From an uncultured Chloroflexia bacterium (GTDB taxonomy: Bacteria; Chloroflexota; Dehalococcoidia; DSTF01; JALHUB01), in assembly GCA_963703345.1 (NCBI GenBank), contig OY969814.1, forward strand, positions 2,119,998 to 2,183,997: a stretch of DNA of 64,000 nucleotides. The letters run 5' to 3'. The translations under genes and the position numbers were made by a program. The notes beneath the pieces were generated by a model. That model had not been told where the DNA came from. It was given only the letters and a program-made list of their open reading frames with translations, and made no database searches. Positions 1 through 64,000 of this stretch are shown here, in pieces. Positions within the stretch are counted from its first letter, which is position 1. The number at the start of each line of letters is the position of its first letter.

Positions 1-256
1 CAACGTCGCAGAGACTATCCGGGAGCGAGACCGCATTACCGGCGAGGTGCGCGTGCTGACGGCCCAGATGCGTTTCGCGGCGTCGGTGCTTTCGCTCTGG
101 CCGGTAGCGTTGGGAGGCATCTTCTTCCTGCTGAACCCGAACCTAATGTCGAACCTGTGGACGGAGCCGGCGGGAGTTGTCTTGCTCGTCATAGCAGTCG
201 TGCTGCAAGTACTCGGATTTTTCACGATACGACGTATTGTTGCCATTGAGATATAG
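1..256 (+). CDS. Tad/Flp pilus inner-membrane platform protein, T2SS-F family (TadB-like), C-terminal fragment; 5' end outside window
   Basis: Frame open from window edge to TAG 254-256. Hydrophobic C-terminal helices. Directly followed by a second F-family gene, the usual tadB-tadC order. Confidence 0.6.
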   Translation, partial: NVAETIRERDRITGEVRVLTAQMRFAASVLSLWPVALGGIFFLLNPNLMSNLWTEPAGVVLLVIAVVLQVLGFFTIRRIVAIEI

Positions 257-264
257 GTCGTGAG

Positions 265-1176
265 ATGTTCCTGCCAATCCTGAGCTCGGTCTTCGTCTTT
301 CTCGCCGTAGGGTCGGTGGCCGTCTGGCGATTCCAGCAGGCGAACGCCCAGCTCAACGCCCGACTGCAGGCGCTGGCCGATCAGAGGGCGCAGTCGCTTG
401 CCTTACGCGACATTCCTTTCGAGCATCGCGTGGTGTTGCCGGTCGTCGATGGCATTGCGAGCGCAATAATCGCCGCCCTACCGCCGGCGTTTATTGCCCG
501 AACGCGACGCACTCTCGTCGCCGCCGGCGACCCAATGGCACTCGTCACGTTTTTTGCGCTCGTCATCCTCCTGGCTGTGATGCTTCCGGGGACGTACCTC
601 ATCGTCGCCTACGCGGCTAACGGCAGCGCGCTTTCCGCCAAGATTATTCTTGGCGCGCCGCTGTTTGCGCTTCTCGGCGTGATGGTGCCATTCCTCTGGC
701 TGCGACGTCGCGCCAGCCGGCGCCGGCTCATAATCTGGCGCGGCCTACCAGACGCCTTCGACCTGATGACGACCTGTGTCGAAGCCGGTCTGGGGCTCGA
801 CTCCGCCTTCCAGAAGGTTTCGGAAAAGCTCGGCGGCCCCGTCTCCGATGAGTTCGCGGAGATGCTACGCGAGGTGGCGATGGGCAAGACACGCCGCGAG
901 GCTCTGCGTGACATGGGGGAGCGCACGGGTGTGCCCGACCTTCAGGCTTTCGCCAACACCATCGTTCAGGCGGAAGAGTTGGGAACGAGCCTGGGTGCAG
1001 CCTTACGGGCCCAAGCGGCCGATATGCGCCGCCGCCGCCGGCAGCATGCCGAAGAAGAGGCGCGGCGCGCACCGTCGAAGATGGTATTCCCTCTCGTCTT
1101 CTTCATCCTTCCCTCACTGTTCGTGGTCATCCTCGGACCGATCGCCATTGAGTTGATAAAGACTTTCAACAGTTAG
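265..1176 (+). CDS. Tad/Flp pilus inner-membrane platform protein, T2SS-F family (TadC-like)
   Basis: 303 aa. Conserved F-domain block LPDAFDLMTTCVEAGLGLDSAF...GKTRREAL, with flanking TM helices. Confidence 0.75.
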   Translation: MFLPILSSVFVFLAVGSVAVWRFQQANAQLNARLQALADQRAQSLALRDIPFEHRVVLPVVDGIASAIIAALPPAFIARTRRTLVAAGDPMALVTFFALVILLAVMLPGTYLIVAYAANGSALSAKIILGAPLFALLGVMVPFLWLRRRASRRRLIIWRGLPDAFDLMTTCVEAGLGLDSAFQKVSEKLGGPVSDEFAEMLREVAMGKTRREALRDMGERTGVPDLQAFANTIVQAEELGTSLGAALRAQAADMRRRRRQHAEEEARRAPSKMVFPLVFFILPSLFVVILGPIAIELIKTFNS

Positions 1177-1189
1177 CGAGGGTCGTGTC

Positions 1190-2515
1190 GTGAAGGCCAA
1201 GAAACATGTTGACGGACACGGCTCCCCCGCAGCACCAGACGACCACTATCGTCTCCTTCAACTGGATCCCGATGCCCCTCAACAACTGATCGCCGAGGCG
1301 TACTGGTTTCTGGCCAGCCGGTTGCGCGCCGAAAAGCTCGTCAGGAGAAGCGCCGAACGCGAGCTCGTCGGGCTGAACGCCGCCTACCAGATCCTTGCCG
1401 TCGCCGAGCAGCGGCGCGCTTACGACGCGACGGTTGCGCGGGTGCTCGACCTCCGACGAGAACGCGCGGAGAGGATCGACGCTAGCCGGCAGTCGTTCCC
1501 GGGGCGTCTGTTCAGGAAACCGCAGCGGCCTCAGGTCGATTTCTACGAGTTGCTACGAGTCGATCCCGCTGCCGAGCCGCCGCTTATCGCGCGCGCCTAC
1601 TCGATGCTGCGGATGCTCCATTCGAAGAAAGCGGCCGGCGAGGCGCCGAAGGAATACCTCAGCGAGCTGGCGCAGGCGCGGGCCGTCCTCCTCGACCGCG
1701 CGCGTCGCGCCGCCTACGACAAGTCGCGGTTACAGCCGGCACCCGCGCCCGAAGCGAAGCCCGCCGAGGCGCCGGAAGTAGCTGCCGAGACCGTCGCCGT
1801 CAAACCGAAGGCGGTAGAGCGGCCGGAAAGGCCTGCAAGCCCCGGGTGGCAGGCGCGCGCGGCGCCGGCAATGTCGAAGGCGCTCGGCGCCGCCGCGAAG
1901 GGAGGCGGTCGGCTCGCTGTTGCCAGTGGACGGATAGGTTATCGCGGCCTCTCCGTGACGGCAAAAGGCGGCGCCAAAGGTTTCGCAGCGACGCTCCGGG
2001 CCGGCGGGCGTGCCGCCGAGCGGTTGCGATCGTCGGAACCGGTCAAGAGGCCAGCGGCTCCGCTACCTGACGACCGCCTGCTCCGGGACATCTCTCCGGC
2101 GGCGAGAGCGCGGAGAATGGCGCTCGATGGCCCTCGCCACGGCCGCCTCGTCGTGCACAGTCCGGAGGGTCAGGAGGAGACAGTTGACCTAGGTGAGGAG
2201 CCCGTCACCCTGGGCAGCGACCGCGAGTGCGACGTTCGACTGGCCGCAGAGCCTGGGCCGGTGGCGCCCGCGCACGCTCAGATCTGGTTCACGGGAGAGC
2301 GTTTCGTCATCCGCTCCCTCGACCCGATACACCCGACAGTTCTCTGCGGGCAGAGAGTGAACTGGGCCGGCCTCGACGACGGCGACGAAATCGAGATCGG
2401 GCCGCACCGCTTGAGATTCGAGGCAGCCCATGCCTTGGACGCCCCGCCTGAATTCCTGACAACGGAACGCAACGCCGCAACCCGCGGGGAAGAAATTCCG
2501 GAAAGGCACGAATAA
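1190..2515 (+). CDS. Protein with two HPD-less J-like domains, an Ala/Pro/Lys-rich linker and a C-terminal FHA-like domain
   Basis: GTG start 12 nt after GAGGG. DHYRLLQLDPDA...AYQIL...RRAYD and DFYELLRVDPAA...RRAAYD resemble J-domain helices I-III but there is no HPD anywhere. C-terminus LGSDRECDVRL...HAQIWF...GDEIEIGPHRLRF resembles FHA. Confidence 0.7.
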   Translation: MKAKKHVDGHGSPAAPDDHYRLLQLDPDAPQQLIAEAYWFLASRLRAEKLVRRSAERELVGLNAAYQILAVAEQRRAYDATVARVLDLRRERAERIDASRQSFPGRLFRKPQRPQVDFYELLRVDPAAEPPLIARAYSMLRMLHSKKAAGEAPKEYLSELAQARAVLLDRARRAAYDKSRLQPAPAPEAKPAEAPEVAAETVAVKPKAVERPERPASPGWQARAAPAMSKALGAAAKGGGRLAVASGRIGYRGLSVTAKGGAKGFAATLRAGGRAAERLRSSEPVKRPAAPLPDDRLLRDISPAARARRMALDGPRHGRLVVHSPEGQEETVDLGEEPVTLGSDRECDVRLAAEPGPVAPAHAQIWFTGERFVIRSLDPIHPTVLCGQRVNWAGLDDGDEIEIGPHRLRFEAAHALDAPPEFLTTERNAATRGEEIPERHE

Positions 2516-2516
2516 G

Positions 2517-3824
2517 ATGCGCAACCCTTCCCAGACGGCTGAGCCGGAAACAGTAGATGAGCAGATGCCGCGCGAGCCCGCGTTCTTGCGGGACACGGGC
2601 CTGGACACAGGATTTATCATCGAGCTGGTGTTGAAAGCGCTCTACTACAGCGCACGCCCGACGGCCGGCGATCTTGCGGACACGCTGGCCCTCTCGCTTC
2701 CGGTGATGCAGGAGGCCCTGGCGCTGCTCACGCGCGACGGCCTTTGTGAGATCGTTGCCGGCGAAGGACAGGGACCCGCCAGCTACCGCTACCGGCTAAG
2801 CAGCCGCGGCCTGGAGCGCTCAGCCAGCGCCTTCGAGCGCAACTCTTACGTGGGGCAGGCACCGGTGCCTCTGAAAGACTACATCGCCCAGGTGCGACTT
2901 CAGTCTGCGGGCGGTAGCGGCTTCACCGCAGAGGTCGTCCAAAAGGCGCTCTCCCAGCTCGTGCTCAGCGAACACACCAGCAATCGCGTCGGACGGGCGA
3001 TATCCTCCGGCCGGCCGACGCTTATCTACGGCCCTTCGGGAAACGGCAAGACAACAATTGCACACCTGCTCGGCCAGGCGCTTTCCGGCTATATCGCAAT
3101 CCCATACTCTCTGGAGGTATACGGCCACATCGTCCGGCTCTTCGATCCTTCAAAGCACCAGTTGGCGGAGTACGCTGAAAAGGGAAGGGACGTACGCACG
3201 CGCAGGCACGACCGTCGCTGGGCGATCACGCGGCGCCCCGCTGTGATGACGGGCGGCGAACTGACGCGTCAGGGCCTGGAGCTCGTGCTCGACGAGCGAT
3301 CGAAGGTCTACGAGGCGCCGCTGCAGATGAAGGCTAACGGCGGCATCCTGATCATCGACGACTTCGGCAGGCAGCAGATACCGGCGGTGGAGCTACTGAA
3401 CCGCTGGATCGTCGCGCTCGAGGGCGGCGTCGACCACCTGTCGCTGCACACGGGCCAGACAATCGAAGTGCCATTCGACGTCATTCCATTCTTCTCCACC
3501 AACCTGCCGCCGGAATCCCTGGCGGACGAGGCATTCCTGCGTCGGATTCGCTACAAGGTGGAGATACCGGACCCCACAGACGAGGAGTTCCGGGCGATCT
3601 TCACGCAGGTCTGCTACGACCAGAGAGTCGTTCTCCGACCCAGCGCGATCGATTACCTGTTCAAGCGCTGGTACGTGCCGCAGAAACGGGCGCTACGCGG
3701 CTGCCATCCGCGCGACTTGGTGGAGGCAATCGTCGATTCCACGCGATACAGCGACGGCGGCACGCCTACGGTAACGACACAGTCGCTGGACGAGGTCTGC
3801 CACACCTACTTCCTCACCGACTAA
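2517..3824 (+). CDS. AAA+ ATPase with N-terminal winged-helix-like domain
   Basis: ATG 1 nt after the upstream stop. Walker A GPSGNGKT, Walker B GGILIIDDFG, MoxR/ChlI-like block NRWIVALEGG...FFSTNLPPESLADEAFLRRIRYKVEI. N-terminal MarR-like helix region. Confidence 0.75.
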   Translation: MRNPSQTAEPETVDEQMPREPAFLRDTGLDTGFIIELVLKALYYSARPTAGDLADTLALSLPVMQEALALLTRDGLCEIVAGEGQGPASYRYRLSSRGLERSASAFERNSYVGQAPVPLKDYIAQVRLQSAGGSGFTAEVVQKALSQLVLSEHTSNRVGRAISSGRPTLIYGPSGNGKTTIAHLLGQALSGYIAIPYSLEVYGHIVRLFDPSKHQLAEYAEKGRDVRTRRHDRRWAITRRPAVMTGGELTRQGLELVLDERSKVYEAPLQMKANGGILIIDDFGRQQIPAVELLNRWIVALEGGVDHLSLHTGQTIEVPFDVIPFFSTNLPPESLADEAFLRRIRYKVEIPDPTDEEFRAIFTQVCYDQRVVLRPSAIDYLFKRWYVPQKRALRGCHPRDLVEAIVDSTRYSDGGTPTVTTQSLDEVCHTYFLTD

Positions 3825-3898
3825 AGTCCGAAACGCGCCGACAAGTCCGCTCGTTCTCGGACGGGATTCGGCCTCTCTAATGCCAAACTGTTTCCCGG

Positions 3899-4407
3899 AT
3901 GGGCGTCGATTCTAGTCAGCAGCGAGCTGCCGCCATCATTCTGTTCGCGCTGTTTAGGGGCAGGCGCCGGTCTGAAGTTCTCGTGTTGCGGGCGGCTGAT
4001 CTGACACGGAACGGCGGGAAAGTCTATTACGAATATCGTGGCAAGGGCGGCACGGTCAACCACAGGGGCTCCCCGAGCCAGTGTTCAAAGCCATTCTCAA
4101 TGCCCTCGCCGCGGAAGGGAGGTCGCTCCAGGAGATGGGCGCGGGAGAGCGGCTGTTCGGAATTGGTGCGCACGGGTTCTACCTCAACCTAAGGCGACAC
4201 CTGCGGAAGGCGAATCTGCCGTACACAGGCGTACACGTCCTGAGGCATTCAGCCGCGAAGCTGAGAAAAGACGCCGGGGAAGGCATTGAGCAGGTGTGGA
4301 AGTCCCTCGATCACTCTTCTCTTGCCGTCACGACGACCTAACTTCGACGGCTCGAAGGAGAGGGTGACAATAGTTGGCAGCCGGTCGCGCGGTTGCTTGA
4401 GATGTAG
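3899..4407 (+). pseudogene. Tyrosine recombinase (phage-type integrase) remnant: 5'-truncated, frameshifted, with an in-frame TAA
   Basis: Box I-like LFALFRGRRRSEVLVLRAADL in frame 2. Box II-like HVLRHSAAKL...LDHSSLAVTTT in frame 1, so a frameshift lies near 4055-4066. TAA at 4339-4341 interrupts ...TTT*LRRLEGEG. No N-terminal core-binding domain. Confidence 0.7.
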
Positions 4408-4453
4408 GTTCCTGAATCTTCCTCGCTGGTTCCCTCTGCGCGGTCGCGGATGT

Positions 4454-4819
4454 CTAAGCAGCAGCAGCTCCATCTTCTCGCTTGCGGGTACGCGACAAGT
4501 CGCGGAAGCGCTTATCAACCGCGGCCCGAGTTCGCCGCAGCTTCGCCTCTCCGTTGGGCCCGACCGGTAGCGACCAGTCGTCCGCCGCTCTTGACCGTTT
4601 GCGACGATGCTTGCGCGCCACGTGGAGATCGAGCAGGCCTTGAGTTTCAGCAACGTCCGGCACTCCCTCCTCTGCTGAGAGAGAGCGAGGATCAACCTCC
4701 TCATCCGAGGACAACGGTAAGCCCTCGCTGCCAACCTCGTCCTCGTTGACCTGAATCATGCGCTTCAGAGCCCACGCGCTCAATGCCATGACTGTCGCCA
4801 ATGCCAGGAGTCTGCGCAT
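4454..4819 (-). CDS. Hypothetical small secreted acidic/basic protein
   Basis: ATG at 4819 after a GGGGG run. N-terminus MRRLLALATVMALSAWA looks like a signal peptide. No recognisable domain. Lower third-position GC than neighbours. Confidence 0.3.
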   Translation of the reverse strand: MRRLLALATVMALSAWALKRMIQVNEDEVGSEGLPLSSDEEVDPRSLSAEEGVPDVAETQGLLDLHVARKHRRKRSRAADDWSLPVGPNGEAKLRRTRAAVDKRFRDLSRTRKREDGAAAA

Positions 4820-4886
4820 TTCTTCGCCCCCGCGTGCCAATTAGATTATCGGCAGGCAACGGCCATTAGGAGACATTATTAGGCGT

Positions 4887-4913
4887 GGGGTGCCAATATT
4901 CCATCCGTATCTG
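4887..4913 (+). repeat. 27-bp repeat, copy A
   Basis: GGGGTGCCAATA-TTCCA-TCCGTATCTG. 22/27 identical to 10615-10641, same orientation. Confidence 0.6.
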
Positions 4914-5138
4914 GGAGAGCGGCGAGTGGCAAACCAGGACCGCCAAATGCCGGCAGAGGAGCGCAAACCTTCTGCCTAGAAAGCATCTGCGCCTGAGCGC
5001 TGTGCAACAGAATCAGCACCCCTGAGCGAAAACGCGGAGGTTATCATCTGGAACGGCCCAGGTTCCTTGCGGTCGGCATCGGGACGCCGGCTCTGGCGGC
5101 GATGCCCTCGAGAACGAGTACAACGGGTTGCTGGCGGG

Positions 5139-5167
5139 CCGCTGCTCTACCTCTGAGCTACGCTGGC
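5139..5167 (-). pseudogene. tRNA-like 5' fragment (acceptor strand + D-arm only)
   Basis: Minus strand reads GCCAGCG-TA-GCTC-AGAGGTA-GAGC-A. No anticodon arm, T-arm or matching 3' acceptor follows. Confidence 0.4.
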
Positions 5168-5314
5168 CCGAATGAAAGCATAGCCAACCGCCGGAGGGAA
5201 TCAAACGCTGGCCAGGACCCGAAAGACACGCGGAGGGCCAGGAGTCTTTGCTTTGGCGGCCCACGGCCCTCCAACTGACGACGAGGGACTAGTCGTGCTT
5301 GGTTAGCCTGCCTA

Positions 5315-5824
5315 CTACGGCTGCTCCGTCTGCGTCGGCGTCGGCGTTGGCTCGTTGTTGTGCGACTTCGGGCCGTGCGGCTTCACGGCCTGACACGGAA
5401 CATTCACCTGCTTGCCCGACGGCACAATTTTGATTACCGTCTCGCCCTTGTCACAAACGCCGTCGCCGTTCTCAGGATGCTTGCTCGGATTGCTGTCGGG
5501 TATCCCGACAACGTCGCGCTGGCCCTCGCCCGGAGTGGGCGTCGCCGTGTTGGTCGGCGTCGGCGTGTAGGTGTTAGCCGGCGTCGCCGTGTCCGTAGGC
5601 GTCGGCGTCGCGGTGTCCGTAGGCGTGGCCGTCGCCTCGTCAACCGCAATCGATTCGGCAGAGGGAGTCTCCGCCTGGCCGACCACTTGCGACGTGCCTC
5701 TGTCCACCCCCCGGAAGACGCTGTCCTGGGAAGCGAACGTCGCGGCGCTGCCGCTGGACAGAGCTGCCACCACGACCAATGCGATTGCCTTGTGCTTCAT
5801 CGCTAGAATCAGCAAACTTCTCAT
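5315..5824 (-). CDS. Secreted protein with Pro/Thr linker and small Cys-containing C-terminal domain
   Basis: ATG 5824 preceded by AAGGAGGAAGT. Signal peptide MRSLLILAMKHKAIALVVVAALS. TATPTDTATPTPTDTATP linker. Confidence 0.65.
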   Translation of the reverse strand: MRSLLILAMKHKAIALVVVAALSSGSAATFASQDSVFRGVDRGTSQVVGQAETPSAESIAVDEATATPTDTATPTPTDTATPANTYTPTPTNTATPTPGEGQRDVVGIPDSNPSKHPENGDGVCDKGETVIKIVPSGKQVNVPCQAVKPHGPKSHNNEPTPTPTQTEQP

Positions 5825-5978
5825 ACTTCCTCCTTGCGAAAGCAGCGTTTTCTGGCGAGGGTCTACTGAATCAATCGGCACAAAGGCGGGGATCTGTGCC
5901 CCAACGGCCCGGCTTTTCGCGTCGCCTTGCTTCTCTTCTCACCAGCCATATTGAGTTGCGAGCGGCAACGCTCTGACT

Positions 5979-6007
5979 AGTATAGGATAGTCGGAATCCG
6001 ATCGCAA
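5979..6007 (-). promoter_or_regulatory. Candidate sigma70-type promoter for the 5315-5824 gene
   Basis: Minus strand TTGCGA-17 nt-TATACT, about 150 nt upstream of the start codon. Confidence 0.4.
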
Positions 6008-6191
6008 TGCCTCGACGCGCTCGAGAATCCCGCACCACAGATAGATGAAAAACAGGTCCACCGCGACGGCGTCGGCCGCCGCAGTCGCCGTGGGCGCCGG
6101 GGGCAAGCCTCATCTCTATCGGCATTGTGCAACAGGCCGCGTGAGAACAATCGGCGGTCAGAGTCTGGAGAGTGAATTCTGTCTGTTGTTC

Positions 6192-6229
6192 TGGTGGGCG
6201 ATGCAGGGCTCGAACCTGCGGCCTTCTGG
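6192..6229 (-). pseudogene. tRNA 3' fragment (variable region, T-arm, acceptor 3' strand, CCA); possible att-site remnant
   Basis: Minus strand ...AGGCC-GCAGG-TTCGAGC-CCTGC-ATCGCCC-A-CCA. The matching 5' strand GGGCGAT and a D/anticodon arm are absent upstream. Confidence 0.55.
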
Positions 6230-6235
6230 GTGATA

Positions 6236-6267
6236 GGCAGGCGGATTCCGGCCGGAATCCCTCTGCC
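6236..6267 (-). terminator. GC-rich hairpin downstream of the protease gene
   Basis: GGCAG..GATTCCGG/CCGGAATC..CTGCC inverted repeat about 40 nt after the stop. No U-tract. Confidence 0.4.
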
Positions 6268-6306
6268 TGAGTTGTGCGTTGCGGCTTGTCGCTGGAGCGC
6301 TATCGC

Positions 6307-8268
6307 TTAGTGGGTGCAGCGGCGACCAAGCTGCTGGGCGATCATGATCAGATCGGTGTTATTCACCTTTGCATCGTGGTTTATGTCGTAGAGCGGGCTC
6401 GTGCTTCCGCGCATGATGGCTCGAGCCTCGATGAGAACGTCAGCCATCGTTACCTTCCCGTTTCCGTTCACGTGGCCGCAATGGATGATCGGCGTGCGCG
6501 CGCTTGTTGCCGTAGCTGGCCTCGTCGGTGTCGGAGTTATCGTTGGCGGTACTGGAGTGGGCGTTAGGGTCGCAGTTGGAGGGGGCGTAGCGGTCGGCGT
6601 TGCCGTAGGCGCGCTTGTTGCCGTAGCTGTCCTCGTCGGTGTCGGAGTTATCGTTGGCGGTACTGGAGTGGGCGTTAGGGTCGCAGTCGGAGGGGGCGTA
6701 GCGGTCGGCGTTGCCGTAGGCGCGCTTGTTGCCGTGGCTGTCCTCGTCGGTGTCGGAGTTACCGTTGGCGGTACTGGAGTGGGCGTTAGGGTCGCAGTTG
6801 GAGGGGGCGTAGCGGTCGGCGTTGCCGTAGGCGCGCTTGTTGCCGTAGCTGTTCGTGTACTAGTCGGAGATGGCGTGCGGCTGGGGATCGACGTGGCTGA
6901 GCTTGTCGAGGTCGGCGTTGGGCTGGGCGTAAGCGTACTGGTCGCCGACGCCGTGGGCGAGGGCGTGACGTCCGGCGACGCAGGAACGTCAACATAGTAA
7001 GCATAGGTTTCGATGGCGCACTCGCCGTAGCCGATCTTGAAATAGCCGTCGCCGTTCCAGGTGCTGCCCCAGCTATTCTTGACGATCCAGTAGCCGCCGG
7101 CGTCGTCGTAGCCCGTGATTACGACGGCGTGGTTGGCGCCGGTGTCGTTGGTGCAGTGATAGACGCCCTGAGCGTCGAAGGCGCCGCCGTATCCGCCGCC
7201 GACTCCGATGGCAACCACCAGTGGTCCCTTGTCGACGAGCGTCTGCTTCATCTGATCGGCGGGAACGGCGGTGACGGCGTTTATCTTCACCGACCGGCTC
7301 TGGTAGTCGTTGCAGCGATTGGAGCAGGTGGCGTTGCTGCAGGCGCTGCCGGTGTGATAGGTGCAGCCGGTACCGCAGCTCGTGCCGCAGGAGCAGCTGG
7401 ACTGGTTGACGTAAGGCAGGCAGGCTTCGTCCGGTACTCCGTTGTCACGGACGTAAGAGAGAGCGCTGACGTAGTCGCCGCCGCAGCAGTTGCCGTAGGA
7501 ACCCATGGAGTAGCAATCGGAGACGAGGTATTCCTCCGAGAGATCGAGGCTAAGGTTAGGGTTGCCGCTCGCGATGTTGTAGGTCCCTTCGGTGACGCCG
7601 GCTGAGGCGAAGGCCCAGCAAGAGCCGCAGCCGCCCTGGTTCTTGACGCTGGTCATCCAGTTCTGACCGTTCTGGTTGCGCCAGTCGAAGGAGGCGGGAG
7701 TTGAGACGATGATGTCGTTTTGCTGGCCGGAGGGGGCCGGGCTCTGAAGGGAGGGGACGCTGCTCCGGGTCGCCTTCTTGCTCAGGTCCATCATGCCGTT
7801 GACGGAGCCGACATCCTGCTTGCTGTCACGTTTGACGCACTCGGCGTAGTCCTTGGAGAGCGAGCCGCCAGCGCCGTGTTTGGTGACGACGTCGAGTCCC
7901 TGCTTGGCGCAGTAGGAATACTGCTTGCCGCACTCGCCGTTGAGGAAGCTCCACTCCTCGCAACTGCTGCCGTCGGGAAAGACGCAGGTGCCTTGCTCGC
8001 TGCCGTCGGCGCTGCTGGTGATGCGATAGTCGTAGCCGAGGTCCTTGCAGTAGGTTGCGGCGGGGTTTGCCATGCCGAGGCGGTCGCCGTTGTTGCTGCC
8101 GCCGCCGCAAGTGGCCGGCGCCTGGCTGGAGAAGTCTTGCGCGGTCGCCTGTTCAGGGGAGGCCGAATCGCCGGAAGATTCTCCGCCAGCGTGTCCAAGG
8201 ATTATCCAGGATACGACGAGGACCGCGATAACCGCAGCTAGTGTCGCAACCGACAGCTTGTAACGCAT
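6307..8268 (-). CDS. Secreted papain-family (C1A) cysteine peptidase with N-terminal DUF333-like domain, PT-repeat linker and C-terminal dockerin-like module
   Basis: ATG 8268 after GGGAGGTGGATCA. Signal anchor MRYKLSVATLAAVIAVLVV. NPAATYCKDLGY...CVFPDGSSCEEWSFLNGECG is DUF333-like. QGGCGSCWAFAS, NHAVVITGYD and KNSWGSTWNGDGYF carry the Cys/His/Asn triad. Tail GHVNGNGKVTMADV...YDINHDAKVNNTDL. Confidence 0.85.
   Translation of the reverse strand: MRYKLSVATLAAVIAVLVVSWIILGHAGGESSGDSASPEQATAQDFSSQAPATCGGGSNNGDRLGMANPAATYCKDLGYDYRITSSADGSEQGTCVFPDGSSCEEWSFLNGECGKQYSYCAKQGLDVVTKHGAGGSLSKDYAECVKRDSKQDVGSVNGMMDLSKKATRSSVPSLQSPAPSGQQNDIIVSTPASFDWRNQNGQNWMTSVKNQGGCGSCWAFASAGVTEGTYNIASGNPNLSLDLSEEYLVSDCYSMGSYGNCCGGDYVSALSYVRDNGVPDEACLPYVNQSSCSCGTSCGTGCTYHTGSACSNATCSNRCNDYQSRSVKINAVTAVPADQMKQTLVDKGPLVVAIGVGGGYGGAFDAQGVYHCTNDTGANHAVVITGYDDAGGYWIVKNSWGSTWNGDGYFKIGYGECAIETYAYYVDVPASPDVTPSPTASATSTLTPSPTPTSTSSATSIPSRTPSPTSTRTATATSAPTATPTATPPPTATLTPTPVPPTVTPTPTRTATATSAPTATPTATPPPTATLTPTPVPPTITPTPTRTATATSAPTATPTATPPPTATLTPTPVPPTITPTPTRPATATSARTPIIHCGHVNGNGKVTMADVLIEARAIMRGSTSPLYDINHDAKVNNTDLIMIAQQLGRRCTH
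6498..6852. repeat. 3.2 copies of a near-identical 111-bp tandem repeat inside the protease gene (37-aa PT unit)
   Basis: GCGCGCTTG recurs at 6498, 6609, 6720 and 6831. Units differ by only a few bases. Encodes TRTATATSAPTATPTATPPPTATLTPTPVPPT(V/I)TPTP. Confidence 0.9.
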
Positions 8269-8446
8269 TGATCCACCTCCCGATTTCCGACAAGATGGTC
8301 CCCTGTTAGACTTATCGACAAGTCGGCGGCAAAAGGTTGGGCGGAACCCTGTGGGGGCCAAGAATCTCATCCGAATCTGACTGATTGACCGAAGACGGCG
8401 TCCGGGCGAGCCTTACCGCATCCGTCCTGAAGGAGGCCGCGCCTTG

Positions 8447-8487
8447 GGGGGAATTGGATAACGACGCGTCTTCACGCGTTCTGCACA
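8447..8487 (+). repeat. 41-bp operator-like repeat, copy 1
   Basis: GGGGGAATTGGATAACGACGCGTCTTCACGCGTTCTGCACA. 39/41 identical to 8894-8934. Contains ACGCGT-CTTC-ACGCGT. Ends 20 nt upstream of a -35 box. Confidence 0.8.
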
Positions 8488-8507
8488 TTATTAAAACGAG
8501 CCGTTAC

Positions 8508-8536
8508 TTGACAAGCCAATAAGGGGACACTAGTAT
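8508..8536 (+). promoter_or_regulatory. Candidate sigma70-type promoter with no obvious downstream gene
   Basis: TTGACA-17 nt-TAGTAT. Confidence 0.45.
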
Positions 8537-8893
8537 TATGTTTGGTGGCGGGGCACATGTCGGAGCAAGGATGCACCCTCAGGAAAGCCCCCAGTAATCT
8601 AGTCGACTCCTTTTGCCTCGTTAGGCACGCTGGATCGTTTGGACGTGGTCATGGCGTGGTTGTTGTTCTCATTCCATTTTGCCGGCGCCGGCGATATCGG
8701 TTTCGTTGGCGATGAAGCGCTCGCTCACTTCAGCGGGCGATCCCCGGCTCCATTCCTCTCCATGCCAGCCTCGTCTTGACGATCACGGTGCGCGGAGCTG
8801 ACAGTAGCGTCTCCCCGCGGGAGCAGCTCGCAAGGAAACCGCGGTGGGGTCATCTAGCTGACTTAAGGAAGACTGGCGCTGTTCGCCACCGCC

Positions 8894-8934
8894 GGGGGAA
8901 TTGGATAACGACACGTCTTCACGCGTTCCGCACA
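8894..8934 (+). repeat. 41-bp operator-like repeat, copy 2
   Basis: GGGGGAATTGGATAACGACACGTCTTCACGCGTTCCGCACA. Ends 25 nt upstream of a -35 box. Confidence 0.8.
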
Positions 8935-8959
8935 CGATTTGCGGCACGACTCACGATTA

Positions 8960-8987
8960 TTGCACAAACCGCCGGTACTGTTATTGT
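8960..8987 (+). promoter_or_regulatory. Candidate promoter for the 9212 gene (about 220-nt leader)
   Basis: TTGCAC-16 nt-TATTGT. Confidence 0.35.
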
Positions 8988-9211
8988 GGTTGTTCTTTAC
9001 TCCGGCAGGCCCCAGGGGTTTCGTGGGGGCCAAACCGGCGGGCCATTCCAGCTTCGAAAGAGGAGGTGCACTGACGAACTAACCATTATCCACTGAACTC
9101 CGGCCAGGTTCTTTCGCCAGACGTCTTCGTTGCTCTGCGACAGGAGGTCGCGGCGGAAGGACCGGGGACTGCGGCCTGGAGAATGCCGCGCCAACGCAAG
9201 GAGGGTAAGAC

Positions 9212-10507
9212 ATGAAGTACAACAAGGATGACCGCAGCCCGAGGCGCGCTGCACGGGTCATCGGAAGACGGGGAGGAGCCGCTCTGGCCCTGGCGATGGG
9301 CCTGGCGCTGATCGCAGGGATGGTCATTTGGTCCCCCTGGGCTGGGGCAACCGGTTCGGGCCCCCTCCATGGCATCAGCTTCCTCAAGGGCTGCGCCGGT
9401 CCGACAAACGTGGGTGACCCGTACACCTGCTCGTTCTCAATTACGAACACTGCCGACGAGGCCCAGGACACCCTGACCATCACAGTCGTAGATGACTTAG
9501 TGCATGCTACTGGCGGCGACGCTGATTCGGGCAACTTGCTGCCGGGCGCAAGTCTCACCTTCGGCTTGAACGGCACCGCATCCTGCAACGTCGGCCAGAC
9601 GCTCTGCACGCTTCCCTTCGGCTCGTCTATCACCTTCACGCAGACAGCGAACCTCTACATCGTCAAGGCCACCGATCCGAACCCCTTGACCGACACGGCG
9701 AACTTGACGTGGCAGGACAAATGCGACAAGGGCGCTACAAACTGTCCGCTGGGAGACCAGACCGCGTCCAGCGGCTCTCAGTCGCCGCTGCAGACGCCGA
9801 CGTTCACGCCTACGAACACGCCGACGAATACGCCGACGAACACACCCACAAACACGCCGACGAATACGCCGACAAACACACCGACGAACACGCCGACGAA
9901 CACGCCGACGAACACGCCGACGATCACGCCGACAAACACGCCGACGATCACGAACACGCCGACGAACACACCGACTAACACGCCGACGATCACGAACACG
10001 CCGACGAACACGCCGACGAACACGCCGACGATCACGCCGACGTCGACCAACACGCCCGCGCTCGGGTGTGCCCTCAGCCCCGGCTTCTGGAAGGGCAGCG
10101 CAGCTAACCAGGCATTGTGGGATAGCCCCACGGATCCGATCGCCATAGCAGCCGGATTCTATGGTGGGCTAACCTTCCCGAAGACCAGTCTGACGTACCT
10201 CCACGTGATGCAGCTGCCCAAGGGGGGCGACGTCACTATCCAGCTCGCCTTCAAGTACATCGCGGCTCGGCTGAATGTCGCCGACGGCCTTACGAATCCT
10301 GCGTACTTGTCTGGGCTACTGGATCAGATTCTGAAGCCAAGTGGCGCGCCACCAATGACGGGATCAGCTTGCAGCGGTGGCTTCTTGTGCACCAACCCCG
10401 TAGGCAGCAATCCTGGCACCATCGCCGCTGCGGTTGGGAAGATCCTCCTCGGCCAGATCGACAACTACTTCTCAACGGTTGGCGAGACCGGCTGCCCTAG
10501 CAGCTAG
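9212..10507 (+). CDS. Secreted protein: DUF11-like beta domain, (TNTP)n linker, Cys-containing C-terminal domain of unknown function
   Basis: ATG after AAGGAGGGTAAGAC. N-terminal TM/signal. [24 protein letters not shown]. More than 20 TPTN repeats. C-terminal [20 protein letters not shown]... Confidence 0.8.
9790..10055. repeat. 12-bp-period tandem repeat encoding (T-P-T-N/I)n
   Basis: ACGCCGACGAAC-type units repeated with third-position variation. Confidence 0.85.
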
Positions 10508-10560
10508 GCCTGATAGGACGAGGTAGAAACACAGCAGACCGAATTCTGATCAAGAAGTGA

Positions 10561-10594
10561 GGGGTGGGCCGGCGCGCGCCGGCCCACCCCTTTT
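10561..10594 (+). terminator. Rho-independent terminator of the 9212 gene
   Basis: GGGGTGGGCCGGCG/CGCCGGCCCACCCC stem followed by TTTT. Confidence 0.8.
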
Positions 10595-10614
10595 CAGTTG
10601 CCCGCACCGGGTGA

Positions 10615-10641
10615 GGGGTGCCAATAATATGTCCGTATCTG
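10615..10641 (+). repeat. 27-bp repeat, copy B
   Basis: GGGGTGCCAATA-ATATG-TCCGTATCTG. Confidence 0.6.
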
Positions 10642-10847
10642 CGTACCTCAAGCGGCCACCCACTCGTAGGACACGGAGGCCCAACAGACGGACATTACCG
10701 GGCGGGGGACCCGTCAGGCGCCGGCTGAACGACAGTCGGAGCGCTTCGGCAGGAGCCGGAGCGTTCGTCATTTCCAAACGCGGGAAAGGCGCGACTGTTT
10801 TCAAGCGAAGGTGCGGGAATCGACGGCGGACGTGAGAATCGAGGCGG

Positions 10848-11546
10848 CTAGCCGGTCGTCCGGGCCAGGCGACGCCGGCGGGCGCGCTCCAGCTCGGCGA
10901 GCTGCGAGAGCGCTTTGCGGGTGTCCGACGCGACGCGGGCACGGTCGCAGTTGCGCAGGCGGTACTTGAAGAGCCAGTACGCGAATGCGCGCATGTCGCT
11001 GTAGGCGATGGCGTCGCCCTGCGGTAAGCCTTTCTCCGCGCGGAAGCGCGTCAGCAGCTCCATTCGCCCCTTGCCGTAGATGCGCTCGCAGACCTCTTCG
11101 TCGGCCGGTCGGCAGCGGGTGGCGCACTGGGCGAAGCGCTCCTTGTGCAACTCCTCTTCGACGGCGAGCTGCAACGCCTCTTCGACGACGACGCCGTAGA
11201 GGTAGTTGAGGTAGGCGGTGTGCTTGGCGGCGCCGATGGCGCCCTTGAAGGTCGCGGCGTCGCAGTCGAGCGGCATCTGGCCGAAGAAGAGCAGCGCCTC
11301 GCGCTCTTCATCGGGGACGGCGCCGTCGAGCGAGTCGGTGAGGCGCTCGGCGAGGAGCAGCCAGTCGAAGGCTTCGCCGTCGATGAGATAGCAGTAGCGC
11401 CTGTCGCCGACGGTCTCCTCCGGCAGTTGCCAGAGGGCAACGGCGTCGAGCAGCGCGGGGAACCAGTGGGCGCCGCCGGCCAGCGCCTGGCGCAGGTGCG
11501 CGAAGGCCTCGTCGCAGCTTGGCGTGCGCTCCGGGGTGTCCTCCAT
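10848..11546 (-). CDS. Conserved-looking hypothetical protein downstream of secA
   Basis: ATG 11546 after GAGGAGAGGCGG. 232 aa. Codon usage like neighbours. No motif recognised. The longer ORF upstream would overlap the secA 3' end. Confidence 0.6.
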   Translation of the reverse strand: MEDTPERTPSCDEAFAHLRQALAGGAHWFPALLDAVALWQLPEETVGDRRYCYLIDGEAFDWLLLAERLTDSLDGAVPDEEREALLFFGQMPLDCDAATFKGAIGAAKHTAYLNYLYGVVVEEALQLAVEEELHKERFAQCATRCRPADEEVCERIYGKGRMELLTRFRAEKGLPQGDAIAYSDMRAFAYWLFKYRLRNCDRARVASDTRKALSQLAELERARRRRLARTTG

Positions 11547-11565
11547 CCGCCTCTCCTCGTCCACT

Positions 11566-14220
<2,655 letters not shown>

Positions 14221-14237
14221 TAGGTCCTGGTTTCTCG

Positions 14238-15188
14238 TCAGGCGTCCGTCTGAAACAGAGCGCCAACTGATTGTCCGGTGTGTATGCACCTGATCGCCTC
14301 GCCGAGCAGGGGCGCGACCGTCAGGGAGTGTATCTTGTTTATCTGCTTCTCCGGCGGCTGTGGCAGGGTATCGGTGATGACGACCTGTTGGATGGGGCTG
14401 TCATTCAGGCGCTCGATGGCCGGCCCGGAGAAAACGCCGTGCACGGCCGCGGCTTTAATCCCGGTGGCGCCGCTGGCGAGGAGGAGCTTCACGACTTCGG
14501 TCAACGTAGACCCTCTGTCTATTTCATCGTCAATCACCAGCGCGGCCTGTCCTTCCACGTCACCGATCAGTTGGAGCGCCTCGGCGATCTGCTTGTTTCC
14601 GGCGCGCCTCTTCTCGACGACGGCCAGCGGGACGTCGAGCTTGGCGGCGATGTTGCGGGCGTCCTTGGCGCGGGCTAGGTCGGGTGCGACGACGACAAGG
14701 TTGTCGTGGTCGGTGTCCTTGAAATAGTCGCCCAGGCTGGGAAAGGCGGTGAGCTCGTCGACCGGTATGCGGAAGAAGCCCTGTATCTGGGAGGCGTGCA
14801 GGTCGATGGTAAGGACGCGGTCGGCGCCGGCCGTAGTTATCATATCGGCGACGAGGCGGGCGGTGATGGGCACGCGCGGCTGGTCCTTCTTATCGCTGCG
14901 GCCGTAGGCGAAGTAGGGAATGACGGCGGTAATGCGGCCGGCGGAGGCGCGACGGAAGGCGTCGATCATGATCAGCAGCTCCATGAGCCGCGTGTTGACG
15001 GGCGAGGCTATGGGCTGGACGACGAAGACGTCGCGTTCGCGGACGTTCTCGCAGATGCGCACGAATATGTTCTCGTTGCTGAAGGAGAATACCTCGCATT
15101 CGCCAAGAGGCGTCTCCAGGTACCGGCAGATGTTTAGCGCCAACTCTGGATGGGCATTGCCGCTGAAGATGCTCATCTCGCGAAACAC
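14238..15188 (-). CDS. prs: Ribose-phosphate pyrophosphokinase (PRPP synthetase)
   Basis: GTG after AGGAGGGAAACCA. ...[10 protein letters not shown]..., [15 protein letters not shown]-binding loop [13 protein letters not shown]. Confidence 0.93.
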
Positions 15189-15338
15189 TGGTTTCCCTCC
15201 TGTTCGTTCTGACCCAGACGGTCTTTCGCCGGGGCTTACCCCTCGCCGGTCACCAAAAGGCCGAGCCAGGAACCGCTGATCTTGTCATCGGTCCCGCCCC
15301 GGCCCGTGGTCCGGAAAGCGTGCCTGGTAGACGCTTAG

Positions 15339-15367
15339 ATCATAGCACAGCATAAGGCGCCCAGCAA
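15339..15367 (-). promoter_or_regulatory. Candidate promoter of prs (extended -10)
   Basis: Minus strand TTGCTG-17 nt-(TGc)TATGAT. Implies a leader of about 145 nt. Confidence 0.45.
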
Positions 15368-15542
15368 CGCGCGCGCAGTCCTTCCCGCGGCGCTTGGCGG
15401 GATAGCTGTCCCTATTGTGAACCGACGCTGCGTTACGTGCCAGAAGCGCGGCGCTATTCGCATCGGCCGTCCGGCGGCGAGGATAGGTGACGAGCCAACT
15501 CTACGGGTTGGAACGCGCAGCGTTCGCGGATTCGGCGCTGCT

Positions 15543-15570
15543 GGGGCTGTTCGGCTCCCCGAACAGCCCC
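15543..15570. other. Perfect 12-bp stem / 4-nt loop hairpin in the divergent intergenic region
   Basis: GGGGCTGTTCGG-CTCC-CCGAACAGCCCC. Confidence 0.6.
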
Positions 15571-15661
15571 ACGAAACCACGCCGTTATCTCTTCCGACAC
15601 TCATGGTTGCGTTAACTGCGCCAGGGTATAAATCACAAAAAGCATCGAAAACAGGACTACC

Positions 15662-15691
15662 TTGACAACGCCACGACGCGACTGCTAGATT
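15662..15691 (+). promoter_or_regulatory. Candidate promoter of the wHTH regulator gene
   Basis: TTGACA-18 nt-TAGATT. Confidence 0.45.
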
Positions 15692-15716
15692 GATTGTGAA
15701 GGACGCAATCGATCCA

Positions 15717-16355
15717 ATGGAAAACACGCGCCAAACGATTCTGGAGATACTGCGGCGACGCCAGCACACCACCGTCGAGGAGCTGACGCAAGAGCTGGGA
15801 CTGGCGGCGGCAACGGTGCGTCGCCACCTGGACATCCTCATGCGGGACAACTACGTCGCCGTGACGCAGAAGCGTCGCGAAATCGGCCGGCCACATTACG
15901 TCTTCACCCTCACGGACGCCGGCGACGACCTCTTCCCCCGCGGCTACGTGCGGCTGACGAATCGCATCATCGAAGAACTCGTCTCGCTGGACCGCGACGA
16001 CACGAAAGGCAAGAGCGGTGTGGCGCTGGCGGAGGTGCTCTTCGAGAAGATGGCCGACCGCGTTGCCGAGACTTACGCCGGGCGGATAACCGGCAAGACG
16101 CTGCCGGACCGTCTGGACGAGACGACGAAGCTGCTGGCCGACGAGGGCATGTTCTTCGTATGGCGCAAGGCCGACGACGGCTACCAGCTCCTGGGCCAGG
16201 GCTGCCCCTGTCCGCGCATCGCCGACATACACAACGAGGTCTGCATCCACGACCAGCGATTGCTGCGGCGGCTGCTCCAAGCCGACGTCGAGCCGCTGAG
16301 CGTGAACCCCGAGAAGAGCGTCTGCGCCTACCTGGTGCGAGAGCGCGCTTCCTGA
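15717..16355 (+). CDS. ArsR/DeoR-like winged-helix transcriptional regulator with C-terminal Cys-containing domain
   Basis: ILEILRRRQHTTVEELTQELGLAAATVRRHLDILMRDNYV. ATG 15717 chosen because the -10 box overlaps the earlier TTG/GTG candidates (15690, 15696); start is uncertain. Confidence 0.7.
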   Translation: MENTRQTILEILRRRQHTTVEELTQELGLAAATVRRHLDILMRDNYVAVTQKRREIGRPHYVFTLTDAGDDLFPRGYVRLTNRIIEELVSLDRDDTKGKSGVALAEVLFEKMADRVAETYAGRITGKTLPDRLDETTKLLADEGMFFVWRKADDGYQLLGQGCPCPRIADIHNEVCIHDQRLLRRLLQADVEPLSVNPEKSVCAYLVRERAS

Positions 16356-16445
16356 CCCCCGCATCTTCCACGCCTGTCCTTACCCTGCGTCTGAGCTATA
16401 ATTGAGCGCGTCCGGCAGACCGTTGTCGGAGCGAAGGAGCATCAC

Positions 16446-17066
16446 GTGCAAAAGGCCCAACTTGGCTTCCTTGCTTCCCACGGCGGGAGCAACATGCAGG
16501 CGATTATCGACGCCTGCAAGGAGGGGCGACTCGACGCTGAACCGGCCGTGGTCATAAGCAACAACTCGGGCTCCACGGCGCTGGAACGCGCGAGCCGCGA
16601 AGGCATCCCGCACTATCACTTCAGCAGCGCAACTCATCCGGACCCGGCGGAGTTGGACGCGGCGATCCTGCGCGCGTTGGAAGAGCACAAAGTCGATTTC
16701 GTCATCCTTGCCGGCTACATGAAGCTGCTGGGTCCGCAGACGCTGCGGAGGTATCGCGGGCGCATCCTCAACATCCATCCCGCCCTGCTGCCGAAGTTCG
16801 GGGGAAAAGGCCTCTACGGCATCAAGGTGCACGAGGCAGTGCTGGCGGCCGGCGAAAAGGTGACCGGCGTGACGGTACACCTGGTCGACGAGAACTACGA
16901 CCGCGGGCCGATTGTGGCGCAGTGCGAGGTGCCGGTGCTCGAAGGCGACACGTCGCAGTCGCTCGCCGCCCGCGTGCTGGAGCAGGAGCACAAGCTGTTC
17001 GCCGCGACGCTGCAGAAAATCGTCCGGGGCGAGATTGACCTGGACGCGATTGGCTCCTCAGGCTGA
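16446..17066 (+). CDS. purN: Phosphoribosylglycinamide formyltransferase
   Basis: GTG after GAAGGAG. GSNMQAIIDA, NIHPALLPKFGG, VTVHLVDENYDRGPIVAQ. Confidence 0.92.
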   Translation: MQKAQLGFLASHGGSNMQAIIDACKEGRLDAEPAVVISNNSGSTALERASREGIPHYHFSSATHPDPAELDAAILRALEEHKVDFVILAGYMKLLGPQTLRRYRGRILNIHPALLPKFGGKGLYGIKVHEAVLAAGEKVTGVTVHLVDENYDRGPIVAQCEVPVLEGDTSQSLAARVLEQEHKLFAATLQKIVRGEIDLDAIGSSG

Positions 17067-17138
17067 CGGCGGTCCGGGTGCGTCCGCCTCCGGCGGACGC
17101 CGAAACCACGCCGCTGCCCCGCGGCCAACGCCCCTCCC

Positions 17139-18005
17139 CTACCCTGCCAGCGGCTTCTCCGTGTAGACAACGACGCTCTTCGGATAGAAGCGGTTTCCCG
17201 CCTCGTCGAGCACGTGGTAAAGCAGCGAATACGGCTCGGCGTTTGACCGGTCCCGCCACCGATTCAGCGCCTCGACCGACCAGCCGCGCATGTAGGGGCA
17301 GGCGTCGAGCAGGAATAGGAGCGTCCAGTAGACCGATTCGACGGAGTTGCGCAGGCGTCGCGCATACACTCGCATCCCCGCCGCTTCGACGGCATGGACG
17401 ATGCGACGACGCGTGTAGATGCGACGATGCCCGAACGGGTCGTCGCGGTAGAGGTCGTAGAAACGGTAGGCAATGAACTCCGGCAGCGTGTCCGGAACGC
17501 TGACGACCAACCGACCGCCCGGCTTCAGAACCCGGGCCATCTCGCGCAGGGCCAGACCGGCGTCCGCTACGTGCTCCAGCGTCTCGGTGCAGGCCACGAA
17601 GTCAAACGCGGCGTCGGCGAAAGGCAGCCGACCGCCATCCGCTTGAGCGAAGGCCGGCAGGGGGTCCCTGTCGAGGAGATGCCTGCGGGCCGAAAGCAGG
17701 TCGCGACGGAGGATATCGATGCCGACACTCTTGCAGCCGCGTCCGGCCAGCCGCGAGAGGAGCCGGCCCACGCTGCACCCGACGTCGAGGACGCGGGCGC
17801 CGGGCCAGACGCCCAGCAGCGTGAGGTCAACGACCTCCAGGCGTCGCAGCACGGGGCCGACGACCCAGCGTCGTTGGGGAGATAGGTCGGCCGCCTGTTT
17901 CGGAGCGCTCATGCCATGCGAATCTAGCAGCGCCGCCGGCCCGACGTCAATCGCAATCGTCGCGCTATTGGCGAAACCGAGGAAATGTGCTAGATTCATA
18001 GCCAA
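17139..18005 (-). CDS. Class I SAM-dependent methyltransferase
   Basis: VLDVGCSVGRL (motif I), LKPGGRLVVSVP. Start uncertain: TTG 18005, ATG 17999 or ATG 17912. Confidence 0.75.
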   Translation of the reverse strand: MAMNLAHFLGFANSATIAIDVGPAALLDSHGMSAPKQAADLSPQRRWVVGPVLRRLEVVDLTLLGVWPGARVLDVGCSVGRLLSRLAGRGCKSVGIDILRRDLLSARRHLLDRDPLPAFAQADGGRLPFADAAFDFVACTETLEHVADAGLALREMARVLKPGGRLVVSVPDTLPEFIAYRFYDLYRDDPFGHRRIYTRRRIVHAVEAAGMRVYARRLRNSVESVYWTLLFLLDACPYMRGWSVEALNRWRDRSNAEPYSLLYHVLDEAGNRFYPKSVVVYTEKPLAG

Positions 18006-18994
18006 TGGTTCAAAGGCGTCAGCGCCGGGGTAATCACGCGCCTGTCGCCGTCCTGGCGATAATAGTCATCCTGTCTTCCCTCTACGCCTTCCACTCCTTC
18101 TTCGGGTCCGGTGGCTCCACGCGCTGCGCCGGCGGCGACTGCGCGGCGATAGTGTCGGCTCCGCCGCCGTCGGCGCCGACGCCCGCGCCGACACAACAAG
18201 TGCTGGCGCTCAGCCTGACGCACCCGCCCGATCTGACCGCCGTGTCCGCCGCCGTCGTCGCCGACGACTGCGATGAGCTTCTCTACGCGAAGGACGCGAA
18301 CCGTCGCCTCCCGCCGGCCAGCATCACGAAGGTCATGACAGCGATCGTCGCGTCGGAGGCGAGCAGCCCAGACGACATGGTGGACGTCAACATCGACGGC
18401 TTCTTCGCCGGCGACAGCACGGTGATGGGGCTGGAGACGGGAATGCGGCTGTCCATGCGCGACCTCCTCTACGGCCTCCTCTTGCCTTCCGGGAACGACG
18501 CCGCTGTCGCCATTGCCCGTTACATCGCCGGCGGCGTTCCATCGTTTGTCAATCGCATGAACGCGAAGGTGCGCGAGCTGGGGCTGCAGGACACGCAATT
18601 CACCAATCCCCACGGCCTCGACGCCGCGGGGCACTACTCCTCAGCCTACGACATGGTCATGATCGGCCGCTATGCGATGAAGGACCCGCTGATCGCCGAG
18701 ATCGTGAAGACGAAGCAGTACACAGCGAACTGGAGCGGCCCCGAGCTCTGGAACGGCAACCTGCTCCTCTGGCTCTACCCCGATGCCGACGGCATCAAGA
18801 TCGGCTGGACGGAGAAGGCGGGACAGACGCTCATGGCGACGGCCCAGCGCGACGGACATCGCGTCTACCTGGCGCTCTTCGGCAGCCAGGACCGCTACAC
18901 GGACGCCATTCGTCTCTTCGACTGGGCTTTCGACACTCTGGGAAGCACGCCTGGGGAGAACTGCGCCGCCGTCTCAACCGACGGCTCTCAATAG
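18005..18994 (+). CDS. D-alanyl-D-alanine carboxypeptidase (S11 penicillin-binding protein)
   Basis: N-terminal TM anchor. SITK (SxxK) and SGND motifs. Possible leaderless start: TTGGCG-17-(TGc)TAGATT ends 8 nt before the ATG. Confidence 0.85.
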   Translation: MVQRRQRRGNHAPVAVLAIIVILSSLYAFHSFFGSGGSTRCAGGDCAAIVSAPPPSAPTPAPTQQVLALSLTHPPDLTAVSAAVVADDCDELLYAKDANRRLPPASITKVMTAIVASEASSPDDMVDVNIDGFFAGDSTVMGLETGMRLSMRDLLYGLLLPSGNDAAVAIARYIAGGVPSFVNRMNAKVRELGLQDTQFTNPHGLDAAGHYSSAYDMVMIGRYAMKDPLIAEIVKTKQYTANWSGPELWNGNLLLWLYPDADGIKIGWTEKAGQTLMATAQRDGHRVYLALFGSQDRYTDAIRLFDWAFDTLGSTPGENCAAVSTDGSQ

Positions 18995-20208
18995 AGGACT
19001 TCCTCTGCGGTCAGACGCTCTATCTCTTCCTTCGGCATTGCCAGCAGCTCGCCGAGCACGTAGTCGTTGTGCTGGCCGAGGAGCGGGCCGGGCCGCATGA
19101 TGCGCGCCGGCGTCTTCGACAGGCGCCAGGGCGGACCCAGCACTTTTTTGACGCCCATCAGGGGGTGCTCGACGTCCTGAATGATGCCGCGTTCGAGGAC
19201 GTGGCGGTCCTGCACGATCTCTTCGCCGGCGTAGACGGGCATCGCCGGGACTCCGGCGGCCTGTAGCTCCTGCATAATGTCGAGGGGGTTGCGTTCGGCG
19301 GTCCAGGCGCCGATGCGCTCGTCCAGCGCATCGCGGTTCTGCCAGCGATTGAACTCGTCGGCGAAGCGTTCATCCCGCGTCAGGCGCTGGTCGCCGATGA
19401 CGCCGCAGAGGGCCCGCCAATCCTCCTCGGTACCGACGACGATGGAGACCCACTCGTTCTCGCCCTTGCAGGCGTAGACGTTATGAGGCGCCATTGCCCG
19501 ATCATTGTTCCCGTTGCGCTCCTGGACACGTCCGTTCATCGTGTAGTCCATGAAGCTATCGCCCATGAGGGAGCTGACCGCCTCGGCGGATGACAGGTCG
19601 ATGTGCTGCCCCCGGCCGGTCCGCTTTCGATGGTAAAGTGCGGCGAGAACGGCGAAGGCGCCGGTACTGCCAACACGGAGGTCGATGGTGCCCATCAGCG
19701 GGGCGGGACGACCGCCGGCGCGGCCGGTGATGTAGGCCATGCCTCCCATTGCGGCGAAGGTCGGCGCGTAGCCGGTGTATAGCCGCTCTGGGCCGGTGCT
19801 GCCGACCGCAGACGAAGAGAGCATGACGATGTCCGGCTTGATCGCCTTCAGGTCCTCGTAGCCGAGGCCGAGCTTCTCCAGCACTCCGGGTCGCATGTTC
19901 TGCGTCACGACGTCGCTGATCTTTGCCAGCGACCGCGCGATCTCCCTCGCCTCAGGCTTGCTCAGGTTCAGCGTAAGGCTGAGCTTGTTCAGGTTCAGCG
20001 TGTTGAAGATGAACGACTCGTCGGGGCCGCCCATGGTGGGACCGGCGACGAGCGAGCGCAAGCGCGAGTGATCGAGGCGACTGCGGCTTTCGACTTTGAT
20101 GACTTGCGCGCCGAGCAGGGCAAGGAGGAGCGTCGCCTGCGGGCCGGCCCAGGCCCAGGTGAAGTCGAGTATCCTCACGCCCTCAAGGGGAAGCCGCTTT
20201 TCCGCCAT
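18988..20208 (-). CDS. Family III CoA-transferase (CaiB/BaiF-like)
   Basis: LEGVRILDFTWAWAGPQATLLLALLGAQVIKVE signature N-terminus. Confidence 0.88.
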   Translation of the reverse strand: MAEKRLPLEGVRILDFTWAWAGPQATLLLALLGAQVIKVESRSRLDHSRLRSLVAGPTMGGPDESFIFNTLNLNKLSLTLNLSKPEAREIARSLAKISDVVTQNMRPGVLEKLGLGYEDLKAIKPDIVMLSSSAVGSTGPERLYTGYAPTFAAMGGMAYITGRAGGRPAPLMGTIDLRVGSTGAFAVLAALYHRKRTGRGQHIDLSSAEAVSSLMGDSFMDYTMNGRVQERNGNNDRAMAPHNVYACKGENEWVSIVVGTEEDWRALCGVIGDQRLTRDERFADEFNRWQNRDALDERIGAWTAERNPLDIMQELQAAGVPAMPVYAGEEIVQDRHVLERGIIQDVEHPLMGVKKVLGPPWRLSKTPARIMRPGPLLGQHNDYVLGELLAMPKEEIERLTAEEVLY

Positions 20209-20209
20209 C

Positions 20210-21415
20210 CTAAATCACTCCGTCCGCGCGCAGTCGGGCCAGCTCTTCGTGCGAGTAGCCCAGGCGACCGCAGTAAATCTCTTCGTTGTGCTGTCCGAGC
20301 AGCGGGGCCGGCCGCTCCGCCTGCCAGGGCGTCTCCGAGAACTTGTAGCCGGCTGTCGGATAGTAGAACTTGCCGGCAACGGAATGTTCGACCTCCTGGA
20401 AGAAGCCGCGCTCCCGCGCCTGCTGCCAGTCGAAGACCTCTTCGGTCAACCGAACGGGCGCCAGCGGCACGCTGAAGCTCTGGGCGAGGTGGTAGAGCTC
20501 GTCTTGCGTGCGGTCGGCGGCCCACTCCTCGACGTGGGGCTGGATCTCGTCCCGCTTGGCCGCGCGGCCCATCTCCGTGGCGAACTCCTCGTTCTGGGCC
20601 CACTCCGGGTTGCCCATCGCCCGCACCAGTCCCTCCCACTGGTGGTCCTGCGGCATCGTCAGAATCACCCAGCCGTCCTTGCAGGCCATCAGGCCGCCTA
20701 CCTGCATCCCAATGCGACCAACGATGGTCTCGCCGTCGGCGAAGCGGCAGATATCGACGCGCTCCAGGCCGAGAAGGCTCTCCTGCTTGGAGACGTCAAC
20801 GTACTGACCCTCGCCGGTCAGCATTCGGCCAAAGAGAGCGGCCAGGGCAGCAATGGCAGCGTTCAGTCCGCTGTCGTACTCGCCGGCGTAGCCACCGGGC
20901 GGGACCGGCTCCTTTCCCGGCTCTTCGAATCGGGCGAGGAAGAACTTAGTCGAGTGGCCGCTGACGTGGTGGAGATTGAGCGTGCGACAGGCGTACCCGG
21001 CGTAGGGGCCTGTCTGGCCGAAAGGCGTAATCGACACCATGACGAGCCCGGGGTTGGCCGCAGCCAGCGTCTCGTAGTCCAGGCCAAGCGCCTCCATGCG
21101 ACCCGGCGTCTGGTCTTCGATGAGGACGTCAACGTCCTTGGCGAGCGCCTGGAATATGTGCCTGCCCGTCGCAAGGGACGGGTCGAGAGTCAGCGAGCGC
21201 TTGTTCGTATTGAGGTAGAGGAAGAGGCCACTCTTCTCCGGGTGCGGCAGATCGTCGGGAAAAGGGCCGCGATGGCGGGCGCGGTCGCCGGCCGGCGGCT
21301 GCTCGATCTTGATCGACTCGGCGCCGAGGTCGGCGAGCAGCTTGCCGCAGTACGGCCCGGCGATCATATCGCAGTATTCGAGAACTTTGATGCCCTGTAG
21401 GGCGCGATCAGTCAT
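20210..21415 (-). CDS. Family III CoA-transferase (paralog)
   Basis: LQGIKVLEYCDMIAGPYCGKLLADLGAESIKIE. 1-nt gap to the downstream paralog. Confidence 0.88.
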   Translation of the reverse strand: MTDRALQGIKVLEYCDMIAGPYCGKLLADLGAESIKIEQPPAGDRARHRGPFPDDLPHPEKSGLFLYLNTNKRSLTLDPSLATGRHIFQALAKDVDVLIEDQTPGRMEALGLDYETLAAANPGLVMVSITPFGQTGPYAGYACRTLNLHHVSGHSTKFFLARFEEPGKEPVPPGGYAGEYDSGLNAAIAALAALFGRMLTGEGQYVDVSKQESLLGLERVDICRFADGETIVGRIGMQVGGLMACKDGWVILTMPQDHQWEGLVRAMGNPEWAQNEEFATEMGRAAKRDEIQPHVEEWAADRTQDELYHLAQSFSVPLAPVRLTEEVFDWQQARERGFFQEVEHSVAGKFYYPTAGYKFSETPWQAERPAPLLGQHNEEIYCGRLGYSHEELARLRADGVI

Positions 21416-21595
21416 TTCCAGCCGTTTTCCCGGAACCTAGGCAGGCGCGAACGCAATTCTTAGCCTAGCACAGGGGCCATTTCAACAAAACGTGGCCAAA
21501 CCCCTAACCGCTGCGGCCGCGCTCTTGAATTGACTTTATTCGGTGCCGTGGCCTAGCTTTCGTTCAAGGCCTGAATCGAAGCAGGACGGAGCGAA

Positions 21596-23023
21596 GTGCG
21601 GAAGGAAAGCGTTCATCCCCTCGACTACTTGTTCTATCCCCGCTCCGTCGCGGTCGTCGGCGTCTCCGGCAAGCCACGCGACTGGGGTGGCGGCAACATG
21701 TTTCTCAAGGGCCTGCAGACGTTCGGATTCCCCGGACCGCTGTATCCCGTGCACCCGACGCTCGATGAGGTGCTGGGGCTTCGCTGCTACCCGTCGATCT
21801 CCGCCATTCCCGGGCCGGTCGATTACGTGATCTCGGCGATTCCGGCGAGCGGCGTCGCAGCGCTTATGGACGACGCGGCGGCGAAGGGCGTGCGCTGCAT
21901 CCATTTCTTCACAGCCGGCTTTCGCGAGACCGGCGAGCAGGAGCGCATAGACCTGGAGCGCGAGGTGCTGGCGAAGGCTAAGGCCGCGGGCATACGGATC
22001 GTCGGGCCGAACTGCATGGGACTGTACTGCCCGGCCGGAAGGATCAGCTTCGGCGGCGACTTCCCGAAGGAGCCGGGCAGCGTCGCCTTCATCTCGCAAA
22101 GCGGGCTCAACGCCGAGGACCTCGTACATCATGCGGCGCTGCGAGGGATTCGTTTCAGCAAGGTGATAAGCTACGGCAACGCCACCGACCTGGACGAAAG
22201 CGACTTCTTCGAATACTGCCTCGCGGACCCGGAGACGGAGATAATCCTCGCCTACATCGAAGGGGTGAAGGACGGCCGGCGATTCCAGCGGGCCCTGCGG
22301 GCGGCTTCGGCGGCCAAACCGACGGTCCTGCTCAAGGGTGGCGCCACGGACGCCGGCGACCGGGCGACGCGCTCGCATACGGGGAGTCTCGCGGGGTCAG
22401 CGCAGGTGTGGGAGGGGCTCTGCCGTCAGGCCGGCGTCGTCTCAGTCGACGGCCTCGACGATCTGGCGGACATGGCGGTAACGTTCCGCCTCCTCAAGCC
22501 GCCGTCCGGACGCGGCGTTGCCGTCATCGTTGTCGGCGGCGGCTCCAGCGTGCTCGCGGCGGACCGGGCGGAGAGGCTCGGGTTGCGCGTCCCGCCGCTC
22601 TCAGACGAGGCGCAGGCGAAGCTGCGCAGCTTCACACCGCTGGCCGGCACGAGCGTCCGAAACCCTCTGGATACCGTCGCCCTCGAAGACAGGGAGGGTT
22701 TCCACAAGACCGTCAACATTGTCGGCAACGAGCCCAACATCGACTGCATCCTCATCCTGCCGCGACTGGACTGGTGGCTGGACCGCGTTCCGGACGTCGA
22801 TGAGACGGTACGGGCGACGGTGGCGAAGATGAAGGAGGCAGCGGACCAGAGCCCGGTGCCGGTGGCTCTGGCCCTCCGTACGCCGGACAACGCCACGACG
22901 ATGAAGGCGTTCGAGCTGCTCTATCAGGAGTGCGCGGAGGCCGGCCTGGCAGTCTATCCGGACTTCGAGCGCGCCTTCACGGCAATGGCAAGGTTCGCGA
23001 CCTGGCGAGAGGCGCGTCAGTAG
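21596..23023 (+). CDS. CoA-binding / succinyl-CoA-ligase-like protein (ADP-forming acyl-CoA synthetase alpha-type)
   Basis: PRSVAVVGVSGKP...YPSISAIPGPVDYVISAIPA...IVGPNCMGLYCP. No ATP-grasp domain in this ORF. Confidence 0.8.
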   Translation: MRKESVHPLDYLFYPRSVAVVGVSGKPRDWGGGNMFLKGLQTFGFPGPLYPVHPTLDEVLGLRCYPSISAIPGPVDYVISAIPASGVAALMDDAAAKGVRCIHFFTAGFRETGEQERIDLEREVLAKAKAAGIRIVGPNCMGLYCPAGRISFGGDFPKEPGSVAFISQSGLNAEDLVHHAALRGIRFSKVISYGNATDLDESDFFEYCLADPETEIILAYIEGVKDGRRFQRALRAASAAKPTVLLKGGATDAGDRATRSHTGSLAGSAQVWEGLCRQAGVVSVDGLDDLADMAVTFRLLKPPSGRGVAVIVVGGGSSVLAADRAERLGLRVPPLSDEAQAKLRSFTPLAGTSVRNPLDTVALEDREGFHKTVNIVGNEPNIDCILILPRLDWWLDRVPDVDETVRATVAKMKEAADQSPVPVALALRTPDNATTMKAFELLYQECAEAGLAVYPDFERAFTAMARFATWREARQ

Positions 23024-23058
23024 CAGCAGCTACACTTTGTCGTTGGGTGCTTTCTGCT

Positions 23059-23817
23059 TCAGGCCACTCTTCGGATCGTCCGCCTGACATCGTGAGTAGG
23101 ACCGAGCAGGACGCTGGTGTGGCGCGCGCCCAGCCTCAGGGCATGGACGAACTGCTGCGCGAGGTCCGGATCGAACTGCGTGCCCGCCTTGTCGCTGATC
23201 TCTTGCAGCGCCTGTGCCGGCTTGCGGGCGACCCGGTAGGGTGAATCGAGGATCATCGCGGTGTAGGCGTCGGCGATAGCCATGATGCGGGCCGGCAGAG
23301 GAATCTGCTCCCCGTGCTTTCCGCGCAGGTAGCCGTCGCCGTCCCAGCGCTCGTGGTGGAAGAGAACGGTTTCCAGGACCAGGTCGTGCAGCCAGTGGGG
23401 CGAAGCGCGCAGGATGGGCCAATCGCGCAGAAGGTCATAGCCGACGGAAACGTGGGAGCGCAGGACAAGCATCTCGGCGCTGTTCAGCGGGCCGTCCTTC
23501 GTCAGGAGGTCCACCGGAAGAGCCATCTTGCCGAGGTCATAGACGCGGCCGGCGATCCATAGCGCGCCGACCTCATCGGACGAGAGCTGGACGCGGCGGG
23601 CCAGGGCGAGGGCGTGCTGCGCGGCAAGGTTCGAATGAAGCCCGGAGTAGTTGTCGCGGGTATCGAGGTCAAGCTCCCACTGGTCGACGAGCGCCCTTAC
23701 ATGATCGCGGGTTTGGCGGGACCAGGCCGTGGACAGCGTCTCGATGACGCGGGAGTCGCTCGAGGCGAAGAGATCGGTCACATCGTGGTCGTCGATGCCG
23801 TAGACGATTCGAAACAA
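23059..23817 (-). CDS. HD-GYP-family domain protein with degenerate motifs (YD...GYL)
   Basis: TTG 23817 five nt after AGGAGGGG. VYDLGKMALP in place of LHDIGK. HHERWDGDGYLRG in place of ...GYP. The longer ORF would overlap the amidase start. Confidence 0.75.
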   Translation of the reverse strand: MFRIVYGIDDHDVTDLFASSDSRVIETLSTAWSRQTRDHVRALVDQWELDLDTRDNYSGLHSNLAAQHALALARRVQLSSDEVGALWIAGRVYDLGKMALPVDLLTKDGPLNSAEMLVLRSHVSVGYDLLRDWPILRASPHWLHDLVLETVLFHHERWDGDGYLRGKHGEQIPLPARIMAIADAYTAMILDSPYRVARKPAQALQEISDKAGTQFDPDLAQQFVHALRLGARHTSVLLGPTHDVRRTIRRVA

Positions 23818-23998
23818 GAGTGCCCCTCCTGAATCAGTAACGGCACAAACCGGCAAGTCTTTAGTTGCATGTGAATCTGCACGTCGCGCGGCGCAGGATA
23901 CGAGGACAAAGCCTTGACCGCACGCTAGACACTGACGCAAGATTGCTACACGGCGCTCCCGGGCGTCGCATGACACTAAGAGGAGGAACGAAAAGGCC

Positions 23999-25426
23999 AT
24001 GGACGACTTCGCGGCACTCGACGCAACGGCGCAGGCAGAGCTTGTGAGGCGCAAAGAGGTCAAGGCGATCGAGCTCGTCGAGGCGGCGATCGAGCGCATC
24101 GAGCGGCTCAATCCAAAGCTGAACGCCGTCATCACGCCGATGTACGACCTTGCGCGGCAAGCAGCGGCGGGCCCCTTGCCGGAAGGCCCGTTTACCGGCG
24201 TCCCCTTCCTCCTGAAGGACCTGGTCGCCTCCTTCGCCGGCGTTCGCATGGCCTGGGGCTCCGCCTTCCTCAAAGACAACGTGCCCGACCACGACAGCGA
24301 GCTGGTGGCGCGTTACAAGCGGGCAGGCCTGGTCATTTTGGGCAAGACGAACCTACCCGAGTTCGGGATCCTGCCAACGACTGAGCCGCACTTCTTCGGC
24401 CTGACGCGCAACCCCTGGAACACGAACCACAGCCCGGGCGGTTCGAGCGGCGGGACGGCTGCCGCCGTGGCGTCGGGCATGGTGGCGATGGGCCACGCCG
24501 CCGATGGCGGCGGCTCCATCCGCATTCCCGCCTCCTGCTGTGGCCTCTTCGGTCTGAAGCCGACGCGCGCGCGCATTCCCCTCAGCCCCGATTTCGGCGA
24601 CATCAGGGGCGGGTTGGACATCGACCACGCGCTCACGCGCTCCGTTCGCGACAGCGCCGCGCTGCTCGATGCGACTTGCGGCCCGGACGTCGGCGACCCG
24701 TACTGGGCGCCGCCGCCGGCGCGTCCCTACCTTAAGGAAGTCGGCGCCGATCCCGGGAAACTGCGCATCGCCTTCACAACACGGTCCATGACCGGCAGCG
24801 CCGTCGACCCCGATTGTGCCGCCGCCGTCCAGGACGCGGCGAAGCTGTGCGCGGACCTCGGCCACTACGTCGAAGAGAAAGAGCCGGAGATTAACGGCGA
24901 GATGGTAACGGGTCCATTCATGGTCGTCTGGTCAGCCGGCGTGGCGCAAAACGTCGACGGGACGGCGCTCATCAAGGGTCGCGGCGCCGAGCCCGACGAG
25001 TTGGAGCCGTTGACGCGGGCGCTGGCGGACATGGGAAGGCAGCAGACAGCTCCCAACTATCTGATCTCGTGGACGATCCTGCAGAGGATATCGCGCGACT
25101 TCCAGCGGTTCTTTGTCGGTTACGACGTCGCGCTCACGCCGACGCTGGCGGAGCCGCCGCTGCCTCTCGGTATGCTTGAGTCGCCTCCCGACAACCCGCT
25201 GTTCGGGATCATCCGCGCCGCCTCATACGTTCCCTTCACGCCGATCTGCAACATAACCGGGCAACCGGCGATGTCGGTGCCGCTGTATTGGAACACACAG
25301 GGGTTGCCCATCGGCAGCCACTTCATCGGCCGCTTCGGCGACGAGGGGACGCTGTTCCGGCTGGCAGCGCAGCTCGAGCAGGCGCGGCCGTGGGCGAACT
25401 GCCACCCGCCGCTGTGGGCGGGCTAG
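23999..25426 (+). CDS. Amidase-signature family amidase
   Basis: [33 protein letters not shown]...[12 protein letters not shown]. Confidence 0.92.
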
Positions 25427-25430
25427 TCGG

Positions 25431-26546
25431 TCAGTAGCGCACGCGACGCGCGGCGTGCCCGAGGACCGTTAGCAGCACTCCCGCAACAGCCAACGCTTCC
25501 GCCAGTGTGCCGAGGCCCCTTGTCGTCGCCCCATTGCCTTCGCCGCTGCGTGGAGCCGTTATTGCCTGCGTTCCCGAGCCGTCTGTCGCCGGCGACGCCG
25601 CGATTCCCGACTCAATACCGGTCGGCGGCACCGACGGAACGAATCCACCCCCGCCCTCGCCTCCTTCCGGACAATCGCCCCAACTCTGCGCCACTTCACG
25701 GCCATACAACCGCTCTTCGCCATCGACCGTAGCCCGCACAACGAGACCGAAGCTCACGACGCCGCATCCTCCGTAGCCCTGCAGGCCATGCGTCATCTTC
25801 AGCAGGAGCGACTCTCCGGGCGCAAGCGACTTCTTGCCGAACGAGGACAGGTCCCACTGCATCAGAGAGACGTCGGAGAACGCAGCAGCCGGCTTCGGAT
25901 CGTCGGCGATCAGGATTCCGTCGGGGAGTCGATCGGTGAGTGTGAGAGCGGTGATGCCGGATTTGCTGCTATTCGTGATCCGTACGTCGAACTCCCCGCT
26001 CGTTCCGTCCGACGCAATCGAAAAGATGGGCTCCGCGATAAGTGGGCCGGCGGGCGGGGCCGCGGCCCCGGGTTCGGCGTCGAGCACTATCGTCTGCGAT
26101 GTGACCATCTCATCGTTCACGAAGACGCCCAGGTCGAATGAGAATTTTCCTTGAGGCATCTTGAACAGGACCGCTGTCTCCATCTCAGATGTCTCGCCGG
26201 GTCCGAGGCCAAAACCGGGATAGCTGGTAGTTGCAGAAGGTACCGGCAAGTAATTGTCGGCGCGGCGGCTCCACATGACGTAGTAGGAGGGAATCGTCCC
26301 TTCGTACCTTTCGACCATCGTATACGCCCCGAATACCCAGGCGCTGCTGTTGTTGGTGACCCGCTGTATGCAATCCACGACAACCCATTCGTCAGGTCGA
26401 AAGGTCGTCGGAGTGCACTTCTCGTCGAGGACGAGCGCGGACGGCGTCGATGGCGTTGGCGTGGGCGGCTGAGCGGCGGCAGGAGTCGCGAACGCGGCGC
26501 CTGCGAGCCAAACAGCGACGGTTGCGATGATGAGGAACAAGCGCAT
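25431..26546 (-). CDS. Surface protein: signal peptide, PT stretch, DUF11-like domain, C-terminal sorting-signal-like tail
   Basis: MRLFLIIATVAVWLAGAAFATPAAA. FDVRITNSSKSGITALTLTDRLPDG. Tail ITAPRSGEG...LAVAGVLLTVLGHAARRVRY. Confidence 0.8.
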   Translation of the reverse strand: MRLFLIIATVAVWLAGAAFATPAAAQPPTPTPSTPSALVLDEKCTPTTFRPDEWVVVDCIQRVTNNSSAWVFGAYTMVERYEGTIPSYYVMWSRRADNYLPVPSATTSYPGFGLGPGETSEMETAVLFKMPQGKFSFDLGVFVNDEMVTSQTIVLDAEPGAAAPPAGPLIAEPIFSIASDGTSGEFDVRITNSSKSGITALTLTDRLPDGILIADDPKPAAAFSDVSLMQWDLSSFGKKSLAPGESLLLKMTHGLQGYGGCGVVSFGLVVRATVDGEERLYGREVAQSWGDCPEGGEGGGGFVPSVPPTGIESGIAASPATDGSGTQAITAPRSGEGNGATTRGLGTLAEALAVAGVLLTVLGHAARRVRY

Positions 26547-26687
26547 GGTCCCACCCCCTGCGGACGAATCGAACTTCTTGATCGGAACAACGCTTGACGG
26601 CAGGAAAGGTTAACGACGGAAGTATTCGTCGTCGATGAGCGACTGGAGGCGAACGAGGACAATCCCCGGACCGGCAGGCGCGAACGC

Positions 26688-28031
26688 TTACTCGAAGATC
26701 GTCTTGCGGGGCGTGGGGGTGGGGCTGGGTATGCTCGTCGGATGAGGCGTGGCCGTGGGCCTGCGCGTAGGTCCAGTGCTCGGCGTATCTGCCGTCGTAG
26801 GGATTGGAGCCGCCGTCGGCGCGGTAGTTGGAGAGACACGCGGATGTTGTGTCGCCGGTGACACCGGGGTTATCGTCGGCGGCTCTGCCGTTGGCGACTC
26901 GGTTGCGATCCTGGTGACCGTCACCGACGCCGTCGGCCCGACGGTACGCGTCGCTGTCGGCGGGCGCTTCGTCGCGGTCGCAAAGGTCGACGAAACGGAG
27001 GGAGAGCTGGGGCCGGAAAACGAAATGGAGAACACGGCGATGACGGGCATCATCGCCAGCAGCACGACGGCGCAGAGGACGAGGAACAGGTCTCTCCCGC
27101 CGAACGACTGCCCGGAGCCGCGGCCGGCCGTATCGACTCTTCGCGTCAGCGCGGAAAGGCTCTTACTCAGTCCGGCCTTCCTGACGGGGCGACGCCCCGG
27201 CTGCGCCCATTGTGTCTCCAGGTTCTTCCAAATGCGCTCCTTCAAACCGGCCGGAGGCGGAACGGCCGCAAACGCGCCGAACACGGCCAGCGGCGCGAGG
27301 ACAGAGCGACGCGTCTGCTCGCAGACGGCGCAGCTTTCGACATGGCGCTCGACGGTGCGGCACATCTCCAGCGTGAGAGGCGGGATGGAGAACCGGCCAA
27401 CGATTCGCCGCAGCGTCGGGCAGCTTCCGGCGCCGCGTCGCATGAGCAGGTAGGCCCCAATCACCTCTTCGACGGAGCGCATCATGCGACTGAGCATGGT
27501 GTAGGCGTTGCCCTTGCTCACGCCCAGCACCTCCGCGATCTCGGCGCTCTCCAGCCCCTGACGGACGTGCAGGTCGAGCACGGCGTAAGTGCGACGGTCC
27601 AGGCTTGTGGCTGCTTGCCAGACGAGTCGTGCCGTCTCCTGCATCTCCAGCGCCTGCTCCGGATCGGCCAGACGATCCGCGTCCACCTGCTGCAGTAGCG
27701 CGTCCGACTCCTCGCCGTCCGCTCCCTGGGAAACGGATGGCGAGAGGAAATGCCTCTGACCCGCGATGCGGTTCAGGGCCTGGTTGTGGGCTATGGAGAA
27801 GAGCCAGCTCTTGAAGGCGGCGGGCTTGGCGAGCGCGGAGAGGTTCTGCATGGCACGTAGAAACGTCTCTTGCGTTACGTCGGCCGCGTCTTCGGCGCTG
27901 CGAAGGGTGCGATGGAGGAAGTCGTAGACGGGCGGGAAGTAGCGATCGTACAGCTCGCCGAAAGCCGCGCTCTCGCCGCTGAGGGCGCGAGTAACGAGCT
28001 CGCCGTCGCCTGAGACTGGAGTCGCCGTCAT
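26688..28031 (-). CDS. ECF-type sigma factor fused to a zinc anti-sigma (HxxxCxxC) domain, one TM helix and a PT-rich extracytoplasmic tail
   Basis: Region 2 YDRYFPPVYDFLHRTL...DVTQETFLRA. Region 4 ESAEIAEVLGVSKGNAYTMLSRM. ERHVESCAVCEQ. TM LFLVLCAVVLLAMMPVIAVFSI. PT-rich C-terminus. Confidence 0.85.
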   Translation of the reverse strand: MTATPVSGDGELVTRALSGESAAFGELYDRYFPPVYDFLHRTLRSAEDAADVTQETFLRAMQNLSALAKPAAFKSWLFSIAHNQALNRIAGQRHFLSPSVSQGADGEESDALLQQVDADRLADPEQALEMQETARLVWQAATSLDRRTYAVLDLHVRQGLESAEIAEVLGVSKGNAYTMLSRMMRSVEEVIGAYLLMRRGAGSCPTLRRIVGRFSIPPLTLEMCRTVERHVESCAVCEQTRRSVLAPLAVFGAFAAVPPPAGLKERIWKNLETQWAQPGRRPVRKAGLSKSLSALTRRVDTAGRGSGQSFGGRDLFLVLCAVVLLAMMPVIAVFSISFSGPSSPSVSSTFATATKRPPTATRTVGPTASVTVTRIATESPTAEPPTITPVSPATQHPRVSPTTAPTAAPIPTTADTPSTGPTRRPTATPHPTSIPSPTPTPRKTIFE

Positions 28032-28194
28032 AGCGGTACCGAATGCGGACCCCTGTGTTCAGCAAGTCTAACATTATCAGCGGTCCTTCGCTAGTTAGAC
28101 AGCCGGAGGCGTCAATTCTTACATGCCGGAAATGCGAGAAGGGAGGCGAGTCAAAGGAGCGGCGTCGAATGGAGAAACGACGCGAATAGCCTGG

Positions 28195-28234
28195 GCCCGC
28201 CGGTCAAAGAGCCTCAGCCCCTCGACCGGCGGGC
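28195..28234. terminator. 11-bp-stem hairpin downstream of the CAP-domain gene
   Basis: GCCCGCCGGTC...GACCGGCGGGC. No clear U-tract on the minus strand. Confidence 0.35.
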
Positions 28235-28277
28235 TTTAATCGCCGAATCCCGCGGCATGCACATCCAACCCGCGCTG

Positions 28278-28805
28278 CTAGCAGCCCGGCGCCCGCCCCT
28301 CAAACACCGCCACGTAGTAGATCCGCCCGTCGGCCGCCGTTGCCACGCCTGTTCCCATGCGCGTGAAGCAGCGATTGGTGATGACGTTGAAATGCAGGGG
28401 ACTATCGAGCCACATGCGTATGGTCTCGTTCACGGTGTCCGTGAACGAGAAGTCGTTCCAGGCGATCACCTCGCCGCTCCAGGCCGCGGTCACGTTGTTC
28501 TTGACGAAGAGACAACGGAAATCGCAGCCGTCGGGCGGCGAGTGGCTGAAGTAGTTCTTGGTCGCCATGTCCTCCGCCCTGGCGCGGGCGACGGCGGACA
28601 GGCTCGCGTCGGCCGTGAGCGGCGGCAGGCCGTTGTCGGCTCGCATCCCGTTCAGCCCGAGGCCGAGGTTCGTCTCCATCACCTGCTGGGGCGTACAAGC
28701 AGCGGCGGTCACAAGCAGGGCAGCGCCGAGGGCAACGGCCGCCCCGAACCGCAAGAGACGGGGCCTTCCGGCGGCGGCGCGTGTTGCCAGACGAATGATA
28801 GACAT
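28278..28805 (-). CDS. CAP/SCP/PR1-like (YkwD-type) secreted lipoprotein
   Basis: ATG after GGGTGGAGCG. Lipobox-like LLVTAAAC. NGLPPL...ARARAEDMATKNYFSH...WLDSPLH. Confidence 0.8.
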   Translation of the reverse strand: MSIIRLATRAAAGRPRLLRFGAAVALGAALLVTAAACTPQQVMETNLGLGLNGMRADNGLPPLTADASLSAVARARAEDMATKNYFSHSPPDGCDFRCLFVKNNVTAAWSGEVIAWNDFSFTDTVNETIRMWLDSPLHFNVITNRCFTRMGTGVATAADGRIYYVAVFEGRAPGC

Positions 28806-28985
28806 CGCTCCACCCTTCTCAACCAGTTCAACCCATACCACGACATAATCGACACAAGCGCCGCAATCCGAACGCGTCGGAGATTCGGCGCGACCCCGCG
28901 AGGAATTGACGGCAGGGGCAGGCCGCGACTAGCATTCGAACCGGACTTCAGCAGAGCCGCGGCGAGCGCGGAAGGAGGAGCGGAG

Positions 28986-29747
28986 ATGGAACTGGCGGGA
29001 AAGACGGCAATCGTTACCGGTTCGGCGGTAGGCGTGGGACGGGAGACGGCGCTGGCGCTGGCGAGACGCGGCGCCAATGTCGTCGTCAACTACTCGCGTT
29101 CGGAGACGGAGGCGCGGCAGACGCTCGCCGACGTCGAGGCGCTGGGGGCGGGCGCGCTGCTGGTCCGGGCCGACGTTTCGCAGGACGGCGAGGTGCACGA
29201 AAACGTGGCACAGACGGTCGAGCGTTTCGGCGGCCTCGACGTGCTGGTCAACAACGCCGGCATAACCTATTTCGTGGACTTCAAGGACCTGGAGGGCGTG
29301 ACGGAGGCGATGTGGGATCGCATTCTGGCGGTGAACGTCAAGGGCGTCTTCTTCTGCTCCCGCGCCGTCGTGCCGCAGATGCAGCGGCGGGGCGCGGGCT
29401 GCATCGTCAACATAGCGTCGGTAGCGGGGATTGCCGCAGCCGGCAGCTCGATCGCCTATTGCGCCTCGAAGGCGGCGGTCATCAACCTTACGATGGCATT
29501 CGCGAGGACGTGCGGGCCGGAGATCCGAGTGAACTGCGTCGCGCCGGGCTTCGTCGATACGCGCTGGCACGAAGCGCGGCCCGGCGATACGCAGCCGTAC
29601 CGCAACGCCGTCGCAGCGATGACGCCTCTGAAGCGGGTCTGCAAGCCGGAGGACGTGGCGCAGGCGGTGCTCAGCCTCGTCGAGGGGGCGGACATGGTGA
29701 CGGGTCAGACGCTGGTCGTGGACGGCGGCATGGTCATGCACCTGTGA
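28986..29747 (+). CDS. Short-chain dehydrogenase/reductase (FabG-like)
   Basis: RBS GAAGGAGGAG. TGSAVGVGRE, NNAG, catalytic YCASK. Confidence 0.9.
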   Translation: MELAGKTAIVTGSAVGVGRETALALARRGANVVVNYSRSETEARQTLADVEALGAGALLVRADVSQDGEVHENVAQTVERFGGLDVLVNNAGITYFVDFKDLEGVTEAMWDRILAVNVKGVFFCSRAVVPQMQRRGAGCIVNIASVAGIAAAGSSIAYCASKAAVINLTMAFARTCGPEIRVNCVAPGFVDTRWHEARPGDTQPYRNAVAAMTPLKRVCKPEDVAQAVLSLVEGADMVTGQTLVVDGGMVMHL

Positions 29748-29900
29748 CGGCGACGCCGGAACGCGTGCCCCGCCTGTGCGAGTGGTTGACAAGCGGTGGT
29801 ATACTGGCGTCGCTGGTGGTATTCCGTTAGTGGCTGCGCCCGTTCATTCCCCGTCGCCGACCCGACGGACCATCTCGCGCGCGACCTTCGGGAGGCATTC

Positions 29901-30056
29901 GTGACGAAGGGCCTGCTTGTACCATTTGCCGCCGTGATCGCGTCGAGTCGCAGCCACTGGGACGCGAAGGACATTATCATCGTCGTCGCGGCGATTGGAT
30001 TCGTTGTGCTGCTTGTCGCGGGGGCGTTCATGGTGAAGCGGCGGGGAGAAAGCTAG
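29901..30056 (+). CDS. Small single-pass membrane protein (hypothetical)
   Basis: GTG five nt after GGGAGG. 51 aa. TM IIIVVAAIGFVVLLVAGAFMV followed by KRRGES. Confidence 0.35.
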   Translation: MTKGLLVPFAAVIASSRSHWDAKDIIIVVAAIGFVVLLVAGAFMVKRRGES

Positions 30057-30266
30057 CAGCGAGCATCAATTCGGGGTGTTCGCCTCGATGCCGCCCGACA
30101 GGGCAGTCACAGGGGGAGCGAGGCGAGTTTGGCTGGAGCGGTCCGGTTTCCGGCGGCCTCACGGACGCGGCAACCAACGGACTGCTCCAGCAAGTTGTCC
30201 CGCAAATTGTCGCCATTCCTTCTCCTCCTCCAGGGTCGATCCCTCACTAGCGATCGCAGAGAGAAC

Positions 30267-30300
30267 GGCCGCTCGCCAACCCGAGCGGCCCCGTGATGGC
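30267..30300 (+). repeat. REP-like palindromic element, copy 1
   Basis: GGCCGCTCGCCAACCCGAGCGGCC + CCGTGATGGC. Confidence 0.65.
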
Positions 30301-30413
30301 TCAACAAACTCCCACTGATTCGCCCAAAGTCATTTAGGGATCGATGACGCCGCGTCGACCCGGCTGAGCGACGGTCGTTTCTGGGCACGGCGACGGTTAA
30401 GCTGCAAGCGGGA

Positions 30414-30447
30414 GGCCGCTCGGGTTGCCGAGCGGCCCGGAGATGGC
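30414..30447 (+). repeat. REP-like palindromic element, copy 2 (loop inverted)
   Basis: GGCCGCTCGGGTTGCCGAGCGGCC + CGGAGATGGC. Confidence 0.65.
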
Positions 30448-30587
30448 ACGCCAAACGCCCCAGCTCAGCAATCACCGGACATCACGCCTGTTGGTCTCCT
30501 GCCATCAAGGGGGTAGCGCGCGTAGGCCCGAATTACTGTATATTTGGTGACTAGAAAGTGTCTTTTTCGCGTCCGGAGAAGGCAGTT

Positions 30588-31370
30588 ATGTCAACAGCAA
30601 ACGGCGCCTTGCTCAGTGTCGATGCCGTCACCAAAAGCTTCGAGGGCCTGCGGGCCGTCGCCGAGTGCTCGCTCGACGTCAAGCGCGGCACCATTACCGG
30701 CCTCATCGGCCCGAACGGCGCCGGCAAGACCACGCTGTTCAACATAGTCACCGGCTTTCTCAAGCCCACGTCCGGTCGCATCGTCTTCAACAACGGCCGC
30801 ATCGACGGCCTGCCGCCGCACAAGGTGTTCGCGAGAGGCATCGTCCGCACGTTCCAAATCCCGCGCGAGCTGAAGCAGATGACCGTGGTCGAGAACCTCA
30901 TGCTGGTCCCGGCCGGCCAGGCGGGCGAAAGGCTGTGGAATCCCTGGTTGCTGCCCTTCCGCGTCCGTCGCCAGGAGCGAGAGATCCGCGACAAAGCGCT
31001 GGAGGTGCTGGAGTTCGTCAATCTGTGGCACCTGCGCAACGAATACGCCTCCAACCTGTCGTCGGGACAGAAGAAGTTGCTGGAGCTGGCGCGGACCCTC
31101 ATGTGCGACCCGCAGCTCATTCTTCTCGACGAGCCCGGCGCCGGCGTCAACCCGACGCTGATGAAGAGCCTGGCGCTGCTCATCGAACGGCTGCGCGACG
31201 AGTCGGGAATAACGTTCTTCCTCATCGAGCATGACATGGACCTCGTAGCGCGACTCTGCAATCCGGTCATCGTGATGAGCAGCGGCGAGAAGATCGCCGA
31301 GGGGACGCCGGAAGAGGTGGTGCGCGACGAGCGGGTGCTGGAAGCGTACCTGGGAGGGCAGTACCGGTGA
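30588..31370 (+). CDS. livG: Branched-chain amino acid ABC transporter ATP-binding protein (LivG-type)
   Basis: GPNGAGKTT, LSSGQKKLLELAR, ILLDEPGAG, C-terminal LEAYLG. Confidence 0.88.
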   Translation: MSTANGALLSVDAVTKSFEGLRAVAECSLDVKRGTITGLIGPNGAGKTTLFNIVTGFLKPTSGRIVFNNGRIDGLPPHKVFARGIVRTFQIPRELKQMTVVENLMLVPAGQAGERLWNPWLLPFRVRRQEREIRDKALEVLEFVNLWHLRNEYASNLSSGQKKLLELARTLMCDPQLILLDEPGAGVNPTLMKSLALLIERLRDESGITFFLIEHDMDLVARLCNPVIVMSSGEKIAEGTPEEVVRDERVLEAYLGGQYR

Positions 31371-32074
31371 GCGTCATCCTCGAGGCCGACGGCATCGTCA
31401 GCGGCTACGGCGAAGTGGACATTCTCCACGGCGTGTCGCTGCTGGTCGATGAGGGCGAGATCGTCTCCGTCATCGGGCCGAACGGCGCCGGCAAGTCAAC
31501 GCTGCTGAAGGCGTGCTTCGGCCTTCTGAAGCTGCGCAAGGGCAAGCTGCTCCTGAACGGTGAAGATGCGACCGGCCTGCCGGCCCAGAAGATGGTGCGA
31601 AAGGGCGTCTCCTACGTGCCGCAGAGCGAAAACGTCTTTCCCTCCCTGACCATCGTCGAGAACCTCCAGATGGGCGCGTTCATCGCCAAAGACGGCTACA
31701 AACGCCGGCTGGACGAGATCTACGGCTTGTTCCCGGCCCTCGCTGAAAGGCCGCACGTAAAGGCGGGCAAGCTCTCCGGCGGTCAGCGGCAGATGCTCGC
31801 CCTGGCCCGGGCCCTGATGCTCCAGCCGCGCCTTCTGCTGCTGGACGAGCCGACCGCAAGCCTCTCGCCGCGCATGGTCGGCGACATCCTGGAGAAGATC
31901 CGCGACATCAACCAGAAAGGCGTGGCGATCCTGATCGTCGAGCAGAACGCGCGGGAAGCGCTGGCTCTTTGCCATCGGGGTTACGTGCTGGTGATGGGCA
32001 AGAACGCAATGGAGGATACCGGCCAGAACCTCCTCAACAGCGAAGAGGTCGGAAGGCTCTATCTCGGTGGGTAG
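31367..32074 (+). CDS. livF: Branched-chain amino acid ABC transporter ATP-binding protein (LivF-type)
   Basis: GPNGAGKST, LSGGQRQMLALAR, LLLDEP, 4-nt overlap with livG. Confidence 0.88.
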   Translation: MSVILEADGIVSGYGEVDILHGVSLLVDEGEIVSVIGPNGAGKSTLLKACFGLLKLRKGKLLLNGEDATGLPAQKMVRKGVSYVPQSENVFPSLTIVENLQMGAFIAKDGYKRRLDEIYGLFPALAERPHVKAGKLSGGQRQMLALARALMLQPRLLLLDEPTASLSPRMVGDILEKIRDINQKGVAILIVEQNAREALALCHRGYVLVMGKNAMEDTGQNLLNSEEVGRLYLGG

Positions 32075-32083
32075 GAGCGGTAG

Positions 32084-32971
32084 ATGGCAGAGCTAGTCGT
32101 CATTGGCCTTATCGTGGGAAGCATAATCGCGCTGGGGTCGATTGGCCTGACGCTGGTGTACGGCATCCTCAAGTTCGCCAACTTCGCTCACGGCGACCTC
32201 ATGACCCTGGGCGCGTACATCGCCTTCCTGGCCTTCAGAAGCGGCGGCCACCTTGGCCCCCTCTCCTTTGGCATCGGGATGATCTGGGCGATCCTGGCGG
32301 CGATGGCGGCCGTCGCGGTGCTGTGTGTGGTCATCGACCGCCTCGTCTACCGGCCGCTGCGACGGAGAAACGCCAACCTCGTCATCCTGGCGATGGCTTC
32401 GCTGGGAATGGCGATCATCGTGCGAAGCGTGGTCTACCTTCGCTGGGGCCCCGACACGCACTTCTACGTGACGGGCATCCAGCGGGCGCACAACCTCCCT
32501 CTCGGAACCATGCTGAAGCCGGACCAGATGTTCATTGGCGTCGTTGCCGTCCTCTCCGTCGTGCTCGTATACCTGCTGCTTTATCGCACGAAGCTCGGCA
32601 GGGCGATGCGCGCGACCGCCGACAACATGGACCTGGCGCGCGTATCCGGCATCGACACCGAGCAGGTGGTGGTCTGGACATGGATGATCGGCGGATCGCT
32701 TGCCGCGCTCGCCGGCGTGCTGCTGGGCATTCAGTCGCACCTCATGCCGGAGATGGGGTTCGACTTCCTGTTGCCGCTGTTCTCCGCCGCCATTCTGGGA
32801 GGCGTGGGCAGCCCGCACGGAGCCCTTGTCGGCGCGTTCACCGTCGGCATCTCGCAGGAGCTTTCGACGGAGTGGATTTCGCCGGCCTACAAGCCGGTGA
32901 TTGCCTTCGTGCTCCTCTTCGCCATCCTGCTCGTGCGCCCGCAGGGGATTTTCGGAGCGAAGAAGCAGTGA
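32084..32971 (+). CDS. livH: Branched-chain amino acid ABC permease (LivH-type)
   Basis: Polytopic. FAHGDLMTLGAY and RATADNMDLARVSGID signature. Confidence 0.85.
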   Translation: MAELVVIGLIVGSIIALGSIGLTLVYGILKFANFAHGDLMTLGAYIAFLAFRSGGHLGPLSFGIGMIWAILAAMAAVAVLCVVIDRLVYRPLRRRNANLVILAMASLGMAIIVRSVVYLRWGPDTHFYVTGIQRAHNLPLGTMLKPDQMFIGVVAVLSVVLVYLLLYRTKLGRAMRATADNMDLARVSGIDTEQVVVWTWMIGGSLAALAGVLLGIQSHLMPEMGFDFLLPLFSAAILGGVGSPHGALVGAFTVGISQELSTEWISPAYKPVIAFVLLFAILLVRPQGIFGAKKQ

Positions 32972-34005
32972 TAACAAGTCTCTTCAGTGATCTAGTCAAT
33001 CCATCGTACATGGCCGGCTTCCTGACGCTGGTGGTGATCTACGGCGTGTTCGCTGTTGGCCTGAACGTGCACTGGGGCTACACCGGCATATTCAACTTCG
33101 GTGTGGCGGCCTTCTTTGCCGTCGGCGCCTACACAACAGCAGTCCTGACGAAGCAATCTGCCAGCGGCGCCTACCAGACCTACATCGGCGGCTATCATTT
33201 GCCGTTCGTCGTCGGTCTTCTGGGCGCGGGCTCTGTCTGTGCGATCCTGGCATTCATCGTCGGCATCCCCACATTGCGATTGCGCGAAGACTACCTCGCC
33301 ATCGCCACCATCGGGGTCGCGGAATCGCTCCGTCACGTCTTCGTCAACGAAGGGTGGCTGGTCAACGGGACACGCGGCATGATCGGCATTCCGCAGCCGC
33401 TGCACAATCTGGTCGACACGACCGACTACAGGTACGTCTACCTCACCATTGCGGCAATTGTCCTGCTCATCGTCTACGTTGCCGTGGAGCGGGGGATCCG
33501 CTCGCCGTGGGGCCGCGTCCTGCGGGCGATCCGCGAGGACGAGATGACGGCGGCGGCGAGCGGCAAGAACATCTTCGCTTTCAAGATGCAGGCGTTCATG
33601 CTGGGCGCCTTCATCATGGGCGTCGGCGGCGCCCTTTACGCGCACTACGTGCGGGCGATAACACCGGACACTTTCGTGCCGATGTTTGGGACGTTCCTTA
33701 TCTGGGTGATGCTTATCGTCGGCGGCAGCGGCAACAACAAGGGCGCCATTCTGGGAGCCCTGGTCGTCTGGCTGATCTGGGACCGTACGGGCGCGCTCGT
33801 CAGCAACTCGCAGGACCCGCGCATCTTCTATGTGCGAAACCTGCTGATCGGCGTGCTGGTCGTCGGCGTGCTGCTTCTTCGGCCCAAGGGCATCCTCGGC
33901 GAAGAGAAGCGGGTTTCGGTGTACGCGGGCAAGGAGAAGGAGAGGCCGCGGAAGGCCGAAGAGGCGTCGGAGATAGCAGCGGAGGACGCGGGCGACGGCG
34001 GCTAG
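32968..34005 (+). CDS. livM: Branched-chain amino acid ABC permease (LivM-type)
   Basis: GTGA overlap with the livH stop. GLNVHWGYTGIFNFGVAAFFAVGAY, LRLREDYLAIATIG. Confidence 0.85.
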   Translation: MITSLFSDLVNPSYMAGFLTLVVIYGVFAVGLNVHWGYTGIFNFGVAAFFAVGAYTTAVLTKQSASGAYQTYIGGYHLPFVVGLLGAGSVCAILAFIVGIPTLRLREDYLAIATIGVAESLRHVFVNEGWLVNGTRGMIGIPQPLHNLVDTTDYRYVYLTIAAIVLLIVYVAVERGIRSPWGRVLRAIREDEMTAAASGKNIFAFKMQAFMLGAFIMGVGGALYAHYVRAITPDTFVPMFGTFLIWVMLIVGGSGNNKGAILGALVVWLIWDRTGALVSNSQDPRIFYVRNLLIGVLVVGVLLLRPKGILGEEKRVSVYAGKEKERPRKAEEASEIAAEDAGDGG

Positions 34006-34274
34006 CGAAGTCCCAGGCTCGTGCTGGTCCCGGAGCGACCAGATGGACAATTCTGCGGGATGAATCCCGCAGCTTCCTCGCGTGGAACGTCGATTGATGA
34101 AGGCTGAGGGTTTCAACCCTCAGATGGTTGTTCCTCCCCACCCGTCGATCAATACGAAATGAGAAGAAGGTATCATCACTTCGACGCCGTCACCGGTGTC
34201 TCCCCGCTGGAGGATAGAACACGGCCCGAGGAGTTCTTCCCCGGGCCGTGCCTCGCTCTCTTGGAAGAGGGCTT

Positions 34275-35618
34275 CTACTGCGGCGTTGGCAGGGTAACCG
34301 CTTCCGTGCTGACGGTGACGATTTGTCCGCCGGAGTACTTCCAAATCTGGATGTAGCCGGACGGCAAGTCGCCGTTCTTGTCCCATCCGGCGAATCCGGA
34401 TGCGCCCTGGTAGTTTATCGGCTTGCCCTGGTGGATCAGGTCCAGCGCCCGCTTGATGCCGGCGGCGCCGGAGGTGACCTTCTCGCCCGCCGGGTCGTTG
34501 AGGGTGCGCATGGCGTCGCGGATCTTGATTGGGTCAGTCGACTGGGCCTTCTCGGCGCCGAGGCCGACCATAATCACCGCGTCGTAGGACTCCGCTATGT
34601 AGGGCAGGTGCGGCAGAGGGCCGTAGGCGGCTTCGAACTCGGTCTGCCAGTCCGTCGGAATAGCAGCGGCCGCTGAAACGGTGCCTTCCATGCCTTCCAG
34701 CTTGTCGGCGCCGACAGCGGTCACGATATCCTTGGACTGCGTCCCGTCGCAGAAGAGGAGGTTCTTGAGGAGGTTGTTGTCAAAGCCTTCCTTAAGGTAG
34801 ACTTCCGCGCTCTGCGGGTAGGTGAGGGCCGCGACGGCGTCAGGGTTGCCGGAGGTGGCCTTCTGGAGCTCTGCCAGGTAGGAGGCCTGCTCCTGTTCCG
34901 TCGGGACCTGGTCCGTTACCGTGCCGCCCTGCGCCTCGAAGGACTTCTTGAAGTTGTCGGAGAGGCCCTGACCGTAGGCGTTGTTGACGTAGAGGGTGGC
35001 CACTTTGTTGTAGCCCAGTTGCTTGGCCAGCTTCCCGAGGACAAGGCCCTGAGCAGCGTCGGAGAGAGTGGTCCGGAACAGGAGGTCGTTGTCCTGCACG
35101 TCGGTGAGCGCGGGCGACGTCGAGGCGGGAGAGATCTGGATGACCTTGTCGGGAACGGTCACGCCTTCCGCCACGGCCAATGTGACGCCGCTGGACAGCG
35201 AGCCGATGATGGCCGATACCCCGTCGCTCTCGACGAGTTGCCTTGCCGCGTCAACCGCCGCCGTGGGTGACGTCTGCGAATCCGCCTGGCTCAGCGCGAT
35301 GTCCTGGCCCATGACACCGCCGGCGGCGTCGATGTCCGCTGCCGCCAGCTTGGCGCCGTTCAACATGTTCGGCCCGAACTCAGAGAGGTCGCCGGTGAAG
35401 TCAAAGAGGATACCGACTTTGAGCTGCCCCTTCGCGCCGGGCGCCGTGGTGCCGGCGACCTTCGTGCCGGCAGGCGTATTTCCGGCCGGCGTGCTGGTAG
35501 CCTGTTTGTTGCTGCTGCCGCCGCAGGACATCGCGACCAGGGAGAGGATGCCGACGAGGGACAGCACCACCAACCAAAAGCGCGCTCCGTGCGCGCCCTC
35601 TTTCACGCTGTGCTTCAT
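34275..35618 (-). CDS. ABC substrate-binding lipoprotein, Leu/Ile/Val-binding family (type I PBP)
   Basis: Lipobox LVAMSCGG. LKVGILFDFTGDLSEFG. Family-typical layout. Convergent with livM. Confidence 0.85.
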   Translation of the reverse strand: MKHSVKEGAHGARFWLVVLSLVGILSLVAMSCGGSSNKQATSTPAGNTPAGTKVAGTTAPGAKGQLKVGILFDFTGDLSEFGPNMLNGAKLAAADIDAAGGVMGQDIALSQADSQTSPTAAVDAARQLVESDGVSAIIGSLSSGVTLAVAEGVTVPDKVIQISPASTSPALTDVQDNDLLFRTTLSDAAQGLVLGKLAKQLGYNKVATLYVNNAYGQGLSDNFKKSFEAQGGTVTDQVPTEQEQASYLAELQKATSGNPDAVAALTYPQSAEVYLKEGFDNNLLKNLLFCDGTQSKDIVTAVGADKLEGMEGTVSAAAAIPTDWQTEFEAAYGPLPHLPYIAESYDAVIMVGLGAEKAQSTDPIKIRDAMRTLNDPAGEKVTSGAAGIKRALDLIHQGKPINYQGASGFAGWDKNGDLPSGYIQIWKYSGGQIVTVSTEAVTLPTPQ

Positions 35619-35859
35619 GTCTGGACCTCCTTTTGTTGTTGAAGAAATCCTTCCGAATTCCCGCTGACCGCCGCTCGATCGACCCGGTGGGCGGCAACAA
35701 GTAAGCGGATTCTAAGTCCGTCGCCTGTTTCCGTCAAGGGCTAGAGGTTCGTTGTGCATTTGTCAGGCGGGGCGACCGCAACCCTAGCCGGAACTGCCGC
35801 TTCAAAGGCTCCCCGATAGCATCGGGCCGTCTGCGGGAATATAATGCCTGCCAGACAAC

Positions 35860-36630
35860 ATGAAGCTGCATGGCCTTGCTTTTGTCGCACTTTTCCCCGT
35901 ACTGGTGGCCGTCGCCGTCGTGGGGAACGACTGCCACTCTTCGGGAACGTCGCCAAAGCCGGAGGGGCGCGTCGAGCTCTTGGAGTCGATCCCGCACGCG
36001 GACACGGCGTGGACGGAAGGGCTGCTGGTGAGCGACGGGACGCTTTGGGAGAGCACGGGACTGGAGGGCAAGTCGCAGGTGCGGGCTTTGGACGAGAAGA
36101 CCGGCGGCGTGCTCTGGTCGGTCGCGAACGATAAGGGGTTCTTCGGCGAAGGGCTGGTGCGGGCTTTCGGGAAGACGTACCTGCTGACTTACACGGAGGG
36201 CGAAGCCTATCTGTTCGACCGCAACGCCGCGAATCCTTATACGCCCTTCGCGCACTACGACGGCGAGGGCTGGGGGCTCACAGCGACCGACAAGTGGCTG
36301 GTGAACTCTAACGGAAGCTCGACGCTATACTATCGCGACCCGCAGTCGTTCGCGATTGTGAAGCAGGTGTCGATAGCGTTCGAAGGCAAGCCGGTCGAGA
36401 AGCTCAACGAGCTCGAATTCGACGGGACGTACATCTGGGCGAACCAGTGGCAGACATCCTACATCTACCGCATTCGAGAGGATGATCCATCGCAGGTGGT
36501 GCGCTTCGCGCTGCCTCCGGAGATGTGCCCAGGAGGGATACCAAACGGCATCGCCTGGGACAAAGAGCAGAACGCTTTCTTCCTCACGGGGCAGTCGTGC
36601 CCGCTCATCTGGAAGGCGCGCTTCCACTAG
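35860..36630 (+). CDS. Glutaminyl-peptide cyclotransferase (beta-propeller type)
   Basis: GLLVSDGTLWESTGLEGKSQVRALDEKTG, EGWGLT, LNELEFDGTYIWANQW. Confidence 0.75.
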   Translation: MKLHGLAFVALFPVLVAVAVVGNDCHSSGTSPKPEGRVELLESIPHADTAWTEGLLVSDGTLWESTGLEGKSQVRALDEKTGGVLWSVANDKGFFGEGLVRAFGKTYLLTYTEGEAYLFDRNAANPYTPFAHYDGEGWGLTATDKWLVNSNGSSTLYYRDPQSFAIVKQVSIAFEGKPVEKLNELEFDGTYIWANQWQTSYIYRIREDDPSQVVRFALPPEMCPGGIPNGIAWDKEQNAFFLTGQSCPLIWKARFH

Positions 36631-36952
36631 GCGCGCTTGTCATCGGCGCGACGAGTCCGCCAGAAGCGGACGAGGAGCGCAACCCCGAACGCGATCATCG
36701 CGCCTCCCACTGCCGTCTCGCTCGGTCCACAGGGCGTCGACGCAACATAAGGGATCGCTTGCGGTAGCAGCGTGGGTTCCCGCGTCCGCCTGTGGCGGAC
36801 GCACCCCCGACGCGATCACCGGCGCCACTTCGATGCCGATTCGTGGCGCCTCGCTTGAAAAAGCGCGTCGGATGTGCGACAGTTGACGCAAGCGCAGGCC
36901 AGGATCGAGCGTGTCGATTAGAAGGTGAGTTCTGCAAGGGGAAGGACAGGGA

Positions 36953-38068
36953 ATGTCTTTTCTTGGGCTCATTCCTCGTAACGTCCTCACCCGCAAGGTG
37001 CGGTCCTCGCTGACCGCGCTGGCCGTCGCCATCGCCATCATGATGGTCGTGGCGATGGGCGTGCTCACCTACAGCCTCAAGCAAACGGCGATCTCAATCC
37101 TGGAGATCGGCAAGGCCGACTTCACCGTCGCCCAGAAGGGCGTCTCGGACGTTCTGAACAGCAACCTCGACGAGCAGGAGGTCGCGGCGGTCAAGTCCTA
37201 TCCGCAAGTCCAGGAGGCCGTCGGTGTGCTCGTCGCCGGCGTCAGCTTCCACGGCAACCCGTTCTTCCTCGAGCTCGGCATCCCGCCGGATGAACTGGCG
37301 CCATTCGGCGTGCAGATTCTGGAAGGACGCCCCTACAGGGCTGACGCAACCGGCGAAATAATGCTCGGCGCCCGCACCGCCGCCGACCTGCACAAGACCG
37401 TAGGCGATACCGTGACCATCGACACCATCACCTTCACCGTCGTCGGCATCTACACCGTCGGGAACGTCTTTGCCGACGACGCGACAATGGTGCCGCTGCT
37501 CTGGCTGCAGGGCCGTGAGCGCCTGGCCGGGGACGTGACGCTTCTCTTCGTCAAGACGAAGCCGGGGACGGACCTGGCCGCCCTGCAAGCGCAGATCCAG
37601 CACGACCATCCTGAGCTCGCCTGCGTGCAAACGGCGTCGCAGTTTGGGCTGGTCGACCGGAACTTGGGTCTGATCAGCGCCGCGGACGTCGGCGTCTCCG
37701 TGCTGGCGCTCTTCATGGGCGCCGTCGGCGTCATGAACACGACGCTGATGTCCGTCTTCGAACGGACGCGCGAGTTCGGCGTTTTGCGGGCCGTCGGTTG
37801 GTCGCGGGGGCGCATCGTGATCATGGTGATGGGAGAGGCGCTTCTAATCGCCCTTGCCGGCGCCTTCATCGGGACCGGCCTCGGATTCGCGGCCGTCCAG
37901 GTCATCCAGCATCTGCCGCAAGTGGTCGGCTTCTTCCACCCGCAGTATCCGGCTTCGGTGTTCGGGCAGGCGCTGGGGGTGGCTGTCGGCGTGGCATTCT
38001 TCGGCGCCATCTATCCGGCGGCTCGAGCGGCGCTGCTGGAGCCGATGGAGGCGCTGCGCCATGAGTAG
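36953..38068 (+). CDS. ABC transporter permease, FtsX/MacB-like
   Basis: N-terminal TM, large external loop, C-terminal FtsX block FGVLRAVGWSRGRI. Confidence 0.8.
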   Translation: MSFLGLIPRNVLTRKVRSSLTALAVAIAIMMVVAMGVLTYSLKQTAISILEIGKADFTVAQKGVSDVLNSNLDEQEVAAVKSYPQVQEAVGVLVAGVSFHGNPFFLELGIPPDELAPFGVQILEGRPYRADATGEIMLGARTAADLHKTVGDTVTIDTITFTVVGIYTVGNVFADDATMVPLLWLQGRERLAGDVTLLFVKTKPGTDLAALQAQIQHDHPELACVQTASQFGLVDRNLGLISAADVGVSVLALFMGAVGVMNTTLMSVFERTREFGVLRAVGWSRGRIVIMVMGEALLIALAGAFIGTGLGFAAVQVIQHLPQVVGFFHPQYPASVFGQALGVAVGVAFFGAIYPAARAALLEPMEALRHE

Positions 38069-38780
38069 TGGCAACGGCAGCCGCGAGGGGCCGGCGATCG
38101 AGGCAATCGACGTCGTCAAAATCTACGATAACCAGATGCGGGCGCTGGACGGGGTAAACCTGAAGATAGGCCGCGGCGAATTCGTCGCCCTCATGGGCCC
38201 TTCCGGCTGCGGCAAGTCGACTCTCCTCCACCTGCTGGCTGCCCTGGACATGCCGACGAGCGGCAGGATTATCGTCAACGGGCGCGACTTGAGTACCGCC
38301 GGCAACGACCGTTTTCGCCGCTGCGAGATAGGCCTCGTATTCCAGTTGCACAACCTGCTCCCGAACCTCAACTCCCTGGAAAACGTTCAGATACCTATGT
38401 TCGGCACGGGCACGAGCCACGCTGAACGGCTGGAGCGGGCCAAGCAACTCTTGGCGGAGATGGACCTATCGGACAAGGAGAAGGCGACGCCGCCACGCCT
38501 GTCCGGCGGCGAACGCCAGCGGCTGGCAATCGCGCGGGCGCTGGCGAACAACCCGTCGATCGTCCTCGCCGACGAGCCCACCGGCAACCTCGACTCCGCT
38601 GCCGTCGACCGCTTATTGGCGCTGTTCCGCAGCATTCGCGACGAGCACGGCGTCACCATACTCCTGGCGACCCACGACACTCACGTGGCCGGCTCGGCGG
38701 ACCGCATCGTGTACATGCGCGACGGGCGGATTGTGGAGAGCCCGCAACCGGAGGGAGAGCGCGCTTCGACGGGGAGGTGA
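38061..38780 (+). CDS. ABC transporter ATP-binding protein (MacB/LolD-like)
   Basis: ATG overlaps the permease stop. GPSGCGKSTLLH, LSGGERQRLAIARAL, VLADEPTGNLD. Confidence 0.9.
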   Translation: MSSGNGSREGPAIEAIDVVKIYDNQMRALDGVNLKIGRGEFVALMGPSGCGKSTLLHLLAALDMPTSGRIIVNGRDLSTAGNDRFRRCEIGLVFQLHNLLPNLNSLENVQIPMFGTGTSHAERLERAKQLLAEMDLSDKEKATPPRLSGGERQRLAIARALANNPSIVLADEPTGNLDSAAVDRLLALFRSIRDEHGVTILLATHDTHVAGSADRIVYMRDGRIVESPQPEGERASTGR

Positions 38781-39840
38781 TCAGGCGGTGCGCGTGTCCG
38801 CGGCGCCCTGGAGTCCTAGCTCCTCGATCGCCAGCTCCCGCATCCGGAACTTCTGAACTTTGCCCGTCACCGTCATCGGGAAGTCGTCGACGAACTTCCA
38901 GTAGCGCGGGATCTTGTAGGTGGCGATCTGCCCGCGACAGTACTCCAGCATCGCTTCCTCCGTCAGTCGCGCGCCTTCCGCCGGCCTGATCCAGGCCATC
39001 GTCTCCTCGCCGTAGCGTTCGCTGGGCACGCCGATGACCTGCACGTCGGCCACGCCGGGATGGCGGAAGAGGAACTCCTCGATCTCGCGCGGATAGATAT
39101 TCTCGCCGCCCCGGATGATCATGTCCTTGATGCGGCCGACGATGTTCAGGTAGTCTTCGTCATCCATGGTCGCCAGGTCGCCGGAATGCATCCAGCCGTT
39201 GGCGTCGATGGCCTCGCGGGTCGCTTCCTCGTTGTTCCAGTAGCCGAGCATGACGCTGTAGCCGCGCGTGCACAGCTCGCCGGCGACGCCGCGGGGGACG
39301 ACGCGCCCGGTCGCGGGGTCGACGATCTTGATCTCGACGTGCGGGTGCACGCGGCCGACGGTGGCGACGCGTTTGTCGAGCGGGTCATCGGTGGCGCTCT
39401 GCGTGGAGACGGGCGAGGTCTCGGTCATCCCGTGGCAGATGGTGACCTCCGGCATGTGCATCAGCGACACGACTTTCCGCATGACCTCGAGCGGACAGGG
39501 TGAGCCGGCCATGATGCCGGTGCGCAGGCTGGAGAAGTCGAATTCGGAGAAGCGCGGGTGGTCAAGCTCGCCGATGAACATCGTCGGGACCCCGTAGAGC
39601 GCGGTGCATTTCTCGTCTTGCACCGTCTGCATGACCTCGAGGGCGTCGTACGTCTCTCCGGGCACGATGATGCCTCCGTAAAGCGCATCTTCTCGCCGAT
39701 GAAGAAGCCGTTGTTCAAGATGCCGTGGTGGGAGAGAGTGGCGCCCTGCGGGAAGCCTGTGGTGCCGGAGGTGTACTGGATGTTGACGGGATCGTCGAAC
39801 TGGAGGGTCGATTCCCGCTCCGACAGGGCGCGATGATGTC
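38781..39840 (-). pseudogene. Acyl-CoA synthetase (AMP-binding, FadD-like) pseudogene: 5'-truncated, with an internal out-of-frame deletion
   Basis: ...[41 protein letters not shown] in one frame switches near 39670-39685 to [15 protein letters not shown]...GVPTMFI in another. The PLYHCFG block between them is missing. About 190 N-terminal residues are absent. Confidence 0.8.
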
Positions 39841-39902
39841 AAGGTGCCGCATCGTATCGACATGCAGCGGCAGGCAACGTATATTTGGTAGCGAGGAGGC
39901 GC

Positions 39903-40802
39903 ATGGTGATAGGCCGACTTGCGCTGTTTGCTTTGGTGGCGTGCACTGCGTTGCTGCCGGCCGTCGCGTCGGCGGACAGCGGCGACCAGGGCGGCTTCGC
40001 GCTTCGGGTTCGCGGCACCTTCACGCTGGCACCGGACGAGAGCGTGGGGTCAGTCATCGTCGTCAAGGGCGACGCGAACATCGCCGGCACCGTGCGCGAC
40101 AGGCTCGTGGTCATAAACGGTAACGCCGACATCGCCGGTCGCGTGGACGGCGGCGTCACCGTCATCAAAGGTACCGTGACGCTGGAAGGCGGTTCCCACG
40201 TCAACCGCGTGACGATTGTCCGCGGCACCGTGAACCGTCAGAGCGGCTCCGTGGTGGAGCATGGCATCAACCGGCGCGGCTTCGGCTTTTTCCGCGGCGG
40301 CCTCCTCTGGCTGTTCTGGCTGGGCATGACGCTGGCGGCCGTAGTCGCGGGGCTGGCTTTCGCCGCGGTCGGAGGGCGGCAGCTTTCGCGGGCGGCGAAT
40401 GCACTCACCGGAGAACTTGCGTACAGCATCCTGGGAGCGGTCGCGGTATGGATTGGACTGCCGGTCCTTGCCGTTGTGGCGCTGCTCACCGTTGTCGGCA
40501 TTCCTCTGGGGCTGGCGTTGCTTCTGGCTGTCCTGCCGCTGCTCTGGCTGCTCGGCTTCGTCGCGACGGGGACGCGACTGGGCGCGGCGTTACTGTCGCT
40601 GGGAGGCAGCGCGCGGCCGCTCGACCACCCCTATGCGGCGACGGCGCTGGGCGTGATCGTCCTGCAGATCGTGCTTCTCGTGCCGATTGCCGGCTGGGCG
40701 GTTGCCGTCCTCGCCGGCCTTTGGGGATCGGGCGCACTGGCGGTCATCGCCTTCCGCTCGTGGCGGCATCCCGAAGAAAGCGTCAAGGAGAGTGCTGCAT
40801 GA
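39903..40802 (+). CDS. Exported bactofilin-like repeat domain fused to a polytopic membrane domain
   Basis: ATG after GCGAGGAGGCGC. Signal peptide ...[50 protein letters not shown]. About 5 TM helices. Confidence 0.7.
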
Positions 40803-41878
40803 AGGCTGCGGTCCTGTACGAACAGAAGAAGCCCCTGGTTGTCGACGACATCGAGATCGAAGACCCGCAGCCGCACGAAGTGCTAGTGAGGATGGCGGCA
40901 GCCGGGATCTGTCGCAGCGACCTTCATTTCATTGAAGGGCTGTGGCCGGCGCGCCTTCCGATGGTGATGGGGCACGAAGGCGCCGGCGTCGTCGAGAAGG
41001 CGGGCGCGCACGTAACCCGCGTCCAGGAGGGCGACCACGTCATCTTCTCCTGGGTGCCGTCGTGCGGCGTCTGTCGCTACTGTACTGAAGGCAGACCTTT
41101 TCTGTGCGAGGCCGGCCCTTCGTCGCGAATGCTGGACGGCACGACCCGTTTTCACAAGGGCGACCAGGTTATCTATCATCAGATGGCCGTGTCGGCGTTC
41201 TCGGAGCGCACGGTCACGCACGAGACAGCGCTGGTGAAGATCCGCGACGACATGCCGCTGGACAAGGCGGCGCTCATCGGCTGCAGCGTGATGACGGGCA
41301 TCGGCGCGGTGACGAACACAGCGAGAGTGAGGGTCGGCAGCAGCGTGGCCGTTTTCGGCTGCGGCGGCGTCGGGCTGAACGTGATCCAGGGGTCATGCCT
41401 GGCCGGCGCCACGCGGATCATCGCCGTCGACACGCTGGACAACAAGCTGGCGCTGGCGTGCGAGTTCGGCGCGACGGACACTATCAACGCCGCGAAGGAG
41501 GACGCCGTCGCAAAGATCCGGGAGCTTGTGCGCGGCGGCGTCGACTACTCGTTCGAGGTCATCGGCATCCCCGAAGTCGTAGCGCAGGCGTTCGAGGCGG
41601 CGAACAAAGGCGGCACAGTGGTGATGGTCGGCATGCCGCCGGTCGCCGCATCGCTGACTATCCGGTCGACAGGCCTCTTCCTGGGGAAGACGCTGCAGGG
41701 CTCGTTCTACGGCTCGACGCGCTTTCGCATGGATATGCCGGCTCTTGTCGAGCTGTACATGACGGACCGCATAAAGCTGGAAGAGCTGATATCCCGCGTC
41801 TATCCGCTGGAAGAGATCAACGAAGCGTTCGAGGCGCTGAAGCGCGGCGAGGTGGCGCGCAGCATCATCAAGTTCTAG
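40799..41878 (+). CDS. Zinc-dependent alcohol dehydrogenase (class III-like MDR)
   Basis: ATGA overlap with the upstream gene. GICRSDLH, GHEGAGVVE, GCGGVGL. Confidence 0.9.
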   Translation: MKAAVLYEQKKPLVVDDIEIEDPQPHEVLVRMAAAGICRSDLHFIEGLWPARLPMVMGHEGAGVVEKAGAHVTRVQEGDHVIFSWVPSCGVCRYCTEGRPFLCEAGPSSRMLDGTTRFHKGDQVIYHQMAVSAFSERTVTHETALVKIRDDMPLDKAALIGCSVMTGIGAVTNTARVRVGSSVAVFGCGGVGLNVIQGSCLAGATRIIAVDTLDNKLALACEFGATDTINAAKEDAVAKIRELVRGGVDYSFEVIGIPEVVAQAFEAANKGGTVVMVGMPPVAASLTIRSTGLFLGKTLQGSFYGSTRFRMDMPALVELYMTDRIKLEELISRVYPLEEINEAFEALKRGEVARSIIKF

Positions 41879-41906
41879 GAGCAGCGCCGTCGAGCCGCGC
41901 GGGGAG

Positions 41907-41940
41907 GGCCGCTCGGCAACCCGAGCGGCCCCGAGAATGC
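41907..41940 (+). repeat. REP-like palindromic element, copy 3 (probable terminator of the ADH gene)
   Basis: GGCCGCTCGGCAACCCGAGCGGCC + CCGAGAATGC, 29 nt after the stop. Confidence 0.65.
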
Positions 41941-42097
41941 GCCTCCATCATCGCTCCAAGCCAGCGCGACCTTGCGGCATCGACGTCGCGCGCCGGCCCT
42001 GCCCATCGACCCACCACCCCGTGGCTGCTGACCCTCCGCTCGCGGAGCGATATAATCCAATAGACATGCTAACTCGCGAACTTCGGAGGGCGTCCGC

Positions 42098-43030
42098 GTG
42101 ACGCCCGCCATCGAGCTTCGGTCCGTCGTCAAGGACTACGGGCGAGTTCGCGCCCTCCGCGGCATCGACCTCACGATCGCGACGGGCCAGATCTTCGGCT
42201 TCCTCGGCCCGAACGGCGCCGGCAAGACCACTACCATCCGCGTCCTCCTCGACCTCATTCGACCCACCGCCGGCGTTGCCCTCGTCCTCGGCCTCGACAG
42301 CCACCGCGACTCCGTCGAGGTGCGGCGTCGCTGCGGCTACCTCCCCGGAGACCTGCGGATGTACGAAGGGATGCGCGGTCACGCCTTCCTCGACTTCATC
42401 GACTCCTTTCGCCCGGAGAAACGCGACATCCACTTCCGGCGGGAGCTGCTCGACCGCCTGGAGCTCGACGCTTCGGTGCCCATTCGAGCCCTTTCCAAGG
42501 GGAACAAGCAGAAGCTGGGCCTCGTGCAGGCGCTCATGCACCGTCCCGACCTCCTCATCCTCGACGAGCCGACAAGCGGCCTCGACCCGCTTGTGCAGCA
42601 AGAGGTCGCCAGGCTGCTGGAGGAAGCGGTAGGCGAAGGGCGGACCGTCTTCTTTTCCTCGCACGTCCTGCCGGAGGTCGAGCGCCTGAGCCACGCCGTC
42701 GCCATCATCCGCCAGGGCAAGATCGTCGCCGTCGAAGACATTGCGCAACTCAAATCGCGCTCCGTGCACGTGCTGGAGGTGACGTTCGCGGAGCCGCCGC
42801 CGGCCGACCTGTTCGCGCTGCCCGGCGTGCGGGAGCTGCGCCGCGACGGCACCATCGTCCGTATTCAAGCGCTGGACGGGCTGGACGCCGCCGTCAAGGC
42901 TATCGCCGCCTACCGCGTCGTCGACCTGCGGACGGAGCAGCCGAGCCTGGAGGACTTCTTTCTCGCCCACTACGCCGACGAGACGCACCCGGAGGAAGAG
43001 GAGGCCGATGCGCTGGTTCAGCGTCGCTAG
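42098..43030 (+). CDS. ABC-2-type transporter ATP-binding protein
   Basis: GTG after GGAGGG. GPNGAGKTTT, LSKGNKQKLGLVQAL, LILDEPTSGLD. Confidence 0.9.
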   Translation: MTPAIELRSVVKDYGRVRALRGIDLTIATGQIFGFLGPNGAGKTTTIRVLLDLIRPTAGVALVLGLDSHRDSVEVRRRCGYLPGDLRMYEGMRGHAFLDFIDSFRPEKRDIHFRRELLDRLELDASVPIRALSKGNKQKLGLVQALMHRPDLLILDEPTSGLDPLVQQEVARLLEEAVGEGRTVFFSSHVLPEVERLSHAVAIIRQGKIVAVEDIAQLKSRSVHVLEVTFAEPPPADLFALPGVRELRRDGTIVRIQALDGLDAAVKAIAAYRVVDLRTEQPSLEDFFLAHYADETHPEEEEADALVQRR

Positions 43031-43895
43031 AAAGGGCCTGCGCGACCAGCGCTGGCAAATCGTCGGCTTTGGCTTGACGTTCACGGCTATGGCGGCATCA
43101 ATCGTCTACCTCTGGCCCTCGTACCGGACGACGGTGGCGAGCATCCAGCTTCCGGAGGCCGTCCAGGCGCTCCTCGGCAGCGACCTCGCCTACTCGACCG
43201 CCCCGGGCTTCGTGAGCGCCGAGTACTTTAGCTGGATCCCCATCCTGCTGATCGTCTACACCGTCATTCAGGGCACGGGCGCGATCGCCGGCGAGGAAGG
43301 TAGCGGCACAATCGACCTGCTGATGTCGCAGCCGATCACGCGCTCCGAGATGGTGATCCAGAAGACGATCGGCATCTGCGTCGGCGCGGCGGTAATCGCC
43401 GGCTTCGGCTTCCTGGGCTTTCTGCTGTCGGTCCCCTTCGTCGACATCAATCTCACTCTGAAGGGCGCGGCGCTCGCTTCGGCCAACATGCTGCCGATGG
43501 CGCTCCTCTACTACGCGCTGTCGCTTTGGTTCGGCGCCGTCCTGCCGAATCGGGCCTACGCTGCGGGCGGGGCGATAGCGCTGGCGACGGCCGGCTACTT
43601 TTTCAACACCATCGCCGCCGCCGTCCACAGCCTGTCCGGCTTGAAGTATGCCTCGCCGTTCTACTACTACGGCGCCGGCGAGCCGCTGGTCCGGGGAATC
43701 GACTGGTCGCACGCGGGCCTGCTGCTGGGCGTCTCAGCGCTCTTCGTCGCCCTTGCCATCCGCGCCTTCGCCGGCCGCGACATCACCATCGGCGGCGCGT
43801 CTAACCTGCGCTGGAGCGACGTGCTGGGGCGCGTGCTGGGGTTGAGACGCTATGAACCGTCCGCGTCGTCCCCGGCGCGTTCCAGTTCCTCGTGA
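43008..43895 (+). CDS. ABC-2-type transporter permease
   Basis: ATG after GAGGAGG. 6 predicted TM helices. Overlaps the ATPase gene end. Confidence 0.75.
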   Translation: MRWFSVARKGLRDQRWQIVGFGLTFTAMAASIVYLWPSYRTTVASIQLPEAVQALLGSDLAYSTAPGFVSAEYFSWIPILLIVYTVIQGTGAIAGEEGSGTIDLLMSQPITRSEMVIQKTIGICVGAAVIAGFGFLGFLLSVPFVDINLTLKGAALASANMLPMALLYYALSLWFGAVLPNRAYAAGGAIALATAGYFFNTIAAAVHSLSGLKYASPFYYYGAGEPLVRGIDWSHAGLLLGVSALFVALAIRAFAGRDITIGGASNLRWSDVLGRVLGLRRYEPSASSPARSSSS

Positions 43896-44194
43896 AGCCA
43901 ATCGAGGTAGTCTTTGCTCCCGTCGACGACCTCGGTAGCGAGGACTTCCGGCACCTCGTACGTGTGCAGGCGCTTGATCGTGGCCTCTACCTCCGCATAC
44001 AGGCGCCGCTCCGTCTTGGCGATGCACAGCCACTCCGTCGCCTTTTGCACGTCGCCCTTCCACCGGTAGACGCTCGCTATCGGGCCGACGATCTGGACAC
44101 AGGCCGCCAGGCGCGCCTCGACGAGCGCTTCAGCGATCCTTTCCGCGTCCTCTCGCGTCGAAGTCGTCGTCGTCACCTGGATGTGCTGTCTCAT
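43850..44194 (-). CDS. cutA: Divalent-cation tolerance protein CutA
   Basis: ATG 44194 after GGCAGGAGG. LAACVQIVGPIASVYRWKG...TYEVPEV. Confidence 0.85.
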   Translation of the reverse strand: MRQHIQVTTTTSTREDAERIAEALVEARLAACVQIVGPIASVYRWKGDVQKATEWLCIAKTERRLYAEVEATIKRLHTYEVPEVLATEVVDGSKDYLDWLHEELERAGDDADGS

Positions 44195-44321
44195 CCGAAG
44201 CCTCCTGCCGTCGCGGTGTCCCCTCTCAGCGACCGCCGTCATTCTACCGCAATCGACCGCCTGCGGTGAGACGCGCATCGCGGCCAGCGGATCGTGTACA
44301 ATTGGCGCGAGGAGGCAGGCC

Positions 44322-44510
44322 ATGGCAACCGGTGATAGTCCTGACAAGCCGCCGGCGGGCGACGGGCCGAAGCACGAGGTCAAGATCGGCGTTCCGGATT
44401 GCCCTCGCTGCAAGAAAAGCTTCACGATGAGCTACTGGCGTGGCGACCAACTGATTCAGGCGCGCTGCCTTAGCTGCGACCTGAAATGGCCTCGCCCGGA
44501 CGTCGTCTAG
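44322..44510 (+). CDS. Small zinc-ribbon protein (hypothetical)
   Basis: ATG after GAGGAGGCAGGCC. 62 aa. CPRC...CLSC. Confidence 0.5.
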   Translation: MATGDSPDKPPAGDGPKHEVKIGVPDCPRCKKSFTMSYWRGDQLIQARCLSCDLKWPRPDVV

Positions 44511-44634
44511 CTCGGCTAATCGAAGACGAGCGGCAGCGGGACGAGGCGTTTCGCCGCTCGCCGCGAGGCCCGTTTGCTCATACAGATACCGCCTTGTAGA
44601 ATCACGCCAAGCTTTCCCCACAGAGGTACGAACC

Positions 44635-46446
44635 ATGGAGCTAACGATACCGGCATCGCTGGACGAATCGGCGCGTCGCTCGGAGAACAAGACAGCGTTC
44701 CAGATCAAGGCGGGACGGGAGTTCACCGGGCTGACTTACGGCGAGCTGCGCCAGCGGGCAAGGGCTTTCGCCTCCGCGCTCATCGCTCTCGGGCTGCAGC
44801 GCGGCGACCGCGTGGGAATCGTCTGCGAGAACGGACTTGAGTGGATCGTCTCCTATCTGGGGATCGCTTACGCCGGGGGCGTCGCCGTCCCGGTCTATTA
44901 CGAATTGAAGCCCGGCGAGATCGAGGAGGCGCTGCGACGCGCTGAGGTGAAGCTGGCGATCGTCTCGGAGAAGGCGCTTCCCAATATCCCGGACCGCCTG
45001 CACGAACTGGAAACCATCCTGGTCGTCGGGCCCAGCGCCGAAGCGCGTTCCGCCGGCGGAGGCGGCCTCTTCCGACGCGCCCGCGCCCGCATCCTGCCGT
45101 TCGAAGAGGCGTTCTCGCTCACAACGCACGAGAGCGACGTGGCGCTCGCAGCGACCGTCATCAAGCCGGACGATATCGCCTCCATCGTCTACACGTCGGG
45201 GACCACCGGCGGCGCGAAGGGCGTCATGCTCAGCCACCGCAACTTCATGTCCAACGTCGCCGCAGCCGTCAAGGCTCTGCCCGTGTCGTCGCGCGATAGC
45301 GTTCTACTCCTGCTCCCGCTCCATCACGCCTATCCCTTCACCGCCGAGTTCCTCCTGCCGCTGTCCCTTAGAGCAACGGTGACGATTGAAAATGACCTTG
45401 TGCGGGTGCGCGACCGGCTGGCGGAGGCGAAGCCCACCGTCTTTCTCGCCGTGCCCGCTCTCCTCGACATTATGAGCCGAGCCATTCGCGCTCAGGCCGA
45501 CGCGCAGGGTCGCGGCAAGACCTTCGAGCGCGGCCTGGAAATCGTTCGCCGGACCAAGCAGCGCACAGGCGTCAACATCGGTCCCCTGCTCTTCCGCGAG
45601 GTGCACCAACGCCTGGGCGGCAATCTGCGTTTTTTGGCCAGCGGCGGCGCGGCGCTCAATCCGGAGACGGCGCGCGCCTTCCACCTGCTGGGCATCCCCA
45701 TCCTCCAGGCCTGGGGCCTCACGGAGACGTCGCCCGTCGTCTGTGCGCAGCGCTTCTACCCGAGGCGCTTCCGCTTCACGAACTACTACGAGAAGCAGTT
45801 GGGCAGCGTGGGCCGACCCCTGCTTGGCGTTGACGTTGACCTCATCGACGTGCCGGAGAAAGGGATCTACGTGAAGCTGCACGGCGAAGGAGAGCTCATC
45901 GTCCGCGGGCCGAACGTTATGCAAGGCTACTGGAAAGCCGAGGCAGAGACGAAGGCGGCGATGATCGGCGAGTGGTTCCGCACCGGTGACATCGGCCACA
46001 TCGACCGGCAGGGCAACGTCTACATCACCGGCCGCAGCAAGTACGTCATCGTGCTGGACTCCGGCGAGAAAGTGCACCCCGACGAAGTGGAGGAGCGGCT
46101 TCAGAGCAGCCCCATCATCGAGGACGTGTGCGTGGTCAGCCGGAAGGTGCGGGACAAGACACAGGTGTGGGCCATCGTCTACCCGAACTACGCCGCCGTC
46201 ACGGAACGGCTGGCGACACAGGACCACCAGATGGAGGAATCGGCTCTGCGCGCGCTCGTGGAATCGGAGGTCAACGCGCTGGAGGAAGCGCTGGCGCCCT
46301 ACAAGCGCACGAACCGGCTGGTGCTCACCGACGCGCCGTTACCGAAGACGGCTCTGCGCAAGGTGTCGCGAGAGCAGATCGCGGAGGACTACTCGTTCGA
46401 CGTGAAGCGCTGGCGGGAGAACGCGACGGCCGGCCTTGTGCCGTAG
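44635..46446 (+). CDS. Long-chain fatty-acid--CoA ligase (AMP-binding family)
   Basis: IVYTSGTTGGAKGVMLSHRN, GLTETSP, FRTGDIG, ...LPKTALRKV. Confidence 0.9.
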   Translation: MELTIPASLDESARRSENKTAFQIKAGREFTGLTYGELRQRARAFASALIALGLQRGDRVGIVCENGLEWIVSYLGIAYAGGVAVPVYYELKPGEIEEALRRAEVKLAIVSEKALPNIPDRLHELETILVVGPSAEARSAGGGGLFRRARARILPFEEAFSLTTHESDVALAATVIKPDDIASIVYTSGTTGGAKGVMLSHRNFMSNVAAAVKALPVSSRDSVLLLLPLHHAYPFTAEFLLPLSLRATVTIENDLVRVRDRLAEAKPTVFLAVPALLDIMSRAIRAQADAQGRGKTFERGLEIVRRTKQRTGVNIGPLLFREVHQRLGGNLRFLASGGAALNPETARAFHLLGIPILQAWGLTETSPVVCAQRFYPRRFRFTNYYEKQLGSVGRPLLGVDVDLIDVPEKGIYVKLHGEGELIVRGPNVMQGYWKAEAETKAAMIGEWFRTGDIGHIDRQGNVYITGRSKYVIVLDSGEKVHPDEVEERLQSSPIIEDVCVVSRKVRDKTQVWAIVYPNYAAVTERLATQDHQMEESALRALVESEVNALEEALAPYKRTNRLVLTDAPLPKTALRKVSREQIAEDYSFDVKRWRENATAGLVP

Positions 46447-46568
46447 CGCATCGCGGAGTCTTCGGACCCGACGGTTGATACCGTCACTTATCGACCTCAC
46501 AGACGCGAATCCATAGCTGAATTCTTGATAACGCGTAAACTCGTTTTTGGTTAACGATAGGCCGCAAA

Positions 46569-46592
46569 AAGGCGACGATCTTCCTCGCCGCA
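46569..46592 (-). terminator. Candidate rho-independent terminator on the minus strand, about 160 nt downstream of hpt
   Basis: Minus strand GGCGA-GGAAGATCG-TCGCC followed by TTTTT. Confidence 0.4.
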
Positions 46593-46749
46593 CCTATTGA
46601 CAAGCGCTGATGGCCGGTGTAAGGTTATAGGTGCCCCAAGTGGCGGACCCGCGGTCTACCGGTGGACGAATCCGGGGAACCTGAGGCGAGGGCCCCAAAC
46701 CTGAGCCGAGGAGATAACCGGAGGAGGACGAAGCCGAAACGCGGAGAGG

Positions 46750-47712
46750 TTACTTGGGGTATTGCTTTGCCCGCGCCGTCTGCCTGCCGGTAGGCATGGC
46801 CTGCTCCTCCATCCAGCCGGGCTTCAGCGTGGCGATAAACCCCAGATTGCGGTAGAGCTGACCGTAGTCCAGCCCGTAGCCGACGACGAACTCGTCCGGT
46901 ATCTCGAAGCCGACGTAGTCCAGCGGCACGTCCACGAGCCTTCGCGCCCGCTTGTCGAGGAGAGTGCAGACTTTCAGCGTCGCCGGCTTACGCGCGCGCA
47001 GGTACGTCAGCAGATGGTTCAGCGTCATACCCGTGTCGACGATATCCTCGACTAAAAGCACATCGCGCCCTTCGATGCTCTCGTCCAGGTCCTTTAAGAT
47101 GCGCACGTAGCTGCTGTCGGCGCTGTCGTACGACGAGATCGCCATGAAGTCGATGGCGACGGGCAGCGAGACCTGACGCATCAGGTCGGCCATGAAGCAG
47201 GCCACGCCCTTGAGGACCCCGATAAGCACCGGCGACTTGCCGGCGTAGTCCTTCGATATCTGGACGCCGAGCTCCTTCACCCGCCGTCGGAGCTGCGGCG
47301 CGCTCACCAGCACCCGGTGCACGCCCTCGATGTTGCGCGGTTGCGGCGGCCCAAAGCCGTACTTGGCGAGAAGGCGCAGGTAGTCGCGTTTGTTCAGCAG
47401 CTTGACGTCGATGTCTGGATGAAGCTGCCGCAGAGTGCGCAGCTTGCGGTGCTTCTCCGTCATCAGGTCCTGCCGGAGCGTCGTCAGCTCAATGTACGTG
47501 TCGATGTCGGGCAGGTAGAAGTCGGGGGTGAAAGCCTCGAGGACCTTGTCGCCCTCGGAGCGGAGAGTGAAGGTGCGCGGCTCGTATTGCCAGGAGATGC
47601 CGTAGAAGTCGAGGATCTTGGCGAATTCCGCCTCGCTCTCGTGGGCGAAGCGGACCGCGGGAGGCGCCATCTCGGCGTTTCCCGCTGCTGTTCCCGAATT
47701 CTCCATCGACAT
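46750..47712 (-). CDS. hpt: Hypoxanthine phosphoribosyltransferase with an N-terminal extension of about 140 aa of unknown function
   Basis: C-terminal half VLIGVLKGVACFMADL...LLVEDIVDTGMTLN...VGYGLDY is canonical HPRT. N-terminal HESEAEFAKILDFYGISWQYEP...FTPDFYLPDIDTYIELTT is unassigned. Confidence 0.85.
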   Translation of the reverse strand: MSMENSGTAAGNAEMAPPAVRFAHESEAEFAKILDFYGISWQYEPRTFTLRSEGDKVLEAFTPDFYLPDIDTYIELTTLRQDLMTEKHRKLRTLRQLHPDIDVKLLNKRDYLRLLAKYGFGPPQPRNIEGVHRVLVSAPQLRRRVKELGVQISKDYAGKSPVLIGVLKGVACFMADLMRQVSLPVAIDFMAISSYDSADSSYVRILKDLDESIEGRDVLLVEDIVDTGMTLNHLLTYLRARKPATLKVCTLLDKRARRLVDVPLDYVGFEIPDEFVVGYGLDYGQLYRNLGFIATLKPGWMEEQAMPTGRQTARAKQYPK

Positions 47713-47872
47713 CGTCGCAGCCCTCACTTAAACGCTACCGTGTCTGCAGGCCATGTTCAAGTGGGAAGGCGTTCGCTTGCGATGGCGAGTCTGCGCGGTG
47801 TTTCGGTTGATTCATCATCCTGTGGCTGATAGTCTTTAGGCATCGGGCGCTGAACGAGAGAGGTGGTCGGCC

Positions 47873-48646
47873 ATCATTCCTCAGCGGTTCCTCCGGACGT
47901 GGGAGCTCCTCTATCTACTCACCGCCAGGGAGCTCAAGCTCCGCTACCAGGACACGATCCTCGGCTTTGTCTGGTCGGTGCTGAAGCCGCTCATGCTGGG
48001 CGCCGTCCTCTACTTCGCCCTCAGCCGTTTCGCGCGGATTCACTCGGACATACCCTATCAGCTCGTTCTGTTGCCGGCACTCTTCCCGTGGGCGTGGTAC
48101 CAGACCTCCGTGCTGATGTCGGCGCCCGTCATCACGCACAACGGCAACCTGATCAAGAAAGTGCACTTCCCGCGCTACGTGCTGCCGTTCGCGACCGTGG
48201 CCAACAACATGGTGCATTTCGTGATGACGCTGCCGATTATCACCGTCATCATACTCGCCTCGGGAAGGCACCCTTCGGCGAACTGGCTTATCGGCATCCC
48301 GCTGCTCACCCTGGTCGAGCTGGTGCTGCTGATGGGCACCGTTCTCATCGTGTCCTCCATCGACGTCTACTTCCGCGACCTGGAGCACCTGGTGGAGGTT
48401 TTCCTGAACCTGCTGTTCTACATGACGCCGATCATTTATCCACTAAGCCAGACGGGTCGCTACAAGCACCTTCTAATGCTCAATCCTTTGGCGTCGCTGA
48501 TCGAGAGCTGGCGGAACCTGTTCGTTTTCAACCAGTTGCCGACGATAGTCGATCTATGGCCCTCACTGGCGTTTGCCGCCGCTTCGGTGCTGTTGGGCAG
48601 CTTCGTTTTCGGACGTTTGGAGCGGGGGTTCGCGGATGCTCTCTGA
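47873..48646 (+). CDS. ABC-2 polysaccharide/teichoic-acid export permease (Wzm/TagG-like); start codon unresolved
   Basis: LTARELKLRYQDTILGFVWSVLKPL signature lies upstream of the first canonical start (GTG 47978). The frame opens after TAG 47837-39. GAGAGAGG lies 10 nt before ATC 47873. Confidence 0.7.
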   Translation: MIPQRFLRTWELLYLLTARELKLRYQDTILGFVWSVLKPLMLGAVLYFALSRFARIHSDIPYQLVLLPALFPWAWYQTSVLMSAPVITHNGNLIKKVHFPRYVLPFATVANNMVHFVMTLPIITVIILASGRHPSANWLIGIPLLTLVELVLLMGTVLIVSSIDVYFRDLEHLVEVFLNLLFYMTPIIYPLSQTGRYKHLLMLNPLASLIESWRNLFVFNQLPTIVDLWPSLAFAAASVLLGSFVFGRLERGFADAL

Positions 48647-49412
48647 CGGTACCGCTATCGCCCTCGAAGGCGTCTCCAAGCGCTATTTCCTGCGGGCGCA
48701 GAAGCCGGAGGAGATCAAGACCACCGTCCTCCACCTGCCCTCGTTCCTGCGCGGCAACGCCGGCCGCCCGTTCTGGGCCCTGGACGACGTGTCTTTCTCG
48801 GTGAAGCGAGGCGACAGCCTGGGCATCATCGGGCCGAACGGGTCGGGGAAGAGCACACTGCTGAAGATCATAGCCGACCTGGCGCCTCCGACTCGCGGCA
48901 AAGTCGAGGTCGGAGGGCGCGTCTCGGCTTTACTGGAGCTGGGCGCCGGCTTTCATCCCCAGATCACTGGGCGGGAGAACGCCATCCTCAATGCCGTCCT
49001 GCTGGGCTTGAGCAAGAAGGAGGCGATGGAGGCTCTCCCCGACATTATCGCGTTTTCCGAACTGGGCGACTTTATCGACGAGCCGATGCGGACCTATTCG
49101 TCCGGCATGTTTGTCCGGCTGGGCTTTTCGGTCGCGGTGCACGTGCGCCCCGACGTGCTGCTGGTTGACGAGGTGCTGGCGGTGGGCGACGGCGAGTTCC
49201 AGCAAAAGTGCTTCGGCCACATCGAGATGCTGCGCTCCAACGGCGTAACGATTGTCTTCGTGTCGCACGACCTGAGCGCCGTCACGCGCTTCTGTGATCG
49301 CGCCGTCCTGATCCAGCACGGCCAGCTCCAAATGCAAGGCGACTCGGAACCGGTGGTGCAGGAGTACCGGGACAGGATTGCGGCTTTTTTCGGGGGTAAG
49401 TTATCATCCTAG
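48636..49412 (+). CDS. ABC polysaccharide export ATP-binding protein (Wzt/TagH-like)
   Basis: GPNGSGKSTLLK, YSSGMFVRLGFSVA, LLVDEVLAVGD. Overlaps the permease stop. Confidence 0.9.
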   Translation: MLSDGTAIALEGVSKRYFLRAQKPEEIKTTVLHLPSFLRGNAGRPFWALDDVSFSVKRGDSLGIIGPNGSGKSTLLKIIADLAPPTRGKVEVGGRVSALLELGAGFHPQITGRENAILNAVLLGLSKKEAMEALPDIIAFSELGDFIDEPMRTYSSGMFVRLGFSVAVHVRPDVLLVDEVLAVGDGEFQQKCFGHIEMLRSNGVTIVFVSHDLSAVTRFCDRAVLIQHGQLQMQGDSEPVVQEYRDRIAAFFGGKLSS

Positions 49413-49434
49413 CTGACGGGAGGGAGCCCCAGGC

Positions 49435-50010
49435 ATGATCAGCCTCGAGTTCGACCGCTCGCGGAAACAGACCGGCGCCTTGAGGGTCAGCCGGAAGGCC
49501 GGTCCGGGCGTCGCGGTCCTGGCAGACGTGGGCGACGGACTGCCCTTCAAGGACGACAGCGTGGAAGAGATCTATCTCGACCACGCGCTGGAGGACGTCC
49601 ACGACTTCCTGGCGGCGATGCGCGAGATCTGGCGCATCTGCCGTCCCGGCGCCCTCGTCCACGTCTGGCTGCCACACGCCTCTTCCACGTGGGCGACTTC
49701 GCGTAATCCGGGCCAGACGCGCCCCTTCACCATCGAGACGTTCGATTTCTTCGACCCGGAGCGGAACCCGACCCCCCCTGACGGCGCAACATTCGAGACA
49801 GAACAGGCGAAGCTCTCCCTCACGACCCTCCGCCTGGGGCAGCGGCCGCGCCTGACCGGCGGGCTCGTTGCGTCGGTCGTCGAGTCGCTGGCGAACCGCA
49901 ACCGCGGCGCCCAGTACCGCTGGGAGCGCTGGCTGGGCGCGACAATCGGCTTTGAGGAGTTTTACGTCCTCCTGACGGCGGTCAAGCCCCCCACCTGGGC
50001 CGACGTGTAG
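49435..50010 (+). CDS. Methyltransferase-type-11-like protein lacking an obvious GxGxG motif
   Basis: GLPFKDDSVEEIYLDHALEDV...IWRICRPGALVHVWLP. Confidence 0.6.
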   Translation: MISLEFDRSRKQTGALRVSRKAGPGVAVLADVGDGLPFKDDSVEEIYLDHALEDVHDFLAAMREIWRICRPGALVHVWLPHASSTWATSRNPGQTRPFTIETFDFFDPERNPTPPDGATFETEQAKLSLTTLRLGQRPRLTGGLVASVVESLANRNRGAQYRWERWLGATIGFEEFYVLLTAVKPPTWADV

Positions 50011-50044
50011 CGGCCCTTGCTCTGAGCCCCCGCGAAGAGGCAGC

Positions 50045-50635
50045 ATGAGCGACAACGTCTGGAACGAGATCCGCTCCGACTACGACGCCTATTACTACTC
50101 CAGCTTCACCTGGCTGCCGGACCCGAACAAAGGGATCTGGAAGCGCCGCTGGGAACGTTTCGATGGGATCGTCCTGCGCGGGTCGTGGCCGGCCGTCGTC
50201 TGCTACCGCCTGAAGGCGTGGGCGCTTCGTAGGAGCATCCCCCTCCTCCCGTTCGTCTGCGATACGCTCAATCGTGTCTTCTGGGGCATCGTCATCGGCG
50301 ACGGCGTGGAGATCGGGCGCGGCCTGTGCATCGTTCATGGCTACGTCGTCATCGACGGCGCCGTGGTCATCGGAAAGAACTGCTACATCAACCCTCACGT
50401 CACCATCGGTCTCCGCGGCGGCAACGTATTCTCGCTGGACGGCCCGCGGCTGGGCGATAACGTGTACGTCGGCACCGGCGCCAAGGTGCTGGGCGCGATA
50501 ACGGTCGGCCACAACGTGACGATAGGCGCCAACGCCGTCGTCATCAGCGACATTCCGGACAACCATACGGCCGTGGGGGCGCCGGCCCGTGCCATACCGA
50601 AGAAGACGGAGCCGGAGAAGACGCGTCGGGGATAG
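50045..50635 (+). CDS. Hexapeptide-repeat O-acetyltransferase (serine acetyltransferase-like)
   Basis: IGDGVEIGRGLCIVHGYVVIDGAVVIGKNCYI...LGDNVYVGTGAKVLGAITVGHNVTIGANAVV. Confidence 0.85.
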   Translation: MSDNVWNEIRSDYDAYYYSSFTWLPDPNKGIWKRRWERFDGIVLRGSWPAVVCYRLKAWALRRSIPLLPFVCDTLNRVFWGIVIGDGVEIGRGLCIVHGYVVIDGAVVIGKNCYINPHVTIGLRGGNVFSLDGPRLGDNVYVGTGAKVLGAITVGHNVTIGANAVVISDIPDNHTAVGAPARAIPKKTEPEKTRRG

Positions 50636-50662
50636 CGGAGAGCCGGGAGGCTTCTGACAGGC

Positions 50663-51271
50663 GTGTTCGAGAACATCCGCGAGGACTTCAAGGTGTATGC
50701 GCAGTTGACGGGCGTGCGCAGGGGCAGGGGAATCCTCGGCGCATCATGGCTCTTCGACGCGCGCCGGTTCCTGGCGGCGCTGTGGGTTTTCCCGCTGTCG
50801 GCCGTCGTCATCTACCGCGGGAAGTGCTGGCTGCGGGCGCATCACCTGCCCATCCTGCCGCGCCTTCTCGACTGGCTGAACATCGTCCTCTGGCAGGTGC
50901 AGATAGCCGACAACGCCAGCATCGGGCCGGGGCTGTGCATATCGCACGGGTCGGTCATGATCGCCGGCGAGGTCAAGATCGGGCGCAACTGCACGTTGAA
51001 CCCCTGGACCGGGCTGGGTCTGATCCACAAGCGGAAGGTTGAGAACCCCTGGGACGGGCTGGTCGGACCGACGGTTGGCGACAACGTGTTCGTCGGCGTC
51101 GGCTCGCGCATCATGGGGCCGATAACGATCGGCGACAACGTGCGCATCGGGGCGAACTCGATCGTTATTCACGACGTGCCGAGCGACAGCGTGGTAATCG
51201 GCGTGCCGGCGCGGGTGCTCGACATGACAGACCCCGAGCAGCGGGCGATCGTGCAGGACGTGATCGACTGA
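50663..51271 (+). CDS. Hexapeptide-repeat O-acetyltransferase (paralog)
   Basis: Same architecture as 50045-50635. IADNASIGPGLCISHGSVMIAG...VGDNVFVGVGSRIMGPITIGDNVRIGANSIV. Confidence 0.85.
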   Translation: MFENIREDFKVYAQLTGVRRGRGILGASWLFDARRFLAALWVFPLSAVVIYRGKCWLRAHHLPILPRLLDWLNIVLWQVQIADNASIGPGLCISHGSVMIAGEVKIGRNCTLNPWTGLGLIHKRKVENPWDGLVGPTVGDNVFVGVGSRIMGPITIGDNVRIGANSIVIHDVPSDSVVIGVPARVLDMTDPEQRAIVQDVID

Positions 51272-51753
51272 TGATCGGCAAGCTCTGGCGACGGCTGCGT
51301 CCGCGCACCCCATTGGTCTGGATAACGCCGGAGCTGGCGCTGGGCCCCGCCTTGCCACCCGACCGCCTCCGTCTGCTGACAAAGGCCGGCATCGGCAGCG
51401 TCGTCGACGTGCGCAGCGAGGCGTGTGACGACGAAGCGGCGCTTGCCCGGCACAACCTGGCTTTTCCCGTCGATGACCGCGAGGCGGCCAGCCAGGAGCA
51501 GCTCCGCGCGGCAACCGAGTGGACGCTGGCTGAGATAGCGGCCGGGCGCAGAGCCTACATCCACTGTCGCAGCGGCATCGGCCGGAGCCCGAGCATCGCC
51601 TGCGCCGTCCTCTTGGCCATCGGCTACCCTCTGCCGGACGCCTACCAGATCGTCCGCCGTCAGCGCCCCTGGGCCGCCTGCAGCGAGACGCAGCGCCAGG
51701 CGCTCGAGGAGTTCGAGCGTCGACAGCGCGAACAGGCTGCTCCAACGGCTTAG
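51271..51753 (+). CDS. Dual-specificity / tyrosine phosphatase-like protein
   Basis: P-loop HCRSGIGRS (HCx5R). TGATG overlap with the upstream gene. Confidence 0.75.
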   Translation: MIGKLWRRLRPRTPLVWITPELALGPALPPDRLRLLTKAGIGSVVDVRSEACDDEAALARHNLAFPVDDREAASQEQLRAATEWTLAEIAAGRRAYIHCRSGIGRSPSIACAVLLAIGYPLPDAYQIVRRQRPWAACSETQRQALEEFERRQREQAAPTA

Positions 51754-52125
51754 GGAAAACCCCTCACCGCAGCCAGACTCAGGCGGCCACGCCGCTTCGC
51801 CGGTCTCCCAATCGGCGTAATTCCCAAAGGAGCCACGGATCAATGGTTTCCTGGCGTTCCTCAGCGAGTTCCCCTGATTGAACCCGCCCCTCTGAGTGAG
51901 CGACCATACTTCAAGCGCCCGACTATTGCTGGAAAGGAAACCGCATGGAGCTCATCGCTAGATGTGGCCAAGGGCATAACCGAAGGGCGGCTCGTCTTCG
52001 GAAAGTCACCGACTAAACCTACCGGTGAGCCGTGACCAACTCGTGACGAAGATGACCGTTAGTGTGTGCCGGAGCAGCGCGTCACCCGGGTGGAGATGCC
52101 GCTTCCCGGACAGAGGGAGAGAGCA

Positions 52126-55100
52126 ATGAGAACGAGAATCCGCCTGGTTGCCGGAAGCACGGCGATAGTCGCGCTTGCTGTCTTGTCGGGTCTCATCTTC
52201 GCAGCTCCCACCAAGAGCGGTGCAGACGATGCTGTGCAGTTCACACTCGATTCCTCCAGCTACAGCGCCGCGGTGGGGGATACGTTTGACGTCAAGGTCA
52301 ACCTGGGAGTGCTAACCAACAACGTCTCGCTCTTCGCCTTCCGTCTTCCCTACGACCATGACACCCTGCAGATCATCAGCACTGTTCCGGACAATCCCGC
52401 GCCGTGTCCATCGGGGCTAAGCGATGTCGAGATACTGGACTGGGACTACAACGGCCTGGCGCTGCGCCTCCAATGCGAGAGCGTTGACGGGAGCGCCGAT
52501 CCGCCTTTGACCGGGACCGCCCAACTGATAGACATCACATTCCAATGCGCCGCAGCGGGCAGCACTAGCCTTCAGATTGGCGCCCAAAACGCGATTGATG
52601 CCGACGGCAACAACTACGGCGCGACTGCCGGGCCGGCCGCAGGCGTCGTCTGCAACGACGCCCAGTTGACCATCGTCAAGCACGTTGTGAACGATGACGG
52701 CGGCGAAGCGGACGCTTCCGACTTCACCATGAGCGTCACCGGCACTAACGTGCAGCCTTCCGACAGCTTCGCCGGCAACGAGGACGGCACCACCGTCACC
52801 CTCGACGCCGGCCCCTACTCCGTCGGTGAGACCGGCCCAAGCGGTTACAGCAGGAGCGACTCCGTGGACTGCTCGGGGACAATCGCTCTCGGTGAGTCGA
52901 AGACCTGCACCATCACCAACAACGACGAGCCCGGCACGCTGACCGTTATCAAGCATGTCGTGAACGACGACGGCGGCGCGAAGGTCGCCGGGGACTTCAG
53001 CTTCAGCGTGAACGGTGGCGATCCGACCTTCTTCAGTCAGGACCCGGAGGACGCCAGCCTGGGTGAGAACAGCCTGACGGAGGACGCGGGCACCTACAGT
53101 GTGGTCGAGGCCGGGGTACCGATTAGCGGCTACACGACGACGTACGACAACTGCGCCGACGTCAGCATCGCCAACGGTGAGACGCAGACCTGCACCATCA
53201 CCAACGACGACACAGCTCCGACGCCCACTGGGACGCCAACAGACACGCCGACGGTGACGGATACGCCCACTGAGACGCCGACTGAGACGCCGACCGACAC
53301 GCCGACGGTGACGGATACGCCCACTGAGACGCCGACTGAGACGCCGACCGACACGCCAACGGTGACGGATACGCCCACTGAGACGCCGACGGTGACGGAT
53401 ACGCCGACCGACACGCCGACGGTGACGGATACGCCGACTGAGACGCCGACGGTGACGGATACGCCGACTGAGACGCCGACGGTGACGGATACGCCAACCG
53501 ACACGCCGACGGTGACGGATACGCCAACCGACACGCCAACGGTGACGGATACGCCGACCGACACGCCAACGGTGACGGATACGCCGACCGACACGCCGAC
53601 GGTGACAGATACGCCGACTGAGACGCCGACTGAGACGCCGACGGCGATACCAACCGTGCAGTTCGCACTCGATTCCCCCAGCTACACCGCCGACGTGGGA
53701 CATACATTCCACGTCATCGTCAGCCTAGGAGACCTGACGAACAACGTCTCGATCTTCGACTTCCGTCTTCCCTACAACCATGGAATCTTGCAGGTCGTCG
53801 CCACTGTTCCGGACAATCCCAACCCCTGCCCATGGTTGCTGGACGACTACGAGAGGTTGAACCGGGACTACGCCGGTGTGGGATTGCGCTTCCAATGCGA
53901 CAACTTCAGCGGGGGCGCTAATCCGGCTCAGAGCGGGACCGTCCAACTGATAGACATTACGTTCGAGTGCACCGCAGCGGGCAGCGCTAGCCTTCAGATT
54001 GGCTCCCAGTACGCGATTGATGGCGACGGCATAGACTACGGCGCGACTGCCGGGCCTGCCGCGGACGTCGTCTGCAACGAGGCCCCGGCAACCGACACGC
54101 CGACGCCGACGGATACGCCAACTGAGACGCCGACGGATACGCCAACTGAGACGCCAACGGTGACGGATACGCCAACCGAGACGCCGACCGACACGCCAAC
54201 GGTGACGGATACGCCAACTGAGACGCCGACCGACACGCCAACGGTGACGGATACGCCAACTGAGACGCCGACCGACACGCCGACGGTGACGGAGACGCCG
54301 ACCGAGACGCCAACGGTGACGGATACGCCAACCGAGACGCCGACCGACACGCCAACGGTGACGGATACGCCAACCGAGACGCCGACGGTGACACCAACCG
54401 ACACGCCGACGGCGACACCAACCGACACACCGACGGTGACACCAACCGACACGCCGACGGTGACGGATACGCCGACTGAGACGCCGACCGACACGCCGAC
54501 GGTGACGGAGACGCCAACCGACACGCCGACGGTGACAGATACGCCGACTGAGACGCCGACGGTGACACCAACCGACACGCCGACGGCGACACCAACCGAC
54601 ACACCGACGGCGACACCAACCGACACGCCGACGGTGACACCAACCGACACGCCGACGGCGACGGATACGCCGACTGAGACGCCAACGGTGACGGATACGC
54701 CGACCGACACGCCGACGGTGACGGATACGCCGACTGAGACGCCAACGGTGACGGATACGCCGACTGACACGCCGACGGTGACGGATACGCCAACCGAGAC
54801 GCCGACCGACACGCCAACGGTGACGGATACGCCGACTGAGACGCCGACGGTGACACCAACCGACACGCCGACGGCGACACCAACCGACACACCGACGGTG
54901 ACACCAACCGACACGCCGACGGTGACGGATACGCCGACTGAGACGCCAACGGTGACGGATACGCCAACCGAGACGCCGACGGTGACACCAACCGACACGC
55001 CGACGGCGACACCAACCGACACACCGACGGCGACGCCAACCCAGACGCCAACGGTGACGGATACACCAACCGACACGCCGACGGCGACACCAACCGACAC

Positions 55101-55551
55101 ACCGACGGCGACACCAACCGACACACCGACGGCGACACCAACCGACACGCCGACGGCGACGGATACGCCGACTGAGACGCCAACGGTGACGGATACGCCG
55201 ACTGAGACGCCGACGGTGACGGCGACCGCGATCGCCACCGCGACAGCGACAAGCGTGTATCATCGGTCGGCGACGGCCACCAGCACTCCCCTTCCGACGG
55301 ATACGCCGGCGGCCACGGCTACGCCGACCAATGGACGCCAGCCAGCGGCGCCACAGGCACCTGTCGAGGGGCCCGGCTCCGGCCCGCCACCAAACGGAGG
55401 TGCAGCCGGCGCAGGAGTGACGGCGCCGAAGACGGGGGAAGCCGACCCCGCGACCGGTGACAGTGCTTACATAATGGTCGCGGCACTCTTGGGTGCGCTG
55501 GCCGTGGCGCTCACGCTGACCAGTCTCGCCATGCGCAAGCAGAGGTTCTAG
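52126..55551 (+). CDS. Large surface protein: signal peptide, cohesin-like module 1, two prealbumin/SpaA-like domains, PT array, cohesin-like module 2, long PT array, sorting-signal-like anchor
   Basis: ATG after GGGAGAGAGCA. Modules at 52228-52665 and 53650-54085 are mutually similar (VQF(T/A)LDS.SY.A.VG.TF.V.V.LG.LTNNVS.F.FRLPY.H..LQ...TVPDNP...LIDITF.C.AAGS.SLQIG). LT(I/V)(V/I)KHVVNDDGG domains occur twice. Tail VTAPKTGEA...TM...RKQRF. Confidence 0.85.
53215..53655. repeat. PT tandem-repeat array 1 (units of 24/36 bp encoding [14 protein letters not shown])
   Basis: ACGGTGACGGATACGCC(G/A)AC(C/T)GA(C/G)ACGCC(G/A) iterated. Confidence 0.9.
54085..55250. repeat. PT tandem-repeat array 2 (about 1.15 kb, same unit family)
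   Basis: As array 1, with additional ACACCAACCGACAC(G/A)CCGACGG(C/T)G units. Confidence 0.9.
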
Positions 55552-55604
55552 CGAAGCGGGCTGCTTCGACGATTAGAAAGCCGCGCCGAAAGACGAAAGA
55601 AAAG

Positions 55605-55632
55605 GGAGCCCTTCCAAAACCGGAAGGGCTCC
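55605..55632 (+). terminator. Hairpin downstream of the large surface-protein gene
   Basis: GGAGCCCTTCC-AAAACC-GGAAGGGCTCC. No U-tract. Confidence 0.45.
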
Positions 55633-55743
55633 TAGTCAAGGGAGTACGAAGAGTACGAACGCCTCAATGCCTGGGCGGCGGCAGAACGTGGCGGTGAAGA
55701 CCCCAGGGCGCGGGCGCGTCTTGAGCGAAAGGACGGTGTCAAC

Positions 55744-56853
55744 ATGAAGGTACTGGTTACCGGCGGCTGCGGCTTCATCGGTTCGCACACCGTCAACGCC
55801 CTGCTGGAACGCGGTCACGAAGTGCGCATCCTCGACTCGCTGGAGCCACCCGTCCACAACGGCAAACCACCGGACTACCTGCCGCCGGAGGCCGAGTTCA
55901 TCCGCGGCAGCGTCACCGATCCGAGGGCCTTGAGAGACGCGCTCGACGGCATCGATGCGGTCTTCCATTTCGCGGATTATCAGGACTGCCCGACCGCCTT
56001 CTCGCACTTCTTTCAGACCAACAGCGTCGGCACTGCGATGCTCTACGAAACCATCGTCAACCGGCACCTTCCGATTGCCAAGGTTGTCGTGGCGTCGTCT
56101 CAGGCCGTCTACGGCGAAGGGAAATACCTGTGCGTGCTCCACGGCACGCGGTACCCTGGCCAGCGGCTGCGACAACAGCTCAGTCGCGGCGACTGGGAGC
56201 TGCGCTGCCCCGATTGCGGTCAGCCGCTGGAGCCGGTCTGGACGGACGAAACCGTGACGGCGCCGCACAACAGCTACGGCCTCTCCAAGCGCGATCAGGA
56301 GGACCTGGCGATTCAGCTCGGCCGCCGCTACGACATTCCCAGCGTCGCTCTGCGCTACTCCATCGTCCAGGGACCGCGCCAGTCCTTCCGCAACGCCTAC
56401 TCCGGCGCGCTACGATCGTTCGCGGTGCGCGTCCTGACGGGCGCGCCGCCGGTCATCTACGAAGACGGCCAGCAACTACGCGACTATGTCTCGATCCGCG
56501 ACGTCGTTGCCGCCAACCTGCTCGTGCTGGAGGACGACCGCGCCGACTATCAGGTGTTCAATGTCGGCGGTGACCGGCGGATCACGGTCCTTGGGCTCGC
56601 CTGGATGGTCTGTCACGCCGCGGAAGTCGACATCGTGCCGGAATGTTGCACGCTCTACCGACTCGGCGACACGCGTCACATCTTTTCCGACGTTTCGCGA
56701 CTCCGCGCCCTCGGCTGGGAGCCAAAGGTCAGCGAGACGGAGATCGTGCGCGAGTACCTGGAGTGGGCGTCGCAGCAGCCGGACCTGAGCGATACATTCG
56801 CCGCGGCGCAGGAGGTGATGGAGTCGGCCGGCGTGCTGGGGAAGGCCGCATAG
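55744..56853 (+). CDS. NAD-dependent sugar-nucleotide epimerase/dehydratase with Cys4 insertion
   Basis: MKVLVTGGCGFIGSH, YGLSK catalytic motif, insert C..H...CPDCG. Confidence 0.88.
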   Translation: MKVLVTGGCGFIGSHTVNALLERGHEVRILDSLEPPVHNGKPPDYLPPEAEFIRGSVTDPRALRDALDGIDAVFHFADYQDCPTAFSHFFQTNSVGTAMLYETIVNRHLPIAKVVVASSQAVYGEGKYLCVLHGTRYPGQRLRQQLSRGDWELRCPDCGQPLEPVWTDETVTAPHNSYGLSKRDQEDLAIQLGRRYDIPSVALRYSIVQGPRQSFRNAYSGALRSFAVRVLTGAPPVIYEDGQQLRDYVSIRDVVAANLLVLEDDRADYQVFNVGGDRRITVLGLAWMVCHAAEVDIVPECCTLYRLGDTRHIFSDVSRLRALGWEPKVSETEIVREYLEWASQQPDLSDTFAAAQEVMESAGVLGKAA

Positions 56854-57149
56854 ATAGGAAAAGCGCTGCTCCCGCGTCCGTCACCGCTGACCGGTCTTCT
56901 AAGCGACCGGCCCGTCCGGATGCGACCCGCGTGGGTCATGTCCAGGCTACATGCGTAGGTGCGACCCTCGCGCTCGTCGCCGGAGCTTGTTCCCTGCCCC
57001 GTTCAGGCAAGACCATCGGTTGCGACAGAGACATTTCAGTCGCTACGGACTCCATTCCAGATAACGACTCGGAAGAGGCAGGGAGGCGGGCCCTGCGAAT
57101 CCAACTTACGGTTCGTCGGGGGCCCGGACAATCGGGCAAAGCCCTCATA

Positions 57150-57177
57150 TTGCGGGCGGCGGCGATTGCGCTATACT
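57150..57177 (+). promoter_or_regulatory. Candidate promoter of the RmlC-like gene
   Basis: TTGCGG-16 nt-TATACT, 30 nt before the ATG. Confidence 0.35.
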
Positions 57178-57207
57178 GCGGCTGATACCGAAGCGAGGGG
57201 ACGTTTG

Positions 57208-57666
57208 ATGATTGAAGGCGTCGAGCTGAAGGAGCTGGTCACGCACAGCGACGAGCGCGGCTTCTTTCGCGAGATCGTGCGCGGGACGGAGGCGATTGCT
57301 GTCGAGGGCTTTGCGCAGGTCGGCCACTCGCTGATGTTCCCCGGCGTAATCAAAGCCTGGCACGTCCACCCGCATCAGATCGACTGGTGGTACGTGGTGG
57401 CCGGCGACCTCAAAGTCGCGCTGTACGATCTGCGAGAGGGCTCTTCGACGTGCGGAGAGCTGCAGGAAGTCTTCCTCGGCGACCACTATCCGAAGCGGCT
57501 GCTCAAGATACCGGCGGGCGTGGCCCACGGCTGCAAGGCGATAGGCGGACAAGCGCACCTGGTGTACCTGACATCGAGCACGTACGACGTCGCGGAAGAG
57601 GGGCGTTTGCCGCACGACGACCCGCGCATCGGCTACGATTGGCTGGCGCCGCCGCCGATAAGCTAG
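57208..57666 (+). CDS. RmlC-like cupin sugar-nucleotide epimerase (short form)
   Basis: HSDERGFFREI, KAWHVHPHQIDWWYVVAGDLKVALYDLR, IPAGVAHG. Confidence 0.75.
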   Translation: MIEGVELKELVTHSDERGFFREIVRGTEAIAVEGFAQVGHSLMFPGVIKAWHVHPHQIDWWYVVAGDLKVALYDLREGSSTCGELQEVFLGDHYPKRLLKIPAGVAHGCKAIGGQAHLVYLTSSTYDVAEEGRLPHDDPRIGYDWLAPPPIS

Positions 57667-57862
57667 CCTATCGGTCCTCCCTGGAAGTCTTCCTTTACGT
57701 TCCGCCCGAAGTGCACCCACTGCCCGGTCGCCGGCTCCGCCTTGTCGATGAAGATGAACTTGGCGTTATCGACGCGCAACAGCTCGGTGGCGGCGCCGGA
57801 GGAGGTGGCGGAGCTGCGTGTTCGTCGTCGCGACGGGCCGAAAGGTGAGGAATGAGGCGAGA

Positions 57863-59086
57863 CTAACCTGCGCGCGCGCTCCAGCCTACGTTCGGGCCGG
57901 AAGCCGACTCGCTGCTCTTCTCGCGCTTGGCCTCGGCGAGGGCGGCCTCCGCAGCGTCGATAAGTTCGTCACGGGAGGTGCCGTCTTCGGGGTAGGCGAC
58001 GATGGCGACGCTGGCGGTAACGGGTTCGGGCGGGCCATCGCCTCCGAACACCGTCACCTGGCCGATCTGCGCGATGAGCTTGCTCGTCATTGCGACGGCG
58101 ACGGCGCGGTTGCTCTCCGGCAGGATGAGCGCGAACTCATCGCTGCCGTAGCGAACGGCGACCTCCGGCTCCGCAAGCGAAGTCGTCATCATCATGCCGA
58201 CAGAGCGCAGCAGCTTGTCGCCCATCGAAGGCCCGTAGCCCTCGTTGAAAGCCGTGAAACCATCGATGTCGAGGAGAACGATCGACAGGGGCCGGTTGTA
58301 GCGATTCGCCCTGACAATCTCCTGGGCCAGCGTGTCCTTGAAGAAGCGGCGATTGCGCAGCCACGTCACCTCGTCCACCTCGCTGAAGCGGCCTGCCTCT
58401 TCCTGGTCCAGGCTTTCTTTGAGGGCCAGCGTGCAATGGCCGGCCAGAAGCTCCAGGATCTCGATGTCGATGTCCTCGTGGTCGAACATGAACGTGACCA
58501 GCCCGATGGGCTCGCCGTTCATGACCAGCGGGACCATGGCCAGCTTCCTGACGTCGAGGCGCTTCTGTCCACTCTCGCAACTCTGGCGCCCCAGCACGTC
58601 TTCCGCCAGGTCACGCACGGACGGCGCGACGACGACTTCGCCGCCTTCAAGGATTATGCGGCGGGTGCTGCGGAGGTAGAGCGGAAACTCCAGTTGCGTC
58701 ATCTCCGCCTCGAACGCGAGCGATGCCTGATCGAGACGCGCGTCGTTCGTGCCCTCGAGCGGCTTGGCGTGGAGGACGCCGCGTCGCTTGTCCAGCAGGA
58801 GGGGATAGACTACTTTCGCGCCGCTGATCTGGGGCGCCTTCTCCAGAAACAGCGTCAGTATCTCCGTGCTCGTGCCGGCGCTGTGTAAGAGCAACGCTAG
58901 AATGCCGAGCTCGCGCAGGCGCTCCACCTGCCGTCGCAGAGCGGCCGTGTCCGGATTGTCGTCCGCTTGCGGGTCCTTCGACCGGTTAATCCCGGGCTCT
59001 CCTTTGGGCGGTTGCGACTCCCCGAGCAGCCATTTGCTGATTCCCGCCCTTAGCTGGCCCTTTCCGGCCTTTCCTTCTTCCTCCAA
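57863..59086 (-). CDS. GAF-GGDEF protein with GSDEF active-site variant
   Basis: TTG after AAGGAGG. RYNRPLSIVLLDIDGFTAFNEGYG...VRYGSDEFALILPE. GAF-like middle region. Confidence 0.8.
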   Translation of the reverse strand: MEEEGKAGKGQLRAGISKWLLGESQPPKGEPGINRSKDPQADDNPDTAALRRQVERLRELGILALLLHSAGTSTEILTLFLEKAPQISGAKVVYPLLLDKRRGVLHAKPLEGTNDARLDQASLAFEAEMTQLEFPLYLRSTRRIILEGGEVVVAPSVRDLAEDVLGRQSCESGQKRLDVRKLAMVPLVMNGEPIGLVTFMFDHEDIDIEILELLAGHCTLALKESLDQEEAGRFSEVDEVTWLRNRRFFKDTLAQEIVRANRYNRPLSIVLLDIDGFTAFNEGYGPSMGDKLLRSVGMMMTTSLAEPEVAVRYGSDEFALILPESNRAVAVAMTSKLIAQIGQVTVFGGDGPPEPVTASVAIVAYPEDGTSRDELIDAAEAALAEAKREKSSESASGPNVGWSARAG

Positions 59087-59104
59087 CTAAAGCCTCCTTG
59101 GGCA

Positions 59105-60169
59105 TCAAGCCTTATCCCCAAGCTGCACCAGCATCGTGTTCGAATCGTGGGGCACGACGGTGCAGTTCCGCTTCATGACCTTGTGCAGCGCGTTCTCCAG
59201 CTCCGACGACTGGAGCTCGTCTGTGCTCTCCAGCGATATCGAAGCTATACCGTTGACGTAGTTGAGCAGCGACAGGTTTCGCACCGAAGGGATGCTGTTC
59301 AGCGCCTGATGCAGTTGCATAAGCTCCACCGAGTTCTTGCGATCTTCGACGGTGACGCGATACGCGTATGGCGCCGGCGTGTCATCGGGTACGAGCGTTA
59401 CGGGCTTCGGGGCGGGCCGCGACGGCCCTACCGGCATCACCCAGCCGCCTTCCGCCTCCTCCGCCTGATGGGCCTTCTCCCTCGCGCCGGACTTGCGTCG
59501 CATCGCCTGCCATTCGCGGTTGAGATGCCCGCCTTCTCCGCCGTGAGGAATCGATGCCGGGCGCGACGGCTCCTCTTCCTCGGTGTCAAGCAATCGGAGA
59601 GGAGCACCGAACTCGGCGACCGGCGGCGCCTCTGGCCCGCGCTGCGGCTGGTCGATGAAGGCCCCGAGAGCCTCCTCGAGCCCGCCGAGGCTGCGTAGGA
59701 GCGGCGCCATCTGCTGCAGCGTCGCGCGCAGGAAGCGAATAGACTCCGCGGCCTCGTTGATGCTGCGTTCGACCGAGCGAAGGGCGTCGGTCCAGGCAGC
59801 CAGAGCGGGCGCCAGGTCGTCTCCCGTTTCGGGCGGAGGCGCGGCAGATGGAAGCGCCGGAGATGTCTCGAGCGTACCTTCCACCAAGTCGTCCGCCGTT
59901 TCGGACGGAAGCGCAGCGGACGCAGGCGCCGGAGACGTCTCAGGCACACTCTCCGGCAACGCCCCTACCTCGTCGGTCTCCGACCCGTCACTCAACAAAG
60001 CATCTGTCGTCAAATCCACCCCCACAAGGGGATATCGCCCGCAGCCGGCCGCTCGGGCAACGACATCTCTCACCATATTGATCGGCAGGTCGGGCCCCAC
60101 TCCACACGTTCGTCCGGCAAGTAGACTACCAGCGACGGCTTCCGGTAACATCGGCTTGAATCCGTGCAT
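59105..60169 (-). CDS. Hypothetical protein with acidic Pro-rich internal duplication
   Basis: 354-aa ORF, 18 nt upstream of the GGDEF gene. ETSPAPASAALPSETADDLVEG / ETSPALPSAAPPPETGDDLAPA. No SD at the annotated ATG. Confidence 0.55.
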   Translation of the reverse strand: MHGFKPMLPEAVAGSLLAGRTCGVGPDLPINMVRDVVARAAGCGRYPLVGVDLTTDALLSDGSETDEVGALPESVPETSPAPASAALPSETADDLVEGTLETSPALPSAAPPPETGDDLAPALAAWTDALRSVERSINEAAESIRFLRATLQQMAPLLRSLGGLEEALGAFIDQPQRGPEAPPVAEFGAPLRLLDTEEEEPSRPASIPHGGEGGHLNREWQAMRRKSGAREKAHQAEEAEGGWVMPVGPSRPAPKPVTLVPDDTPAPYAYRVTVEDRKNSVELMQLHQALNSIPSVRNLSLLNYVNGIASISLESTDELQSSELENALHKVMKRNCTVVPHDSNTMLVQLGDKA

Positions 60170-60198
60170 CTTTGCGGGAGCAGAAAGGACGCGCCGAG

Positions 60199-61236
60199 AT
60201 GAAGGCAGTGGTGTTCAACGAGCACGGGGACATCGACGTCCTCAAGTACACAGACGTACCGGAGCCACAGGTCTCGCCGAACGAGGTGCTGATCAAGGTG
60301 AAGGCATCCGGTTGCAACTACAACGATATCTGGGCGCGGCGCGGCATGCCGGGCGTGTCTATAATCATGCCGCACATCTCGGGAAGCGATGCCGCCGGCG
60401 AAGTCGTTAACGTGGGCAGCGAGGTCAAGAATGTGAAGGTCGGCGATGAGGTCGTCGTCTTCAGCAGCTTCAGTTGCGGGACCTGCGAGGCTTGCGCCGG
60501 CGGCGACGTGTTCTTCTGCCGTCAGTTCAAGATCTGGGGCTTCCAGACCGGCCCTCTCGATGGCGGTCACGCCGAGTACGCTAAAGTCCCTGCCTTCAAC
60601 GTCGTGCCGAAGCCGAAGAATCTTAGCTGGGAGCAGGCGGCCTCCATGCCGCTGGTCCTCTTCACCGCCTGGCGGATGCTGGTCACCCGGGCGAAGGTGA
60701 AACCGGGCGACCTCGTCCTGATCTGGGGTGGTGCCGGCGGCCTGGGGACGATGGCGGTCCAGATCTGTAAGCTGTTCAACGCCAAGGCCATCGCCGTGGC
60801 GAACAGCGACGACAAGCTGCAGATCGCCAGCGAGCTGGGCGCCGCATACACGATCAATCGCAGCAAGCAGGACGTGAACGAAGAGATACGGAAGATCACC
60901 GAGCGCCGCGGCGTCGACATCGCCTTCGAGCACGTGGGCGAAGCGACGTGGGAGACGAGCGTCCGTTCCCTCAAGTGGGGCGGCACGCTGGTAACCTGCG
61001 GCGCGACCAGCGGCTTCGACGCCAAGACGGACATTCGCCTGCTCTGGAACAAGCAGCTCAACTTCCGCGGCTCACACATGGCGAACAAGGCAGAGTTCCT
61101 CGACGCCTGGCGCTGGGTGGAGAGCGGCGACATCAAGCCGGCCGTGTTTATCGCGCTGCCGCTTCAGGAGGCCGGCCTGGCCCAGAAGGCTATGGAAGAG
61201 GGACGCGTGATCGGCAAGGTCGTGCTGACTCGCTGA
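60199..61236 (+). CDS. MDR-family NAD(P)-dependent oxidoreductase (zinc-ADH/quinone-reductase-like)
   Basis: MKAVVFNEHGDIDVLKY...GCNYNDIWARRG...GGAGGLG. Confidence 0.88.
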   Translation: MKAVVFNEHGDIDVLKYTDVPEPQVSPNEVLIKVKASGCNYNDIWARRGMPGVSIIMPHISGSDAAGEVVNVGSEVKNVKVGDEVVVFSSFSCGTCEACAGGDVFFCRQFKIWGFQTGPLDGGHAEYAKVPAFNVVPKPKNLSWEQAASMPLVLFTAWRMLVTRAKVKPGDLVLIWGGAGGLGTMAVQICKLFNAKAIAVANSDDKLQIASELGAAYTINRSKQDVNEEIRKITERRGVDIAFEHVGEATWETSVRSLKWGGTLVTCGATSGFDAKTDIRLLWNKQLNFRGSHMANKAEFLDAWRWVESGDIKPAVFIALPLQEAGLAQKAMEEGRVIGKVVLTR

Positions 61237-61258
61237 TCCGGCGTTCGAGGCACGGCGG

Positions 61259-61858
61259 TCACGCCCCGCCGGGGCCCGAGAGCGGCAGCCGCCAGGGTAT
61301 CTCTTCTCGCAGGTCGAAGCTCATCTTGCCCAGTCGCAGCCGCCGCACAACGTCGCCGACGACGGTGACGAGAAGCACGCCGACGAATATGTTCAGTGGC
61401 GTCGACATCGTCGCCGGAAGCGCTCCTATGGCGATGAACAACGCGGTCCCCGCCGCCGGCGGATGGTACGATCGCAGACCGACGTTGAAAAGCAGGGTGA
61501 AAGCTGCTGCCAGCAAGGCCGCCCACATCCGCAGCGCGACCGGATGTCCTGCAGCCAATATCGATGGAGAGTTGACGGCCCCCACGGCATGCAGCGCGAG
61601 AAACGCGGCGCCGACGCCGGTCATGTGACCAACCATGATATTGTAGGGCCGTGAGGTCTCGCGCGTGGGGGTCGTCGCCTGGAAGTAGGCCGTCGGGCCC
61701 AGGCTGGGGAAGAGCCACACTCTGTCAACGGCGAAAGCGAGAGCTAGCGGCACCGTCAAGATGGCCGCCCCCGCTAGGGGCTCCCAGACGATGTTGGGGA
61801 TGTCAGGAATGCGACTGAGCCATCCCGTGCGCGGGACCGTCGTTTCTTCGGGCGCCAA
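61259..61858 (-). CDS. HPP-family membrane protein
   Basis: FPSLGPTAYF and YHPPAAGTAL motifs, 4-5 TM helices. Confidence 0.8.
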   Translation of the reverse strand: MAPEETTVPRTGWLSRIPDIPNIVWEPLAGAAILTVPLALAFAVDRVWLFPSLGPTAYFQATTPTRETSRPYNIMVGHMTGVGAAFLALHAVGAVNSPSILAAGHPVALRMWAALLAAAFTLLFNVGLRSYHPPAAGTALFIAIGALPATMSTPLNIFVGVLLVTVVGDVVRRLRLGKMSFDLREEIPWRLPLSGPGGA

Positions 61859-61901
61859 CGCTCTTCCTTGAAATCAAGCCGCCCGTTGAGATCAGGACGT
61901 T

Positions 61902-62861
61902 CTACATACCGGCGCTCATGCCGTCGAGTGCAGCGACCTCCTCGGGCGAGAGGCGCAGGTCGACCGCGGGCAGGATGGCCGCGAGCTGCTCCTCACTGTT
62001 GGCGCCGATGATGGGCGACGTTATCACGGGCTTGGCGAGCAGCCACGCGACGGCGACCGCCGCCAGCGTCGTCTCACGCGCCCGGGCAATCACCTCCAAC
62101 GCCTCGATGACGCGCCAGCCGGCGTCGTTCTCATAGCGTCTCACACCGCCCGCGCGAGCGCTCTTCGGTTCGGGGCGGTCGCGGCGGTACTTGCCGGTCA
62201 GGAAGCCGCTGGCGAGGGGGCTGTAAGGGATGACGGCGATGCTCTCGCGCAGGCAGAGGCCGGCGAGGGCCTCCTCGAACTCACCGCGGTGCACAAGGCT
62301 GTAGTTCGGCTGCAGCGAGATATAGCGAGACAGCGAGTTCTGGCGCGCAACGTCTAGGGCTTCTTCCAGCAACGGCGCCGAGTAATTCGAAGCGCCGATA
62401 TAGCGCACCTTCCCCGACCGGACTAGATCGTCGAAGGCGCGAAGCGTCTCCTCGATGGGTGTCTCGTCGTCGGGCGCGTGCGACTGGTAGAGATCGATTG
62501 TCTCGATCTGGAGGCGCTGCAGGCTCTTCTCGACCGCCTGCACGATGTGATTGCGTCCGAGGCCCTTGCCGTCCGGCCCTTCCCACACCGGCATGCGGAC
62601 CTTGGTCGCGACGACCATCCTGTCACGATTGCCGCGCGCCTTCAGCCAGCGGCCGATGATCGATTCGGAGACGCCGCCGGGGTTGTCGGGAGCCCAGCGG
62701 CTGTAGACGTCCGCCGTATCGATGAAGTTGCCGCCGGCAGCGACGAAAGCGTCCATGACGTCGAACGCTGCGGCTGCGTCGGCGGTCCAGCCGAACTGCA
62801 TCGACCCCAGGCAGAGGGCCGAGACCTCCAGGTCTGTTACGCCGAACTTACGTCGCTGCAT
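61902..62861 (-). CDS. Aldo/keto reductase
   Basis: LGSMQFGW...[12 protein letters not shown]...RYIGASNY. Confidence 0.92.
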
Positions 62862-62923
62862 GTCCTCATTCTATCACGACGTGAAGCGCTCGAAGGGGGC
62901 TCTCGTAAGCGGCGAAAGGCGCC

Positions 62924-64000
62924 CTATTCGCCGCCGAAATCGTCTGCTTCCACGTCGGCTGCCTTGCCGGTCAGCACGCCGAGCCGGACGGCGCTCACCT
63001 TTCGGTAGACCTCCCGCGGATCCCGCAGGACACCGTCGACGGTGAGCAGCGCGTCGACCCTGATGCCGAAGAGCCGTTCGTTCTCCACCAGATAAGGGCG
63101 TATCAGGAGCCAGTCGTCGTCGGTCAATGGGCCAAGCTCGCCGCCGTTGAGCTGCGACTCTTCGACCTGCCCCAGCGGGTCGCGCACGTAGATGGCGCCG
63201 CCGGAGGCGAGCGAGAAGAGGTTGCCGCCGGGATAGGGGACCGGCTGCGGCACGAGATTGTTGCGCTCATCGAACTCCATGCCGTTGACGACGACGAAGC
63301 CGCCGCCGTTTAGGGGGTCGCCGGCCATGAACGATTCGGCGAGGAAGTCGAGGCAGGTGCCGTTGATGACGACGCGCGGCCTTCCGACGGCATTGATCAG
63401 CGGCCGCCCGGCGGCGTTGCCGAGGACGTATACTTCGCCGCCCTTGGCGCCGTAGAGGAACGTCTGACCGACGTCGCCGTGGACGACGAGCTTGCCGCGA
63501 TTCATGATCTGCCCGAGCTGGTCCTGCGCATTGCTGTGGACGAATATGGAGAGGCCGTCGATTCCGGAGGCCAGGTAGTCGCCGGAGCTGCCGTACACGT
63601 CGATTCGGACGTCCTGCGTCTCCGGGCCCAGGCCGCAGCCGGCAAAGCGCTGGCCGCGATAGCCGTGGCAGATGAAGCGGCGCCACCCCATCCCATAGGC
63701 GCGACGCACGAGCACGGCGTCGCAATCGTCGCCTTCCGGCGGGAAGTCTTCGACGTTGACGACGAGCGTTTCCTCGCCCGCTTGCGGCGGCGCAAGCAGC
63801 TCACGGGTCTGCCAGTCGATCTTGCGATAGGCAGCACTGTTGACGGACCCGAACGGTGGCGCGGCTTCGAACAGCGACGAGAGCGATTCGTCGATGACGC
63901 GCAGCACCGAGCTCCGACGCTTGTCCCCCGTGTCATAGCGACGGTCGCGCAGCAGCGTGAGCACTTCGATGGCCGTTGCGGCGCCGTTGCCCTCGGACGC
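62924..64000 (-). CDS. GXGXG-motif protein (glutamate synthase alpha C-terminal / FwdC-like); 5' end may lie outside the window
   Basis: YGSSGDYLASGIDGLSIFVHSNAQDQLGQIMNRGKLVVHGDVGQTFLYGAKGGEVYVLGNAAGRP. The frame stays open to the window edge. Confidence 0.75.
   Translation of the reverse strand, partial: ASEGNGAATAIEVLTLLRDRRYDTGDKRRSSVLRVIDESLSSLFEAAPPFGSVNSAAYRKIDWQTRELLAPPQAGEETLVVNVEDFPPEGDDCDAVLVRRAYGMGWRRFICHGYRGQRFAGCGLGPETQDVRIDVYGSSGDYLASGIDGLSIFVHSNAQDQLGQIMNRGKLVVHGDVGQTFLYGAKGGEVYVLGNAAGRPLINAVGRPRVVINGTCLDFLAESFMAGDPLNGGGFVVVNGMEFDERNNLVPQPVPYPGGNLFSLASGGAIYVRDPLGQVEESQLNGGELGPLTDDDWLLIRPYLVENERLFGIRVDALLTVDGVLRDPREVYRKVSAVRLGVLTGKAADVEADDFGGE

Follow-up and report, generated by a model that had tools for sequence, protein, structure and literature searches.

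A papain-family peptidase with two DUF333 modules, no I29 propeptide and a dockerin tail: DUF333 as a candidate prodomain-like partner

Introduction

In papain-family enzymes, folding and latency are believed to require a propeptide of the I29 type. The gene described here, found in a window of 64,000 nucleotides (the whole stretch of DNA that was analyzed), encodes a papain-family peptidase with no such propeptide. Instead, DUF333 sequence precedes the catalytic domain, and a dockerin follows it at the end of a long repetitive linker. The locus raises two questions: what, if anything, does the work of the missing propeptide, and where is the enzyme held?

Results

The gene and the order of its domains

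We placed the start of the gene at the ATG at 8268. The open reading frame extends over 6307..8370 on the minus strand, and we prefer the internal start because a Shine-Dalgarno sequence precedes it and because, in a paralogue whose N-terminal sequence is conserved, the frame opens just one codon upstream of the corresponding Met. The gene, its upstream signals and the regions outside the main domains are as follows.

6307..8268, minus strand: coding sequence of a 653-residue pre-pro-peptidase, stop codon at 6307-6309 (list of open reading frames, translation and Pfam)
8273..8280, minus strand: Shine-Dalgarno sequence GGAGGTGG, 4 nt ahead of the ATG at 8268 (read directly)
8514..8487, minus strand: promoter-like TTGTCA-16-AATAAT (consensus match only)
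8194..8268, minus strand: residues 1-25, MRYK plus a hydrophobic helix, predicted Sec signal peptide or uncleaved signal anchor (sequence reading)
8080..8193, minus strand: residues 26-63, low-complexity spacer with a nearly invariant Cys54 (alignment; pLDDT <50)
6481..6981, minus strand: residues 430-596, Pro/Thr-rich stalk (Tandem Repeats Finder)

The domains occur in the order signal or anchor helix, DUF333, divergent DUF333-like module, Peptidase_C1, Pro/Thr linker and dockerin. The initial annotation had read a DUF333-like domain, a C1A peptidase, a linker of three 111-bp repeats and a dockerin-like tail from the letters of the DNA. Pfam gave the same order, and the architecture was confirmed at the coordinates listed, with matches far beyond chance. 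Tandem Repeats Finder likewise recovered the linker repeat (6498-6852; period 111 bp, 3.2 copies, 97% matches, score 682).

We found that this architecture is common. The combination had been thought unusual and perhaps undescribed, a view that does not hold: approximately 1968 proteins among the matches listed, or some 2000 close homologues, share it. PF03891 and PF00112 occur together in nearly all of the best 120 homologues, which their sources name "putative hemolysin/C1A family cysteine protease" or "DUF333 domain-containing protein".

The catalytic domain

The catalytic domain belongs to the papain family and contains a Cys-rich insertion.

6994..7698, minus strand: residues 191-425, papain-family (C1A) catalytic domain (Pfam Peptidase_C1, PF00112, E=6.9e-41)
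7636-7638, 7618-7620, 7129-7131 and 7075-7077, minus strand: codons of the catalytic residues Gln211, Cys217, His380 and Asn398, respectively
7300..7422, minus strand: residues 283-323, Cys-rich insertion with 8 Cys that are invariant across the family (alignment columns; poorly modelled)

The catalytic Cys, His and Asn that had been recognized at first are present, and in a sequence alignment these three (Cys217, His380 and Asn398), together with Gln211, line up with their counterparts in cathepsin C. Among solved structures, cathepsin C is the closest in sequence (E=1e-29). The structural model gave the same picture: Foldseek matched it to cathepsins with E values from 1e-13 to 7e-16, the latter for cathepsin C, and the matches to cathepsins S, K and L (TM ~0.75 on the target, E ~1e-13 to 1e-14) indicate a papain fold. 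Two insertions of the catalytic domain were poorly modelled. By its profile match, its aligned catalytic residues and its predicted fold, the product is a member of peptidase family C1, subfamily C1A.

The 8-Cys insertion is located where, as we take it, cathepsin B has its occluding loop. It is also found in the peptidases of the split loci described below, and relatives that lack DUF333 have a short version with two Cys.

A tandem of DUF333 modules and no I29 propeptide

We found that the N-terminal block contains two modules, followed by a variable linker.

7936..8076, minus strand: residues 65-111, DUF333 module 1, four Cys (Pfam PF03891, E=7.6e-18, 65 bits against a cut-off of 25)
7765..7935, minus strand: residues 112-168, module 2, diverged DUF333-like repeat that has a single Cys pair and terminates in the conserved motif (E/D)LMxLSxK (HMM and model)
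7699..7764, minus strand: residues 169-190, flexible variable linker and likely processing site (predicted; pLDDT <50, variable in alignments)

Module 1 shows the conserved DUF333 pattern NPAxxYC...C...C...W.F..G.C in the alignment, and a genome-wide profile search put it at the same coordinates. Several lineages lack both its third and its fourth Cys, and this joint loss implies that the two form a disulfide. Module 2 has weak internal similarity to module 1 (E=0.042) and follows it in 29 of 80 genome loci from bacterial and archaeal phyla, as judged with a local HMM. In the model of the tandem (pLDDT 85.6, pTM 0.78), a helix/three-strand/helix pattern occurs twice. The DUF333 identity first given to the N-terminal block was therefore correct; its reading as a single module was not, given the HMM, the internal similarity and the model.

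We found no I29 propeptide in the protein, in agreement with the first reading of the sequence. Neither I29 (PF08246, the family of the ERFNIN/GNFD helices) nor any other propeptide family matched in Pfam at E<=1, and there was no match in NCBIfam. I29 was also absent from 38 DUF333-less relatives (Pfam, E<=0.01). A possible homology between the LMxLSxK... linker and the short "WxAGETSMSRLSPEER" propeptide of DUF333-less relatives was rejected: the hhalign probability of 91% fell to 0.5% once the mature P.SFDWR anchor was removed.

Foldseek found no significant match to the tandem among PDB structures or viral models (best E=0.26 and 0.018, respectively), so the tandem has no fold link to known inhibitors. 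In a literature search we found no functional study of DUF333 or YoaF, and no link of either to peptidases.

DUF333 is a regular partner of a large C1 branch

The tandem is widespread and is often found with C1 peptidases. A profile of the two modules matched 5056 cluster representatives, and the architecture occurs in many bacterial and archaeal phyla. The tandem is kept ahead of C1 in Chloroflexota, Zixibacteria, Gemmatimonadota, Ignavibacteria, Acidobacteriota, Parcubacteria, Eisenbacteria and several archaeal phyla. Peptidase_C1 was present in 36 of the best 70 proteins found with the tandem profile, and no other peptidase family appeared among the 25 families listed. Module 1 is not confined to C1 fusions, as indicated by lipoproteins with 3-7 copies of it and by a DUF333 match in the E. 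coli control genome.

We found natural split forms at three independent loci (L098, L101 and L102). At each, a gene for a secreted or lipoprotein DUF333 tandem lies upstream and runs into the start of a C1 gene. The C1 products have their own signal peptide followed directly by the mature N-terminus (LPDHFDWKD, DLPVYFDWRA and ALPDSFDWRD), with no pro-region. At a further 8 of 80 loci, DUF333-only open reading frames adjoin C1 open reading frames. One of these neighbour loci (L039) has a single DUF333 lipoprotein and a C1 peptidase with its own short propeptide, and DUF333 is therefore not always the sole pro-region. A word-based search for free-standing tandem proteins gave one partial protein only; an exhaustive profile search recovered them.

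The catalytic-domain tree separated the two kinds of peptidase. One side of a branch (SH-aLRT 89) held 31 fused forms, 1 split form and 4 neighbour forms, as well as a single DUF333-less row; on the other side were 42 of the 43 DUF333-less forms and the remaining 2 neighbour forms. The labels on the tree require 8 changes, compared to a mean of 30.8 when shuffled. DUF333 is thus a regular partner, fused, split or next door, of a large C1 branch without I29 in bacteria and archaea. The natural split genes give strong comparative support to the idea that the tandem may serve as a surrogate prodomain. The split systems wholly lack the counterpart of linker 169-190. The linker is therefore dispensable, and any inhibition would not occur by the "backward-running peptide" mechanism of I29.

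The split systems would suit a permanent second subunit equally well as an inhibitor. The tandem could remain with the mature enzyme and, as an accessory domain, determine its specificity, or could bind substrate or an envelope polymer. The precedent is the N-terminal beta-barrel exclusion domain of cathepsin C, which turns an endopeptidase into a dipeptidyl peptidase and persists as a separate, non-covalently bound chain. Cathepsin C is the closest solved relative in both sequence and fold and also has an extra N-terminal domain; moreover, the repeats of module 1 in lipoproteins resemble binding repeats. However, adding the N-terminal region did not improve the match to cathepsin C (1jqp; 384 aligned columns, rmsd 13.9, TM 0.45) over that of the catalytic domain alone, and the tandem by itself matched neither the exclusion domain nor anything else in the PDB with Foldseek. 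We therefore rejected a structural analogy to the exclusion domain. In addition, cathepsin C needs an I29-like activation peptide. The DUF333-C1 family lacks one, so that only the tandem is left as a candidate for latency or folding. We regard an accessory role as unlikely, and favor a prodomain-like one.

A role mainly as a membrane-proximal tether or adaptor seems less probable still. Here the tandem would hold the peptidase at the surface through its N-terminal helix or, in split forms, through a lipid. The tandem always adjoins a membrane signal: the signal or anchor helix in our protein, and lipoboxes (ISGC and TSGC) in the split partners P0129 and P0131. The neighbour-type partners have a C-terminal membrane helix. 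Against this, our protein and most of its relatives already own a C-terminal anchoring device (either a dockerin or an Arg-rich tail preceded by a membrane helix), which would make an N-terminal one redundant, and anchoring alone leaves the missing propeptide unexplained.

The tail is a dockerin relative

The C-terminal region matched dockerins by two kinds of profile comparison.

6316..6480, minus strand: residues 597-651, dockerin module bracketed by Cys597 and Cys651 (Pfam PF00404)
6439-6474, minus strand: predicted Ca-binding loop 1, HVNGNGKVTMAD, with His599 and Asn603 at ligand positions 1 and 5
6352-6387, minus strand: predicted Ca-binding loop 2, DINHDAKVNNTD, canonical

Dockerin_1 (PF00404) matched residues 600-647 with 25.8 bits, ~3 bits above the cut-off of 22.9, and with 29.5 bits in the genome-wide search. 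A profile built from tails of this type matched solved type-I dockerins (2y3n_B, E=1.4e-12; 4fl4_A, E=1.7e-11; 1ohz_B, E=1e-10), compared to ~1e-3 for calmodulins. These results uphold the dockerin-like tail of the initial annotation. Two details that it gave are also present in the sequence: loop 1 starts with His instead of Asp, and two Cys flank the module. Among homologues with dockerin-type tails, a Cys follows the last loop in 82 of 83 and lies on both sides in at least 60 (a crude regex count).

A substitution within the family points to retention at the surface as the function of the tail. In ten of 103 aligned family members, a C-terminal anchor made of a membrane helix and an Arg-rich segment replaces the dockerin, and several of the membrane-anchored members share the motif GGIAE[LP]P with a 1232-residue scaffoldin.

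We found that the genome encodes candidate partners for the tail. Profile searches gave 17 cohesin matches on ~8 proteins and seven dockerin matches. The scaffoldins are built from a signal peptide, PT stalks and, at the C-terminus, a membrane helix followed by an Arg-rich tail. The dockerin cargo consists of two S8 peptidases, two DUF333-C1 peptidases and two TSP3-repeat proteins; we found no carbohydrate-active enzyme among the seven dockerin-bearing frames of the genome. Because the 17 cohesin matches fall on membrane-anchored scaffoldins and the cargo is mostly peptidases, surface display through the predicted cohesin-dockerin pairing is likely. One candidate partner is in the same window.

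52063..55548, plus strand: 1161-residue surface protein containing PT stalks, a pair of cohesin-like modules and a membrane helix at the C-terminus

Its cohesin matches are at genome positions 2172237-2172608 (29.9 bits) and 2173677-2173808. This is the weakest scaffoldin assignment, because a whole-protein Pfam scan at E<=0.001 listed no Cohesin.

The tail might instead be simply a Ca-binding EF-hand pair, or a degenerate, non-binding dockerin, with the protease set free in the medium. In loop 1, His599 and Asn603 occupy positions 1 and 5, at which the closest homologues retain Asp (CGDVTGDG...), the Pfam score is barely above the cut-off, and no cohesin gene adjoins the protease gene. However, the tail profile matches solved dockerins with E values some nine orders of magnitude lower than for calmodulin, and loop 2 and both predicted helices are canonical. 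Besides the 17 cohesin matches of this genome, a genome of the same genus has 7 cohesin matches and a homologous dockerin-coding 3' end. We consider free release very improbable, and retention at the surface the better reading of the tail.

The protease gene adjoins a decayed integrative element, and we rejected the notion that it is cargo of that element. In the same-genus genome, ~100 bp separate the homologous dockerin-coding 3' end from the same AAA+ gene, and the 2.4-kb segment that contains the integrase scar is missing. Tentatively, since the same-genus assembly is fragmented, we suggest that the scar marks an insertion beside the gene and not the vehicle of the gene.

Discussion

Our results are most consistent with an exported, zymogen-like C1A precursor that has the DUF333 tandem as a prodomain-like partner and is held at the cell surface by its dockerin; we hold this reading with moderate confidence. 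The Sec signal or anchor helix would carry the peptidase across the membrane. The disulfide-stabilized tandem, ending in LMxLSxK, would stand in for the I29 propeptide as a dedicated globular foldase, inhibitor or both, acting in cis or in trans, and the enzyme would stay latent until linker 169-190 was cut. The mature enzyme would then remain bound to the cell surface, with its dockerin plugged into the cohesins of membrane-anchored scaffoldins and a Pro/Thr-rich stalk of ~165 residues carrying the enzyme at its end. In this position it may digest external protein for uptake, beside the dockerin-tagged subtilases.

The precursor resembles I29 zymogens (procathepsins L, K and S; propapain) in its set of Gln, Cys, His and Asn, its N-terminal pro-region and its predicted export. 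It differs from them in that I29 is replaced by a globular DUF333 tandem that is sometimes a separate protein, and in the additional 8-Cys segment inserted into the catalytic domain. Cathepsin C (dipeptidyl peptidase I; 1jqp, 3pdf) likewise has an additional domain before its catalytic part, and just ahead of its mature N-terminus is a similar stretch, DL.(K/R)(K/R)...PAP...P.S(F/W)DWRN. In contrast, Foldseek detects no relation between the folds of the N-terminal domains. Cathepsin C, a tetramer, retains an I29-like activation peptide and is not known to carry a dockerin.

The split forms recall known inhibitors of cysteine peptidases that are free-standing and propeptide-like or are encoded in an operon: CTLA-2/BCPI (I29-type), staphostatin with staphopain, and chagasin/ICP. 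DUF333, likewise, is found fused as a pro-region and as a small protein of its own, encoded beside the peptidase. It has no sequence or fold relation to these inhibitors, and its inhibition is putative. Module 1 is a bona fide member of the DUF333 family, which some sources label "putative hemolysin" and of which E. coli YoaF is presumably an example. The difference from other DUF333 proteins is that here a C1-specific second module and motif follow, fused to a peptidase.

A broader possibility, which we put forward as doubtful, is that DUF333 is an unrecognized family of partners (prodomains, inhibitors or foldases) of papain-type peptidases. It would act as a cis pro-region in a large prokaryotic C1A clade and in trans as a secreted or lipid-anchored protein. 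The free-standing and multi-headed lipoproteins, including those of the YoaF type, might then inhibit cysteine peptidases at the surface or in the periplasm, with the 8-Cys insertion as a docking platform.

Surface display of peptidases by cohesin and dockerin is an already known kind of system. Dockerin-tagged peptidases have been described in cellulosome producers, among them an S8 double-dockerin protein of C. thermocellum and a cysteine peptidase of R. flavefaciens bound to ScaE, with retention on cell-bound scaffoldins thought to occur (PMC12484212). As in those organisms, S8 and cysteine peptidases are dockerin cargo here. The differences are that we found no carbohydrate-active cargo and that a membrane helix at the C-terminus holds the scaffoldins in place. 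The host also differs: the names of the nearest homologues suggest that it is probably a Dehalococcoidia-like member of the Chloroflexota. This part of the finding adds one more cellulosome-style system with peptidase cargo, in a small-genome Chloroflexota-type bacterium, to a principle already known, and it bears on how such bacteria may feed on external protein. For the family, DUF333, long a domain of unknown function and in some databases a "putative hemolysin", gains a concrete candidate function, and it may define a new kind of cysteine-peptidase inhibitor or foldase.

A papain-type peptidase with two N-terminal DUF333 modules

The ORF containing the protease gene spans 6307..8370 on the minus strand. 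The start codon is best read as the ATG at 8268, because a Shine-Dalgarno sequence (GGAGGTGG, 8273-8280) precedes it and because the start of a paralogue (below) cannot be moved upstream, its frame opening a single codon ahead of the equivalent Met. Translation gives 653 residues, with these Pfam domains:

residues 65-111: DUF333 (E=7.6e-18)
residues 191-425: Peptidase_C1 (E=6.9e-41)
residues 600-647: Dockerin_1 (25.8 bits; cut-off 22.9)

DNA encoding the Pro/Thr linker consists of a 111-bp unit (3.2 copies, 97% matches, at 6498-6852). No propeptide family was recognized by Pfam, even at E<=1, and no NCBIfam model matched. All elements of the initial annotation were thus correct: the domains, the catalytic residues, the 111-bp repeat, and the absence of an I29-type propeptide.

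Gln211, Cys217, His380 and Asn398 line up with the catalytic residues of cathepsin C, the best solved relative (E=1e-29). An AlphaFold2 model of residues 40-440 (alignment of 103 sequences, mean pLDDT 69.5) predicted the papain fold well. Foldseek matched this model to cathepsins S, K and L (TM about 0.75 on the target) and to cathepsin C (E=7e-16). Its low-quality regions were the inter-domain linker, a CC-pair loop, and a 41-residue insertion (residues 283-323). We conclude that the gene is real and intact and encodes a papain-type peptidase that is predicted to be exported.

The N-terminal block had been described as a DUF333 domain. That assignment held, but the region is a tandem of two modules rather than a single DUF333. 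The YC...G...C pattern of module 1 (residues 65-111) recurs weakly in residues 112-168 (module 2; pairwise E=0.042), and a confident model of residues 58-170 (pLDDT 85.6, pTM 0.78) contains a helix/three-strand/helix unit twice. Module 2 lay directly 3' of module 1 in 29/80 genome loci from many phyla (local HMM), and a conserved motif, (E/D)LMxLSxK, closes the tandem. In the alignment, module 1 had lost its third and fourth Cys jointly in several lineages, as expected of a putative disulfide pair. Foldseek searches with the tandem found nothing significant in the PDB (best E=0.26) or among viral models (best E=0.018).

The architecture is widespread

The domain combination had been considered unfamiliar. 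However, it is not rare. At least 1968 proteins, among the matches listed, matched the target at E<=0.001 in a word-indexed search, and nearly all of the best 120 of these contain PF03891 and PF00112. Source names include 'putative hemolysin/C1A family cysteine protease' and 'DUF333 domain-containing protein [Dehalococcoidia bacterium]'. Relatives are encoded in 568 stretches of species-representative genomes. An exhaustive profile search with the tandem only yielded 5056 cluster representatives at E<=0.001 (1711 at E<=1e-10). The tandem with Peptidase_C1 occurs in:

Bacteria: Chloroflexota, Zixibacteria, Gemmatimonadota, Ignavibacteria, Acidobacteriota, Parcubacteria, Eisenbacteria and one Desulfobacteraceae genome
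Archaea: Pace-, Micr- and Nanoarchaeota

Halobacteriota and Woesearchaeota loci encode module 1 and Peptidase_C1, with module 2 weak or absent at the thresholds applied. Within the window's own class, DUF333 was patchy (4/151 sampled genomes), and all matches lay within long C1-type frames, barring those truncated by contig ends. In a tree, bacterial and archaeal sequences from different phyla surrounded the target catalytic domain, a placement that points to probable lateral spread. The literature searched contained no paper on the DUF333-C1 architecture, which is ordinary and widespread, yet apparently unstudied.

The dockerin tail and probable surface display

The proposed dockerin-like tail was borne out. 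A profile of 11 target-type tails matched solved type-I dockerins at E=1.4e-12 to 1e-10, versus only about 1e-3 for calmodulins. Of the two loops, the second is canonical; in the first, His599 and Asn603 stand at positions that are Asp in the nearest homologues. Many family members have a Cys ahead of the first loop and another behind the final helix, which fits the disulfide clasp suggested initially.

The source genome (a single 2.28-Mb contig, C1) has 7 dockerin and 17 cohesin matches. The dockerin bearers fall, by Pfam domain, into three pairs: S8 subtilases, the DUF333-C1 peptidases and large TSP3-repeat proteins. The proteins that bear the cohesins, among them a 1610- and a 1232-residue scaffoldin, begin with a signal sequence, contain Pro/Thr stalks, and end in a membrane helix plus Arg-rich tail. 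One candidate, assigned from the genome search only, lies within the window:

52063-55548: candidate cohesin protein

Cohesins were found in 29/151 sampled genomes of the class. Surface display of the peptidase via dockerin-cohesin pairing is likely. Cellulosome producers are known to carry dockerin-tagged S8 and cysteine peptidases on cell-bound scaffoldins (PMC12484212), so this half of the architecture belongs to an already known kind of system.

In 10/103 aligned family members the dockerin is swapped for a C-terminal membrane-helix/Arg-rich anchor, and several membrane-anchored members share a GGIAE[LP]P motif with the 1232-residue scaffoldin. These findings support surface retention as the probable purpose of the tail. 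In homologue tails and in the scaffoldin at C1:1905048-1908743, GGIAE[LP]P is followed after about 25 residues by a hydrophobic helix and then WY(A/V)RRR(W/R), a sorting-like signature that may act as an anchoring or sorting signal specific to the lineage.

The paralogue (L094; C1:262102-264435, outside the window) is 89% identical over the N-terminal 440 residues. Its C-terminus differs, with a PT linker, a cohesin-like domain, and a second dockerin type with internal Cys (GDADKDGVVTMIDALRINQCIAGLIDC...). An S8 subtilase (C1:704616-707432) ends in the same cohesin and dockerin tail; both proteins combine a predicted plug and socket. Cohesin/dockerin gene clusters lie outside the window at C1:665806-680988 and 704616-712823. 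They include the 1610-aa scaffoldin (at least 4 cohesins, very long TPTETPTD stalks, a C-terminal membrane anchor), whose gene adjoins that of a 1115-aa dockerin protein without an assigned function.

Genomic surroundings

The protease gene is flanked by a decayed tyrosine-recombinase segment and a divergent gene for a secreted TNTP-repeat protein, with a SecA gene further along:

3825-6234: remnant of a tyrosine recombinase, frameshifted, with two ORFs for small secreted proteins (4454-4840 and 5315-5881, both minus)
9212-10507, plus: the divergent neighbour, a secreted protein, (PTNT)n linker, end domains bracketed by Cys; no Pfam match
4882-4913, 8348-8379 and 10610-10641: 32-nt element, GGGGTGCCAATA..ATCCGTATCTG
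8447-8492 and 8894-8939: direct repeat of 46 bp with 91% identity, between the protease gene and the TNTP-protein gene

We considered whether the recombinase element was the vehicle of the protease gene. At a same-genus locus (G058 contig C3), about 100 bp separate a homologous dockerin-coding 3' end from the same upstream AAA+-type gene, and the 2.4-kb recombinase segment is absent between them. This tentatively indicates, from a fragmented assembly, that the scar is an insertion beside the protease gene rather than its vehicle. The two outer copies of the 32-nt element match each other at 81%; the one between them is weaker, at 66%, and overlaps the in-frame ATG at 8370, upstream of the start chosen for the protease. 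With three copies, the element is not a simple attachment-site pair. Promoter-like hexamers (sequence match) lie beside the first 46-bp copy, at 8514..8487 (minus) and 8508..8536 (plus).

Probable DUF333 partners encoded by separate genes

At three independent loci, one from a JGI metagenome (L098) and two from NCBI assemblies (L101, L102), a tandem-protein gene overlaps the start codon of a Peptidase_C1 gene. Each split C1 product has its own signal peptide followed immediately by the mature N-terminus, with no pro-region in any of the three:

L098: ...STPVEA LPDHFDWKD
L101: ...ASASDLPVYFDWRA
L102: ...TMALPDSFDWRD

DUF333-only ORFs adjoin C1 ORFs at 8 further loci (six-frame scan of 80 genome loci). 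Four genes just 3' of the C1 gene (L027, L041, L044, L062) encode a signal peptide, the tandem and the closing motif. The L041, L044 and L062 products extend into Cys-rich CPxDCxSG..D.YCD..D..CDPDC repeats; those of L027 and L062 have a C-terminal membrane helix, and L041 reaches the contig end. The four appear to be a third, anchored form of DUF333 partner.

Peptidase_C1 was present in 36 of the top 70 tandem-profile matches, and no other peptidase among 25 families listed. Free-standing proteins among the best matches fell into three classes. The first consists of both modules and the motif behind a signal peptide or lipobox, and ends at real stop codons in the cases checked. The second comprises double-tandem proteins. 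The third comprises lipoproteins with 3-7 copies of module 1 (metagenome proteins P0122, P0123, P0128, P0130, P0134 and P0141, without module 2 or peptidase), a layout that recalls multi-headed inhibitors or binding repeats.

The tandem as a probable partner of the peptidase

The split peptidases share a Cys-rich insertion with the target:

7300-7422, minus: 8-Cys insertion in the catalytic domain (residues 283-323; C-x-C-x3-C-x3-C-x7-C-x4-C-x3-C)

The eight Cys are invariant across the DUF333-linked C1 branch, split forms included (alignment), and DUF333-less relatives have a short two-Cys version at this site. The insertion, which we take to occupy the position of the occluding loop of cathepsin B, may serve as a docking platform or as an occluding loop.

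In a maximum-likelihood tree of catalytic domains (quick search), a branch with moderate support (SH-aLRT 89) separated two sides. One held all fused forms (31/31), the split form, 4/6 neighbour forms (a DUF333-only ORF alongside) and one DUF333-less form; the other held 42/43 DUF333-less forms and 2/6 neighbour forms. The observed labels required 8 changes, versus a mean of 30.8 when shuffled (none of 200 shuffles reached so few). Taken together, gene fusion, gene fission, neighbourhood and association by clade show, at the level of sequence, that the tandem and the DUF333-linked branch work as a pair.

DUF333-less relatives have a short N-terminal extension (consensus IxxAIxxxGAxWxAGETSxxxLxxxERxxxLG), which Pfam recognized as I29 in 0/38 members. 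Its apparent similarity to the target linker arose only from the shared mature N-terminus (hhalign, 91% with this anchor, 0.5% without).

The natural gene fissions are the strongest evidence on the purpose of the tandem. C1A enzymes are known to depend on a propeptide for folding and latency. Since the split peptidases have no other pro-region, a prodomain-like role for the tandem, as foldase and/or inhibitor in cis or trans, is most likely. The inter-domain linker is missing from the split systems, so any inhibition must be exerted by the globular tandem as it docks on the enzyme. This would differ from I29 propeptides, in which an extended peptide runs backwards through the cleft. Alternatively, the tandem may be a permanently bound accessory subunit, comparable to the exclusion domain of cathepsin C, or a membrane-proximal tether. 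In the prodomain-like role that we favour, the tandem would substitute for the propeptide, in cis or trans. The DUF333 tandem as a cis or trans partner in place of a propeptide is worth testing at the bench.

Follow-up and report, generated by a model that had tools for sequence, protein, structure and literature searches.

Cohesin-dockerin assembly is known best as a device with which Bacillota degrade plant cell walls. A stretch of 64,000 nucleotides from an uncultured Dehalococcoidia bacterium (Chloroflexota) of peat or sediment, here called the window, encodes both a scaffoldin-like surface protein with two cohesin-like modules and a protease with a dockerin-like tail, and the question raised by this locus is whether the organism tethers secreted proteases to its surface through connectors of the cellulosomal kind. 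The initial annotation had proposed such a system, and each of the elements on which the proposal was built (ORF, modules, Ig-like domains, long linkers, tail and protease) was present where it had been placed (Table 1).

The scaffoldin is encoded by ORF 52126-55551 of the plus strand (1141 aa). Its reading frame is open to 55551 from GTG 52066 or from ATG 52126; the ATG appears to be the better start, since GGGAGAGAG, which resembles a ribosome binding site, lies about 4 nt upstream and the homolog P0001 starts at the equivalent MKTRIRL. The signal peptide is followed by cohesin 1, two SpaA_2 domains, linker 1, cohesin 2, linker 2 and a tail with an xPxTG motif, a hydrophobic helix and basic residues. 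The SpaA_2 domains (prealbumin-like, an Ig-like type; PF19403) were matched in two stretches at 64 bits (threshold 25) and carry the internal repeat LT[IV][VI]KHVVNDDGG...TCTITN[ND]D. Linker 1 is encoded by 13.9 copies of a 30-nt tandem repeat and linker 2 by nested tandem repeats of 12-102 nt, the assembly of which could have affected the length of linker 2. Hairpin sites such as that found past the stop codon are no more numerous in the region than expected from shuffled sequence.

Table 1. Features of the scaffoldin and protease genes, in window positions.
Feature	Position	Strand	Basis or remark
Scaffoldin, Sec-type signal peptide	52126..52227	+	Basic n-region, hydrophobic core, SGA cleavage-like site then DD
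Cohesin module 1 (aa 35-180), 4-Cys subfamily	52228..52665	+	Pfam, AF2, Foldseek, family alignment
Two tandem SpaA_2 stalk domains (aa 181-271, 272-362)	52666..53211	+	PF19403
Pro/Thr/Asp-rich linker 1, 146 aa	53212..53649	+	Composition T72 P31 D19
Cohesin module 2 (aa 509-653)	53650..54084	+	Likeness to module 1, family HMM
Pro/Thr/Asp-rich linker 2, 378 aa	54085..55218	+	Composition T188 P85 D46
C-terminal anchoring region, Ala/Thr/Pro-rich spacer first	55219..55548	+	Sequence layout
APKTGE motif	55423-55440	+	Within anchoring region
Hydrophobic helix	55465-55533	+	After APKTGE
RKQRF basic tail	55534-55548	+	Scaffoldin C-terminus
Possible terminator, 12-bp GC-rich hairpin just past scaffoldin stop	55599..55632	.	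Reported on minus strand, T tail
Protease N-terminal part (signal peptide or signal anchor, DUF333, Peptidase_C1)	6994..8268	-	Pfam
DUF333	~7936-8076	-	64.9 bits
Peptidase_C1 catalytic domain	~6994-7698	-	141 bits vs 20.7 threshold (PF00112)
Protease Pro/Thr/Ala-rich linker	6490..6993	-	Three near-identical repeats, ~43 aa each, from translation
Dockerin module (aa 594-653), bracketed by Cys597 and Cys651	6310..6489	-	Dockerin_1
Dockerin Ca loop 1, HVNGNGKVTMAD	6439-6474	-	Sequence
Dockerin Ca loop 2, DINHDAKVNNTD	6352-6387	-	Sequence

Aligned over 143 aa without a gap, the two modules share 66% identity and 78% similarity (E 2e-67), a likeness far beyond chance, and the consensus pattern previously given for them was accurate. 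Scored against Pfam Cohesin (PF00963, gathering score 24.1 bits), the proposed assignment was borne out for module 1 (31.3 bits, E 2.7e-7, model positions 3-124 of 139) and narrowly missed for module 2 alone (21.8 bits), which was recognised by the family HMM (domain E 1.1e-42). No Cohesin hit was obtained when the whole scaffoldin was scanned with Pfam, because its repeat-rich linkers suppress it. A profile of the two modules retrieved 25 proteins from 1.84 billion sequences, and Pfam Cohesin was found in 16 of the 24 that were scanned; the relatives P0002 and P0004 were below the PF00963 threshold on their own. Four Cys residues are invariant in the family alignment, which suggests two disulfides in this cohesin subfamily. 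Whether module 1 or the family profile served as query, word-indexed homolog searches returned P0001 and P0005 only; the former is a copy with a frameshift, from an organism nearly identical to this one, and adds no independent evidence. The sole match in the scan of genome contigs was a MAG at 54% identity, and the metagenome scan for cohesin relatives used an alignment of 4 sequences as its query.

Solved cohesins were reached only through profiles or structure comparison: phmmer with one module found no chain among the PDB sequences, and one of the profile searches that did reach PDB cohesins was partly circular, as its profile includes bona fide cohesins. The AF2 model from the 25 sequences (pLDDT 92.2, pTM 0.87) superimposes on solved cohesins, with their nine-stranded beta-sandwich of jelly-roll topology. 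The top 50 Foldseek matches to this model in the PDB were cohesins throughout (best E 4.8e-9, TM 0.78-0.79), and TM values of 0.74-0.79 were obtained with cohesins solved together with dockerins (6kgc, 2vn5, 3ul4, 4dh2). Type-I cohesins still led the matches when only 2 sequences were supplied to AF2 (pLDDT 67). The modules were thus predicted to have the cohesin fold and not that of an unrelated Ig or CBM domain, an outcome with which the initial annotation survives its own structural test, and both are judged to be genuine cohesins.

It could be argued that the domain matches arose by chance or from composition in a repeat-rich ORF, or from mis-assembly, given that linkers 1 and 2, a Pro/Thr repeat of possibly unreliable copy number, make up 46% of the scaffoldin and that the whole-protein scan missed the cohesins. 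This explanation is effectively refuted: the modules are non-repetitive, resemble each other closely, are kept in independent metagenomes and adopt the cohesin fold at a pLDDT of 92, and the coding-frame GC3 of 0.77 is in keeping with a genuine gene.

At the C-terminus, the succession of [AGP]PxTG, hydrophobic segment and basic tail is kept in all members of the cohesin family, every one of which likewise has a signal peptide. An anchoring scaffoldin is defined by at least one cohesin and a recognised envelope anchor, either SLH or a sortase LPXTG signal. The scaffoldin tail scored 8.7 bits with the LPXTG_anchor model TIGR01167 (threshold 15.9) and was below every cutoff of the NCBIfam LPXTG, PEP-CTERM, GVDTG and LAXTG models; the Pfam scan gave no match to SLH repeats in the scaffoldin, and no sortase gene was found in the window by ORF domain scans. 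With all curated sorting-signal models below their cutoffs the protein is not claimed as a sortase substrate, and the safe reading of the tail, from its sequence, is a C-terminal membrane anchor.

The protease (ORF 6307-8268, minus strand) consists of DUF333, Peptidase_C1 and a C-terminal Dockerin_1 domain. Its catalytic motifs are intact (CGSCWAF for Cys, NHAV for His and KNSWG for Asn) and, with the HMM match, identify a papain-like cysteine peptidase (PF00112, MEROPS C1). Dockerins comprise two repeats of about 22 residues, in which a 12-residue EF-hand-like Ca loop (Asp/Asn at positions 1, 3, 5, 9 and 12) is followed by a helix. The duplicated Ca-loop module reported at the end of the protease was confirmed by Dockerin_1 (PF00404, gathering score 22.9 bits), which scored 25.7 bits in the whole protein and 30.9 bits for the tail alone, and 34.0 and 40.2 bits in the orthologs P0028 and P0030. 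When PDB dockerins were searched with the tail by phmmer, 2y3n_B (E 1.1e-5), 1daq, 4fl4_A and 2mte were found, and both helices align with solved dockerins. Judged by these matches, the tail is a genuine member of the dockerin family. The firmer label "type-I" was dropped, as the Pfam model covers dockerins generally and cannot by itself sustain it, and the description of both loops as typical had to be amended: loop 2 is canonical, and in loop 1 His599 occupies Ca-ligand position 1 in place of the canonical Asp and position 5 is Asn, both being Asp in the orthologs (D-V-T-G-D-G). With these residues at ligand positions, Ca binding by loop 1 may be weakened.

At least 837 homologs of the protease were found, most with a dockerin-like tail. 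Double Ca-loop tails of this kind are present in 81 of the best 120 homologs; in 8 of the same 120 a hydrophobic and basic anchor replaces the dockerin and the catalytic unit is unchanged, a distribution that points to interchangeable anchor and dockerin tails in this protease family and favours the dockerin as a means of attachment.

The claim that the scaffoldin and the protease are paired in the window did not hold as linkage. Their joint presence is a physical coincidence: the genes are 43.9 kb apart with housekeeping genes between them, and they belong to separate transcription units, which counts against pairing. Neither tblastn nor regex nor family-specific HMM scans revealed a further cohesin or dockerin in the window. 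Further evidence against linkage comes from five other loci with orthologous or related dockerin proteases, where no cohesin was found within 10 kb, and no dockerin was found near the cohesin loci L001-L013. A functional tie of the cohesin family to dockerins is favoured by locus L021, where the gene for the cohesin anchor P0004 lies 226 bp from a gene with a Dockerin_1 match (29.8 bits), and a second dockerin gene (30.3 bits) is 7 kb away; these dockerins are of a TSP3-linked type and not of the window type (type A). Frameshifted fragments upstream of the dockerin tails in L021 (family HMM E 7.5e-4, no Pfam support) were rejected as a second cohesin, which stands as a possibility only. In favour of the same tie, each of the three known carriers of type-A dockerins shares its project with a close 4-Cys cohesin (the window itself; ERZ25039477 with ERZ25039519; the SPRUCE MAG with the Ga01878xx peat series), a co-occurrence that could simply reflect the same lineage in those samples.

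Other wiring diagrams are equally possible in view of P0027, a protease paralog apparently from the same genome as the window, which matches the Cohesin model over its full length (25.0 bits, positions 4-139 of 139) and also carries a distinct, type-B dockerin (33.8 bits). The scaffoldin cohesins might bind the type-B dockerin of P0027 or TSP3-dockerin tails, and the type-A dockerin of the window the cohesin of P0027 or one encoded elsewhere; this would still be surface display through cohesins and dockerins, with the two window proteins not partnered directly. P0048, a protease of type B, and the single-cohesin anchors L004-L013 share one source, the Ga03152xx series, and TSP3-dockerin tails, the kind found beside the cohesin anchor in L021, are common in the lineage. 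Set against this are the project-level co-occurrence of all three type-A carriers with the closest 4-Cys cohesins and the divergence of cohesins 1 and 2 at 34% of positions, owing to which the two could bind different dockerin types, type A included. Specificities were not distinguished computationally, and we hold this rewired arrangement to be rather unlikely.

A more radical alternative is that the modules do not engage each other at all. The cohesin folds would then be adhesin or ligand-binding domains on a pilin-like protein, with a polysaccharide, a cell or a mineral surface as ligand, and the protease tail a Ca2+-binding stabilising or matrix-binding module without a cohesin partner. 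SpaA_2 domains are a usual component of adhesins and pilins in Gram-positive bacteria, loop 1 of the window dockerin is degenerate, and the relative P0003 is a Ser/Thr kinase with its cohesin-like module at the extracellular end, in the manner of a ligand sensor. Dockerin-like tails also vastly outnumber detectable cohesins in the lineage, and since the protease homologs far exceed the 25 detectable relatives of the scaffoldin cohesin, the majority of these tails must be independent of this cohesin family. Proven cohesin-dockerin roles in non-cellulolytic species are few (PMC4611034), and non-cellulosomal dockerins have been proposed to act as adhesins (PMC10066038). We nevertheless regard this alternative as improbable, because the nearest structural neighbours of the modules are cohesins solved in dockerin complexes, a cohesin-anchor gene adjoins dockerin genes in L021, P0027 unites cohesin and dockerin in a single protease, and anchor and dockerin tails replace each other across the protease family.

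The organism thus probably tethers secreted proteases to its surface by cellulosome-style connectors, as judged from sequence, and it is somewhat probable that the scaffoldin displays dockerin proteins there with the DUF333-C1 proteases as prime candidate cargo. The scaffoldin would be exported by its Sec signal peptide and held at the cell by the C-terminal hydrophobic helix and basic tail, and it may be processed, perhaps by a sortase, at the conserved xPxTG motif. Both cohesins would project outward, cohesin 2 on the 378-aa, probably extended and perhaps glycosylated Pro/Thr linker and cohesin 1 farther out by the 146-aa linker and the two Ig-like SpaA_2 domains. Each would bind the dockerin of a secreted protein in a non-covalent, Ca2+-dependent manner, the window protease being one candidate among the DUF333-C1 cysteine proteases and P0027, with its own cohesin, a possible adaptor. 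Proteolysis would thereby be kept at the cell surface, and the cell that makes the proteases would itself capture the peptides set free.

Scans of about 50 window ORFs and of the scaffoldin detected no domain of a glycoside hydrolase, CBM or other CAZyme; the initial annotation, too, had seen no glycoside hydrolase, and dockerin-bearing CAZymes, by which (usually with a scaffoldin CBM) a cellulosome is recognised, are absent from these ORFs. The label "non-cellulosomal" is thus supported within the window, and in the absence of glycoside hydrolases the system is read as a non-cellulosomal, protease-centred variant of the known connector system. More tentatively, and with doubts that outweigh our confidence, Dehalococcoidia of peat and sediment may assemble an analogue of the cellulosome that has several tiers and is centred on proteases. 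Its parts may be membrane- or wall-anchored 4-Cys scaffoldins with 1-2 cohesins on very long Pro/Thr stalks, a large DUF333-C1 protease family with several dockerin subtypes, and adaptor proteases with both cohesin and dockerin that would give chains or branched assemblies, the occupancy of which might be sensed by the P0003 kinase. Such an analogue would be a previously undescribed use of cohesins and dockerins, in extracellular protein scavenging.

The connector pair occurs here in a widespread and abundant uncultured lineage of peat and sediments, and its only visible cargo is an abundant papain-like protease family. If binding takes place, it would explain how extracellular proteases and their products are retained and would bear on organic-nitrogen turnover in peat; the toolbox of orthogonal protein connectors would gain a cohesin subfamily with disulfides and a dockerin clasped by Cys, and it would be shown that scaffoldins of this kind are missed by standard whole-protein Pfam annotation.

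The general phenomenon had already been predicted, as the survey of Peer et al. (2009, FEMS Microbiol Lett 291:1) reportedly listed both Chloroflexi and peptidase-linked dockerins; no description of the Dehalococcoidia family was met with in the papers found. In fold, the modules agree with the type-I cohesins of clostridia (C. acetobutylicum CohA2 6kgc; C. cellulolyticum 1g1k and 2vn5; C. thermocellum CipA 1anu and 1ohz, OlpA 3ul4 and OlpC 4dh2), with TM 0.72-0.79 and RMSD of about 3.1-3.9 A over about 150 columns. They also share with these a size of about 145 aa and the motifs "VG-x-x-F-x-V", in the first strand, and "F-x-L-x-Y-D", but differ in an identity of only 12-18% and in the four invariant Cys. 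Cohesin/dockerin modules outside cellulosomes, and proteases tethered by dockerins, have been documented before (PMC12484212, PMC3573020, PMC4611034). Like the window system, the Archaeoglobus fulgidus modules (2xdh, rank 10 among the structural matches with TM 0.63-0.67) and the R. bromii amylosome lie outside cellulose degradation and involve other enzyme classes; the former occur in a very different protein context, and the cargo of the latter is GH13 amylases (PMC4611034), whereas a protease is the only cargo class visible here. Dockerin-bearing peptidases bound to cell-anchored cohesins are known from R. flavefaciens (ScaE with the X-dockerin putative cysteine peptidase RflaF_05439) and C. 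thermocellum (ScaD with an S8 double-dockerin protease) (PMC3573020; PMC12484212). An envelope-fixed cohesin protein and a secreted peptidase ending in a dockerin are common to those systems and to the window, where the pairing is proposed, as is the suggested role of anchoring a protease at the cell surface, and single-cohesin anchors like ScaE occur among the close relatives of the window scaffoldin (L002, P0002, P0004 and L004-L012). The window differs from them in its host phylum (Chloroflexota instead of Bacillota), in a peptidase of the papain family C1 with an N-terminal DUF333 in place of NlpC/P60 or S8, in the absence of an X-module and of any visible cellulosome or glycoside hydrolase context, in an xPxTG anchor motif that fails the LPXTG model, and in a cohesin subfamily with four invariant Cys and a dockerin bracketed by a Cys pair.

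The scaffoldin ORF (window GC content, 64.4%) is open up to position 55551 and has two candidate starts, a GTG at 52066 and an ATG at 52126. The ATG is preceded by GGGAGAGAG and agrees with the start of P0001 (MKTRIRL...), the sole close database relative; the product of 1141 residues given in the initial annotation was borne out by this analysis. The two modules described there as mutually similar (52228-52665 and 53650-54085) share 66% identity and 78% similarity over 143 ungapped residues (E = 2e-67). Linker sequence accounts for 46% of the protein and is coded by nested tandem repeats, so the exact linker length hinges on assembly quality. A gap of 372 nt upstream and a strong hairpin past the stop codon indicate a predicted transcription unit of its own.

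Positions of the features discussed (window coordinates, except for locus L021)
Feature	Position	Strand	Remark
Signal peptide	52126-52227	+	scaffoldin
Cohesin 1	52228-52665	+	scaffoldin
Two SpaA_2 domains	52666-53211	+	PF19403, 64 bits, two stretches
Pro/Thr/Asp linker	53212-53649	+	146 aa
Cohesin 2	53650-54084	+	scaffoldin
Pro/Thr/Asp linker	54085-55218	+	378 aa
Ala/Thr/Pro spacer	55219-55422	+	scaffoldin
APKTGE motif	55423-55440	+	scaffoldin
Hydrophobic helix	55465-55533	+	scaffoldin
RKQRF tail	55534-55548	+	scaffoldin
Upstream neighbourhood	47840-51753
Downstream neighbourhood	55744-57666
Window protease	6307-8268	-
DUF333	7936-8076	-	64.9 bits
Protease linker repeats	6490-6993	-	three, ~43 aa each
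Secreted protein	5315-5881	-	flanks protease
Secreted protein	9212-10507	+	flanks protease
Peptidase_S11 DD-carboxypeptidase	18002-18994	+	207.9 bits
Sigma-70 protein	26688-28058	-	456 aa
P0004, single-cohesin anchor	L021:8786-9820
Neighbour of P0004	L021:10046-10741	-
Neighbour of P0004	L021:about 10741-12645	-
Neighbour of P0004	L021:1352-2065	-

Module 1 scored 31.3 bits and module 2 21.8 bits against Pfam Cohesin (threshold 24.1); a Pfam scan of the whole scaffoldin gave no Cohesin match, which probably explains why such scaffoldins stay unannotated. An exhaustive search of 1.84 billion representative proteins with a profile of the two modules alone returned 25 matches at E ≤ 1e-3, and 16 of the 24 scanned were Pfam Cohesin proteins. 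The top PDB matches of an AF2 model from the two sequences (pLDDT 66.8) were type-I cohesins. With the 25-sequence alignment the module was modelled at pLDDT 92.2 and pTM 0.87, and the top 50 Foldseek matches in the PDB were cohesins without exception. The best of these (C. acetobutylicum CohA2, C. cellulolyticum, and C. thermocellum OlpA, OlpC and CipA) had TM scores of 0.72-0.79 at 12-18% identity, and the non-cellulosomal A. fulgidus cohesin 2xdh was within the top 50. A seven-sequence profile of the close family matched 3l8q among PDB sequences (E = 6.7e-5). The structural matches were thus to cohesins and not to unrelated Ig or CBM domains, and with Pfam, the reciprocal profile search, structure and PDB profile matches all in agreement, there is little doubt that the modules are cohesins, as first proposed. 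Four cysteines (C60, C83, C107 and C142 in module 1 numbering) are invariant across the close family; such a set is not known from clostridial cohesins, and we infer that they form two disulfides.

The closest genome match to the scaffoldin cohesin, at 54% identity, lay in a Dehalococcoidia MAG (L002) of the SPRUCE peat experiment, and the named homologs of the window protease are likewise annotated as Dehalococcoidia. Nearly all cohesin relatives (L002, P0002, P0004 and L004-L012) are single-cohesin proteins of ~280-345 residues, ordered as signal peptide, cohesin, Pro/Thr linker, [AGP]PxTG, hydrophobic helix and basic tail; the scaffoldin thus belongs to a surface-anchor family, of which it is an expanded form with two cohesins. 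Its tail scored below every curated sorting-signal model tested (LPXTG_anchor, 8.7 bits vs 15.9), and no sortase gene was found within the window; the tail would be a C-terminal membrane anchor whose conserved motif is possibly processed. The Peptidase_S11 (D-Ala-D-Ala) gene suggests that this lineage makes peptidoglycan, in contrast to Dehalococcoides, which is wall-less. P0003 is a Ser/Thr protein kinase of 608 residues (Pkinase, 202 bits; from a 9.2-kb JGI/ENA contig) in which the kinase domain leads into a transmembrane segment, then a Pro-rich linker and, at the C-terminus, a 4-Cys cohesin (42% identity to module 1), so that a signalling kinase bears a cohesin at its extracellular end.

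The window protease was confirmed as a real ORF. Its Peptidase_C1 domain (141 bits) has intact Cys, His and Asn motifs and is preceded by DUF333, where papain-like enzymes usually have an I29 inhibitor propeptide. Dockerin_1 was matched at 25.7 bits by the whole protein and at 30.9 bits by the isolated tail (threshold 22.9), and phmmer against the PDB retrieved the dockerins 2y3n_B (E = 1.1e-5), then 1daq, 4fl4_A, 2mte and 1ohz_B. The module is kept in the orthologs P0028 (85% identity; 34.0 bits) and P0030 (71%; 40.2 bits), and the tail is very probably the dockerin it had been taken for. Both orthologs also keep a Cys immediately N-terminal of loop 1 and another near the C-terminus, possibly a disulfide 'clasp' analogous to the non-covalent clasp of the ScaA dockerin (PMC3821032). 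In loop 1 of the window dockerin, HVNGNGKVTMAD, the Asp that the orthologs have at Ca-ligand positions 1 and 5 is replaced by His and Asn, respectively; loop 2, DINHDAKVNNTD, is canonical. The near-identical repeats of the protease linker (PTRTATATSAPTATPTATPPPTATLTPTPVPPT[IV]T) suggest a recent repeat expansion or an assembly-sensitive region. The flanking secreted proteins have Pro/Thr linkers and gave no Pfam match; in the one of 431 residues a (PTNT)n linker lies between two Cys-containing domains.

At least 837 matches to the protease were obtained at E ≤ 1e-5, and tails were counted in the best 120. Dockerin-like double Ca-loop tails of several subtypes were carried by 81 of the 120, a hydrophobic and basic anchor on a like catalytic unit by eight, and other or truncated tails by the remaining 31. 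Since dockerin and direct anchor interchange on the catalytic unit, the dockerin would serve in cell-surface attachment, and we rank this as the strongest comparative argument for such a role. The DUF333-C1 fusion is a very large family, mostly from Dehalococcoidia, with swappable C-terminal modules (Dockerin_1, TSP_3, P_proprotein, Flg_new_2 and membrane anchors). In the protease homologs P0075, P0083, P0101, P0107, P0112 and others like them, the dockerin is replaced by a conserved C-terminal GGIAELP[PA]L[TA]GAS, a hydrophobic stretch and RRR; this tail, which matched NCBIfam GVDTG_CTERM weakly (13.9 bits vs 29), is possibly a sorting signal of an uncharacterised kind.

In the proposed mechanism, the scaffoldin would be exported and held at the cell by its C-terminus, displaying cohesin 2 and, farther out, cohesin 1 on Pro/Thr stalks that are presumably extended and possibly O-glycosylated. 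Ca2+-dependent binding by the cohesins would retain secreted proteins that carry a dockerin, DUF333-C1 proteases being the leading cargo, and proteolysis would stay near the cell. Pairing is favoured by locus L021 (ENA ERZ25039477), on a related metagenome contig, where 226 bp separate the cohesin-anchor gene P0004 from a convergent Dockerin_1 gene (29.8 bits) and 7 kb separate it from a second (30.3 bits), the flanking dockerin products ending in TSP3 repeats and Dockerin_1. Frameshifted fragments upstream of one of these genes resemble a signal peptide and another cohesin, the cohesin likeness being weak (family HMM, E = 7.5e-4; no Pfam match). The Cys-bracketed (type A) dockerin was found in only 3 of the 120 best protease homologs, and the sources of all three also hold a close 4-Cys cohesin: the window itself, ERZ25039477 (P0030) with ERZ25039519 (L001), and the peat series Ga0187866 (P0028) with Ga0187849 (L003) and the SPRUCE MAG. 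This co-occurrence is at project level only and may simply track lineage. Against pairing, genes for cohesin and dockerin protease were not found linked in the window, nor at five further protease loci, nor at cohesin loci L001-L013; dockerin tails far outnumber detectable cohesins, and loop 1 of the window dockerin is degenerate. P0027, a paralog of the window protease apparently from the same genome (88% identity over the catalytic part), has DUF333 and C1 peptidase domains and then, after a Pro/Thr linker, a Cohesin match of full length (25.0 bits) and a dockerin of a distinct type, B (33.8 bits). It is predicted to be adaptor-like, with both connector modules on one protein, and with it the genome seems to hold no fewer than three cohesins and two types of dockerin. 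Having its own cohesin and a second dockerin type, P0027 permits an adaptor topology in which the window protease is not a direct ligand of the scaffoldin. On balance, we expect the scaffoldin to bind some dockerin protein; direct binding of the window protease is a more tentative proposal. The initial annotation had envisaged a cohesin-dockerin pair displaying the protease on the cell surface; its domain assignments are right, and both its pairing of the two proteins and its 'type I' label for the dockerin are putative.

Upstream of the scaffoldin are genes for an ABC-2 permease and ATPase, a methyltransferase, two hexapeptide acyltransferases and a dual-specificity phosphatase, syntenic in L001; downstream are a NAD-epimerase/dehydratase and a dTDP-4-dehydrorhamnose 3,5-epimerase-like gene. 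The neighbourhood is compatible with, but not proof of, an envelope-glycan locus, and may be connected with Pro/Thr linker glycosylation. Elsewhere in the window, sigma-70 regions 2 and 4 of a 456-residue protein are confined to the first ~200 residues, and Pfam matched nothing in its C-terminal extension of ~250 residues; the protein is perhaps an ECF sigma factor to which a regulatory or anti-sigma-like domain has been joined.

The scaffoldin and the roughly 50 window ORFs scanned gave no CAZyme or CBM match, and the window system is for that reason not read as a cellulosome. Full-text literature searches turned up no description of a cohesin-dockerin system from Dehalococcoidia. Non-cellulosomal systems, known or predicted, include that of A. 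fulgidus, and were reportedly surveyed by Peer et al. in 2009, a study that PMC10066038 cites. The R. bromii amylosome is another (PMC4611034). In cellulosome producers, cell-anchored cohesins tether dockerin-bearing peptidases, as ScaE does for RflaF_05439 in R. flavefaciens and ScaD for an S8 double-dockerin protease in C. thermocellum (PMC3573020; PMC12484212). These pairs are the closest functional analogues of the predicted window pairing, and neither the connector principle nor the tethering of proteases by dockerins is new. The window system, which offers a clean and testable lead on possible protease display in an uncultured lineage, differs from those described in phylum, in cargo class (C1 proteases with DUF333), in its own 4-Cys cohesin subfamily and Cys-bracketed dockerin, and in anchor type.
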